Virus record (IMG/VR): IMGVR_UViG_3300033174_000009
From: a virus
Length of the DNA stretch: 39,665 nucleotides
Reading direction: 5' to 3' (one strand)
Positions 1-39,665 of the stretch are shown piece by piece (the first letter of the stretch is position 1; the number at the start of each line of letters is the position of its first letter). Below the pieces are notes generated by a model, which was not told the origin of the DNA, ran no database searches, and worked only from the letters and a program-made list of their open reading frames with translations. A program made the position numbers and the translations under genes.

Positions 1-127
1 AGCCTGACAACGGAGTACTGGAAGTACACGCTAATTCGATTCAGGAACATTGGAACCCGCTTTATATCGAAGTGCTTAAACAGATAACGAGCATGGAAGA
101 GCCTGCCGATGATCATGAGGCAATGTT
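1..127. repeat. Terminal direct repeat, copy 1. Identical to 39539-39665, which marks a circularly closed or terminally redundant genome of 39,538 unique bp.
   Basis: Read directly: agcctgacaacggagtactggaag...gatcatgaggcaatgtt occurs at both ends of the window. Confidence 0.95.
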
Positions 128-311
128 ACAAACGTTACTTGACATTTGTAAACAGATAATAACAAGGCTAATCATTACGGCTGAGTTTAAGAAAGTAACT
201 CCGGTTCGTATTAATAAGATAGTTGAATCAAAATACGATGCTAACCTGATCGGGTGGGTTATGACGCTCGATCTATATTACTTGGAAAACCGTGTTAATG
301 TGCCATGTTAG
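1..311 (+). CDS. Hypothetical protein, 3' portion. It continues the ORF that starts at 39409 across the junction (146 aa once circularised).
   Basis: Frame 3 is open from base 3 to the TAG at 309-311. The same frame is open from the ATG at 39409 to the window end. The track only shows the internal-Met piece 72..311. Confidence 0.7.
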   Translation, partial: PDNGVLEVHANSIQEHWNPLYIEVLKQITSMEEPADDHEAMLQTLLDICKQIITRLIITAEFKKVTPVRINKIVESKYDANLIGWVMTLDLYYLENRVNVPC

Positions 312-757
312 GAGAGCAAATAAAACCTGACCTTGAAGCGTTCGTCCGCAACGTCGGTAACCGCAACGGGTATCACGGCAATAAGATTTCCAAGTCAGTC
401 ATGGATATGTGGGAGATCGAAGTGCGTGAAAATGGAGCGGGTGTGTTAGTGCCCTATTGGATGGGTGTGTTAGAATGGGGACGAGGGCCAAGATTAAAGA
501 ATAAAGATCATAAGCTATATCTGAAGATTAAGGCATGGATGGCTAAACGTGGTATGCTGAAAGGCACGACAGAAGAGCAACGAGACAATGAAGCGAAACG
601 GCTAACATGGTATATTAACAGATATGGGAACCAGCAGTACAATCTCGGAAACCGTATTTTCGTCGATGTCTATCGTTCTGAGCGTGAGAAAACTATTGAG
701 GCGATCGGTAAGAAATTTTTTGCACTCGCTGACAAAATCACAAAAGATGTAATATGA
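305..757 (+). CDS. Hypothetical protein of the virion module
   Basis: 150-aa ORF. Its start overlaps the upstream stop, and its stop overlaps the next start (ATGA at 754). Confidence 0.7.
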   Translation: MLGEQIKPDLEAFVRNVGNRNGYHGNKISKSVMDMWEIEVRENGAGVLVPYWMGVLEWGRGPRLKNKDHKLYLKIKAWMAKRGMLKGTTEEQRDNEAKRLTWYINRYGNQQYNLGNRIFVDVYRSEREKTIEAIGKKFFALADKITKDVI

Positions 758-1752
758 TAACACTTGTCTCAACTCCTGAATACGTCGTACAGGAAGCACC
801 GCCGGTAACCTGTCGATGGCTGGCAACGGAAAGTCCTAACAACTTCCGGCTGCTTCGCAGGGACTTCGATATTGTCTCTGCTGCCGATAACGGAGGGGCT
901 TTGCGCCTGACTGTCGGGGCTGGTTTATACAATGGATCTGAAGGCGATCAGGTCTCAGTTTTCAACCGTACTCTTAATGCTATGTTTGTTGGAGAAGTGC
1001 AAGCTGGTTCAACTGATACGATTATTGACACTAACATTGCTTATCAGTCGGGTTTCGATCCTGGTGATCCGGTATTCGATCCCGACAGGGACTACTCGTA
1101 TTTCAATGACAATACACTTCACGCCGGGTATTACTTCGAGGGCCGATTAACCATTAATGGGGTGCTGAATCCTTTAACTATCATCGCTTCACCTGATTCG
1201 TTTGGGTATGCTGATCTTGATGTGTCGGGCATATTAAGAGTTGTCACATCTTTGGGTAAGACCGGTGACTACTCAGAGATGATAATGGCCGAGACGAATA
1301 AATCAGGCAGTTTCTCACTTGAATATCGGGAGTGCTGGTTCGGACTGGAGGGTGACTGGATTCAGTCCGAAGGTGTGGGTTCCCCGGCTGATCCCGTTTT
1401 GTGGTGGTACGCTGAAGCGGTCAGGTCAGAAGAACAGGGGAGTAATCTGCATGAGTTTGTTCCTGATGACACTAAAGATGCACCGTTTCTGAACTTCTTT
1501 GAACGCCCGGTCTATTTCGCTGGTCTGCCGTTCGATCTGTCTTTTATCCTGCCTGAACGTCCGCTGCTTTCTCCTGCCGGGGAACTGACTGTTACTCTTA
1601 GGAAATACTCATCGGCTAATGTCCTGCTGTCGCAGAACACTTATGATATACCTATTGACAGTCTTGACGGGCGGGTGTGCAGTCTGACGATTGATCCTGC
1701 CGGGATCGAGGCGAACGCCTCTCACTTCACCGCTGAAATAACCGCCCCGTGA
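754..1752 (+). CDS. Hypothetical tail or baseplate-module protein
   Basis: 332-aa ORF chained by 4-nt overlaps to both neighbours. It lies directly upstream of the receptor-binding genes. No motif recognised. Confidence 0.65.
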   Translation: MITLVSTPEYVVQEAPPVTCRWLATESPNNFRLLRRDFDIVSAADNGGALRLTVGAGLYNGSEGDQVSVFNRTLNAMFVGEVQAGSTDTIIDTNIAYQSGFDPGDPVFDPDRDYSYFNDNTLHAGYYFEGRLTINGVLNPLTIIASPDSFGYADLDVSGILRVVTSLGKTGDYSEMIMAETNKSGSFSLEYRECWFGLEGDWIQSEGVGSPADPVLWWYAEAVRSEEQGSNLHEFVPDDTKDAPFLNFFERPVYFAGLPFDLSFILPERPLLSPAGELTVTLRKYSSANVLLSQNTYDIPIDSLDGRVCSLTIDPAGIEANASHFTAEITAP

Positions 1753-3176
1753 CAGACCTCGCTCGCATACCAATTTCAAGGCGATGCGAAGGCGTATACC
1801 TTCGTTGGTATTACAACGGTTGGCATTACTGGCTATGGTACGCAGGGGAGATAGTTATTCTTACCGAGGGGGAGAAGTACAGAACCGTCAGCACACAACG
1901 AATGACCGTCGGATCAGGTCAGATAGATGAGTTTCAGATCAAGGCCATACGAACTATCATGCTTACCCGTGAGGTGTATATCTTTACGGATTCCGGCTGG
2001 GGTGTGGTTCGTGTCCTGCCGGGCCAGAAGGAGGTGTTCAACAACTTAACCGGCTGGTATGATTTCGAGATAACTATTGTCATCGGATCAAGACATATAT
2101 CCCGTTCAGGATTCTCCCCGGCTATCGTTGTACCAGTTGTCCCACCGTCTTACGAATGGTGTGAAACGGATTGCATAGGGGCGCAAATATGGATGTGTAA
2201 GAACTATGACATTAACTATCCAGGATCGAAGGTTTACGGCGATAACGAGGCTAACCGTGCATTATATGGTGGTCTTTACACTTGGAATCAGATCATGGCA
2301 TCGGGGTTCGTTCCTGCGGGGTGGCACGTCCCGACACTGGCGGAGTGGCAGGAATTAATAACGTGTGCAGGCGGATCATTGGTGGCAGGGGGTGAACTGA
2401 AAGAAATAGGAACGGATCGGTGGAACGCACCTAACACGGGGGCAGTTGATACTTACGGTTTCAAGGCATTGCCGGGTGGTGGGTTTGATGGTTCATATTC
2501 AAGTATTGGCAATTACGGATTTTTCTGGACAGCAACTCCCGGAGGAGGAATGACGGCGAACTTTATTCAGTTAAGTTACAATAACGCACAAGCTGTTAAT
2601 TCAGGGACATTACGTACAAATTATTTGTCGGTCAGGCTTATAAAGGATGAAGTCTGTGAAGAACCGCATTTGATTACAGATGACTGGTTTTTACCTTCAG
2701 CAGACGAACTAAAAGCAATGTTTGATAATTTAGCTTTATATGGATTGGGGAATTTCTCAACAAATCCTTTAGATTGCCTGTATTGGAGTTCTTCAGAATT
2801 TTTTCTTTATACGGCATGGTCCTATAATTTTGTTGAGGGAGGGGATGATTTTAATAGTTCATCAAAGCATGAGATAAATCGTATCAGGCCATGCAGAACA
2901 TTTATTACCAGCACCGGGAATTACCTGTTAAGAGACCAGGGAGAAACCGGGGGACTGGTATTCTATATTGAAGATATTGGAGGAGGTGAAAGCAGGTATT
3001 ATGAAGCTGCAATAAACGATATACCATCCGCAGCATGGAGCAATATTACAGATGTCGATATAGGAACAACGTCAACAGATATTGGAGAGGGACAAAACAA
3101 TACAAATAAGATAATGGCACAGGCAGGACACGTAAATAGTGCAGCGAAAGATTGTGATGATTGGGGAAATGTTTAA
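1749..3176 (+). CDS. Receptor-binding tail-fibre-like protein: N-terminal anchor module, then a FISUMP-type domain, then DUF1566 (Lcl C-terminal)-like segments.
   Basis: FISUMP-like signature: IGAQIWMCKNYD...YGGLYTWNQ...VPAGWHVPTLAEWQEL...GFKALPGGG...GFFWTAT...YLSVRLIKD. DUF1566-like signature: DWFLPSADELKAMF...YWSSSE...AWSYNF..G...RIRPCRTF. The N-terminus is paralogous to ORF 3434..5764. Confidence 0.7.
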   Translation: MTDLARIPISRRCEGVYLRWYYNGWHYWLWYAGEIVILTEGEKYRTVSTQRMTVGSGQIDEFQIKAIRTIMLTREVYIFTDSGWGVVRVLPGQKEVFNNLTGWYDFEITIVIGSRHISRSGFSPAIVVPVVPPSYEWCETDCIGAQIWMCKNYDINYPGSKVYGDNEANRALYGGLYTWNQIMASGFVPAGWHVPTLAEWQELITCAGGSLVAGGELKEIGTDRWNAPNTGAVDTYGFKALPGGGFDGSYSSIGNYGFFWTATPGGGMTANFIQLSYNNAQAVNSGTLRTNYLSVRLIKDEVCEEPHLITDDWFLPSADELKAMFDNLALYGLGNFSTNPLDCLYWSSSEFFLYTAWSYNFVEGGDDFNSSSKHEINRIRPCRTFITSTGNYLLRDQGETGGLVFYIEDIGGGESRYYEAAINDIPSAAWSNITDVDIGTTSTDIGEGQNNTNKIMAQAGHVNSAAKDCDDWGNV

Positions 3177-3447
3177 AATATCACTGACCGCTTTTATGTT
3201 CTCCGCTATCGTGCAGCGGGAACATTCCCTGTTTACATGGTACAGGGTTTTGATTCAGAAACTACCTTGGTGGCTTGCCCGTCCGCTTGGTATGTGTTAT
3301 ATGTGCGTCACGGGACAGGCCTGCCTCTGGTACTTCATTGCAACAAGACGATTTGATTTCATTGAACTGGCTTTTTTTGTTTCTGCCGGGATAGGGCTTT
3401 CGATGGTTTACAATAAGATATACTGCTGGCTAGATGGCAACAATTAG
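3139..3447 (+). CDS. Small integral membrane protein (2-3 predicted TM helices). The real start is possibly the ATG at 3169.
   Basis: Hydrophobic segments ISLTAFMFSAIV, CLWYFIA and LAFFVSAGIGLSMV, plus a PLGMCYMCVTGQ Cys motif. It overlaps both flanking tail genes. Confidence 0.55.
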   Translation: MQRKIVMIGEMFKISLTAFMFSAIVQREHSLFTWYRVLIQKLPWWLARPLGMCYMCVTGQACLWYFIATRRFDFIELAFFVSAGIGLSMVYNKIYCWLDGNN

Positions 3448-5764
3448 CTCCATACGGGTTCAGGTTAACAGATGTACCGAAGGTATATTTTTACGTTGGT
3501 ATCGCAATGGCTGGCACTACTTTCTCTTTTCAAATGGTTATGAGATCAATATGCAAACCGACGAAAAGGATGTGATGACCTCTCAGTTCTTTAGTGTCAT
3601 ATCTAAGATTGAACGCAGCACCCGCATCGGAGCCGACTACTCTTATAAAGTCACACTTCATGGTATCACTGCCGGGAATATCGACGGGTTCAAGGGCTTA
3701 CTGATGGCCGAGATGGTCGAGCAGTATGAAGACGGTGTATGGCGTGAGGTTGATTTAACACGTGGCGATCACACTGTAAAAGAGCCGGGAGAGAACGGGT
3801 ATATTCTGGATTTCGAGATAAGACGTAAAGAGCTGATTGACCAGTCATCCGTTTATCAGAAGTCTTTAAGGTTGTTCATCGGTGACACTCTTTGCGATAT
3901 GGATGAGTCGGAGATCGTGCCTGTTAATAAACAAGTTAATAACATTGCAGAGCTTCAGGATCGACAGACGGATTTCACGACAGGATTCAAGATTCGCAAG
4001 ACCCGCCAGATGCGTGAATTATTTGAACTGTCGGGAGAGGTAGGGGCGAATACTCTCTTTCCCTACCAGGCACAACCAGCCCGACTGATCCAGGATAATA
4101 TTGAGATGATCACTAACGGGAAACTAATCCTTAATCGGGTTGATGATCAGTATTATCACGTGGCCATATATTCAGGGAATATAAGTTTCTTTAAACAGAT
4201 TGAGAATCTAAAACTATCTGATCTTCTATTGGCATCAACTAACCATACATGGGATATTGACACTATGGCCGCTACTCATGCCTGCACGAGCCCGGCGTGT
4301 GATTTCGTGTATCCTTTATGTGAACCGTCAGATGACGGGAGTATTACACCTTATACAGACGATGGCGATAGAATTGAGATGTACGGCGGATGGATATGGC
4401 CATTTATCAAGGTGAAAGCTATTTGGGATGAGATAATCGAAACGGCCGGGTATAGTGTTGTCGGTGGTGATGTTGTTGATAGTGATTTATTCTCAAAGAT
4501 ATATATGCCAATTTCGAGACTGGCATTAAAAAGCACGACTAATAAATATCTGTATTCAAAATACTGGTCAGGTTACTATCAATACCTTGCAGAGGCACGT
4601 TTAGCATTGCCGGGTCAGGTATTAATCACTGGCGATAATGATTTTCTTGACGGTGTTTACTGGACAAAGGTTGCAGGGAAATATACTATCAGGATCACAA
4701 CTTTAACAACCTCGCCTATTCCGACAATCAAGCTATATTCAGGATTGGTTTATAAGGGTGATTTTACAGTAATAACATCAGCTCCATTTATAACATGGAC
4801 AATGACAGAATATGAATATGTCTATGAGGCTGAATCGAACGAGATGCTTGTATTCACAACTACACCTGCAGTGGTGTTTGCATATTATAGCGTATCTATA
4901 ATTAAAATAGAGACTGCATCAGTAGGCTATGGATCAGATTTAGAGCCGAGATATTTACTGCCAGATATGTCACAGGTCGATCTTATCAAGATGATGTGCA
5001 ATCTTTTCGGGTTAGTCCCGGAAGTGAATGAACGAACTAAAAAGATACGGTTCTGGAACTATCAGGAACTTTATGATAATATTGCCATTGCACGGGATTG
5101 GTCAGCTTATCTGTCAGAACGGGATGGCACTACTGAATTTAAGTACGGCGACTACGCACAGAATAATTATCTCAAGTATAAAGTTTCAAATGATGTAATC
5201 ACGGATCAGGGACGTGGTAATATGCAGATAGATGACAGTACTCTGAAAGAAGAAAAGACAATTGTTGAAGTGCCAGTGGCAACCTGTGACGAAGTTGACA
5301 TATTAGATAATAATTTCATTGTTAATGTATCACGTATTGCCTTTAACAAATGGAATGAAAAGGATGAGGTTTATATTTCCAACAAGACCATTGATCCGAG
5401 AATTGTTTACGTGGATTTTGTTAAAGAAATTGCCTCGCCGCCTTATACTAAAAGTCTATGGTTGAGAGGTACTGTCAATCCTATGGACGGCGGTTGGTTC
5501 GGGCCAGAGATCGTCACTCCTAAAAAAGCATCATCTATTGAGGTGGCATTTTCGAGCCTGGTCATCCATTATGCTAATCTGTCCCGTATGCTGACTAAGA
5601 CCAACCTGAGAAAGGCTAAGTTCAACCTGCCTGTTTACGAGGTGGCCGGGCTGCAGCATAATATACCCGTTTACCTGTCTCAATACAAGGCTTATTTCTA
5701 CGTCAATAAGATAACTAACTATGTCGCCGGCAAGCTCTGCACTGTGGAACTGCTAAAACTATAA
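3434..5764 (+). CDS. Large tail or baseplate protein (second receptor-binding candidate) that shares its N-terminal module with ORF 1749..3176.
   Basis: 776-aa ORF. N-terminal RCTEGIFLRWYRNGWHYFLF matches RCEGVYLRWYYNGWHYWLW of the upstream gene. Confidence 0.7.
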   Translation: MATISSIRVQVNRCTEGIFLRWYRNGWHYFLFSNGYEINMQTDEKDVMTSQFFSVISKIERSTRIGADYSYKVTLHGITAGNIDGFKGLLMAEMVEQYEDGVWREVDLTRGDHTVKEPGENGYILDFEIRRKELIDQSSVYQKSLRLFIGDTLCDMDESEIVPVNKQVNNIAELQDRQTDFTTGFKIRKTRQMRELFELSGEVGANTLFPYQAQPARLIQDNIEMITNGKLILNRVDDQYYHVAIYSGNISFFKQIENLKLSDLLLASTNHTWDIDTMAATHACTSPACDFVYPLCEPSDDGSITPYTDDGDRIEMYGGWIWPFIKVKAIWDEIIETAGYSVVGGDVVDSDLFSKIYMPISRLALKSTTNKYLYSKYWSGYYQYLAEARLALPGQVLITGDNDFLDGVYWTKVAGKYTIRITTLTTSPIPTIKLYSGLVYKGDFTVITSAPFITWTMTEYEYVYEAESNEMLVFTTTPAVVFAYYSVSIIKIETASVGYGSDLEPRYLLPDMSQVDLIKMMCNLFGLVPEVNERTKKIRFWNYQELYDNIAIARDWSAYLSERDGTTEFKYGDYAQNNYLKYKVSNDVITDQGRGNMQIDDSTLKEEKTIVEVPVATCDEVDILDNNFIVNVSRIAFNKWNEKDEVYISNKTIDPRIVYVDFVKEIASPPYTKSLWLRGTVNPMDGGWFGPEIVTPKKASSIEVAFSSLVIHYANLSRMLTKTNLRKAKFNLPVYEVAGLQHNIPVYLSQYKAYFYVNKITNYVAGKLCTVELLKL

Positions 5765-5766
5765 CA

Positions 5767-8274
5767 ATGGACGAAGAGAAGAAATATATTATAAACATCG
5801 AATCGAATCTTGACGACTACATCAAGAAAGCTGATGAGGCTCGTAAGAAAGTCGATGAGATGATCGTTGCCAACCTGAAGGTTCAACATTCAGAGACAGC
5901 CACATCGGAAGAGCGGGAAAAATCCAATGCATCACTGCGCAACGCACAGAAAGAATACTCAAATGCAAAGAAGTTAGTCGATCAGGCTGTACTGGCTAAT
6001 AAGGCACAGGCGGGCAGCTATGAACAACTTTACCGTCAGTGGAACCTCGCACAGACGCAACTGAAGTTAATGGGCGATGCCTATACGGTGAATGAGAAGG
6101 GCGTGAGGGTTCTGTCGCAGCGTTATATTGAACAATCGAAAGTCGTCGCTGATGCAAAAAAAGCACTCGACGCATTCGGCAAAGGCGTGAATGACAACCG
6201 ACTGAATGTAGGAAATTATACTGAGAGCATTAAGACTGCACTTGGTGAGATGCGTGTCCTTCCTGGTGCATTGGGTCAGGCTACCGGAGGTATTCAGCGA
6301 ATGATAGTTGCAGCGAAGGCGTTTATAGCTACTCCGCTTGGTGCAATTCTGGCAGCTATCGTCGGGGCAGTCACTCTTCTGGTTAAAGCCTTCAAGAACT
6401 CACAACCGCTAATGGATGCTTTCGAGCGGGTATCATCAGCTATCGCCGCTACCTTTAAGGTCTTACTTGACCGTGTGAGTAATTTCGCTGAGTTTTTAGG
6501 CTCAATCTTTAATAAGGAACTCCGTGAATCCCGCCGTGAGGCGAAAGCCTTAAACGATGAGCTGATAGGCATTGAAGAGACAATGAGCCGAAGGGAGAAG
6601 CGAGAGTTAAGACGAGCCAATAAGAAGGGACTATTTGAAGAGATCAAGGAAGAGGCTGCCGCTGCCAGAGACCTGACGAAAGCACAACAGGATTTAGAAG
6701 ATTCAGAGATTGCGTTTATTCAGCGTAAGGCCGAAATGAGAAGGCAGATCGAAGAGTTGTTTTCCTCAACTAAAGATGAGAACTTGACCGATGCTGAAAG
6801 GATAGTAAATCTTGACAAGGCTATTGCGCTGACAAAAGAGATGACAGCCATTGAAGTCGGGTTTGCTAAAGAGCGGGCAAGGATAAGTCAGGAGAGGGTA
6901 GTTCAGGGTAACTCGACACGTGAAGAGCTGCGGGCAAATGAAGAAGCGCAGGCAGCAGCTACCGAGGCAGAGGCGCAGGGATTTAAGGAGATAAAGAGAT
7001 TGGGTTCAGAAAGGTTTTCGCTTATCAAAAGGATTACTGATGAACAGCGCAAGGCTATTGGTGAGCAAAGCAAGATCGAAACAGAGAACTTCAAACAAAC
7101 TGAGGCACGACTAAAAAAAGAGATCACATTTGTTGAAGCCCGCAAGAAACTCGCAAAAGAGAATCTTGATGCACAGATTAAAGCAATCGAAGATGAGCGC
7201 AAGGCACGAACTGAAGGACTGACAGGTGACGAATTACTGACTGTCGAGAGGCAGTTTCAGGATCGTATGCTTCAACTCCGGTATGATTACATCAATCAGG
7301 TATCGTCAGCCGAGTCAGATGCAACGGCCAAACAGATACAGCTCAGGGAACTTCAGTATCAGGAAGAGCTGAGGTTGGCCGGAGAGAATATCGAAAAGAA
7401 GAAACAACTCGAAATAGATTACCAGGCGGATCTTGTTCAGATCAATCAGGCCGCATCCATCGAAGCACAACGTAACCTGCAGGCTGAGATTGATGCTTAC
7501 AAGGTAGCGCAGGAGAGTAAGAAACAATCACAGATCGAATACGATGAATGGAACCGGGAGCGTGAGCTGATTAATCAGGAGAATGAGTTTCAGATACGGG
7601 AGCTAAGAAATGAATATGAGTTCAACATTGAGCGTGACCGGCTTGAAGCTAAAAGACTGTTAGAGATCGAAGCAGCCGAACGCACCGGGGCAGATATTAA
7701 TCTTATTAACGAGAAATATTCAGAGGCACGCAAGCAGATAGACCGGGCGGAGCTTAATGCTAAACTGGAACTTGCTTCAGGGTTTGCCGGTAATCTGGCT
7801 CAGATATTCGGAGAGCAGACGGCGATAGGTAAGGCGGCGGCCGTTGCACAGACAGCTATTAATACCTATTCATCAGCACAGAAGAGTTATGACGCACTGG
7901 CTGGGATTCCTATTGTCGGCCCTGCTTTGGGTGCTGTGGCCGCTGCCGCTGCCGTTGTTGCAGGGATAGCTAATGTAAAGAAGATTCTGTCTGTCAAATC
8001 AGGACTGCCAGGTGACTCAGGCGGTGGCGCACCTACATCTATATCCGCTTCAGCACCGGCACAGAGGGCTTTCGCACCGGCGGCACAATCGACATTATTC
8101 ACTCAGCCGCAACTGTCGCAACAGCAACTTAATGCACTACCTAACCAGCCTATGCTGACGGCTGAGGATATTGCAGGCGCAGTGGCTAAACTGCCTGCTC
8201 CTGTTGTAACGGTTGAAGATATTAACGCCCGGACGGCTCAGTCACGGGCCGTTGAAGTAAGATCAGTGATATGA
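5767..8274 (+). CDS. Tape-measure-like protein (long coiled coil with hydrophobic segments and a Gly/Ala-rich C-terminal region)
   Basis: 835 aa, highly charged with a heptad-like E/K/Q/A/L composition. Hydrophobic stretches GAILAAIVGAVTLLV and IVGPALGAVAAAAAVVAGIA. An internal or ejection protein is an alternative. Confidence 0.6.
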   Translation: MDEEKKYIINIESNLDDYIKKADEARKKVDEMIVANLKVQHSETATSEEREKSNASLRNAQKEYSNAKKLVDQAVLANKAQAGSYEQLYRQWNLAQTQLKLMGDAYTVNEKGVRVLSQRYIEQSKVVADAKKALDAFGKGVNDNRLNVGNYTESIKTALGEMRVLPGALGQATGGIQRMIVAAKAFIATPLGAILAAIVGAVTLLVKAFKNSQPLMDAFERVSSAIAATFKVLLDRVSNFAEFLGSIFNKELRESRREAKALNDELIGIEETMSRREKRELRRANKKGLFEEIKEEAAAARDLTKAQQDLEDSEIAFIQRKAEMRRQIEELFSSTKDENLTDAERIVNLDKAIALTKEMTAIEVGFAKERARISQERVVQGNSTREELRANEEAQAAATEAEAQGFKEIKRLGSERFSLIKRITDEQRKAIGEQSKIETENFKQTEARLKKEITFVEARKKLAKENLDAQIKAIEDERKARTEGLTGDELLTVERQFQDRMLQLRYDYINQVSSAESDATAKQIQLRELQYQEELRLAGENIEKKKQLEIDYQADLVQINQAASIEAQRNLQAEIDAYKVAQESKKQSQIEYDEWNRERELINQENEFQIRELRNEYEFNIERDRLEAKRLLEIEAAERTGADINLINEKYSEARKQIDRAELNAKLELASGFAGNLAQIFGEQTAIGKAAAVAQTAINTYSSAQKSYDALAGIPIVGPALGAVAAAAAVVAGIANVKKILSVKSGLPGDSGGGAPTSISASAPAQRAFAPAAQSTLFTQPQLSQQQLNALPNQPMLTAEDIAGAVAKLPAPVVTVEDINARTAQSRAVEVRSVI

Positions 8275-8501
8275 CATTATTCGAGCGGATAAACGAGAAT
8301 ATTGACCGGGTGAAGAAAGATGTTTGCATCGGGTTAATTCCTTGCGCCACTCTCAAACACTGGCAGATTTACGCACGGTATGATTCTTACCGCAAGGCAG
8401 GGCACAATGTAAGCAAATCGGCATTGTTTACAAGTTTTGATTTTGACGTTAGTGATCGGCACGTGATGAACATAAAAAAAGAGATGGAGACAGAGATATG
8501 A
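8271..8501 (+). CDS. Small hypothetical protein, possibly helix-turn-helix
   Basis: 76 aa with ATGA overlaps at both ends. The C-terminal segment VSKSALFTSFDFDVSDRHVMNIKKEM resembles an HTH recognition region. Weak call. Confidence 0.5.
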   Translation: MTLFERINENIDRVKKDVCIGLIPCATLKHWQIYARYDSYRKAGHNVSKSALFTSFDFDVSDRHVMNIKKEMETEI

Positions 8502-9259
8502 AAGTGTTGTTTTATCCTGATCCCCCAACTCAGCAACCAGGTCATTCATTGAGTAAGACGATAAGATATTTCCAGATTATAGGTTATGAATTAACAAATG
8601 ATATTAACTCAGATTGGGAGATTGCAGTACATTGGAACTACAACGATCTTAAAGATACAGATAGATTATTTCTTGAAGATAACCGAATTGTACTTAACAG
8701 AGATTTAAGAAATGTAAATAAAGATTACGTTGATGAGATTTTCACTCAGTCTTTTGGATATAGCTCAATGGCAGACACCGATAAATTTGGGTTTTGTATT
8801 CGTAAGAGTAATCGGCAATCAGCACATGACGGGGTCATTATGAAAACCCCATGCGAAAGGGAACCGGGATATATTTACCAGTTATTTCTTGACAACAGGG
8901 ATTCAATAAGCACGGTTTATGACATACGCATCCCCGTATTTATGGGACGTATTCCATTGATATTCATTAAAAGTCGTGGTATTGAAGGATGTTTCGAGAA
9001 TACCCTTTCAGATAATAAAAATTACTGGATCGAAAAACCTGAAGATTGTTTATATCATTGGGAAATTGATTTGATACAGCTATTTTGCGAATCAATGGGC
9101 TTTGATCTTGGTGAGATAGATGCGATACGGGATAACTCAACAGGAAAATTGTATCTGATTGATGTTAATGATATTCCCGGAGGGGCTGTTTTTGATCATA
9201 TCAAAGACGGAAAGGAAGTTGAAAAGAGACTGGCATATTATCTAAACGAACTGTTATGA
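8498..9259 (+). CDS. ATP-grasp fold enzyme (carboxylate-amine ligase type)
   Basis: Order of ATP-grasp-like elements: FCIRKSNRQSAHDGV, YIYQLFLD, VYDIRIPVFMGRIPLIF, and LGEIDAIRDNSTGKLYLIDVNDIPGG (the C-terminal D/E-x-N-x-x-PG metal-binding motif). Confidence 0.6.
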   Translation: MKVLFYPDPPTQQPGHSLSKTIRYFQIIGYELTNDINSDWEIAVHWNYNDLKDTDRLFLEDNRIVLNRDLRNVNKDYVDEIFTQSFGYSSMADTDKFGFCIRKSNRQSAHDGVIMKTPCEREPGYIYQLFLDNRDSISTVYDIRIPVFMGRIPLIFIKSRGIEGCFENTLSDNKNYWIEKPEDCLYHWEIDLIQLFCESMGFDLGEIDAIRDNSTGKLYLIDVNDIPGGAVFDHIKDGKEVEKRLAYYLNELL

Positions 9260-10173
9260 TAGCCATACTTACAGAAGAGAGTTCAGTATTCGCCGCATCA
9301 CATTTGGCACGAGCAATGAAAGCGAATCTATATGTTATCCTGCCGAGGTATAATGATATACTTGACGGGGGAGTAAATGGTATATTTTGGAAGGATAACA
9401 ATCTAATAACTGCAAAGAATATTATAATAATCGGTTATGCAGCTCTTAAAAAGATCGCTTCATCTATTGATTGTTTTGAAACAATTGCCTTTATTGCATC
9501 TGAATCAACGATATGTCGTGAAAGGAAATGGGTTAATAATTTCTTATCCCGGAATAAAATAGTCACTTACGCTATGCCTGATATGATCCCTTTTCTGGGA
9601 GTTGAAATAATCCCGGCATATCAGACAATGATAATCAATCCAATACCTCGTGTAAATAATAATATTCTGACTGTCGCACATAGTCCCCGAAACGGAGAGA
9701 AAAGCAAGGTCAAGGGTACGGATTATATTAATGAAATAGTTAGGGGGCTAAAGATGAAGCATCAATTTAATTACATATTTATCAAAAATTACCCGCATAA
9801 AGAATGTCTCAAACTGAAAGCCCAGTCAGATATATTCATTGACCAACTTATTTACGGGAACCCTGACGTCCCACAGCAACGCTGGGGCGAAGAGATAACC
9901 TATGAAGGTGGTTTGGGTAAATCAGGCATTGAGGCGATGTTATTGGGATGTTGTGTTATAACAGGCGGACGTAAGCCGGATACTGAAAGGTATTTTCCAC
10001 CACCTCCGATTATATGGACTGATTATGATAATTTTAAGGATCATCTTGATGCATTAATAAAGGATAAAGACTTAATATCATTATGTAAAAGGGGACAACA
10101 GAAATGGGCTGAGACATATCTTAACCCTGAATTTGTAAGTCATCACATAACGAGGCATATATGGGAGAGATAG
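9256..10173 (+). CDS. Glycosyltransferase, GT-B (group 1-like)
   Basis: C-terminal donor-binding-like motif EGGLGKSGIEAMLLGCCVITGG. Sits in the glycosyltransferase operon. Confidence 0.55.
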   Translation: MIAILTEESSVFAASHLARAMKANLYVILPRYNDILDGGVNGIFWKDNNLITAKNIIIIGYAALKKIASSIDCFETIAFIASESTICRERKWVNNFLSRNKIVTYAMPDMIPFLGVEIIPAYQTMIINPIPRVNNNILTVAHSPRNGEKSKVKGTDYINEIVRGLKMKHQFNYIFIKNYPHKECLKLKAQSDIFIDQLIYGNPDVPQQRWGEEITYEGGLGKSGIEAMLLGCCVITGGRKPDTERYFPPPPIIWTDYDNFKDHLDALIKDKDLISLCKRGQQKWAETYLNPEFVSHHITRHIWER

Positions 10174-10835
10174 CAATATATCGTTCGATATTTGGTGGTT
10201 ATGATAGAGTTTTCCCGGCTTGCTTTCAGGATGAGGCAGATAACTACTTGGTTACTGATAGGGCTATAAAAATTGACGGGTACAGGATAATAATAATAAA
10301 CGATCCTATTCCTAATTTACGCAGAGAAAGTCGTCGTTATAAGATGCAGCCGTGGAATTATCTCCCGAAATATAAGTATTATATCTACTTGGATGGCACT
10401 ATTGAAATGATCGTATCGCCTAAAAAATTGATAGATGAATATATAAACGGATTTGATCTTGCAGTACTTAAGCATCCATGGAGAAATTGTATTTATGATG
10501 AGGCTGAGATATGTAAGAAAATGGGGCTTGCGACTGAGGCGAAGATTGACAGACAGGTTAAGATAATGCGGAATGCTGGTTACCCTGAGAATAACGGGCT
10601 GACCGAAAATGGTGTTATGATCTGGCGTAATACGATCCAAAATCAGATTTTTGGAAGCCGATGGTGGAACTTTTATATGGAGCACACTCAGAGGGATCAG
10701 TTGAGCTTTTGTTTTATAGCATGGGAAATGGCAATAAAATACAATATAATCGAAACCGAGATAAGAAAAGACTCGGATCTTTTTAAATTTACAGACCATG
10801 ATCGCACTCTTAACGCCGACCGGAAACCGTCTTGA
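10161..10835 (+). CDS. DUF616 (TOD1/MUCI70-like) putative glycosyltransferase
   Basis: N-terminal IYRSIFGGYD, then LKHPWRNCIYDEAEIC, ENGVMIWRN and RDQLSFCF. These occur in the order typical of DUF616 proteins. Confidence 0.6.
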   Translation: MGEIAIYRSIFGGYDRVFPACFQDEADNYLVTDRAIKIDGYRIIIINDPIPNLRRESRRYKMQPWNYLPKYKYYIYLDGTIEMIVSPKKLIDEYINGFDLAVLKHPWRNCIYDEAEICKKMGLATEAKIDRQVKIMRNAGYPENNGLTENGVMIWRNTIQNQIFGSRWWNFYMEHTQRDQLSFCFIAWEMAIKYNIIETEIRKDSDLFKFTDHDRTLNADRKPS

Positions 10836-11538
10836 ACAATTCAGGCGGTGTGCCGAATTTATGAAACGTCAGACCTACGACGGGAAGGTCGTGTGGGTTA
10901 TTGTTGATGATTGCGTACCGAAAACGACAGATAATGTAACGGAATATTTCCGGGACAACTGGATCATTCACAAGGTCTATCCTCGCCCGGCATGGACATA
11001 TAACCAGAACACTCAGGGGCGCAACATGGAGGCAGGACTGAATGCTGTTATGAACTATAAGCCTGAAGCGATCTTTGTTATTGAGGACGACGATTATTAT
11101 AAATCTATCTATCTCGAACGCATGATGGCTAATTTTGGAGATTACTGGGCTATCGGAGAGACACGGACGATCTATTATAACGTGGCTTACCGAAGGTATC
11201 TTGTTAATGGGAATGATGCTCATGCCAGCCTGTTCCAAACAGCTATCCGCCCGGAGGCTGTTGAGTATATGATGCGGTCAAACGGAAGTCTGTTTATAGA
11301 TGCGGAGTTCTGGAGCAAGGTTCCGAATAAAAAACTGTTTCACGAAGGCAATCTGTCAATCGGGATCAAGGGAATGCCCGGACGCAGGGGGATAGGCTAT
11401 GGTCACCGTGAGGCAATGCGAATGAATGACGATTGCAATATGAACTATCTCAAATCAATTATCGGAGAGGACTATAAATTTTACGAAGGATGTTTCCAAC
11501 AGTACAAGAAGTCAAAAGATATTCTGACCAAATGGTAA
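10798..11538 (+). CDS. Glycosyltransferase, GT-A fold (family 2-like)
   Basis: IALLTPTGNRLEQFRRCAEFMKRQTY...VWVIVDDC, followed by the DxD-type motif FVIEDDDYY. Confidence 0.65.
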   Translation: MIALLTPTGNRLEQFRRCAEFMKRQTYDGKVVWVIVDDCVPKTTDNVTEYFRDNWIIHKVYPRPAWTYNQNTQGRNMEAGLNAVMNYKPEAIFVIEDDDYYKSIYLERMMANFGDYWAIGETRTIYYNVAYRRYLVNGNDAHASLFQTAIRPEAVEYMMRSNGSLFIDAEFWSKVPNKKLFHEGNLSIGIKGMPGRRGIGYGHREAMRMNDDCNMNYLKSIIGEDYKFYEGCFQQYKKSKDILTKW

Positions 11539-12221
11539 CGGGAATAATGGTCACGCATAACACGGAGGCACTTGCCCGACGTGCTTATGAATCAGTCAGG
11601 AGGTTTCATCCGGATATGCAGATGATAATTATCGATGGGTCTGATCAGGGTGATCCCTGCCGGGAATACATAAAAAGCCTTTCAAGCGATATAACAACTG
11701 TTGGATTGTCCCCAACAAATATCGGACACGGGCGGGGCATGGATGCAGCTATAAGAATGTGCAAGACTGATTTTGCTCTTATCTTTGATTCGGATATTGA
11801 GATGATAAAAAGTCCTTTAGACCTGATGCTGTCAATGGTGGAACCAGATACCTATGGGGTCGGCTACGTCGAGAAGACCGGATACGACGGGTTTGAATAC
11901 GGGTCTAAGCCGTGGCATAAGAACCAGGGATATATGATGATGCTACACCCGTTCTTTCATCTCTTACAGGTTAAAGAGTATTTCAGCTATCATCCTTATA
12001 CACATCATGGCGCACCCTGCTTTAAGACCGCTCTTGACATACATAGAAAAGGATTAACAGAGAAAGTGATTAAGATTCTTCCGGGGCTTGGACATACATC
12101 CGGCAAGGGCTGGACATGGGACGCTGTTAAGCCTCTTTGGGTTATTCACGAGACGGCCGGGACACGCAAGATGAGGCGCAAGAAAGGACTTGATGAGATT
12201 GAGCAGGGATGGGACAGGTAA
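11532..12221 (+). CDS. Glycosyltransferase family 2-like. The track ORF begins at 11490; the likely start is the ATG at 11532.
   Basis: GIMVTHNTEALARRAYESVRRF...MIIIDGSDQGD and LIFDSDIEM (DxD). The 11532 start overlaps the upstream stop by 7 nt. Confidence 0.7.
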   Translation: MVTGIMVTHNTEALARRAYESVRRFHPDMQMIIIDGSDQGDPCREYIKSLSSDITTVGLSPTNIGHGRGMDAAIRMCKTDFALIFDSDIEMIKSPLDLMLSMVEPDTYGVGYVEKTGYDGFEYGSKPWHKNQGYMMMLHPFFHLLQVKEYFSYHPYTHHGAPCFKTALDIHRKGLTEKVIKILPGLGHTSGKGWTWDAVKPLWVIHETAGTRKMRRKKGLDEIEQGWDR

Positions 12222-12712
12222 GTATCATCGGACTCGGCCCCTCATGGAAACTCTACCAGGGAGGATTCTCAATAGGTGTGAATGATGTATGGCGCAATGT
12301 TAAGACTGATGTTATTGTCTGTCTTGATTATGAGAAGATATTCACACCTGACCGGTTAAGAGTAATAAAAGAAAGCACTCCGCAGGCGTTCTATTCACAT
12401 ATTGTTAATTGGGATTACCGAAAAGATTTTCGTAAAGTGAATATTATCCCTGGTTATCATACTTTTATTGATCTTAAAAGACCGGGTTATTACAAGAGCT
12501 ACTGCTCTCCGTTTGTCGCCTGTCAGATCGCTTATAAAGAATACGGGGCTGATGAGATACATCTCTTCGGGGTTGACCTTACCAACCACCCGCATCTTGA
12601 CCAGAAACTTTGCGCTAAAATCATTGAACACTTCACCGCTCTGCAGAAGGCTCTCAATGAGGTAGGGGCGAAAATCGTTGTTCACGGGGAGGGAATTTTA
12701 AAGTCTCTCTGA
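12209..12712 (+). CDS. DUF115 (MptE/Maf-like) putative glycosyl or nonulosonate transferase
   Basis: SIIGLGPS...GVNDVW...DVIVCLDYE...GADEIHLFGVDL resembles the DUF115 core. Weak call. Confidence 0.4.
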   Translation: MGQVSIIGLGPSWKLYQGGFSIGVNDVWRNVKTDVIVCLDYEKIFTPDRLRVIKESTPQAFYSHIVNWDYRKDFRKVNIIPGYHTFIDLKRPGYYKSYCSPFVACQIAYKEYGADEIHLFGVDLTNHPHLDQKLCAKIIEHFTALQKALNEVGAKIVVHGEGILKSL

Positions 12713-12780
12713 TTTTACTGAAGTATTTAGTTCATTACATTATTCTGCTACCTACGTTAAATTTATCAAAAATTTAGCGC

Positions 12781-12969
12781 ATGGACAATCTACTCGACGT
12801 TTATCCTTATTACTTGGCTGATTTTTATCTGTACTACATCCTTGGGTACACAGAATTAGCTAATTCCCTCATTGCCTCCACGCTCGAAATAACAATGCCT
12901 AACACTCCTGACACATCAACTCAGCCGATGTGGTGGCCGATAATTGAACCAGGAATACCTGCCCCATGA
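12781..12969 (+). CDS. Small hypothetical protein
   Basis: 62-aa ORF whose stop overlaps the protease start (ATGA at 12966). Confidence 0.5.
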   Translation: MDNLLDVYPYYLADFYLYYILGYTELANSLIASTLEITMPNTPDTSTQPMWWPIIEPGIPAP

Positions 12970-14096
12970 GTGCGGTACTTAAAATCTACGGAGACATAGG
13001 TGAATCATCCGGCATGGATGAGCTTATAGGCTATGAGACAGTATCAGCCAAACAGGTATCGGAGTTTCTTGACCAGCATAAATCAGAACGTAAGATCGTT
13101 GTACGTATCAACTCCCGAGGCGGTGACGTGCAGGAAGGCTGGGCTATTTATGATCTACTGGTTAATTCAGGCAAGAAAATAAAAACCATTGGCGAAGGGA
13201 AAATCTATTCTATCGCAACTATCATATTTCTTGCAGGTGAAGAGCGTGAGATATACTCCAATGCTGACGGGCTCATACACAACCCGTTTATCCCGCCTTA
13301 CACACTGGCGGATCAATACGAAGCTGATGATCTGGAAAAGATCGCTGAATCACTGCGGCAGGAGGAATCGAAAATACTTCAGTTCTACGCACAGAAGACC
13401 GGGGCGGAAGAGTCACGTCTGGCCGAACTGATGAAAGAGGACACTAAACTATCAGCTCAGGACATGGTCGATCTGGGCTTCGCAACGAAAATCATTGAGC
13501 CAGTTATGGCATTTGCATATCTAAAACCAAATAAATTTATTATGGACGAAAAAGCCTTTTTTGAAAAGCTGGGGAGCACGTTAGACAATGCGCTTGCCAG
13601 AATGAAAAACTTTTCGAGGCTCGAAACTGTTGACCAGACCTTGAAAGACAAGGACGGCAAGGAGTTCAAGCTCGAGAAAGAAACCGGAGCACCGGCAGTG
13701 GGAGACAAAGCCTCTCCTGACGGGACTTATGTAATGTCCGACGGCAAGACGATCGTTGTTGCCGAAGGAGCGATCACTGAGATCAGGGAGAAGACTGAAG
13801 ACAAGTCTGAACTCGAGCTTGCTAACGAGAAGATCGCACAACTGGAAGCTGCCAACCAGCAACTGACCGAGAGGGTCACCGCTATGGAGGCCGAGAAGCC
13901 TGACCTTGTCGCTGCACAGGCATCAGCAAAGAAAGCTGAGACCGATGCAAAAACACTCTACGACGAGCTATCGAAGATCAAGAATGAATGGAAGCCTGAC
14001 GGGCGTACCAAGTTCTCAACCGCTGACAAAGTGGGAAGCATTGATCTTGCCCGTGTAAGGGAACTGAACGAGAAACTTAAATCAAAATCTGAATAA
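12966..14096 (+). CDS. Prohead protease (ClpP/S14 type) fused to a coiled-coil scaffold domain
   Basis: VVRINSRGGDVQEGWAIYDLL...GKIYSIATIIFLAGEER...GLIHNP carries the Ser and His catalytic context. The C-terminal 150 aa is charged coiled coil (ELELANEKIAQLEAANQQLTERVTAMEAEK). It sits directly upstream of the capsid gene. Confidence 0.85.
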   Translation: MSAVLKIYGDIGESSGMDELIGYETVSAKQVSEFLDQHKSERKIVVRINSRGGDVQEGWAIYDLLVNSGKKIKTIGEGKIYSIATIIFLAGEEREIYSNADGLIHNPFIPPYTLADQYEADDLEKIAESLRQEESKILQFYAQKTGAEESRLAELMKEDTKLSAQDMVDLGFATKIIEPVMAFAYLKPNKFIMDEKAFFEKLGSTLDNALARMKNFSRLETVDQTLKDKDGKEFKLEKETGAPAVGDKASPDGTYVMSDGKTIVVAEGAITEIREKTEDKSELELANEKIAQLEAANQQLTERVTAMEAEKPDLVAAQASAKKAETDAKTLYDELSKIKNEWKPDGRTKFSTADKVGSIDLARVRELNEKLKSKSE

Positions 14097-14098
14097 AT

Positions 14099-15199
14099 AT
14101 GCCTATCATCCCCAAGAGTGTCACTTCGCCCTCGTGCGGAAACACTATCAACCTCGACAACCTGCACTTCACCCCGGATGAACTCCGTTCGCTGAACGAG
14201 CTGGTTGTTGAAGCTGTCTTATCAGCACCGGAACTCTCCGAGTTTCACACCCTCGTCACCGGTATCAAGAACGACAAGCGTATCGGCATCATACCCGGTT
14301 CATTCGGGCTGGTAGGCCGGGCCGCTCAGAGTTGCGATCCCGTGCCTCACTGCTACGAACTTCCTGCTATCGAAAAGACATGGGAGCCTCGTTACCTGGA
14401 GATCATCATTGATATGTGTATTGATGAGCTTGCTGATTCAATGATGAAGCTCGCCGTAAAATGCGGAACCGATGTCTTTGATCTGACGAAAACAGAAATC
14501 TTCACATTCATTCAGAACATCCTCGAAGGTGACATTAAGAAGATGGTCCTTCGTAATGCCTGGTTCGGAGACAAAAACGCTGCCAACGTACCTGGCGGAG
14601 TACTTACTCCGGGTGTTGATCCGGCTTTCTTCAATGTAATTGACGGATTTTTCGTACAGATGGCCGCTATCTATGCAGCTAACCCGCTTCAGGTAGTTGC
14701 AATGCCGGGTAATACACAGGCTACTTACGCACTTCAGAACTCAGTCGCTACTCCGATACTTACAATGGGAGCTGTTAATAACGTTATTGACAGTGCTATC
14801 AGTGAGCTTCAGCAGCAGCCTGACCGTGTTCTTCTGGTCACCCGTTCGGTTTTTGACCGTTTGCGCAGGGCTTTACAGGCTGTCGGAACCGCATTTCAGG
14901 ATTACCGGCTGATGGTCAACGGTATTGAGTTCGCTACATGGGACGGGATAAAGATGTATTCCATTCCTCTGTGGGATCAGTGGATCAGAGCTTTTGAGAA
15001 CGACGGCACACGCTGGAACGATCCTCACAGGGTTGTTTATACAAGCGTCTCCAACCTGAATATTGGTATGGTTTGCACATCATTATTTGAAAACATTAAT
15101 TCGTTCTACGATCCTCGCAGTCGTTACAACAGGATTGAAGCCATTGATGCCTTCGACGCAAAGATTCTCGACGACAGGCTTCTGATGGTAGGACGATAG
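14099..15199 (+). CDS. Major capsid protein (HK97-fold expected)
   Basis: 366-aa ORF immediately after the protease-scaffold gene. Size and position are canonical. No decisive motif seen by eye. Confidence 0.7.
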   Translation: MPIIPKSVTSPSCGNTINLDNLHFTPDELRSLNELVVEAVLSAPELSEFHTLVTGIKNDKRIGIIPGSFGLVGRAAQSCDPVPHCYELPAIEKTWEPRYLEIIIDMCIDELADSMMKLAVKCGTDVFDLTKTEIFTFIQNILEGDIKKMVLRNAWFGDKNAANVPGGVLTPGVDPAFFNVIDGFFVQMAAIYAANPLQVVAMPGNTQATYALQNSVATPILTMGAVNNVIDSAISELQQQPDRVLLVTRSVFDRLRRALQAVGTAFQDYRLMVNGIEFATWDGIKMYSIPLWDQWIRAFENDGTRWNDPHRVVYTSVSNLNIGMVCTSLFENINSFYDPRSRYNRIEAIDAFDAKILDDRLLMVGR

Positions 15200-15201
15200 A
15201 A

Positions 15202-15207
15202 AGGAGG
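15202..15207 (+). promoter_or_regulatory. Strong Shine-Dalgarno-like AGGAGG, 5 nt upstream of the ATG at 15213
   Basis: gaaAGGAGGatattATG. Most other starts in the genome lack any purine-rich ribosome-binding site. Confidence 0.5.
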
Positions 15208-15212
15208 ATATT

Positions 15213-15842
15213 ATGACTATCGGATGTAATCAAATCGTTGACTGTATCCTGAAGAACTGCGATAACATGGTGCAGGGTATTAAGGATACGGTATATTTCA
15301 TCAATCACGAGCACGTTGACAAAGACAACTGCACGTTCGATCCTGAGAATCCTCTTCTTCTGACGCAACTTGTTCTGAAGACTGTTTCCCCGCCCGCTTA
15401 CGCTTATTGCATATCAGGTTATAACCAGTCCAACGAGCATAGCGTTGCAATGGTCAAGAGGCGTTATCAAAAGGTGTGGGATCACAACCTGATCTTCCGG
15501 GTGTTCGATAACACTCCCGAAGTGAAGGCATGGGTCAATGATGTGGCTAACTCCCGTTTTCTCGTTATTATCGAGAATAACTATAACAAAGCCGGTTTGG
15601 GCCGCACTGTTTATGAGGTTCTCGGTTGGGATATGGGACTGGAACTGAACGCCGCTGAACGCAACCCGAACGATGAAGAGATGATGGGTGCATGGCTGCT
15701 GACTGCCGGATGCAGTGATTCGCTGAAAGAATCGCTTCCTCCGCTGACGCTGTTTGTGACAAGTATTGAGCTGACACGTGCCGCTGTTGGTTCGCTTCTT
15801 GCCCCCTGCTGCCCTGATGAGCTGACCCCTGAACCTACGTAA
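15213..15842 (+). CDS. Hypothetical virion protein (possibly tail tube or decoration; function unsupported)
   Basis: 209-aa ORF directly after the capsid gene, carrying the best SD-like site in the genome. Confidence 0.7.
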   Translation: MTIGCNQIVDCILKNCDNMVQGIKDTVYFINHEHVDKDNCTFDPENPLLLTQLVLKTVSPPAYAYCISGYNQSNEHSVAMVKRRYQKVWDHNLIFRVFDNTPEVKAWVNDVANSRFLVIIENNYNKAGLGRTVYEVLGWDMGLELNAAERNPNDEEMMGAWLLTAGCSDSLKESLPPLTLFVTSIELTRAAVGSLLAPCCPDELTPEPT

Positions 15843-16372
15843 TGGTCAGGGCGTTTGCACGGGAATTTATAAATGATCCACGTGCACAGACAAAGGATCG
15901 GAAAGCGACGATCCGGGCAGAGTATAAACGTCTGTTCGGGGACTCGCTTCCGGGCACTTGTCGGACGTGTTATGTTGAAGCATTGTTAAAAATATTAAAA
16001 TATAATCAGATGTCAGTATCACTGTATGAACTCAAGAAGGGTTATGTCGCTCAGTTCGATGTAGCTTTTAACGGCGTGAAAGCCTTTACAAATCTGAACC
16101 TCCAGACCGACGCCGTTAAGTATGATGCTATCGCTGCTGAATACCTAAGACGTTACCCGCAACGCTCAGTCTATTTCGTCCGTGCTCCGAAACCTGCTCC
16201 GTTTATTCCGCAGGGAATAAAGGTTGAGCCAGTACCGGAAACTCCAAAGAGGGAAATACCTGAAGTCCTCCCGTCAATGCCTGATCCTGAGGAGGTTGTC
16301 AAAGCAATGACCGAGGCTCCGAAAACTGAGGTTAAGAAAGTTGTAAAGAAGACCACCAAAAAACCTAAGTGA
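15842..16372 (+). CDS. Hypothetical protein with a Pro/Lys-rich basic C-terminal tail
   Basis: 176 aa. C-terminus is PKPAPFIPQGIKVEPVPETPK...KKVVKKTTKKPK. Stop overlaps the next start. Confidence 0.65.
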   Translation: MVRAFAREFINDPRAQTKDRKATIRAEYKRLFGDSLPGTCRTCYVEALLKILKYNQMSVSLYELKKGYVAQFDVAFNGVKAFTNLNLQTDAVKYDAIAAEYLRRYPQRSVYFVRAPKPAPFIPQGIKVEPVPETPKREIPEVLPSMPDPEEVVKAMTEAPKTEVKKVVKKTTKKPK

Positions 16373-17514
16373 TGAGAGTTTCCGCTACAAAGACCAGTCA
16401 GAGAGTTGAGCGGAACATATATCTTACTTCAAAGCGAATAAAGGGGTATGGTCTGAATAACGACTATCCGCAGAAGGTACTTGAAATTCTTAACTCTTCA
16501 GGTACGGGGAAAAGTTGTTATGATATTCACGTGCGGTTCACCTCCGGTGGCGGGTTCATTGATCCTGCGCTTAATGATTACGTCGTAAACGAGAAGGGGG
16601 AACGGGCCTCAACTCTACTTCGTAAGCTATCGAAAGACCTGAAGGCTTTTAACGGGTTCGCCGTGCTTGTCAAGTATGATTTTCTTGGTAATCCTGTCGA
16701 GTATTATAACGTTCCTTTTGAACATTGCCGCCTTGAGATACTCCCGAATAAGAGTTATTCAGGACGCATAGCCGTTTACCCGGACTGGACCGGAGTTACA
16801 GGTCAGACGTTCCGGCAGCAGGATGTTAAGTTCATCAACCGGTTTGATCCTGAGATGGTCTTATCACAGATTGTTGAAGCAGGTGGCCCGGCTCTCTATC
16901 TGGGTCAGATATATTACTATACTTCAGATGGTGACCTTGAATATCCGACTGCTCCTTTTGATCCTGTGATAACGGATATGCTTACCGAAGAAGCTGTTTC
17001 AACTGTTAAGCATCGAAATACAAAGTATAACTTTCTGCCTGCCGGGATATTGGTTCGCAAAGGGAAGAAATCTGTTCTTAATGACAAGGGTCAGTTAGAT
17101 ATGAATGATCCCTACAATCAGGCACAGGAAGAATCCCGTAACTGGTTGGTCAAGGCTCAGGGCGATGAGAATGCCTCAAAGATGTGGATTGTTGATGTGG
17201 ATGCCGATGAAGAGAAACCGGAATTTATACCGTTTGAAGCCAAAAATCTGGATAAACAGTACGAAAATACCGAACCAACCGTAAAGGAGAATATCGCCGG
17301 TATGTTCATGGTTCCGCCGGTTTTGAGAGGGATTGACGTCGGGGCGGGTTTCGGAAGTGAGCTGGTTGAACAGGCTTACAACTTTATGAACTCAATAACG
17401 GGTGACGACCGGAACGCATTATCGACTGTCTTTATGGATCTCCTGCCTCAATTCACGGATTTCGCTATCAAACCTTTAAAATACATAGATGAAAGCACTG
17501 GTAGTCAAGGCTGA
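16369..17514 (+). CDS. Portal protein candidate (HK97-family-like)
   Basis: 381 aa. An acidic stretch is followed by KNLDKQYENTEPTVKENIAGMFMVPPVLRG, which resembles the conserved portal ...IA.AFGVPP.LLG segment. It is the only ORF of portal-compatible size in the head module. Confidence 0.6.
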   Translation: MMRVSATKTSQRVERNIYLTSKRIKGYGLNNDYPQKVLEILNSSGTGKSCYDIHVRFTSGGGFIDPALNDYVVNEKGERASTLLRKLSKDLKAFNGFAVLVKYDFLGNPVEYYNVPFEHCRLEILPNKSYSGRIAVYPDWTGVTGQTFRQQDVKFINRFDPEMVLSQIVEAGGPALYLGQIYYYTSDGDLEYPTAPFDPVITDMLTEEAVSTVKHRNTKYNFLPAGILVRKGKKSVLNDKGQLDMNDPYNQAQEESRNWLVKAQGDENASKMWIVDVDADEEKPEFIPFEAKNLDKQYENTEPTVKENIAGMFMVPPVLRGIDVGAGFGSELVEQAYNFMNSITGDDRNALSTVFMDLLPQFTDFAIKPLKYIDESTGSQG

Positions 17515-18022
17515 TTTGGATAATTATAAGCACGTTGCTGATTCTGTGCGTAACATAACAACGTGGGAGCAATTCGTTATCGAGGCTCAATGGTTCGATA
17601 TTAAATCCTGGTTGGGTGATGAGTTTCTCAATGAGATAGTCAGTCAGGCCGAAACGATCCCGGAAACTCTGACCGCTGCCAACAGGTTATTACTCGACGG
17701 AGGTGTTTATTCTTACTGTGGAAGGCAGTATAACTTCATGGGGCTGAAGGCTTGCATTATCTACTATGCTTTCGCCCGGTTCACAAACAGAACTTCGGTT
17801 AATTACACTGCTGCCGGAGTGGTACGAAAAGAGAGCGAGTTCTCAACTCCGGTCTCTGACAAGACCATACAGAGATTAGAGACCGAGGCACGTCTTATGG
17901 CTGATTCAATCAAATGTGAAATAATAACATTTCTAAACAGGAAACACGACGATTACCCGCTGTGGCGAGATTGCTCCCGCCAGTGTCCGGGATCAAGGCC
18001 GTTCATGGTCGTTGGTGATTAA
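17489..18022 (+). CDS. Hypothetical head-tail joining module protein
   Basis: 177-aa ORF overlapping the end of the portal candidate. Confidence 0.6.
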   Translation: MKALVVKADLDNYKHVADSVRNITTWEQFVIEAQWFDIKSWLGDEFLNEIVSQAETIPETLTAANRLLLDGGVYSYCGRQYNFMGLKACIIYYAFARFTNRTSVNYTAAGVVRKESEFSTPVSDKTIQRLETEARLMADSIKCEIITFLNRKHDDYPLWRDCSRQCPGSRPFMVVGD

Positions 18023-18034
18023 TAAATTAATGAT

Positions 18035-18322
18035 ATGGAAGGAATAGGAAACAACAATCCAACACGCAACATAGCACAGGGCAATATTACCCGTGTGGTT
18101 GCGGTCAGTCTTGCATCGGTGGATTATGAAGACGATAACGGTTTCTTCATGCGAGCCGGGGGTGCAGGGAATATCAAGTATTGCCCTATCGGTAATACTG
18201 ATGCAGAGGCTATCACTAAGGCTGTTGAGGCTTCGGCTATCTTTGACGATCCAGAGGTGGTTCGTAAGATATTTAAGTCAGGCACGACAGCTACGTTAAT
18301 ATTTGCAGGTTACGGCGTATGA
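18035..18322 (+). CDS. Hypothetical small virion-module protein
   Basis: 95-aa ORF on the same strand as the surrounding structural genes. Confidence 0.6.
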   Translation: MEGIGNNNPTRNIAQGNITRVVAVSLASVDYEDDNGFFMRAGGAGNIKYCPIGNTDAEAITKAVEASAIFDDPEVVRKIFKSGTTATLIFAGYGV

Positions 18323-18337
18323 TACTCGTTAAAAACA

Positions 18338-18709
18338 TTGATTATGGAGTGTAATGCACAGGGAGAGAAAATATGTATCAGGGCCGGGAATACCTTTTAT
18401 CAGGAGCTTTTTATCACTGACCTTGACGGCGATCCTGTTGATCTGACCGGAAAGACTGTTTATATTGCCGTGAAGGAACGGAATGATGTGCGTTGGGATG
18501 ATGCCGACGCACTTATTGTTTCTACTATTGTCGTCCACATTGACCCAACAGCCGGTCAGACAGCATGGCAGCTCACCCCGGCACAATCGAGAGTTAAGCC
18601 CGGAAGTTACAAGGCTGACGTTCGTGTTTATGAAGATGCGGATAACATACTTAACACTGACAGTTTCCCTGTTGAGGTCGTGAGAGTAGTAACTGAGAGC
18701 ACACCATGA
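18338..18709 (+). CDS. Hypothetical beta-sandwich-like structural protein
   Basis: 123 aa. ITDLDGDPVDLTGKTVYIAVKE...WQLTPAQS...GSYKADVRV is typical of Ig-like phage structural domains. ATGA overlap with the tailspike start. Confidence 0.65.
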   Translation: MIMECNAQGEKICIRAGNTFYQELFITDLDGDPVDLTGKTVYIAVKERNDVRWDDADALIVSTIVVHIDPTAGQTAWQLTPAQSRVKPGSYKADVRVYEDADNILNTDSFPVEVVRVVTESTP

Positions 18710-20952
18710 TACGCTTTGGATCAAATAACAAAATAAAATTAGCTATGGGAATACGAATAGGAATAGGACTTAGGATCGGGGGACGGAAAGGGGAAATACC
18801 TTATGTGATAGTTAATGCCGAAACGCAAGCATATGTCGATTATGCAACTTCGGAAGACGAAACATTAACCTCTGATGAGATTCAAAAACTGGATATATTT
18901 ATTACGACTATAAAAACAGGGCTTGGTCATACAGCATTATCAGATGGATTTGATACTTTATATTGGTGGAGGGCTACTACACCAAAGACATCTCTACGTA
19001 ACCTTGCCAAAGACCTCCATCATGCAACTAATAGTAATGCTGTACATACCCCCGGAATGGGTTGGAAGGGTAACGGGACGAATCAATACATTAACCTTAA
19101 CTATAATCCCGGCACGCAGGGAAGTAAATTCACACGCAATAGTGCAAGTATAGGAGTATATATTGCTGACAATGTAGAAAGTGCAACGCAGAGCGATACA
19201 GGAAGTGACATCTCTGGGACAAATAGGATATATATTAATACCGGAGCAACAGTAAATGCGGTTTATGGTGGCATAAATAGTGACTTCATGGCTGTTGCAA
19301 TAACAGGAGCATCAAGCGTTGGATTGACAATTTTTTCACGCACTGCCGCTGATAATATATATTGCTATAAAAACGGAGTTTACGAAACGAAGAATTTAGC
19401 ATCATCCCCTGTGTCTGATGCGGCTGCCTATGCTTTAAGGGCAGCAACGACTTATTCAACACGAACACAGGGATTGCTATGGTACGGGCGAGGGTTTAGT
19501 CTCGAAGAAATGGCGGTAATAACCAATGCTTTTTTTTTTAGCTTAGGGCAAGACGTGGAAATAGATGTAAATAATTTTGGTGCAACGGGAGATGGCGAGA
19601 CAGATGATTTCGCTGCTATTCAGGCTTTGATTAACAAAACAGGGCCTGGGAGTACCATAAGGATAGGACATGATCGAGAAGATGTTTATTTCCTTTCACA
19701 GCCTTTAATATTCAAATCTGATATTGATTACATAATTGACGGCACAATAAAAATACAGGACGGAGATACTGTCTTGCTGACAGCCGATACTTCGATAGGG
19801 GAAAATACTCTTACTATTGCAATCGAAGATGTTTCTAAGTTTGCAGTTGGTCAATGGGTATCCGCAACTGACGATATGGTAACATTTGAAAGTGCAGGAA
19901 CTGAATATGTCCGGGAGTTACAATACGGATGGGGCGGTGTGATAACCGACATAACAGGTAACGTCATAACGCTTGAGGGGACTTGTAATTATAACCTTGA
20001 TGTTTCCGAGAACGCAAAAATGGGACATTCGCAGGGTTGTATAATTATCCAAAATGCGGAGAATATAACGGTAAGTGGTAGTGGGTTAATTAACGGCAAC
20101 AGGTATAATCAAATTCCTGTATTGCCATCAACAAGCCTGTCGCTTCACGGTCATTGGGAGCATCAGCGTTGCGCAATGTCGTTTGTAATATGGAACAGCC
20201 ATTATATTACACTTGATGGTTTAACAATAGAAGACGGGCGTGTGCATAGCCTCTCAATAAGTAGTGTTAATCTCGGAGGAAACAAAACATGGAACTCAAA
20301 TATACTGCTTAAAAACTTAAAGGTTAATACCGGACATGACAAGAATATACTTGTGCGTTTCACCGAATACATGACTGTCAAGGACTGTGAATCAACTGGC
20401 AATTATGAAACGTGGGAAGACGGGTTGATATTCTATTCTGACTGTGAACATTGCGAGGTTGATGGTTTTATCGCAAGGACTAATAAGAGAAGTGGGATTT
20501 GTACGAATAATGTCGTTAATAATATCTCGGTTAAGAATATACATACCTTGGGTAATTCAACCCGCACCGGAAATGGGGTCAGCTTGATGGGGCAATTTAT
20601 AACAGCTGAGGATATTTTGGTTGAAGATACGTTTGCAATAGGGGGGGCTTACACCACTACCGATCTTGTGGCAACCAATATTATAGTAGAATCGAATCAA
20701 CTCCCACGAACCACATACTTACGGCATGATAGAATCGTGGGCATAACAGGACAAAGAATCACGTTAAATAATTTCATAATGCGTAACTCAATAAGTAAAA
20801 CTGGATATGATGCCATTGTGATCGCCTCAACAGTTGAGGATGTTGAGTTTAATGAGGGTGGTGTTTATAATCACACAGGGCAAATAATCTCGCAGGCAAG
20901 TTATAACAAGGCAACATGGAATGATTTTGAAGGAATAATAATAACACCATGA
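18706..20952 (+). CDS. Tailspike or depolymerase with a pectate-lyase-superfamily right-handed beta-helix domain
   Basis: DVNNFGATGDGETDDFAAIQALIN is the hallmark N-terminal motif of Pectate_lyase_3-type beta-helices. It is followed by repetitive N/G/I/V-rich rungs over about 450 aa. Confidence 0.8.
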   Translation: MIRFGSNNKIKLAMGIRIGIGLRIGGRKGEIPYVIVNAETQAYVDYATSEDETLTSDEIQKLDIFITTIKTGLGHTALSDGFDTLYWWRATTPKTSLRNLAKDLHHATNSNAVHTPGMGWKGNGTNQYINLNYNPGTQGSKFTRNSASIGVYIADNVESATQSDTGSDISGTNRIYINTGATVNAVYGGINSDFMAVAITGASSVGLTIFSRTAADNIYCYKNGVYETKNLASSPVSDAAAYALRAATTYSTRTQGLLWYGRGFSLEEMAVITNAFFFSLGQDVEIDVNNFGATGDGETDDFAAIQALINKTGPGSTIRIGHDREDVYFLSQPLIFKSDIDYIIDGTIKIQDGDTVLLTADTSIGENTLTIAIEDVSKFAVGQWVSATDDMVTFESAGTEYVRELQYGWGGVITDITGNVITLEGTCNYNLDVSENAKMGHSQGCIIIQNAENITVSGSGLINGNRYNQIPVLPSTSLSLHGHWEHQRCAMSFVIWNSHYITLDGLTIEDGRVHSLSISSVNLGGNKTWNSNILLKNLKVNTGHDKNILVRFTEYMTVKDCESTGNYETWEDGLIFYSDCEHCEVDGFIARTNKRSGICTNNVVNNISVKNIHTLGNSTRTGNGVSLMGQFITAEDILVEDTFAIGGAYTTTDLVATNIIVESNQLPRTTYLRHDRIVGITGQRITLNNFIMRNSISKTGYDAIVIASTVEDVEFNEGGVYNHTGQIISQASYNKATWNDFEGIIITP
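19530..19539 (+). repeat. T10 homopolymer inside the tailspike gene (codons A275-F278), just upstream of the beta-helix domain
   Basis: aatgcTTTTTTTTTTagc read directly. Confidence 0.95.
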
Positions 20953-21341
20953 CCGACAAGATAAAAAGCATATCACAGATGATCGGGTCGATATTTTCGG
21001 CCGGGATAGTTCTGTACGGCATATTTACATTTGTTGAAATGGGAAAGGATAACAATAAAGCCGTAACCCGCATTGATAAGAAGATAGCCAAACTGGATTC
21101 ATCATTCATAGCATTGAGAGATACTGTCATTTTACAAGTTAATAGGATTGAAACAAAACAAGATAAAACAATTGAAGCGGTGCAGCGTAACACTGGCGAG
21201 TTCGCTGCATTAAAGACTGTTGTAACAACCGGATTTAAGAAGATTATGACAGCCGATGAAGTTTTTGAGATGTTTAACACGTTGGAGAAAGGAAAGTCAA
21301 TACAACCTGATGTCGAAATAACAATTAAAAGGAAACAATGA
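20949..21341 (+). CDS. Membrane-anchored coiled-coil protein (holin or i-spanin-like candidate)
   Basis: N-terminal TM helix IGSIFSAGIVLYGIFTFV, followed by a charged helical region. ATGA overlaps at both ends. Confidence 0.6.
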   Translation: MTDKIKSISQMIGSIFSAGIVLYGIFTFVEMGKDNNKAVTRIDKKIAKLDSSFIALRDTVILQVNRIETKQDKTIEAVQRNTGEFAALKTVVTTGFKKIMTADEVFEMFNTLEKGKSIQPDVEITIKRKQ

Positions 21342-21607
21342 ACAAAAAACCCCTCACTGATCCTGCCAATGAAGCCGAAAGGGTTCCAATGTCGCAGGAG
21401 GAAATTGATAAGATGACACTCAATGTCTATGACCAGATATTCCTGAAACGGCTGCTTGATATGCACTATGAATGTGTGTGCGTTCAGCTCGCTGAAGTTA
21501 TAACGGCAGCTAATAACAAACTATTCGCAGAGATTGAAAAACTGAATAAGCGGATAGACAAAATTGAAGACCGGGTTGAGAAACTTGAAAAAGCAGTATT
21601 CAAATGA
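21338..21607 (+). CDS. Small coiled-coil protein
   Basis: 89 aa. C-terminus is NNKLFAEIEKLNKRIDKIEDRVEKLEKAVFK. Confidence 0.6.
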   Translation: MNKKPLTDPANEAERVPMSQEEIDKMTLNVYDQIFLKRLLDMHYECVCVQLAEVITAANNKLFAEIEKLNKRIDKIEDRVEKLEKAVFK

Positions 21608-21702
21608 AATGGCTTCAATACTTCGGTTATATATGGGTCGCTCTGTGCGTGGTTGTGATACTGTGGGCACTCATTAAATTTCTGATAAAACCTAAAAGAT
21701 GA
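21604..21702 (+). CDS. 32-aa single-pass membrane micro-protein (not in the ORF track)
   Basis: MKWLQYFGYIWVALCVVVILWALIKFLIKPKR. ATGA overlaps with both neighbours exactly fill the gap before the endolysin. Confidence 0.5.
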   Translation: MKWLQYFGYIWVALCVVVILWALIKFLIKPKR

Positions 21703-22133
21703 TCTATCGCCCACGTCACTTTATCCTCGAGGAGCTTGTATGCCCTCACGTCTTTGAACAGTTCAAGGAGATCGCATGGCAGTTTTTCGATGATAAGATA
21801 TTGATGACCATTGACCTTTTACGTGATCAGCTCGGCCCGGTGTATATCAATAACTGGGACATGGGAGGCAAGTTCACACAACGTGGATTGCGCTGTACTA
21901 AATGTGAGCTTGTCAGGAAAGCAGTTGAAGAAAATAGGGTCTATGTCTCTCCACACATAACGGGTCAGGGCATGGATCTGATTGTAAAAAATATGACCGC
22001 TGCACAGGTCAGGTTATGGATAGCAAGAAATCCTATCAAGATGCCGTTCCCTGTCAGGCTCGAAAAGGGTGTGACATGGGTTCACATAGATTCCCGTGAC
22101 GCAGGACAAAAAGTATATCTCTTTAACCCATGA
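21699..22133 (+). CDS. Endolysin, peptidase M15 (zinc D-Ala-D-Ala or L-Ala-D-Glu peptidase type)
   Basis: Zn-ligand context: FTQRGLR...SPHITGQGMDL...GVTWVHIDSRD (H-x6-D ... H-x-D pattern). Confidence 0.8.
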   Translation: MIYRPRHFILEELVCPHVFEQFKEIAWQFFDDKILMTIDLLRDQLGPVYINNWDMGGKFTQRGLRCTKCELVRKAVEENRVYVSPHITGQGMDLIVKNMTAAQVRLWIARNPIKMPFPVRLEKGVTWVHIDSRDAGQKVYLFNP

Positions 22134-22219
22134 AAGAAACAACACTCATAAAAATCATAAGGATAACTATAATCATGGCTATTATTGAATTATTAATCAT
22201 CTTAATCTTAATCAAATGA
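22130..22219 (+). CDS. 29-aa hydrophobic micro-protein (not in the ORF track)
   Basis: MKETTLIKIIRITIIMAIIELLIILILIK. ATGA overlaps at both ends. Confidence 0.45.
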   Translation: MKETTLIKIIRITIIMAIIELLIILILIK

Positions 22220-22620
22220 AAAAATTTATTATGTTTCTGGTCTTCATGTTTCCTGTTCTGCTTTTGGCACAGGATAGTATTATCGCCGTGCAGGACACCG
22301 TTATTGGTGATCCGGACATTCCCGTACCTGGTGGGATAATTGATATTTTCGCTGACCTTCAGGGGTGGTTTGCAAGCACGGCAGCAGTAGCCGGACTAAC
22401 CATCTTCTTCACACTGCTGGTAACAAAGTTATGGAAGACCATATCGCCTATCTTTAAACAGGCAGTTGCACTTGTTATTGCTCTTGTTCTGATGATCGCC
22501 GGTAATCTTGCCAATATTGGTTTTATGGCTGACTTCAACTGGTTGTCAACTGTCGTCTATGGACTTATGGTAGGGTTCGTCGCTAACGGCTGGTATGACC
22601 TAAAGAATGTGGCGAAGTAG
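22216..22620 (+). CDS. Multi-pass membrane protein, holin candidate
   Basis: 134 aa. N-terminal hydrophobic leader FIMFLVFMFPVLLLAQ plus three TM helices. Adjacent to the endolysin. Confidence 0.5.
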   Translation: MKKFIMFLVFMFPVLLLAQDSIIAVQDTVIGDPDIPVPGGIIDIFADLQGWFASTAAVAGLTIFFTLLVTKLWKTISPIFKQAVALVIALVLMIAGNLANIGFMADFNWLSTVVYGLMVGFVANGWYDLKNVAK

Positions 22621-23110
22621 CATACTCGTTCTTTTAATCCCGCTGGTCTCCTGTGCTACTTATCACAGGTGCGTGGATCGTTATGGACTGGAACCTGATA
22701 CCGTTCGGGTTGTGACCGTAAGGGATTCGATTGTTTTCAGGGACACTACTATTGTGGTTGTATTGCCGGTGGAGCATAAGACTGACACTGTACGGATTCC
22801 GTGTCCTCCGCCTCCTCCGGCATACGTCCCTGATACGGCTTACGCACGAACTACCTTGGCCGAAGCGAAGGCATGGTGGGATTATCCTTACATAAGACTG
22901 GATCTTGTGCAGAACGATACGATAATGAGGTTTGTTCTGGATTCGGCTATTATGGAGATTTACCGGCTTCAGACTGAACTTGAAATTATAAAACAGGTGC
23001 AGAAGCAGCCGATTCCGACTATCTATAAAATTTCCTTGTGGGGGTGGATCGGTTTCTTTATTGTCTGGCTGCTGGGTGCGATCTCGAAATTACTTGCTCG
23101 TAGAGGCTGA
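22607..23110 (+). CDS. Unimolecular spanin-like protein (N-terminal lipoprotein signal plus C-terminal TM anchor)
   Basis: Lipobox LVSC at residues 13-16, after the hydrophobic ILVLLIP. A beta-rich, Pro-rich middle (PCPPPPPAYVP). C-terminal TM helix ISLWGWIGFFIVWLLGAI followed by KLLARRG. Confidence 0.55.
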   Translation: MWRSSILVLLIPLVSCATYHRCVDRYGLEPDTVRVVTVRDSIVFRDTTIVVVLPVEHKTDTVRIPCPPPPPAYVPDTAYARTTLAEAKAWWDYPYIRLDLVQNDTIMRFVLDSAIMEIYRLQTELEIIKQVQKQPIPTIYKISLWGWIGFFIVWLLGAISKLLARRG

Positions 23111-23114
23111 AAAT

Positions 23115-23387
23115 ATGACACGAGAGCAACGATCTATACCCGGCCAGTATAATCCATTACTTTTACTTGAAATCATCGCAGGAATCATCTTTATAGCCTC
23201 AATTTTGATTTATTGCTCTGACCGCAGGGAGTCTTGTAAAATTTGCACAACAATTACTTATGTTTACGGCGAGCCTGCCGACAGCGTGAAAGGTGTTTAT
23301 TGTGGTGACGATCTGTTGAGGGTTGACGGGCGGATCATTCAGTCGGATCATGGTAAGAGTCTTTATTATGTTACAAGGTGTGATTAA
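23115..23387 (+). CDS. Small membrane protein with a Cys-rich C-terminal domain. The track ORF starts at 23061; the likely start is the ATG at 23115.
   Basis: TM helix LLLLEIIAGIIFIASILIY. Last gene of the rightward arm. Confidence 0.55.
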   Translation: MTREQRSIPGQYNPLLLLEIIAGIIFIASILIYCSDRRESCKICTTITYVYGEPADSVKGVYCGDDLLRVDGRIIQSDHGKSLYYVTRCD

Positions 23388-23389
23388 AA

Positions 23390-23411
23390 GCACGTCAGCT
23401 TCCGACAGTGC
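23390..23411. terminator. Candidate bidirectional intrinsic terminator at the convergence point of the two arms
   Basis: aaaa GCACGTC agcttcc GAC(a)GTGC attt. This is a 7-bp stem with one bulge, an A-tract on the left and a T-tract on the right. It overlaps the last codons of ORF 23395..23859. Weak stem. Confidence 0.3.
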
Positions 23412-23859
23412 ATTTAATTCTTTTATATTTCTTCTTCCAGTCCAGCACCGGCCCGAAGTCAATAGCAACGTGATGCTTGGTGTCAACCCGTAATCCCAGA
23501 GCAATACGTTCAGTGTAAATAGTAACCCCAAACTCAATTGAGACAGGGTTAAGGCTTTTGCCGTAATCCCTTTCACTGTCAACCGGCCAGAAGTTGTGAT
23601 GCACAATCCCAACACTGAGTGAGTTCCCCCGGTTGGGTGTCAGCTTAACAATGCCAATACTGGACTTGATATGGTTCTTGATCACTTCTACCGGAAGCGG
23701 GTATTTACCATGAGCTACTGCACCATACAATCCTATTCCTCCCATGTGTTGTTCATACTTCAGTCCTTTGGCAAGGTCACCAGCCTGAAAAGTGAAAAAT
23801 AACACCTGAGCATTGCAGAGAGAGGGGAGGACAAGTAAGATGATAAGTAGTTTTTTCAT
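23395..23859 (-). CDS. Secreted beta-strand-rich protein, possible small outer-membrane beta-barrel (accessory 'moron' gene)
   Basis: Signal peptide MKKLLIILLVLPSLCNAQ. The mature ~135 aa alternates hydrophobic and polar residues (GIGLYGAVAHG, SLSVGIVHHNF, VSIEFGVTIYT, IALGLRVDT, HVAIDFG). Confidence 0.5.
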   Translation of the reverse strand: MKKLLIILLVLPSLCNAQVLFFTFQAGDLAKGLKYEQHMGGIGLYGAVAHGKYPLPVEVIKNHIKSSIGIVKLTPNRGNSLSVGIVHHNFWPVDSERDYGKSLNPVSIEFGVTIYTERIALGLRVDTKHHVAIDFGPVLDWKKKYKRIKCTVGS

Positions 23860-24275
23860 TTCTCAGGTTTATTATTTTCAAGCCATTGTTTTGCTATGTT
23901 AAACGCAAATAGTCTTTTCTTACTTTCAGGTGCATCAGGATCAGTAAATTCGCTCGGATTATTCCAGAAATCTGCTTCCCATTCCTTAAGTGTCCGAAGA
24001 TAACAACCAAGCTGGATGTATGGAATAGAGTTATTATAATAGGCTGAAACATGGTACTTATATAATCCGATAGAATAGAAGGGGGTTGTATTAAGTTTGC
24101 ACCCGTCACCAAGTTCGCACCTGTAACCAAGTTCGCACCAGTCACCAAGTTCGCACCCGTAACCAAGTTTGCACCCGTTACCAAGTTTGATGTTTAATTT
24201 TTCAAACTCGTCCTTTAATTCAGGAAGGTTTTCATATTCAAACCTTCCAGAGGATAAGTAAATAACTTTTTTCAT
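23856..24275 (-). CDS. Hypothetical protein with five tandem hexapeptide (x-L-G-x-x-C) repeats
   Basis: KLGNGC KLGYGC ELGDWC ELGYRC ELGDGC, then a conserved-looking C-terminal domain (IQLGCYLRTLKEWEADFWNNPSEF). Confidence 0.7.
   Translation of the reverse strand: MKKVIYLSSGRFEYENLPELKDEFEKLNIKLGNGCKLGYGCELGDWCELGYRCELGDGCKLNTTPFYSIGLYKYHVSAYYNNSIPYIQLGCYLRTLKEWEADFWNNPSEFTDPDAPESKKRLFAFNIAKQWLENNKPEK
24093..24188. repeat. 18-bp tandem repeat, about 5.3 copies (consensus aagttcgcacccgtaacc), in frame within ORF 23856..24275
   Basis: Units start at 24093, 24111, 24129, 24147 and 24165, with 1-3 substitutions each. Confidence 0.9.
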
Positions 24276-24397
24276 ATTTCAAGTTTTATAAATTCAACTC
24301 CAATGATTATTAACAATATCAGCAGTGCGAAAAACAGCACTATCGGTAACCAGAAGGCAATGAAGTTAAAGCCACGGGCGTATATTATTATGCTCAT
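24272..24397 (-). CDS. 41-aa membrane micro-protein (not in the ORF track)
   Basis: MSIIIYARGFNFIAFWLPIVLFFALLILLIIIGVEFIKLEI. ATGA overlaps with both neighbours fill the apparent gap 24276-24393. Confidence 0.5.
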   Translation of the reverse strand: MSIIIYARGFNFIAFWLPIVLFFALLILLIIIGVEFIKLEI

Positions 24398-24693
24398 TTG
24401 TCTTTAATATTAGTTTTCCAGTATTCAAATAGTTCGTCAAGAGATAGCCATAGATATCTATATTCGCAAAATCCAATACAATCAACATAATATTGTTTAT
24501 AATGTGGACTTTTGCCATTAGCACAGTATCGAGAATTTTGATCTTTCCATTCTACAAACTCTTTCGGAAAATAGTTATCATTGATGAGAGCGGTGATTTC
24601 CGAGGCAGCATAAGATTGCCCCATGATTAAATAGCCATCAAGTTCAAGATTATTTTCAATTATCTCTTCTATTTGTTCGCTAAGCTCTTTCAT
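24394..24693 (-). CDS. Hypothetical early protein
   Basis: 99-aa ORF with overlap coupling. Confidence 0.7.
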   Translation of the reverse strand: MKELSEQIEEIIENNLELDGYLIMGQSYAASEITALINDNYFPKEFVEWKDQNSRYCANGKSPHYKQYYVDCIGFCEYRYLWLSLDELFEYWKTNIKDK

Positions 24694-24872
24694 TTCGTTT
24701 CCTCCAATAGTTTAATAATTTCTTCTTCTGTTGCATCGGGGTTTAAATCCTTGCAATGAGCAATAAATGCTTCAGGATTCAATTCATAGGCTTCATGAGG
24801 ATGCAGACTACAGAATACTTTGAACATTTCTCTGTTTTCATCATCAACTATAAATTCTTTTATGTCTTTCAT
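24690..24872 (-). CDS. Hypothetical small acidic protein
   Basis: 60-aa ORF with ATGA coupling downstream. Confidence 0.6.
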   Translation of the reverse strand: MKDIKEFIVDDENREMFKVFCSLHPHEAYELNPEAFIAHCKDLNPDATEEEIIKLLEETK

Positions 24873-24873
24873 G

Positions 24874-25101
24874 TTATTCCTCTATTATTTTAAAATCATC
24901 TTCAAAGTATTTAAACATTTCACAAGTGCCATCATTCGCAACAAGTTCATCAAGAATTACTCTTGCTGTTTTGTTATTGCAAGCCTCATAGTTATAATTC
25001 ATCTGCACCCATGCAATAGGGCAAGGATCATGTCCATATTTACAACGTGAACACTGATCGTCAAATACGGCTCCTTCAGTTCCATTTGAAAAATATGCCA
25101 T
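24874..25101 (-). CDS. Hypothetical Cys-rich small protein
   Basis: 75 aa. CSRCKYGHDPCP...ACNN...GTCEMF suggests metal binding. A GGAGGA lies 7 nt upstream of the ATG. Confidence 0.6.
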   Translation of the reverse strand: MAYFSNGTEGAVFDDQCSRCKYGHDPCPIAWVQMNYNYEACNNKTARVILDELVANDGTCEMFKYFEDDFKIIEE

Positions 25102-25115
25102 TATTTATTCCTCCA

Positions 25116-25277
25116 TTATTCTGTTAGTTTATTGATTATTACATCTTGTTTCTTCGCTCTCCACAACCTTACAGGACGATCGAAAGCTATTCCGTTCTGG
25201 GCGAGGATGCACCCGCATTCTCGACAAATAATTGTGTTGTCAAGATAGGGTTTGCGTTTTGTGTGTTTGCAGTTCAT
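25116..25277 (-). CDS. 53-aa zinc-ribbon-like protein (not in the ORF track)
   Basis: Translated by hand: MNCKHTKRKPYLDNTIICRECGCILAQNGIAFDRPVRLWRAKKQDVIINKLTE. ATGA overlap with the upstream micro-ORF. Confidence 0.5.
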   Translation of the reverse strand: MNCKHTKRKPYLDNTIICRECGCILAQNGIAFDRPVRLWRAKKQDVIINKLTE

Positions 25278-25375
25278 TTTCTCCATTCTTTAATTGTTTC
25301 GTAAACATACCAAGCTGCTAATACTATCATTGCGATAAGTATTGCGATGACTGCCGGAAGCGGGTTACCTTCCAT
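25274..25375 (-). CDS. 33-aa single-pass membrane micro-protein (not in the ORF track)
   Basis: Translated by hand: MEGNPLPAVIAILIAMIVLAAWYVYETIKEWRK. Confidence 0.5.
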   Translation of the reverse strand: MEGNPLPAVIAILIAMIVLAAWYVYETIKEWRK

Positions 25376-25514
25376 TGAGCCTATCAATTTCGTCAAGAAA
25401 AGCCTTCTTCTCCCGCCATGTTATTTTCTCCTTGCGCTCCCTTGCTTTGCCGAGCACCCTGAGGGCAGCCCAAAAAAACAGGAATACAACTGCGATTGTG
25501 ATTATGTCTATCAT
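25365..25514 (-). CDS. 49-aa protein with an N-terminal TM helix (not in the ORF track)
   Basis: MIDIITIAVVFLFFWAALRVLGKARERKEKITWREKKAFLDEIDRLNGR. ATGA overlap with the stop of ORF 25511..25708. Confidence 0.5.
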   Translation of the reverse strand: MIDIITIAVVFLFFWAALRVLGKARERKEKITWREKKAFLDEIDRLNGR

Positions 25515-25708
25515 TGTCTGTAAGGTTTATATTCATCTCTTAACTTGCGATTACATTCTAACTTGAACAGATAATCGCTTTTAGCCTTTTCGTCCGGTAT
25601 GTCTTTGTCAACCAGGATCACCAGCTTGTCATCAATCCTCACGACCTTCTTTTCGTTATCACGGGCAGAGGATTCGTTTATCAGGGTCTTAATCTTTTTG
25701 TGTGCCAT
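25511..25708 (-). CDS. Hypothetical small basic protein
   Basis: 65-aa ORF in the chain of early genes. Confidence 0.6.
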   Translation of the reverse strand: MAHKKIKTLINESSARDNEKKVVRIDDKLVILVDKDIPDEKAKSDYLFKLECNRKLRDEYKPYRQ

Positions 25709-25709
25709 T

Positions 25710-25940
25710 TTAGTAGATTATTATTTCAAACGTTCTTTTAAATAACCTGAATAAGTACCATTTTGAGCCTTTACGGGGTTTTTGGGTTATGTCGGCAAAA
25801 TCAAAAAGAATAGTGCCTTTCTTTACTTCAAGACTACATCCGTTAACATTATCTCTAAACCAATAAGATAATGCAACGTGTTCGGTTTTTGTTTCAGCTG
25901 TGATCATAATTTGGTCGTCGCTAATAAATTCTACTTTCAT
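25710..25940 (-). CDS. Hypothetical protein
   Basis: 76-aa ORF coupled to the upstream gene. Confidence 0.6.
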   Translation of the reverse strand: MKVEFISDDQIMITAETKTEHVALSYWFRDNVNGCSLEVKKGTILFDFADITQKPRKGSKWYLFRLFKRTFEIIIY

Positions 25941-26329
25941 TCTTCTTTCTGTTTTTCAGTAATTATTAATTCCTCTCCTGTTAATGCGAAATAAAGGTTT
26001 TGAAGTTGATGGACGGATTTAAGGCTTACTCCTGTTTTATCGCACGTAAACACACCACTTGTAAATTCAGAAATACGATGATACTTACCCTGCCAATCAT
26101 TACTGAACTTCTCCTTATAATACCCGAATCTTAGCAGCCATCCTTCTGTCAGTGAAATAGATTTTAAGTCCTGAAGATACCAAGTTAACGGATGTGCTTT
26201 CTTGTCATAAATCATCCCAAATTTACCAATGCCGGTAGAAACGAAATCAAATAAGTCAATTCTGAAAGGACATTGATCCTCTCTGGGTACATTAACCAAA
26301 TTACCAATTCTTAATTCATTTGCTTTCAT
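25937..26329 (-). CDS. Hypothetical protein
   Basis: 130-aa ORF with ATGA overlaps. Confidence 0.7.
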   Translation of the reverse strand: MKANELRIGNLVNVPREDQCPFRIDLFDFVSTGIGKFGMIYDKKAHPLTWYLQDLKSISLTEGWLLRFGYYKEKFSNDWQGKYHRISEFTSGVFTCDKTGVSLKSVHQLQNLYFALTGEELIITEKQKEE

Positions 26330-26544
26330 TTCTCCTCCTCTTTTATAAAATATTCCGTCACGTGCTTCTTCTTACCGGCACTCATGATCTGCCGTGTGTG
26401 AGCCTCGATAGCCATGCCTTCAGAGCGAAGGTCGTAGATGCGAGCAGACAGCCTGAAGCATCCGAACTGGTAAAGAGCGTCCAAAGGAGTGAGTTTTCTG
26501 CCTGACCTGAGGTACTCAGCGATTTGTTTGTTCTGTGATTTCAT
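26326..26544 (-). CDS. Winged helix-turn-helix DNA-binding protein
   Basis: IAEYLRSGRKLTPLDALYQFGCFRLSARIYDLRSEGMAI matches the common small phage wHTH family (LT.L.A...FG...L..RI.DLR..G..I). Confidence 0.6.
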   Translation of the reverse strand: MKSQNKQIAEYLRSGRKLTPLDALYQFGCFRLSARIYDLRSEGMAIEAHTRQIMSAGKKKHVTEYFIKEEEK

Positions 26545-26894
26545 AATTGGTAGGTGTTAATATCAATGATCCTTTCCGGTTTGCCAGTCTGACACATTAT
26601 CCATTCTGCTGATATTTCATGCAGAAGCAATTCTTGGTCATTACGATAGCACCAGTATTGCATCCATGCGAGTTTCCGCCCGTCGATCTCGTGTTTATGA
26701 ACAATCTCATAAAACGACTGAATAATATCATTTCGGCAAGCAACTATATCCGGCACAAACAGAATAACACCATCACAGAAGAACTTTTCTTCACGCCTGA
26801 TAGTGTACTCATCGGTCAGCCATTCGGACAAAACTTGTTTTGCCAGGTAGTGTTTATATGACTCTATCACTTTAAAAGTTCGGTTCTTTATCAT
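26541..26894 (-). CDS. Putative PD-(D/E)XK-like nuclease (CoiA-like core). The track start is 26918; the likely start is the ATG at 26894.
   Basis: SYKHYLAKQVLSEWL...FVPDIVAC...FYEIVHKHEI. Weak call. Confidence 0.35.
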   Translation of the reverse strand: MIKNRTFKVIESYKHYLAKQVLSEWLTDEYTIRREEKFFCDGVILFVPDIVACRNDIIQSFYEIVHKHEIDGRKLAWMQYWCYRNDQELLLHEISAEWIMCQTGKPERIIDINTYQL

Positions 26895-28587
26895 CTTTCT
26901 CCCACATTTCAAGTTCATAATTACTGCTTTCGGTCAGCCAGTTACTCTGATCCCGGCCAGACTGGTTAAAACGGCCAGAAATATAATCGTAGTTCAGATT
27001 TATAATTCCCTGCTTGCCAAGATGCTTGTATTTGATCTTCTGAAAGTACACCTCAATCTCGTTTATCATCACTCCATTTTCATCTGACTTTCGATGAACG
27101 GTTATCCCGTAGTCAGTTTTATTATAGAAATTCGCACTTCCAGAGATGTCATAAAGCGAAGGTACATCAATCTTCCCATTGGTCTTATTCATCTTGCGTG
27201 GATGAGCAACCAGGAAAAGAAGTACGTCGTTGATCTTTGCGAACTGGATAAGCTGATCCAGGAACCGGCTGATATATTGCGTTTCTGAATCTGTGTATTT
27301 GTGTTCAAGTTTATTGTAAGGATCAACAACAACTATCTTTATGCCACGTGTGCGGACAAGAATCTTTGCACTGTCAAGAATACTCTTAACCGTGAAGTCA
27401 TCTTCATTCAGAATGTAATAGAAGTTACTGCGGATATAATCATAACAGGTATCCCATTCAAGTTCTGAAATATTACCCTTATTGAATTTTTTGCCTATCA
27501 GCTTTTCAAATAGCTTTGCATAATGAAACTTCAATGGATAATTCTCAGGTGTGAAAAATGCAGCTTTCCATCCGTGTTTAATATTCAGCTTGCACACAAT
27601 ATAATCAACAAACTCACTTTTCCCTGAAGAAGGCACTCCGGTAACAATGGCCAGACGGCCTGATTCCCACGTGATATATTCGTCAATAACACTCTGGTCA
27701 ACCTTTAATCCTGACTGCACTCCCTGTTCAAACAAATTGCGAATATCAGCATACATAGACCTCACTTCGATGATTCCTTTTACCGGGACGGGAACAGCCT
27801 GGTCAATTACATCATGTATTGCATCACCATACTTCAACAGGTATTCATTTGCATCTTTACAATCTTTGAACGATACGACCCAACAGCGTTCAGCCCCGAA
27901 TCTGCGGATAAGTTCTGTTTTAAGTTCAATGCCTTTCGTGTCCTGATCCGTTGCAATATATATCTTCTCAATATCTGCAAACATCTCAATACAGGAGTCC
28001 AGATATTCAAGGTTCTTATTCGCTCCATTAGGTACTGAGATTGTATTATTAAACCCGGACTGAATGAGTACCAGTGCATCAATTTCGCCCTCAGTAATTA
28101 TAATATCTCTATGGTCAGACAGGCAGTCAATATTCCAGAAGATCAGTTCTGCACCTGATACCATCTTGAATGATTTACCCGGTCCCCGGTATTTTATGTT
28201 TATCAGCTTGCCACCAAAGAAGTAAGGAAAACATATAACTTCAACAGGCTTCTTGAACTGAGGCATAAATTCTTTATCTGAATAAACTGACATCTTATTA
28301 AGAACTGATTGCCCTATCATGCGTGACTCGAAATACTTAACTGCCTTATCCGTGAGATCAGTTTTATTTTTCCATTCCGGTACGTTGTATTCTTTCGCTT
28401 CATGCGGACGGTACTCAAAAAATGCAGTCATGCAGTTATGGCAATAGCCCCGATTGTTACGCTTATCCCACGCAAGACATTTATCCGTTTTTTTCTTACG
28501 GGTATGTGAACATTCAGGACAAAGAGTACGCTCCCCTTCCGGCTGGTAGTTGTAAATCTGTTTTGTATTTGAGGACTGGATCTTCAT
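26872..28587 (-). CDS. Bifunctional DNA primase-helicase (zinc finger, TOPRIM, and a RecA-like/DnaB-type helicase)
   Basis: Zinc finger CPECSH...CHNC. TOPRIM IIITEGEIDALVL. Walker A IVTGVPSSGKSEFV. Walker B IKIVVVDPYNKL. Then LFLVAHPRK. Confidence 0.9.
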   Translation of the reverse strand: MKIQSSNTKQIYNYQPEGERTLCPECSHTRKKKTDKCLAWDKRNNRGYCHNCMTAFFEYRPHEAKEYNVPEWKNKTDLTDKAVKYFESRMIGQSVLNKMSVYSDKEFMPQFKKPVEVICFPYFFGGKLINIKYRGPGKSFKMVSGAELIFWNIDCLSDHRDIIITEGEIDALVLIQSGFNNTISVPNGANKNLEYLDSCIEMFADIEKIYIATDQDTKGIELKTELIRRFGAERCWVVSFKDCKDANEYLLKYGDAIHDVIDQAVPVPVKGIIEVRSMYADIRNLFEQGVQSGLKVDQSVIDEYITWESGRLAIVTGVPSSGKSEFVDYIVCKLNIKHGWKAAFFTPENYPLKFHYAKLFEKLIGKKFNKGNISELEWDTCYDYIRSNFYYILNEDDFTVKSILDSAKILVRTRGIKIVVVDPYNKLEHKYTDSETQYISRFLDQLIQFAKINDVLLFLVAHPRKMNKTNGKIDVPSLYDISGSANFYNKTDYGITVHRKSDENGVMINEIEVYFQKIKYKHLGKQGIINLNYDYISGRFNQSGRDQSNWLTESSNYELEMWEKDDKEPNF

Positions 28588-29168
28588 GGCATGACTGGTT
28601 TTTTTTCATATCTGCCTGACTGTTTTGCTCTGTCAATGACCCAGTTCAGTATTGCCCTGTAATCATTTTTATATTTCTTACCGTTTGCTCCTTTGTAATT
28701 ATCAAGAATCTCTATGAGGATACGGGTATTTTTATCTCCATGTAACTCTATAAGTTTTTTATATTCATCTTCGGTCATCGAAACAAAGTCAGCGTATTTA
28801 GTCTTATCTTTATATCTTTTCTTATCACTATCTATATCACTATCTATATCATTATCTATATCACTATCGGTATGTTTCGTATCGGGACGTATATGGTCGT
28901 ATACGGTCGTATCTTTTTTATTCCAACGAATAGCGACGTTTTCTCTATTCTGTTCGCATATTGATTCATAGGCTTTTAGGTCTCTTTTCAAGGTCTGCTT
29001 TATTGGCTCGAATAATAATTTAATAAGCCTATCGGGTGCCTCAGGGTTCTGGTCATTAATGTAACGGAAGAAGTGTTTTATTAATTTACCTGCTTCCTCG
29101 TCTGTGAGAGCGTCAAAGGTGCTGATCCAGTCCCGGTAAACTATTATTCTATTTTTATTTTCAGCCAT
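28584..29168 (-). CDS. Replication-associated protein (replisome-organiser-like) with a repeat-encoded acidic linker. The track start at 29174 is GTG; the ATG is at 29168.
   Basis: It sits directly upstream of, and overlaps, the primase-helicase. It has two domains split by DTTVYDHIRPDTKHTDSDIDNDIDSDIDSDKK. The C-terminal TEDEYKKLIELHG...ILDNYKGANGKKYKNDYRAILNW is common in phage replication modules. Confidence 0.55.
   Translation of the reverse strand: MAENKNRIIVYRDWISTFDALTDEEAGKLIKHFFRYINDQNPEAPDRLIKLLFEPIKQTLKRDLKAYESICEQNRENVAIRWNKKDTTVYDHIRPDTKHTDSDIDNDIDSDIDSDKKRYKDKTKYADFVSMTEDEYKKLIELHGDKNTRILIEILDNYKGANGKKYKNDYRAILNWVIDRAKQSGRYEKKPVMP
28824..28871. repeat. 12-bp tandem repeat, 4 copies (atcactatctat)
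   Basis: Units at 28824, 28836 (identical), 28848 (1 mismatch) and 28860 (3 mismatches). Confidence 0.9.
28877..28912. repeat. Four CGTAT-core repeats at exact 10-bp spacing (iteron-like)
   Basis: tcgtatcggg / acgtatatgg / tcgtatacgg / tcgtatc, with the C at 28878, 28888, 28898 and 28908. Confidence 0.85.
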
Positions 29169-29297
29169 AATCACACAAAGATAAAGCCCCAGCCCCAGGG
29201 TGTGATTAACTTGACTCAGAGAGCGAAGTTCCTGGGGAGGAGCCTATGTTATTGGTATTTTAACTGTCTTTTCATCTGAATCAAATTAACCACACTC

Positions 29298-29305
29298 CAA
29301 ATATA
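29298..29305 (-). promoter_or_regulatory. Candidate Bacteroidota-type -7 promoter element TATATTTG (matches TAnnTTTG) upstream of the replication module
   Basis: The plus strand reads caaatata. It lies in the only sizeable intergenic gap of the leftward arm, about 130 nt upstream of the ATG at 29168. Confidence 0.3.
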
Positions 29306-29339
29306 TACAATATTCTGAATAAACAATAGTCATTTAAAA

Positions 29340-29552
29340 CTATTTTCGTATCCTGTTAAAAATTCTCCTTACAATATAACCACGTCCGATACTGGCGAGT
29401 GTAAATACAAAAGTTATTACAATGTTCTGCTCAATCCTTACAGGAATATTAAGAGCCGGGTAAATTAATAACTGAATGCCAAAACTGACAAACAGTCCAG
29501 TTGTAGTATTGGTCATCGCCTCGATCAGTGAGTATTTTTTAGCTTGCATCAA
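29340..29552 (-). CDS. Small two-TM membrane protein
   Basis: 70 aa. TM segments TTGLFVSFGIQLLIYPAL and IVITFVFTLASIG. Overlaps the end of the methyltransferase gene. Confidence 0.6.
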   Translation of the reverse strand: MMQAKKYSLIEAMTNTTTGLFVSFGIQLLIYPALNIPVRIEQNIVITFVFTLASIGRGYIVRRIFNRIRK

Positions 29553-30534
29553 ATATTGTTTTCTGAGTTGTATGCAAAAACCTGCTGCCAGCCTCTTTAA
29601 GATTAAGAATAGACTGTTTGTAATAACTGTCTTTTAACTCAACTCCTATCCCTTTGCGTCCCTGGCTAACAGAAGAATAAACCTCTGAACCGACTCCCAT
29701 AAATGGAGTAAATACAACTTCTCCCGGATTAGAATACAAGTAAACAATCCGGTCAATGACATCCAGTTGCAACGGATGTACGTGCTTCTCGTCATCTTCT
29801 TCTCTACTGTCTTTGAACGGGAGTACATTATCAATTCTGACATCATCCCACACACTTGAAGCGTATCTTTGCCACGTCAAATGACTAAGTTTATTTTCTC
29901 TCTGGTCCCCGGAAAACCCGATCCATTTTTTACGGAAGTTTTCATAATTACCATAGGTTTCTTTATGAGCTTCCAGAAACGGGACCTCTCCGAAATAAGG
30001 ATAATCTAAAAGTCCGTTTAGGTGAGTTACCGGGACCTGGTTCTCTCCTTTCCTTTTAAATATCAATACATAATCAGGCATTGCAGGAAAACATTTAGTC
30101 GAGTCCTCAACTATAAATTTATGCATCAGGCTTTGAACCATTGTTCTCATTCGTACCTTTAATGGTTCCTTCCATATAGTAATACGGTTATAATATTCAA
30201 AACCATATTTTTCATGTATTTTTATTACCTCTCCGGGGAAGTCCCATAACCGCCCGGTATTAGTGTGAACGTCCGTAACATGAACCGCATTGATCCGCCC
30301 CGGTTTTGTTATACGTGCCATTTGTTGTATCAGAAAAGAGTACATTTCTAAAAATTGTTCTTTCGATTCACAGTTTGAAAAGTCCCTTTCAGAACTGGAA
30401 TAATTATAAAGCCCTGCAAAAGGGGGAGAATAAACCGATAGATCAATAGAATCATCCGGCATTTCTTTTATTATCTCCATGCAATCAGAATTATAAATTG
30501 CATAGGTTTCTGTTATCAGTTGCTCTTTTGTCAT
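29539..30534 (-). CDS. DNA methyltransferase (N6-adenine or N4-cytosine, beta class). No restriction partner, so it is an orphan.
   Basis: Catalytic motif IV DLSVYSPPF is near the N-terminus. AdoMet motif I VVFTPFMGVGSEV is near the C-terminus. Confidence 0.85.
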   Translation of the reverse strand: MTKEQLITETYAIYNSDCMEIIKEMPDDSIDLSVYSPPFAGLYNYSSSERDFSNCESKEQFLEMYSFLIQQMARITKPGRINAVHVTDVHTNTGRLWDFPGEVIKIHEKYGFEYYNRITIWKEPLKVRMRTMVQSLMHKFIVEDSTKCFPAMPDYVLIFKRKGENQVPVTHLNGLLDYPYFGEVPFLEAHKETYGNYENFRKKWIGFSGDQRENKLSHLTWQRYASSVWDDVRIDNVLPFKDSREEDDEKHVHPLQLDVIDRIVYLYSNPGEVVFTPFMGVGSEVYSSVSQGRKGIGVELKDSYYKQSILNLKEAGSRFLHTTQKTIFDAS

Positions 30535-31913
30535 AAGAATTTAGGTAAGGTTATTGGTTTATTGAACTCTTTTTGTTTTATGATATAATCTGCGTTTGTG
30601 TGTTCGGTCAGCTTCTCAAACATCTTTATTGCCTTATCTCTTTTAATTAAGAGACTTTGCATTATTCTCTCCTGACCATCTGACAAAATCAGATCCACAA
30701 AAACATCTCTTTTTTGTCCGAACCGCCAGAACCTTCTTATTGCCTGATAGTATTGTTCATAACTGTATGTAGGGAAATAAGTAGTATGGTTGCAATGCTG
30801 CCAGTTTAATCCGAAGGCCGTTATGCTTGTTTTAGTTACAAGTTTTTTAATTTGTCCTGATGCGAAATTTAAAAGGATATCTTCTTTCTTATCAATATCC
30901 ATATTGCCCCGGACCTCGACAGCCGATTTATCCAGGTCAAGCAACATATCAGCCTCATCATTTAGATTACACCAATAAACAGACGTTTCGTGCCGTCCGG
31001 CTTTCTCTACTGCAATTTCACATCTTTGCTTAACGGTTGCCTTCGCTTCCTGTTTGATCTCTTTAAAACCAACGGCAGCCATCGAAAACAACCGGGCCTG
31101 ACCGTTTATTGTTAAAGGATTTTCATTTCTTATTATGGTTTCAATCTCATGCAATTCTGGGAGTATAAACCTGTCATCATCAAACCCGATATCACTCGGT
31201 TTTTTAGCGGAAATAGACCAACTCGCAACCCATTGCCAGAAGTTATCTTCTGCATGAGGTTTTAAATACCATTCCTCTCCCTGTCTGGCTCTGTAAATCT
31301 GACTCAGTTTAGCGACTTTGTTTTGATTGTTCTTAAAGAACCTGGAGAGCATATCCATATAACCTAAATAACCTAAAGCCTCAGAGCTGGTTCCAAGTTC
31401 AATATAATCATTCGGAGAGGGTGTTGCGGTTGCTAAAAAACGGTATTTGACTTTCTTTAAAAATGTTGTCACTTGCTGTTTTGTTGCACCGTCAAAGTTT
31501 TTCAGAATCGAACTTTCATCCAGTATTACACAATCAAAATCATCTGACGAAACATAATGAAGCCTTTCGTAATTAATCAGGACGATCTTCTTTGTGTATT
31601 TGCCGTTCTTTGTGTGTTCCACGTCCGGGATGCCAAACTTGTCAGCTTCGGTTAAGAATTGATTTGCGACGGCCAAAGGTGTAATTATCAATACTGGCTT
31701 ATTTGTCTTTTGAATATAATTACAAGCTATCGTTAATTCAATCAATGTCTTCCCAAGTCCGGTATCCAGGAATATAGCACATCTGCCCTTTTTAACTGCA
31801 TAGTTGACAATGTGCTGTTGAAAATCAAAAAGATAAGGATTGAAATATTCCGGCTCAAATCCAAAGTTAATAGTAGAATGTTTTTTACTCTCTAAAAATT
31901 CTTTATAATTCAT
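30531..31913 (-). CDS. SNF2/DEAD-like superfamily 2 helicase
   Basis: Motif I FLDTGLGKTL, motif II CVILDESSILKN, motif III LATATPSPND, and a C-terminal helicase lobe with GLNWQ and RFWRFGQKR. Confidence 0.85.
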   Translation of the reverse strand: MNYKEFLESKKHSTINFGFEPEYFNPYLFDFQQHIVNYAVKKGRCAIFLDTGLGKTLIELTIACNYIQKTNKPVLIITPLAVANQFLTEADKFGIPDVEHTKNGKYTKKIVLINYERLHYVSSDDFDCVILDESSILKNFDGATKQQVTTFLKKVKYRFLATATPSPNDYIELGTSSEALGYLGYMDMLSRFFKNNQNKVAKLSQIYRARQGEEWYLKPHAEDNFWQWVASWSISAKKPSDIGFDDDRFILPELHEIETIIRNENPLTINGQARLFSMAAVGFKEIKQEAKATVKQRCEIAVEKAGRHETSVYWCNLNDEADMLLDLDKSAVEVRGNMDIDKKEDILLNFASGQIKKLVTKTSITAFGLNWQHCNHTTYFPTYSYEQYYQAIRRFWRFGQKRDVFVDLILSDGQERIMQSLLIKRDKAIKMFEKLTEHTNADYIIKQKEFNKPITLPKFL

Positions 31914-32197
31914 TTCACAAATATTTTCCTGTTTCCGAGTAAAAAATTATTATGTATGTATTCAAGTTCGCCCTTGCTCAGTTTTTCATTGTGTGCTTTC
32001 GTGTGGCATTTTACGCATAGGCAAATACAGTTCTTTACATCATCAGTGCCTCCATGTGAGCGGAAGATTATATGATGAATTTCCAGTCCGTTATTGATAT
32101 GAAACTGTCTTGTGCAGGCTTCACACATCCATACGTCTTGTTCACCAATATCAAAGTGCTTCAGGTAGTTCTGTATGTGCTTCTGCATCATCTTCAA
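31910..32197 (-). CDS. HNH endonuclease. The track start is TTG at 32197; ATG alternatives are at 32191 and 32128.
   Basis: CEAC...EIHHIIFRSHGGTDDVKNCICLCVKCHTKAH. Confidence 0.85.
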   Translation of the reverse strand: MKMMQKHIQNYLKHFDIGEQDVWMCEACTRQFHINNGLEIHHIIFRSHGGTDDVKNCICLCVKCHTKAHNEKLSKGELEYIHNNFLLGNRKIFVK

Positions 32198-32318
32198 TCA
32201 TATCAGGGAAATCTGACCAGTCAATATATCTCCGGCAGGAAGGGCAGCCACAGTCGCAACAGCTTTCGGCTTCATCTTCGGGCATCTCGTATCCGCAATG
32301 GGGGCAGGTGTATTTCAT
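32151..32318 (-). CDS. 55-aa acidic zinc-ribbon protein (not in the ORF track)
   Basis: MKYTCPHCGYEMPEDEAESCCDCGCPSCRRYIDWSDFPDMIEDDAEAHTELPEAL. ATGA overlap with the stop of ORF 32315..32677. It overlaps the 5' end of the HNH ORF unless HNH starts at 32128. Confidence 0.4.
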   Translation of the reverse strand: MKYTCPHCGYEMPEDEAESCCDCGCPSCRRYIDWSDFPDMIEDDAEAHTELPEAL

Positions 32319-32677
32319 AATAATTTACCTTTAATGAAGTTTATAAAACCTTCCATCTTGAAATTATAGAATAACTGGAAGTCCTCATATCCCTCCGGTT
32401 CCTGTTGCCATAACCTGTAAAGAGTATTCCTTACTCTTTGAGCTGGTGTTTTGCCAGTATCTTCATATTCAGCTTTTAGATTTCCGATTACTTCAATCTG
32501 TTCTTTAAGAAAAGGATCGGGTTTAATTGCCAGATACACATACTGACCTACACATATCTGAAGCTCGCCCGCCTGTTTTGGAGTGATTTCATTAGTCTGA
32601 AAAGACAGTTTTTTAGTACGGTCTTTTAAATCCCTGCTACCATCATAGATAGCAGGGATAAGGATTACATCTTTCAT
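32315..32677 (-). CDS. Hypothetical protein
   Basis: 120-aa ORF coupled to recT. Confidence 0.7.
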   Translation of the reverse strand: MKDVILIPAIYDGSRDLKDRTKKLSFQTNEITPKQAGELQICVGQYVYLAIKPDPFLKEQIEVIGNLKAEYEDTGKTPAQRVRNTLYRLWQQEPEGYEDFQLFYNFKMEGFINFIKGKLL

Positions 32678-33516
32678 TTCTGTTCAAAGATTTCCGGTTC
32701 CTGTTTTTTCTCCTTTTCCTTTTCAACAGGCGGATCGTTTACAATACGTGCCTCCTGTATATCTTCAAACATACCAGCGTATTTATCTTCTTTTGTCTCT
32801 GACAGATCACCAACCTCGTTATCATACTCATGACTGATAGCAGCAATAAGTTGATCGGAAAAGTTTGTTTTTGGCAGAAGTTTGAACAGCCTTTTCAGTA
32901 CAGTTTTCTTCCACATTTCATCTTCCCATGTTTCCCAGGGTGAGAATTTTCGTCCTTCTTCATTCTTATAACTTTCAGAAGTTGCCCGTACCTTTTCAAT
33001 CTCGTCTCTTCCGAGAATCTCAAACTGAAAGCCACCATCCCGAAGAAAGGCAATAGCATAAGCCCCGATTTTTTCACCTCTGTTTGATAAGGCAGGTTGA
33101 TGCTTAAAATACGGATCACTTCCACGGCGAAAGTCGTACTTATCGTTTGAATAGATAACCCCGGCATCCACGTTTTTAACGGCTCCGGCATCTGTGAGAA
33201 TCTTGATCATTCCCATATAGGAAATGTCAAGAATACATTTAAGATCACCTTTGACTTTTCGTGGAACCAGGTAAGCGAATTTTAAAGCAGGGTTCAAGGT
33301 GATCCCTGTTAGTGCTACATTTACTACAGAATCCTTTACCGAGTTGGGATCACATTTCATTAAATAAGGATTGTTTGAAAGGATCTGAATAGCAAAACCG
33401 GCTTCACGATTGAAGTTCATTTTGTACTCGTTTGATGCCTCAAATTGCTTCTGTGCAGTGAAAACAAGAATTTTGCTCTCTTTCTCTCTAACTGCTAATT
33501 GCGAGTTGTTTTCCAT
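32674..33516 (-). CDS. recT: RecT-family single-strand annealing protein. The likely start is the ATG at 33516 (MENNSQLAV); the track start is 33573.
   Basis: NPYLMKCDPNSVKDSVVNVALTGITLNPALKFAYLVPRK...ISYMGMIKIL, followed by an acidic C-terminal tail. Confidence 0.8.
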   Translation of the reverse strand: MENNSQLAVREKESKILVFTAQKQFEASNEYKMNFNREAGFAIQILSNNPYLMKCDPNSVKDSVVNVALTGITLNPALKFAYLVPRKVKGDLKCILDISYMGMIKILTDAGAVKNVDAGVIYSNDKYDFRRGSDPYFKHQPALSNRGEKIGAYAIAFLRDGGFQFEILGRDEIEKVRATSESYKNEEGRKFSPWETWEDEMWKKTVLKRLFKLLPKTNFSDQLIAAISHEYDNEVGDLSETKEDKYAGMFEDIQEARIVNDPPVEKEKEKKQEPEIFEQK

Positions 33517-34447
33517 TTTTTTGATTGTTTGGTGAATAATTATGATCGTAATAATCAAGTGATTTAATTGCATAAGGCGGGAGTTTCAATTCAAGTATTC
33601 CGTATTTATTCTGGCAGAATACCTGGTAACCCGGCCATCTGTTATTGTCGAGACAGGACTTGTAAAGCTGAAGCAGCATCTCATATTCATAACGACCTTG
33701 TGCCATAAATTGCGGGGACGCTTCAAAAATATTGAAAGCAAAGGGAGAGACTTTTTCCTGTGCTATAAACATAAAAGTAAAGTCCCGATCTTGTCCCTCG
33801 ATTTTTGTCATCAGATCAGCATAAAAAGCAGCCTGAATATGATAGTCGTGATCAGCAGCCGAACGGGTAAATCCTTCGATTGAAGCATCGGTAGCCGTTT
33901 TAAGATCAACGACCAAGTGTTTGGTATCTTTGATGTAATCAGGCTTAAACTTGACGTTAATAGTCCCTATTTCTGTTTCTACTGATCCCATATAAGAGAC
34001 TTCCGGTCGGCCATTTGTAAGAAGCATCTTTGCGTAAGGGTGTCGGAATAGACGTTCTTTCATCTTTTCAATACGCTCAAAAACTTCTTTTTTGATAACT
34101 TTCTTTTCTCCGATTATTCGCATTTCAGATTCTTCCCATTCCTTGTATGCTTTTGTTGATCGGGGTGATTTATATCCCTCTCCGATTAATACCTGGCAGA
34201 TCGATGTATCATCGAAAACATAATAATCCCTCTCAAATCGTTCGGGTTCCAGTATGTAACAATGATAGGCAGAGCCAAAGATCAGTGCATCAGTTTCGGG
34301 TTTTTCTTCAGGTTCTTTGTAGTGAGCCGGTGAAACTTTTATCAGCGAAAGGGCAGATTTTGAAACGTAATCCTTATTCGTGTGATATTCATCTTCTGTC
34401 CCCGTAAAAACCTGAAAGTTTACCGATTTAATGAATGTGCTTTCCAT
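33488..34447 (-). CDS. PD-(D/E)XK exonuclease (recombination partner of RecT)
   Basis: YVSKSALSLIKVSPAHYK...FGSAYHCYILEPERF...KPDYIKD...LVVDLKT (D...D-x-K catalytic core) ...QAAFY. Confidence 0.75.
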   Translation of the reverse strand: MESTFIKSVNFQVFTGTEDEYHTNKDYVSKSALSLIKVSPAHYKEPEEKPETDALIFGSAYHCYILEPERFERDYYVFDDTSICQVLIGEGYKSPRSTKAYKEWEESEMRIIGEKKVIKKEVFERIEKMKERLFRHPYAKMLLTNGRPEVSYMGSVETEIGTINVKFKPDYIKDTKHLVVDLKTATDASIEGFTRSAADHDYHIQAAFYADLMTKIEGQDRDFTFMFIAQEKVSPFAFNIFEASPQFMAQGRYEYEMLLQLYKSCLDNNRWPGYQVFCQNKYGILELKLPPYAIKSLDYYDHNYSPNNQKNGKQLAISS

Positions 34448-34462
34448 AATTATTGATTATAT

Positions 34463-34714
34463 TTATACATAACTTGTTATTTGACGTTTATTGATAAGTG
34501 AATTAAATTCTGTCTGTGATAGAGAACTTGTAAACTCCCACAGATCATTAAGGGAGTCCATAAGTGTTTCCGATGCGAATAATGTTATTAATGGTGATTC
34601 GAGCCGGACATAATACTGATCTGGCCAAGCGCAATGAGAGATAATAAACGTGTTGCGTAAATGAGGAACCCACGCTTTCCGTGTCCTGTTTTTCTTACTG
34701 GTTATCCTTATCAT
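34463..34714 (-). CDS. Hypothetical protein
   Basis: 83-aa ORF. Confidence 0.6.
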   Translation of the reverse strand: MIRITSKKNRTRKAWVPHLRNTFIISHCAWPDQYYVRLESPLITLFASETLMDSLNDLWEFTSSLSQTEFNSLINKRQITSYV

Positions 34715-34998
34715 GTCAGTAGGTTTGCAAGTTTCGTTTCGAACCAGGTCATGTCTGTTACCTGTATCTCATTCCCTTCCCGGTCATAGCCAGTCCAGTC
34801 GATCAGATTTACTTCTGCATTACCGTTAAAATAAGGCTCACTGTCATAATCAGCCTGAACAGTCCGGCCATGAAACTCGACAATCCCGTATAGGTTAACC
34901 GAACGTCCGTCCGGCAGGTTAACATCAACATTAAACCTACCTTCGCTGAAGTCAGAGAGGTCAATGAAGTCTATTGCTTCTTTAAGGTCTACGTTCAT
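34711..34998 (-). CDS. Hypothetical protein
   Basis: 95-aa ORF with ATGA overlaps. Confidence 0.7.
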   Translation of the reverse strand: MNVDLKEAIDFIDLSDFSEGRFNVDVNLPDGRSVNLYGIVEFHGRTVQADYDSEPYFNGNAEVNLIDWTGYDREGNEIQVTDMTWFETKLANLLT

Positions 34999-35249
34999 AA
35001 TTTAGTAGTTGTGGGTGGACGCACTATTGATGCAATAGCCTCGAACATATCATCGGTGTTCTTTTTCAACTCGGCAAGCTGCTCACTCAAGTCGGCATGA
35101 ACACCTTTGATCTTAAACTTTGGATAGTTAGTATTCGCCATGAGTACCCGGCTCATTCCTTCGGCCTCGGCTTTAGCCAGAAGAAGGCCGTCATCGTAGT
35201 CGTCAGAATTTACATCTAAAACTACCTCGAAATTTACTTTGAATTTCAT
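34995..35249 (-). CDS. Hypothetical protein
   Basis: 84-aa ORF with an ATGA overlap. Confidence 0.7.
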   Translation of the reverse strand: MKFKVNFEVVLDVNSDDYDDGLLLAKAEAEGMSRVLMANTNYPKFKIKGVHADLSEQLAELKKNTDDMFEAIASIVRPPTTTKL

Positions 35250-35250
35250 A

Positions 35251-35450
35251 TCAGTTAAGATTAGTTTTCCAACTTAAACACTTCTCATTTTCTATTCTCC
35301 TGATCCGCTGCTCTGCATTAAGAGAGAAACGGAACAGCACCGGGAAGCAGTCGAACAGTACAACGTTAGCGGTCTTGATCTGATTAACCTCTGTGATTGA
35401 ATTGGCAGCCATGAGGTCAAAGGCTACATCTATAATAAATTTACGTTTTT

Positions 35451-35454
<4 letters not shown>
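35251..35454 (-). CDS. Hypothetical protein. The likely start is the ATG at 35454 (MKKRKFIID); the track start is 35505.
   Basis: The ATGA overlap with the stop of ORF 35451..36056 favours the shorter 67-aa form. Confidence 0.55.
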
Positions 35455-36056
<602 letters not shown>

Positions 36057-36065
36057 TACGGTATA

Positions 36066-36293
36066 TTATTTCCAGTTTATAACATCTGCGCCTTTGCGGT
36101 TGAACCTCCGACAGAGATATTTCAATAGTGCCCAATCGCATGACTTTGCCCGGCCAGACTGATGGTATTGGATCATCATTTCTGCAGATCGAACATTCTT
36201 AAACAGACCTTCGGCTGTCATCTCTCTGGCAAGCTGAATCTTTGTGAGCTTTTCACCGGATTCGGCAATCAACTTTGTAAAATCAATTTTCAT
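36066..36293 (-). CDS. Small helix-turn-helix protein (Cro/regulator-like)
   Basis: 75 aa. LTKIQLAREMTAEGLFKNVRSAEMMIQYHQSG resembles an HTH. It lies near the divergent control region. Confidence 0.5.
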   Translation of the reverse strand: MKIDFTKLIAESGEKLTKIQLAREMTAEGLFKNVRSAEMMIQYHQSGRAKSCDWALLKYLCRRFNRKGADVINWK

Positions 36294-36353
36294 GGTTTAA
36301 AATTTAAGCGGCCACACCCTTTGAAATGATCGCCGGGCGGGCCGCAAAGGTTG

Positions 36354-36530
36354 TTAACACTCATTTTCAAATACAAGTTCAAGTATTTCATCTGCGGTTT
36401 CATCACCATACATCTTGGTAAGATACTCTGCGATCTTTATCGCACGGTCTATGAAACACATTTTTGAATTGATTTCTTTGATCTTGCTTTCAGCTTCATT
36501 GTAGAGCCTTGTTGCTTCTGCTGTTTTCAT
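36354..36530 (-). CDS. 58-aa helical hypothetical protein (not in the ORF track)
   Basis: Translated by hand: MKTAEATRLYNEAESKIKEINSKMCFIDRAIKIAEYLTKMYGDETADEILELVFENEC. Confidence 0.5.
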   Translation of the reverse strand: MKTAEATRLYNEAESKIKEINSKMCFIDRAIKIAEYLTKMYGDETADEILELVFENEC

Positions 36531-36551
36531 CTCTTTGCGGTTATTTGGTGG

Positions 36552-36740
36552 TTATTTTTCTTCAAATGTTACGTAGCTCTGGAGGAGTTTTCCGCAGGTG
36601 GTGCAGGTTACTTTCCCGGTGTATCTTCCGTCATTGGCTCCGTAGCAGGTGCAGACCTCGTCGATGCTGTGTACCAAGTAGAGGAGGTGTCCGTTTCTGT
36701 AGATCCTTTTGTGTCTGGTAGTTCTTGCTGTTGTTTTCAT
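36552..36740 (-). CDS. Small Cys-containing protein (possible zinc-binding)
   Basis: 62 aa, with CTC...CTTC Cys pairs. Confidence 0.55.
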   Translation of the reverse strand: MKTTARTTRHKRIYRNGHLLYLVHSIDEVCTCYGANDGRYTGKVTCTTCGKLLQSYVTFEEK

Positions 36741-36764
36741 TGTCTTTGCGGTTTTGATTAATAA

Positions 36765-36935
36765 CTATTTTGAGTAAAATTTCAAGTATTCTTTCTTGCA
36801 ACCAAGTTCAGCGAGCATAAGCAATGCTTCAGCCTTAGTCTTTTTTATCCCTTTCTTTTCAAGATAAAGAACGTATTCCTTTAGCCTGATGTGAAAATCA
36901 TCCGGTACTTGTACGACTATCCCTGTTGTTTCCAT
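36765..36935 (-). CDS. Ribbon-helix-helix-like regulator. The likely start is the ATG at 36935 (METTGIVVQVP); the track start at 36962 is TTG.
   Basis: A beta-strand (IVVQVPDDFHIRL) followed by two helices (KEYVLYLEKKGI, KTKAEALLMLAELG). First gene of the leftward arm. Confidence 0.5.
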   Translation of the reverse strand: METTGIVVQVPDDFHIRLKEYVLYLEKKGIKKTKAEALLMLAELGCKKEYLKFYSK

Positions 36936-37132
36936 GTGAATTGGTTTAAATTGATACAACAAATATAAAACATATAAATGATATAAAAAAAATAATTATG
37001 TAAAACAGAGTGAAGATTTAACAATTTTTAACATTTGCAGATTACCCCCTCGGCATAGATTATAATAATTAATTTATGAGCTGAATGTATCATTTTTTAA
37101 ATTATTACGTATATTCGTAAAAAATTATCCGC
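36936..37132. promoter_or_regulatory. AT-rich divergent control region between the early (leftward) and late/packaging (rightward) arms
   Basis: 197 bp non-coding. TATATTTG on the minus strand (plus 36960-36967) lies about 25 nt upstream of the ATG at 36935. ATATAAA occurs three times at 9-bp spacing (36963, 36972, 36981). TTTAACA occurs twice at 10-bp spacing (37017, 37027). TATATTCG lies about 20 nt upstream of the ATG at 37133. Confidence 0.5.
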
Positions 37133-37666
37133 ATGAGTGCGCCTGTCGGCAATCAATTTTGGAAGCTACGAGCGAAGCATGGCAGAGATAAGTTATTCGC
37201 AACTCCCGAATTACTCTGGGACGCCGCCTGCGAATATTTCCAATGGTGCGAAGATAATCCACTTTACGAGATGCGGGGCTTTGCTTATCGGGGGGTAGTC
37301 ACAAAAGAGGACTTCCCGAAAATGAGAGCAATGACACTTTCTCAGTTATGTTTTTATCTTAATTGTAGTGAGTCATATTTCAGAGCATTCAAATCACTAA
37401 GATCGGCATTAAAAGATGAAGAACTTACGCAAATTGATAAAGATTTTTTAACAGTCATACGCGAGATAGAGACAATCATTTACAATCAGAAGTTTCAGGG
37501 AGCATCAGCTGATCTACTTAATGCCAATATTATTGCCCGCGATTTGGGATTAACAGATCGATCAGAAACTAAGGTTGATTTTAATGGTGAAGTCAGGATC
37601 AATGTCACATCAGACAAGAACGCAAAGAAATTAAAAGAGTTCCTGAATGACAGCAAACCTGAGTGA
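37133..37666 (+). CDS. terS: Terminase small subunit
   Basis: 177 aa directly upstream of, and overlapping, terL. The N-terminal GNQFWKLRAKHGRDKLFATPELLWDAACEYFQWC is typical of small-terminase DNA-binding domains. Confidence 0.7.
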   Translation: MSAPVGNQFWKLRAKHGRDKLFATPELLWDAACEYFQWCEDNPLYEMRGFAYRGVVTKEDFPKMRAMTLSQLCFYLNCSESYFRAFKSLRSALKDEELTQIDKDFLTVIREIETIIYNQKFQGASADLLNANIIARDLGLTDRSETKVDFNGEVRINVTSDKNAKKLKEFLNDSKPE

Positions 37667-38801
37667 CATATTCTTCCGCAACCTCGATGCTTACAAAGCA
37701 GGGGAGCATCTGATCATCAACCAGGGAGGTCAGGGAAGCTCTAAGACCTACTCAATACTTCAACTACTATATTTCATTGCTAAGAAAGAAACGAAGCGCA
37801 TAACGGTTGCATCGTACGCCCTGCCTCATCTGAAACAGGGTGCAATGTCTGACTTCGATAAGATACTTGAGACAATGGGAGAAAACCCCAGAGCACTAAA
37901 GAATATCAGCGAATCCACATATTACATTGGCAATTCATCTATCGAGTTCTTCGGGATTGAAGGTAATACAGCGAAAGCTCACGGACCACGAAGGGATATT
38001 CTGTTTATCAATGAGTGTAACCGCAAAATCACTTACGAGGTTTACGACCAGCTCTCAACACGCACACGAGGAGCGGTATTCCTTGACTTTAACCCTGATC
38101 AGGAGTTCTGGCTACATGAGAAGGTTCTGCCGTTCTTTGATCATGTACTTATCAAGAGCAGTTTTGCAGATAATCCCTGGTTGCCTGAAAAAGAGCTGAA
38201 CAACATTCTTGCGAAATACAATAAGCCGGGCTTTGAGAACTGGTGGAGGGTCTATGGACTTGGTGAGCTCGGACGACTTGAAGGGGCTATCTTATCCAAC
38301 TGGCGATACGGGGAGTTCGATACGTCGCTTGCCTTTGGTTATGGTTGTGATTTTGGGTTCAATGATCCTGATGTTCTGGTCAGGGTTGCAATAGATCAGA
38401 AGCGTAAAATCATCTATTGTGACGAAAAGATTTACAAGTCCGGTAACTCAGCCGACCAGCTACGGCAGATGATCGCCGCTCATTGCGGAAGGAACGATCT
38501 TATTATTGCCGACTGTGCTGATGCCCGTATGATAGCTGAACTAAGGAGATATTTTAATATTCGCCCGATAGATAAAAAGAAGTGGACTATCAGCGAGGCC
38601 CTGAAAATGATGCAGGATTATGAGATTGTGATTACCGAAGGGAGTGCGAATCTTGCAAAGGAGCTTAATAATTATGTCTGGTCAGATAAGAAAGCCGGTG
38701 TTCCGATGAAGGGGTTTGACCATACTATTGATGCCGTTAGGTACTGGTTTATGAACACAATAACAAAACCTTCATTTACTCAGGTATGGCAATTCCAATA
38801 G
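37647..38801 (+). CDS. terL: Terminase large subunit (PBSX/Terminase_3-like)
   Basis: Walker A QGGQGSSKTYS. Walker B-like ILFINECN. Nuclease acidic residues in GCDFGFNDPD, ADCADARMI and HTIDAVRYW. Confidence 0.9.
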   Translation: MTANLSDIFFRNLDAYKAGEHLIINQGGQGSSKTYSILQLLYFIAKKETKRITVASYALPHLKQGAMSDFDKILETMGENPRALKNISESTYYIGNSSIEFFGIEGNTAKAHGPRRDILFINECNRKITYEVYDQLSTRTRGAVFLDFNPDQEFWLHEKVLPFFDHVLIKSSFADNPWLPEKELNNILAKYNKPGFENWWRVYGLGELGRLEGAILSNWRYGEFDTSLAFGYGCDFGFNDPDVLVRVAIDQKRKIIYCDEKIYKSGNSADQLRQMIAAHCGRNDLIIADCADARMIAELRRYFNIRPIDKKKWTISEALKMMQDYEIVITEGSANLAKELNNYVWSDKKAGVPMKGFDHTIDAVRYWFMNTITKPSFTQVWQFQ

Positions 38802-39412
38802 ACAGACTGACCCTTCTGGATATGATGCTCGACGGGGAGTACTCCGGACTGTCTGACGGGCTGGTACAGATGCCACGACCTGAGAGGCTGAAGATACGAC
38901 ATAAGTACCTGATGGTTCCGAAGGATATGAATGAGTTCTGCGGTAATATCTGCTACGGGCAAAGACTGTTTTTTGCTGAGACGGAAGATAATGATTACGG
39001 TGTTATCCTGCGATCCATTGAGGGCTATTACTATCCTATCTTCACTAATGATAAATGGGACGCTGACAGGGCTCTGTTGATGGGTCGTCAGGTCGTCAAA
39101 TGCAGGGCGATAGATGTTTACCCTGTCGCTACTCACCTGGTCAACCTCATCGCTGAGATGGCAGAGAGAGAGAATAAGTTGCTGCACCGCTCACCGTCAA
39201 AGACAGAGCTGGCAGCCGGCATTGATAAGCTGGACGTATTCGCTCAGATGGCAGCATTGGATTTCCTGAGTGATGTGCTGAAGATCAGTATTCCCGAAGT
39301 GCTGCTGACTCCGTATAACGAGTGTCTTGTACGCTTCAAGATGGCGAAGGAGCAGAACGACTACCGGGAAAGGTACATGGAGCAAGTAACTAAAGAGGCA
39401 AAGAAGAAATGA
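38786..39412 (+). CDS. Hypothetical protein following the terminase
   Basis: 208-aa ORF overlapping the terL end. Too small for a portal. Confidence 0.7.
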   Translation: MAIPIDRLTLLDMMLDGEYSGLSDGLVQMPRPERLKIRHKYLMVPKDMNEFCGNICYGQRLFFAETEDNDYGVILRSIEGYYYPIFTNDKWDADRALLMGRQVVKCRAIDVYPVATHLVNLIAEMAERENKLLHRSPSKTELAAGIDKLDVFAQMAALDFLSDVLKISIPEVLLTPYNECLVRFKMAKEQNDYRERYMEQVTKEAKKK

Positions 39413-39665
39413 TAACAGAAACACTTAAACAGGTCGTCAGTGATTCAGGATGTACGATTGTCATATACGAGCAACGGCAGATCGTTAATCTGCGTACTGA
39501 CATAGGCATACCTTCAGATATTATCGGGGTGATCGTTCAGCCTGACAACGGAGTACTGGAAGTACACGCTAATTCGATTCAGGAACATTGGAACCCGCTT
39601 TATATCGAAGTGCTTAAACAGATAACGAGCATGGAAGAGCCTGCCGATGATCATGAGGCAATGTT
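39409..39665 (+). CDS. Hypothetical protein, 5' portion. The ORF runs off the window end and continues at base 128 of the circularised genome to the stop at 311.
   Basis: ATGA overlap with the stop at 39410-39412. Open to the end: MITETLKQVVSDSGCTIVIYEQRQ... Confidence 0.7.
   Translation, partial: MITETLKQVVSDSGCTIVIYEQRQIVNLRTDIGIPSDIIGVIVQPDNGVLEVHANSIQEHWNPLYIEVLKQITSMEEPADDHEAM
39539..39665. repeat. Terminal direct repeat, copy 2 (identical to 1-127)
   Basis: Read directly. Confidence 0.95.

Follow-up and report, generated by a model that had tools for sequence, protein, structure and literature searches.

A fixed slot beside the capsid genes carries exchangeable sets of glycosyltransferase genes in an uncultured phage clade

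The glycosyltransferase-rich cassette at positions 8271-12712 of the phage genome analysed here (IMG/VR record IMGVR_UViG_3300033174_000009; the window is the whole stretch of 39,665 nucleotides) is a fixed slot throughout an uncultured phage clade, which is a new result, and its frame is constant while its content is exchangeable. The genome is complete, about 39.5 kb long with a 127-bp terminal repeat, and comes from an uncultured phage whose host is probably a member of the Bacteroidales; within this clade, capsid proteins share 48-81% identity. We collected 37 distinct complete cassettes, spanning 2.8-8.0 kb, and all 37 showed the same order: tape measure gene, Mor gene, one to eight variable genes, ORF5-like, ORF6-like and ORF7-like genes, protease and capsid protein. 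When 52 loci with room upstream were retrieved by the capsid protein alone, homologues of ORF7, ORF6 and ORF5 were present in 51, 49 and 47 of them, respectively. As the same layout recurs in more than 50 related contigs, this gene arrangement is not due to chance. As to function, we put the chances at about even that the cassette carries out cytoplasmic, late glycosylation of a virion component.

The preliminary description of this DNA had placed an overlapping chain of seven ORFs between a tape-measure-like gene and the capsid genes, and the ORF list, motifs and flanks confirmed it, with every motif quoted for the cassette proteins found in the translations. The slot is bounded upstream by the tape-measure-like protein (5767..8274, + strand, 835 aa), which has two hydrophobic segments and matched PHROG tape-measure families at 1.6e-15, 5.8e-13 and 2.6e-6; homologues of it precede the cassette in relatives. 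The ATGA overlap of the first ORF on its stop codon, as had been noted, is present, and the seven + strand ORFs follow with overlaps, counted from that stop, of 4, 4, 4, 13, 38, 49 (or 7) and 13 nt, where 49 nt holds if the sixth gene is read as its longest ORF and 7 nt if it starts at an ATG at 11532. Downstream lie a small ORF (12781..12969, + strand, 62 aa) with an acidic and aromatic product containing a Thr/Ser/Pro stretch, whose stop overlaps the start of a ClpP-type head maturation protease gene (12966-14096, + strand; PHROG 4.6e-42), then the major capsid protein gene (14099-15199, + strand; PHROG 38780, 1.2e-52) and, at 16369, the portal gene; the protease and capsid genes form the downstream boundary. 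No terminator-like site was found on the + strand from the tape-measure gene to the protease. Late expression of the cassette is suggested by the gene overlaps only. An AT-rich stretch, claimed by eye for 8500-10800, does exist, but it ends near 10500: windowed GC was 0.35-0.40 over 8501-10500 and 0.44-0.49 in the flanks, and per-gene GC was 0.357-0.387 for ORF2 to ORF4 (GC3 0.31-0.40) and 0.43-0.46 for ORF5 to ORF7.

ORF1 (8271..8501, + strand, 76 aa) is the conserved first gene of the slot, with a homologue in all 37 complete cassettes. It had been guessed to be a small helix-turn-helix protein, and comparison with the Mor/C activators of phage Mu bears this out in part through its orthologues, 13 of 39 of which matched Pfam Mor weakly (best E 2.4e-4), and in part through hhalign, which aligned the ORF1 family with gp61 of Bacteroides phage BS-TP3, annotated as 'Mor domain' and encoded at the same genomic position (probability 96%, E 3.8e-9). 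Unlike these, the copy in this genome had no match in Pfam, and the activator role is a predicted one. None of its Cys, Ser or Thr residues is conserved among orthologues. ORF1 is probably a transcription activator and not an enzyme, standing outside the chemistry of the cassette.

ORF2 (8498..9259, + strand, 253 aa) opens the variable block. Its description as an ATP-grasp enzyme was upheld by the AlphaFold model (pLDDT 93.9, pTM 0.90), for which Foldseek matched ArgX/LysX (6e-7), PsnB, MdnC, DdlB, TTLL6, RimK and ITPK1 in the PDB, with E about 1e-6 for ArgX/LysX, PsnB, DdlB and RimK; viral ATP-grasp proteins matched likewise. Pfam gave only a sub-threshold match (Ins134_P3_kin, 1.6e-3), and the invariant residues R211, D212, D222 and N224, in a DVN..PG motif, align to the Mg/ATP site of ITPK1. 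The closest of these structural neighbours modify peptides or proteins (ArgX/LysX acts on LysW, PsnB and MdnC are RiPP macrocyclases, and RimK and TTLL6 belong here too), which favours a reading in which the cassette acts on the small acidic ORF upstream of the head protease and not on a major virion protein, by analogy with glycocins, ATP-grasp RiPPs or LysW-type carriers. Many relatives carry acidic Cys-bearing ORFs of 45-69 aa beside the cassette, at the place of the 62-aa ORF of this genome, glycocin peptides are S-glycosylated by GT2 enzymes, and the B12-radical-SAM enzymes and methyltransferases of relatives are common in RiPP clusters. We nevertheless give this reading only a slight chance, as the ORF2-type ATP-grasp occurs in just 5 of the 37 cassettes while the small ORFs are common and fall into several unrelated sequence types, so that the two do not co-occur; leader-peptidase and transporter genes are absent, the strongly acidic products differ from known glycocins, and several of the small ORFs are perhaps not genes. 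The many glycosyltransferases, together with the NDP-sugar epimerase of relatives, indicate an oligosaccharide instead.

The other two variable genes of this genome encode predicted glycosyltransferases. ORF3 (9256..10173, + strand, 305 aa) had no match in Pfam, PHROG or NCBIfam, and its assignment to the GT-B fold was borne out by structure: the AlphaFold model (pLDDT 95.3, pTM 0.92) was closest in Foldseek to the A. minor glucoside-glucosyltransferase 8xsh (4e-9), followed by PimA, BshA, PglA and T4 AGT (1y6f, E 1.9e-6). Its homologues are rare, numbering 26 among 5.8 billion clusters, with PF13524 on the most distant of them, and occur in 4 of 37 cassettes. ORF4 (10161..10835, + strand, 224 aa), with homologues in 5 of 37 cassettes, is the DUF616 protein it was taken for, a TOD1/MUCI70 glycosyltransferase-like protein matching PF04765 at 1.1e-18 (68 bits against a cut-off of 21.4) and PHROG 26101 'glycosyltransferase' at 6.4e-20.

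The three genes at the 3' end are conserved. ORF5 (10798..11538, + strand, 246 aa; homologues in 35 of 37 cassettes) is a glycosyltransferase of the GT-A fold in which an E-D-D-D motif is invariant, and its start at 10798 is correct because the N-terminus is invariant too. The earlier GT-A/GT2 calls hold for both it and ORF6, marginally for ORF5 (Pfam GT2 3.2e-5, 24.4 bits against a cut-off of 23.3); the best PDB match of the ORF5 family profile was the human GT43 glucuronyltransferase GlcAT-S (E 0.044), with which it shares ITPT..R, WI.V.D and DDD motifs. ORF6 (11490..12221, + strand, 243 aa from 11490) matched Pfam GT2 at 5.5e-13 (49.6 bits, residues 19-182), and since this match begins at residue 19 the ATG at 11532, giving 229 aa, is the likelier start. 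Its homologues in L002 and L004 are 68-73% identical; an ORF6-like gene precedes the last gene in most cassettes and is missing from a few. ORF7 (12209..12712, + strand, 167 aa), the conserved last gene, is a small MptE/DUF115-like, GT42-sialyltransferase-like protein. The DUF115/Maf-like call is weak for the protein itself (Pfam MptE-like 8.1e-4, under the cut-off) and better founded for its family, in which 6 of 31 close and 20 of 128 distant members matched MptE-like (best 2.1e-7) and no competing Pfam family appeared among these 31 and 128; it should be borne in mind that MptE-like/DUF115 also includes a pterin diphosphokinase. The family profile further matched the GT42 sialyltransferases CstII/CstI at 1e-3, sharing the motifs G.G.SL and S..A..lG..eI.L.G.D. 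Maf proteins, the nonulosonic-acid transferases of flagellin, are much longer and multi-domain, whereas ORF7 is a single domain lacking the rest of Maf, and the family (628 representatives, nearly all about 170 aa) also includes solitary genes, so the argument that Maf-like transferases act on flagellins carries little weight. One member is fused to a GT2 and another to a methyltransferase, the latter in an early-gene-like region of another phage, away from structural genes. As members stand alone or are so fused, the family need not act on virion proteins.

That the distant methyltransferase fusion sits near a Dam-like gene is one of several points for DNA as the acceptor, a reading in which glycans would be placed on modified phage bases before packaging and protect against restriction; T-even phages and other viruses whose hydroxymethyl- or hydroxy-pyrimidines are glycosylated are the model. 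Among phage glycosyltransferases, enzymes of the GT-A and of the GT-B fold alike are known to act on DNA, T4 alpha-glucosyltransferase is a structural neighbour of ORF3, the location just before the head genes suits action shortly before packaging, and multi-sugar DNA glycans are known (PMC13326640). However, known pathways require a hydroxylated base (PMC13326640), and among those ORFs of the genome that were scanned with Pfam or PHROGs there was no hydroxypyrimidine-making enzyme (thymidylate-synthase homologue, dCMP hydroxymethylase or TET/JBP enzyme), an N6/N4 methylase being the only DNA-modification gene. The likeness to T4 AGT is that of GT-B enzymes in general, with several non-DNA enzymes ranking higher, and up to eight variable genes, with sugar C-methyltransferases and GT11 fucosyltransferases among them, would be unusual for DNA glycans. 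We regard DNA hypermodification as very improbable.

Across the clade the variable genes belong to families that build or tailor glycans and encode several GT2, GT11, GT32 and GT25-like enzymes, NDP-sugar epimerase/dehydratase, sugar C-methyltransferase, B12-radical-SAM, O- and other methyltransferases; a more distant locus has a PIG-L deacetylase and a hexapeptide acyltransferase besides. Sugar-nucleotide synthesis genes, said to be lacking in this genome, are indeed absent from it, although relatives do have the epimerase/dehydratase and C-methyltransferase. Variable content was uncoupled from capsid identity (Spearman 0.02, p 0.63, 528 pairs), 74% of the pairs at 75-80% capsid identity had no variable gene in common, and in 33 genomes mean GC fell from structural genes (0.422) to core glycosyltransferase genes (0.401) to variable genes (0.371; Wilcoxon p <1e-6). 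The reshuffled content and low GC strongly support the mosaic acquisition proposed earlier for this genome and make it general across relatives. As each relative's slot holds a different mix of genes, the slot looks like the phage counterpart of a bacterial serotype locus. It is perhaps merely a permissive site for cargo genes, because the same slot in the distant cultured relative BS-TP3 holds unrelated cargo, namely a thioredoxin-domain protein, a 1060-aa protein and a SusD-like protein.

The same hypervariability and low GC, seen also in bacterial surface-polysaccharide loci, as well as variable families typical of O-antigen and capsule loci (GT2, GT11, GT25-like, GT32/Caps_synth, epimerase), speak for remodelling of the host surface. 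In that case the soluble glycosyltransferases would act at the cytoplasmic face on host lipid-linked LPS, capsule or Bacteroidota general O-glycan intermediates, altering or blocking the surface glycan during infection; this could prevent superinfection or the trapping of progeny on debris, and the variable block would follow host glycan diversity. Cytoplasmic glycosyltransferases of the O-antigen and capsule pathways are likewise soluble or peripheral, and undecaprenyl-phosphate-linked intermediates of the host, on the inner side of the membrane, could serve soluble enzymes as acceptors just as well, which counts against a virion acceptor. Such a role has often been proposed for glycosyltransferase clusters of lytic cyanophages (PMC12801897), and also for a structural-module glycosyltransferase of Cellulophaga phages (PMC11946311). 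Against it, none of the 37 cassettes has Gtr-type membrane proteins, a flippase, a polymerase or an initiating phosphoglycosyl transferase; the complete genome is devoid of an integrase and of any lysogeny module, which leaves no long-lived carrier cell to show a new serotype. Late expression, if it holds, would leave little time before lysis to replace a surface glycan, and the 3' trio stays invariant although the variable blocks beside it differ widely, which suggests that the acceptor is conserved and belongs to the phage. On balance we consider host-surface remodelling unlikely.

For glycosylation of the virion, the acceptor is inferred from position and from the absence of membrane or export proteins, an integrase and a DNA-hydroxylation route. 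Nor was a chromosomal prophage copy found across 185,579 species genomes. None of the seven cassette proteins of this genome has a hydrophobic segment and no enzyme among 309 distinct cassette proteins has more than one, therefore the cassettes hold no flippase, polymerase or polytopic transferase. In the mechanism we propose, soluble cytoplasmic enzymes co-transcribed with morphogenesis genes would assemble a short glycan, specific to the strain, on one of the virion's components. Acceptor recognition, and the laying down or capping of a common part of the glycan, would fall to ORF5, ORF6 and ORF7, while ORF2, ORF3 and ORF4 would extend and tailor the glycan, the ORF2 ATP-grasp possibly decorating a sugar carboxylate with an amino acid or amine; the donors would all be drawn from host nucleotide-sugar pools. 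Placement in the structural operon lends circumstantial support, and there is a precedent in mycobacteriophages, whose own glycosyltransferases, as relayed in later papers, attach sugars to capsid and tail-tube subunits (Freeman et al. 2023, via PMC12363180, PMC12619734). Counting against this reading, the conserved capsid C-terminus bears no Ser/Thr-rich extension of the kind glycosylated there.

Among known systems, bacterial O-antigen and capsule loci share with the cassette a fixed slot with conserved flanks, variable glycosyltransferases and sugar-tailoring enzymes, GC below that of the neighbouring DNA and a gene content independent of core phylogeny, whereas the phage slot is viral, lies inside a morphogenesis operon and lacks an initiating phosphoglycosyl transferase, flippase, polymerase, chain-length regulator and membrane proteins. 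Giant-virus glycosylation clusters are clade-specific. Those of chloroviruses and Megavirinae form a cytoplasmic machinery, independent of the host, that supplies capsid or fibril proteins with glycans, and virus-encoded glycosyltransferases, methyltransferases and sugar-modifying enzymes are the shared element (PMC9614988); they belong, however, to viruses of eukaryotic hosts, consist of unrelated enzymes and also make nucleotide sugars, while the 39.5 kb tailed phage genome would depend wholly on host precursors. The lytic cyanomyoviruses P-SSM2, S-SCSM1 and S-SCSM2R are virulent phages with multiple glycosyltransferases and NDP-sugar epimerases (PMC12801897), and the Bacteroidota phage phi18:1 of Cellulophaga has a single glycosyltransferase inside its structural module (PMC11946311); the likeness is one of gene content and placement, and neither paper describes a slot that is fixed across a clade and combines a conserved frame with an exchangeable block. 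The mycobacteriophages Che8, Corndog and Myrna are tailed phages whose glycosyltransferases decorate virion proteins from host sugar donors, some of these systems being in virulent phages. By the same relayed accounts, they possess few glycosyltransferases, and mass spectrometry has proven their glycans at the C-termini of capsid and tail-tube proteins, whereas the present candidate system comprises six enzymes, and up to about 10 in relatives, in a conserved frame around an exchangeable block, carried by an uncultured clade that probably infects Bacteroidales.

The seven overlapping plus-strand ORFs of the cassette (ORF1 to ORF7, 8271-12712) are situated between the gene of an 835-aa tape-measure-like protein (5767-8274, +) and that of a ClpP-type head protease, which starts 3' of the cassette at 12966 (+). 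The ORF listing bore out this layout and the ATGA overlap of the ORF1 start with the tape-measure stop, both proposed in the preliminary description, and successive cassette ORFs overlap from ORF1 onward by 4, 4, 13, 38, 49 (or 7) and 13 nt. The alternative value concerns ORF6 (11490-12221), for which a start at 11532 is more likely than one at 11490, because its GT2 match begins only at residue 19; the long form of ORF5 (10798-11538) is correct, since 39 orthologues show no variation in the first 25 residues. Through its overlaps the cassette is linked to the tail and head genes, and no terminator-like hairpin was found on the plus strand from the tape-measure gene to the protease; late expression was proposed in the preliminary description, a timing that we too infer. 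Windowed GC analysis recovered the AT-rich stretch suspected earlier (GC 0.35-0.40 over 8501-10500 vs 0.44-0.49 in the flanks), but limited it to ORF2-ORF4, which show GC of 0.357-0.387 and GC3 of 0.31-0.40, while ORF5-ORF7 have a GC like that of their structural neighbours.

ORF1 (8271-8501, +), described earlier as a possible small HTH protein, is probably a Mor-like HTH activator and not an enzyme. The window protein itself matched no Pfam family and the ORF1 profile retrieved nothing from the PDB; its support comes from the orthologues, 13 out of 39 of which weakly match Pfam Mor (best 2.4e-4), and from the family profile, which aligned by hhalign (96%, E 3.8e-9) with gp61, a protein annotated 'Mor domain' at the same genomic position in the Bacteroides phage BS-TP3. 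ORF1 was also considered as a glycocin-type acceptor and rejected, as its Cys, Ser and Thr are not conserved and the protein is Mor-like. The three genes that follow form the variable block of the window, and the fold or family proposed for each of them held. ORF2 (8498-9259, +) is an ATP-grasp enzyme: its AlphaFold model (pLDDT 93.9) returned only ATP-grasp enzymes among the top 50 PDB matches listed by Foldseek (E 6e-7 to 1.4e-5), led by ArgX/LysX, PsnB/MdnC, DdlB, TTLL6, RimK and ITPK1. The Mg/ATP-binding residues K103, K158, R211, D212, D222 and N224 are invariant in 31 homologues, and its DVN..PG motif aligns with IDIN..PG of ITPK1, while its scores lie below the curated Pfam cut-offs (Ins134_P3_kin, 18.4 bits vs 23; ATPgrasp_YheCD, 13.6 vs 26.8). 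ORF3 (9256-10173, +) is a GT-B glycosyltransferase, as all 50 PDB matches of its model (pLDDT 95.3) with E <= 0.001 are GT-B enzymes (best 4.3e-9), the closest being the glucoside-glucosyltransferase of A. minor, an elongating enzyme. Only 26 homologues were present in a large cluster database, PF13524 being carried by the most distant one alone, and even with the 26-sequence profile no match to a curated family (Pfam, NCBIfam, PHROG) or to a PDB sequence was obtained. ORF4 (10161-10835, +) belongs to the TOD1/MUCI70 (DUF616) family, PF04765 (1.1e-18; 68 bits vs a gathering score of 21.4), the biochemical activity of which is not settled. Single-sequence PDB searches with ORF2, ORF3, ORF6 and ORF7 yielded nothing useful.

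The remaining three genes constitute a conserved core. ORF5 (+) and ORF6 (+), taken earlier for two GT-A/GT2 enzymes, both pass the gathering score of PF00535 (23.3 bits) and carry DxD motifs, ORF5 just above it with 24.4 bits and ORF6 with 49.6 bits (5.5e-13) and the motif FDSDIE. In ORF5 the residues E96-D97-D98-D99 are invariant among 39 orthologues, and the best PDB match of its family profile was the GT43 glucuronyltransferase GlcAT-S (E 0.044), with shared motifs in the N-terminal half only. ORF7 (12209-12712, +) had been called DUF115/Maf-like, of which the first part stands at the level of the family: at E <= 0.01 or 0.001, MptE-like matches were obtained for 6 close members out of 31 and for 20 distant ones out of 128, the best at 2.1e-7, and no other Pfam family competed among the members scanned, but the window protein scores below the PF01973 cut-off (19.6 vs 34.6 bits) and the Maf architecture is absent. 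A Maf flagellin glycosyltransferase was rejected for this 167-aa single-domain protein, which lacks the full architecture of a long protein with several domains; the Pfam and PHROG scans found no flagellin or nonulosonic-acid synthesis genes in the window. The family profile reached GT42 enzymes (CstII, 1e-3; CstI, 0.019; LOS sialyltransferase, 0.1), while the close-set profile found nothing in the PDB. Since the family matches MptE-like proteins and its profile reaches CstII and CstI, we read ORF7, on this profile similarity, as a putative small sialyltransferase-like transferase, the least certain of the six enzyme assignments, which could possibly use a CMP-activated acid sugar. A tblastn search of 50,697 phage records retrieved nothing for the ORF7 protein. 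Its family comprises 628 representative clusters, nearly all of about 170 aa and almost all unannotated; as a phage protein family, this small MptE/GT42-like group is widespread. Fusions were seen in two members, to a GT2 domain in one and to a methyltransferase in the other.

Distant ORF7-like proteins were noticed in four other contexts (L149:3380-6665, L150:8001-10557, L152:5989-6726 and L153:2029-2697 among the retrieved loci), namely as the GT2 fusion, located directly after a tape-measure-like and a 74-aa gene, with a PIG-L deacetylase and a hexapeptide acyltransferase downstream of it; as the SAM methyltransferase fusion in an early-gene-like region, where its neighbours are another MptE-like gene and a Dam-like gene; as a lone, divergent gene adjoining a ClpP head protease; and as a lone gene adjoining RecT in a phage whose capsid protein is of SU10 type. 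The occurrence of ORF7-like genes alone or methyltransferase-fused in other phages calls for caution on the role of ORF7.

About 140 related loci were gathered by searches seeded with the protease, ORF7 and the capsid protein, so that presence of the cassette in relatives, a check suggested in the preliminary description, could be followed: the slot is kept across the clade and its content varies. Among loci retrieved by the capsid protein only and having enough upstream sequence, homologues of ORF7, ORF6 and ORF5 were found in 51, 49 and 47 of 52, respectively. Because 51 of these 52 carry the ORF7 homologue, the clade carries the cassette as a fixed trait (capsid identity 48-81%). All 37 distinct complete cassettes, which span 2.8-8.0 kb, have the same order, in which the tape measure is followed by the Mor-like gene, one to eight variable genes and the ORF5-like, ORF6-like and ORF7-like genes, then often by a small ORF and finally by the protease and the capsid protein. 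The block of the window (ATP-grasp, GT-B, DUF616) recurs in merely two or three other genomes. Other blocks encode different GT2 enzymes and transferases of GT11 fucosyltransferase type, GT32 and GT25-like, together with tailoring enzymes (NDP-sugar epimerase/dehydratase, sugar C-methyltransferase, B12-radical-SAM enzyme, other methyltransferases) and occasional GIY-YIG homing endonucleases. Variable content was unrelated to capsid identity (Spearman 0.02, 528 genome pairs), and 74% of the pairs at 75-80% capsid identity had no variable gene in common. Across 33 genomes GC fell from 0.422 in structural genes to 0.401 in core glycosyltransferase genes and 0.371 in variable genes. As content is uncoupled from capsid identity and GC drops in the variable genes, the cassette bears a signature of recombination resembling that of bacterial O-antigen and capsule loci, and the mosaic acquisition suspected earlier is strongly supported. 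In a comparison of the receptor-binding gene with cassette type, the gene of about 770 aa upstream of the tape measure is uninformative, since it belongs to one cluster in most genomes. Genes of GIY-YIG/NUMOD3 homing endonucleases (cluster c33) were seen inside the cassettes of several relatives at L057:7998-8549, L061/L062 and L094, the L061 insertion lying between the ORF6-like and ORF7-like genes; such insertions may promote cassette exchange.

In the gap that separates the final cassette gene from the head protease we also noticed small acidic, aromatic ORFs, the stop of which often overlaps the protease start (window 12781-12969; in relatives e.g. L071:1485-1890, L079:2336-2633 and L028:7947-8114). 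Many relatives share one type, 'MDETCC..AY...PMEDFLY..EY..YNED....LIYYQLFEC', some with two or three copies in tandem, and the 62-aa ORF of the window belongs to another sequence type, which has an NTPDTSTQP stretch. These ORFs could be head-assembly factors or acceptor/carrier peptides. Production of a modified peptide or small carrier by the cassette would accord with these ORFs upstream of the protease and with the protein ligases among the structural neighbours of the ATP-grasp enzyme; it is nevertheless highly improbable, as ATP-grasp is present in only 5 of the 37 cassettes and shows no co-occurrence with a particular peptide type.

The window has an identical 127-bp direct repeat at its two ends (1-127 and 39539-39665), which indicates a complete genome of about 39.5 kb, either circularly assembled or terminally redundant. 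Plus-strand genes include the small and large terminase (37133-38801), the tail proteins (305-8274), the major capsid protein (14099-15199), two head-region proteins of 209 and 176 aa (15213-16372), the portal (from 16369) and the endolysin (from 21699). The large-subunit match of the terminase spans an ORF of 384 aa, the end of which is overlapped by 16 nt by a 208-aa ORF without family match (37647-39412 for the two); they are probably two genes and not a frameshift, because BS-TP3 has a comparable pair (438 aa then 178 aa). A 475-aa tail-region protein (1749-3176, +) with Fib_succ_major (5.4e-24) and Lcl_C domains, typical of surface proteins in Fibrobacter and Bacteroidota, is likely a receptor-binding protein. 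BS-TP3 is the nearest cultured relative, with a capsid identity of only 30%; in 50,697 phage records the capsid protein found two distant records only (30-32% identity), and the region 8000-13000 had no DNA match. Of four matches in species-representative genomes, three were short or phage-sized contigs binned into Bacteroidales MAGs and none was a chromosomal contig copy. No integrase was found in the complete genome either. The phage is therefore probably virulent, with a probable host among the Bacteroidales, those of the MAGs GCA_022865305.1 and DATKUO01 being candidates. BS-TP3 (PQ571276.1; L144:11503-17063, L143:5-1264) keeps the gene order with unrelated cargo, a thioredoxin-domain protein, a 1060-aa protein and a SusD-like protein, and has no glycosyltransferases between the Mor-like gene and the head protease. 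Since it holds unrelated cargo there, the position is an old, general cargo slot of the wider phage group, which this clade has filled with glycan genes. The minus strand carries replication and recombination genes (primase-helicase, N6/N4 DNA methylase, SNF2 helicase, RecT, PD-(D/E)XK nuclease). Also on this strand, in the early region, a weak hexapeptide-repeat acyltransferase match (23856-24272, E 0.0014, below cut-off) was noticed, which could be a sugar or glycan acetyltransferase working with the cassette, or a chance match. The gene content bears on glycosylation of DNA by the cassette, for which the known pathways require hydroxymethyl- or hydroxy-pyrimidines (PMC13326640). The Pfam and PHROG scans of the ORFs found no ThyA homologue, dCMP hydroxymethylase or TET/JBP, so that the precursor pathway is absent, and the N6/N4 methylase is the sole DNA-modification gene found; we regard this explanation as highly improbable.

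No hydrophobic segment was found in the seven cassette proteins of the window and no polytopic membrane protein among 309 distinct cassette proteins, which also include no flippase, polymerase or initiating transferase. Because no cassette protein looks like a polytopic membrane protein, the enzymes should act in the cytoplasm. The best reading, to which we give an even chance of being correct, is that the conserved trio and the variable block glycosylate a virion component. ORF5-ORF7 would recognise a phage-owned acceptor and build or cap the common part of the glycan, the variable block would extend and tailor it with host nucleotide sugars, and the ATP-grasp enzyme may amidate a sugar acid. 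Remodelling of host lipid-linked glycans agrees with the enzyme families and their hypervariability, but is a poor fit with a non-integrating phage, with the absence of any membrane component and with the invariant core, and appears unlikely to us; cargo with some other role takes the probability left over. Going further than virion glycosylation itself, we tentatively propose, with somewhat less than even confidence, that this clade of uncultured tailed phages has its own 'serotype locus', in which the three-enzyme core glycosylates the virion and the exchanged block diversifies the glycan. If so, closely related capsids would wear different sugars, and by analogy with bacterial O-antigen variation the phage surface would be under diversifying selection, with host lectins or defences, grazers and adhesion to particles or mucus as candidate selective agents. 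If the cassette coats virions, self-glycosylation would amount to a rapidly diversifying trait shared by a whole clade of phages from one major bacterial order, and its enzyme sets would match a small O-antigen locus in richness; it would bear on phage-host recognition, environmental persistence, phage therapy and immunogenicity, and the soluble, acceptor-directed glycosyltransferases would form a natural toolbox. The conserved frame with its exchangeable block makes the question testable by block swaps, whichever target the enzymes have.

To our knowledge, the only phages proven to glycosylate their virions with enzymes of their own are a few mycobacteriophages, in which this alters antibody recognition. 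Seroconverting prophages of Gtr type are temperate and possess an integrase and the membrane proteins GtrA, GtrB and a polytopic specific transferase, whereas the cassette comes without integrase, transmembrane segments or chromosomal prophage copies. Glycosyltransferase clusters form part of the gene content of lytic cyanomyoviruses (PMC12801897), and Cellulophaga phages have a single glycosyltransferase in the structural module (PMC11946311). In the literature searched we met with no account of a slot that is fixed across a clade, lies in a phage morphogenesis operon and combines a conserved enzyme frame with an exchangeable low-GC block. In mycobacteriophages, the phage's own enzymes are reported to glycosylate capsid and tail-tube proteins (Freeman et al. 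2023, as cited in PMC12363180 and PMC12619734); if the present cassette likewise coats virions, self-glycosylation would not be confined to actinophages.
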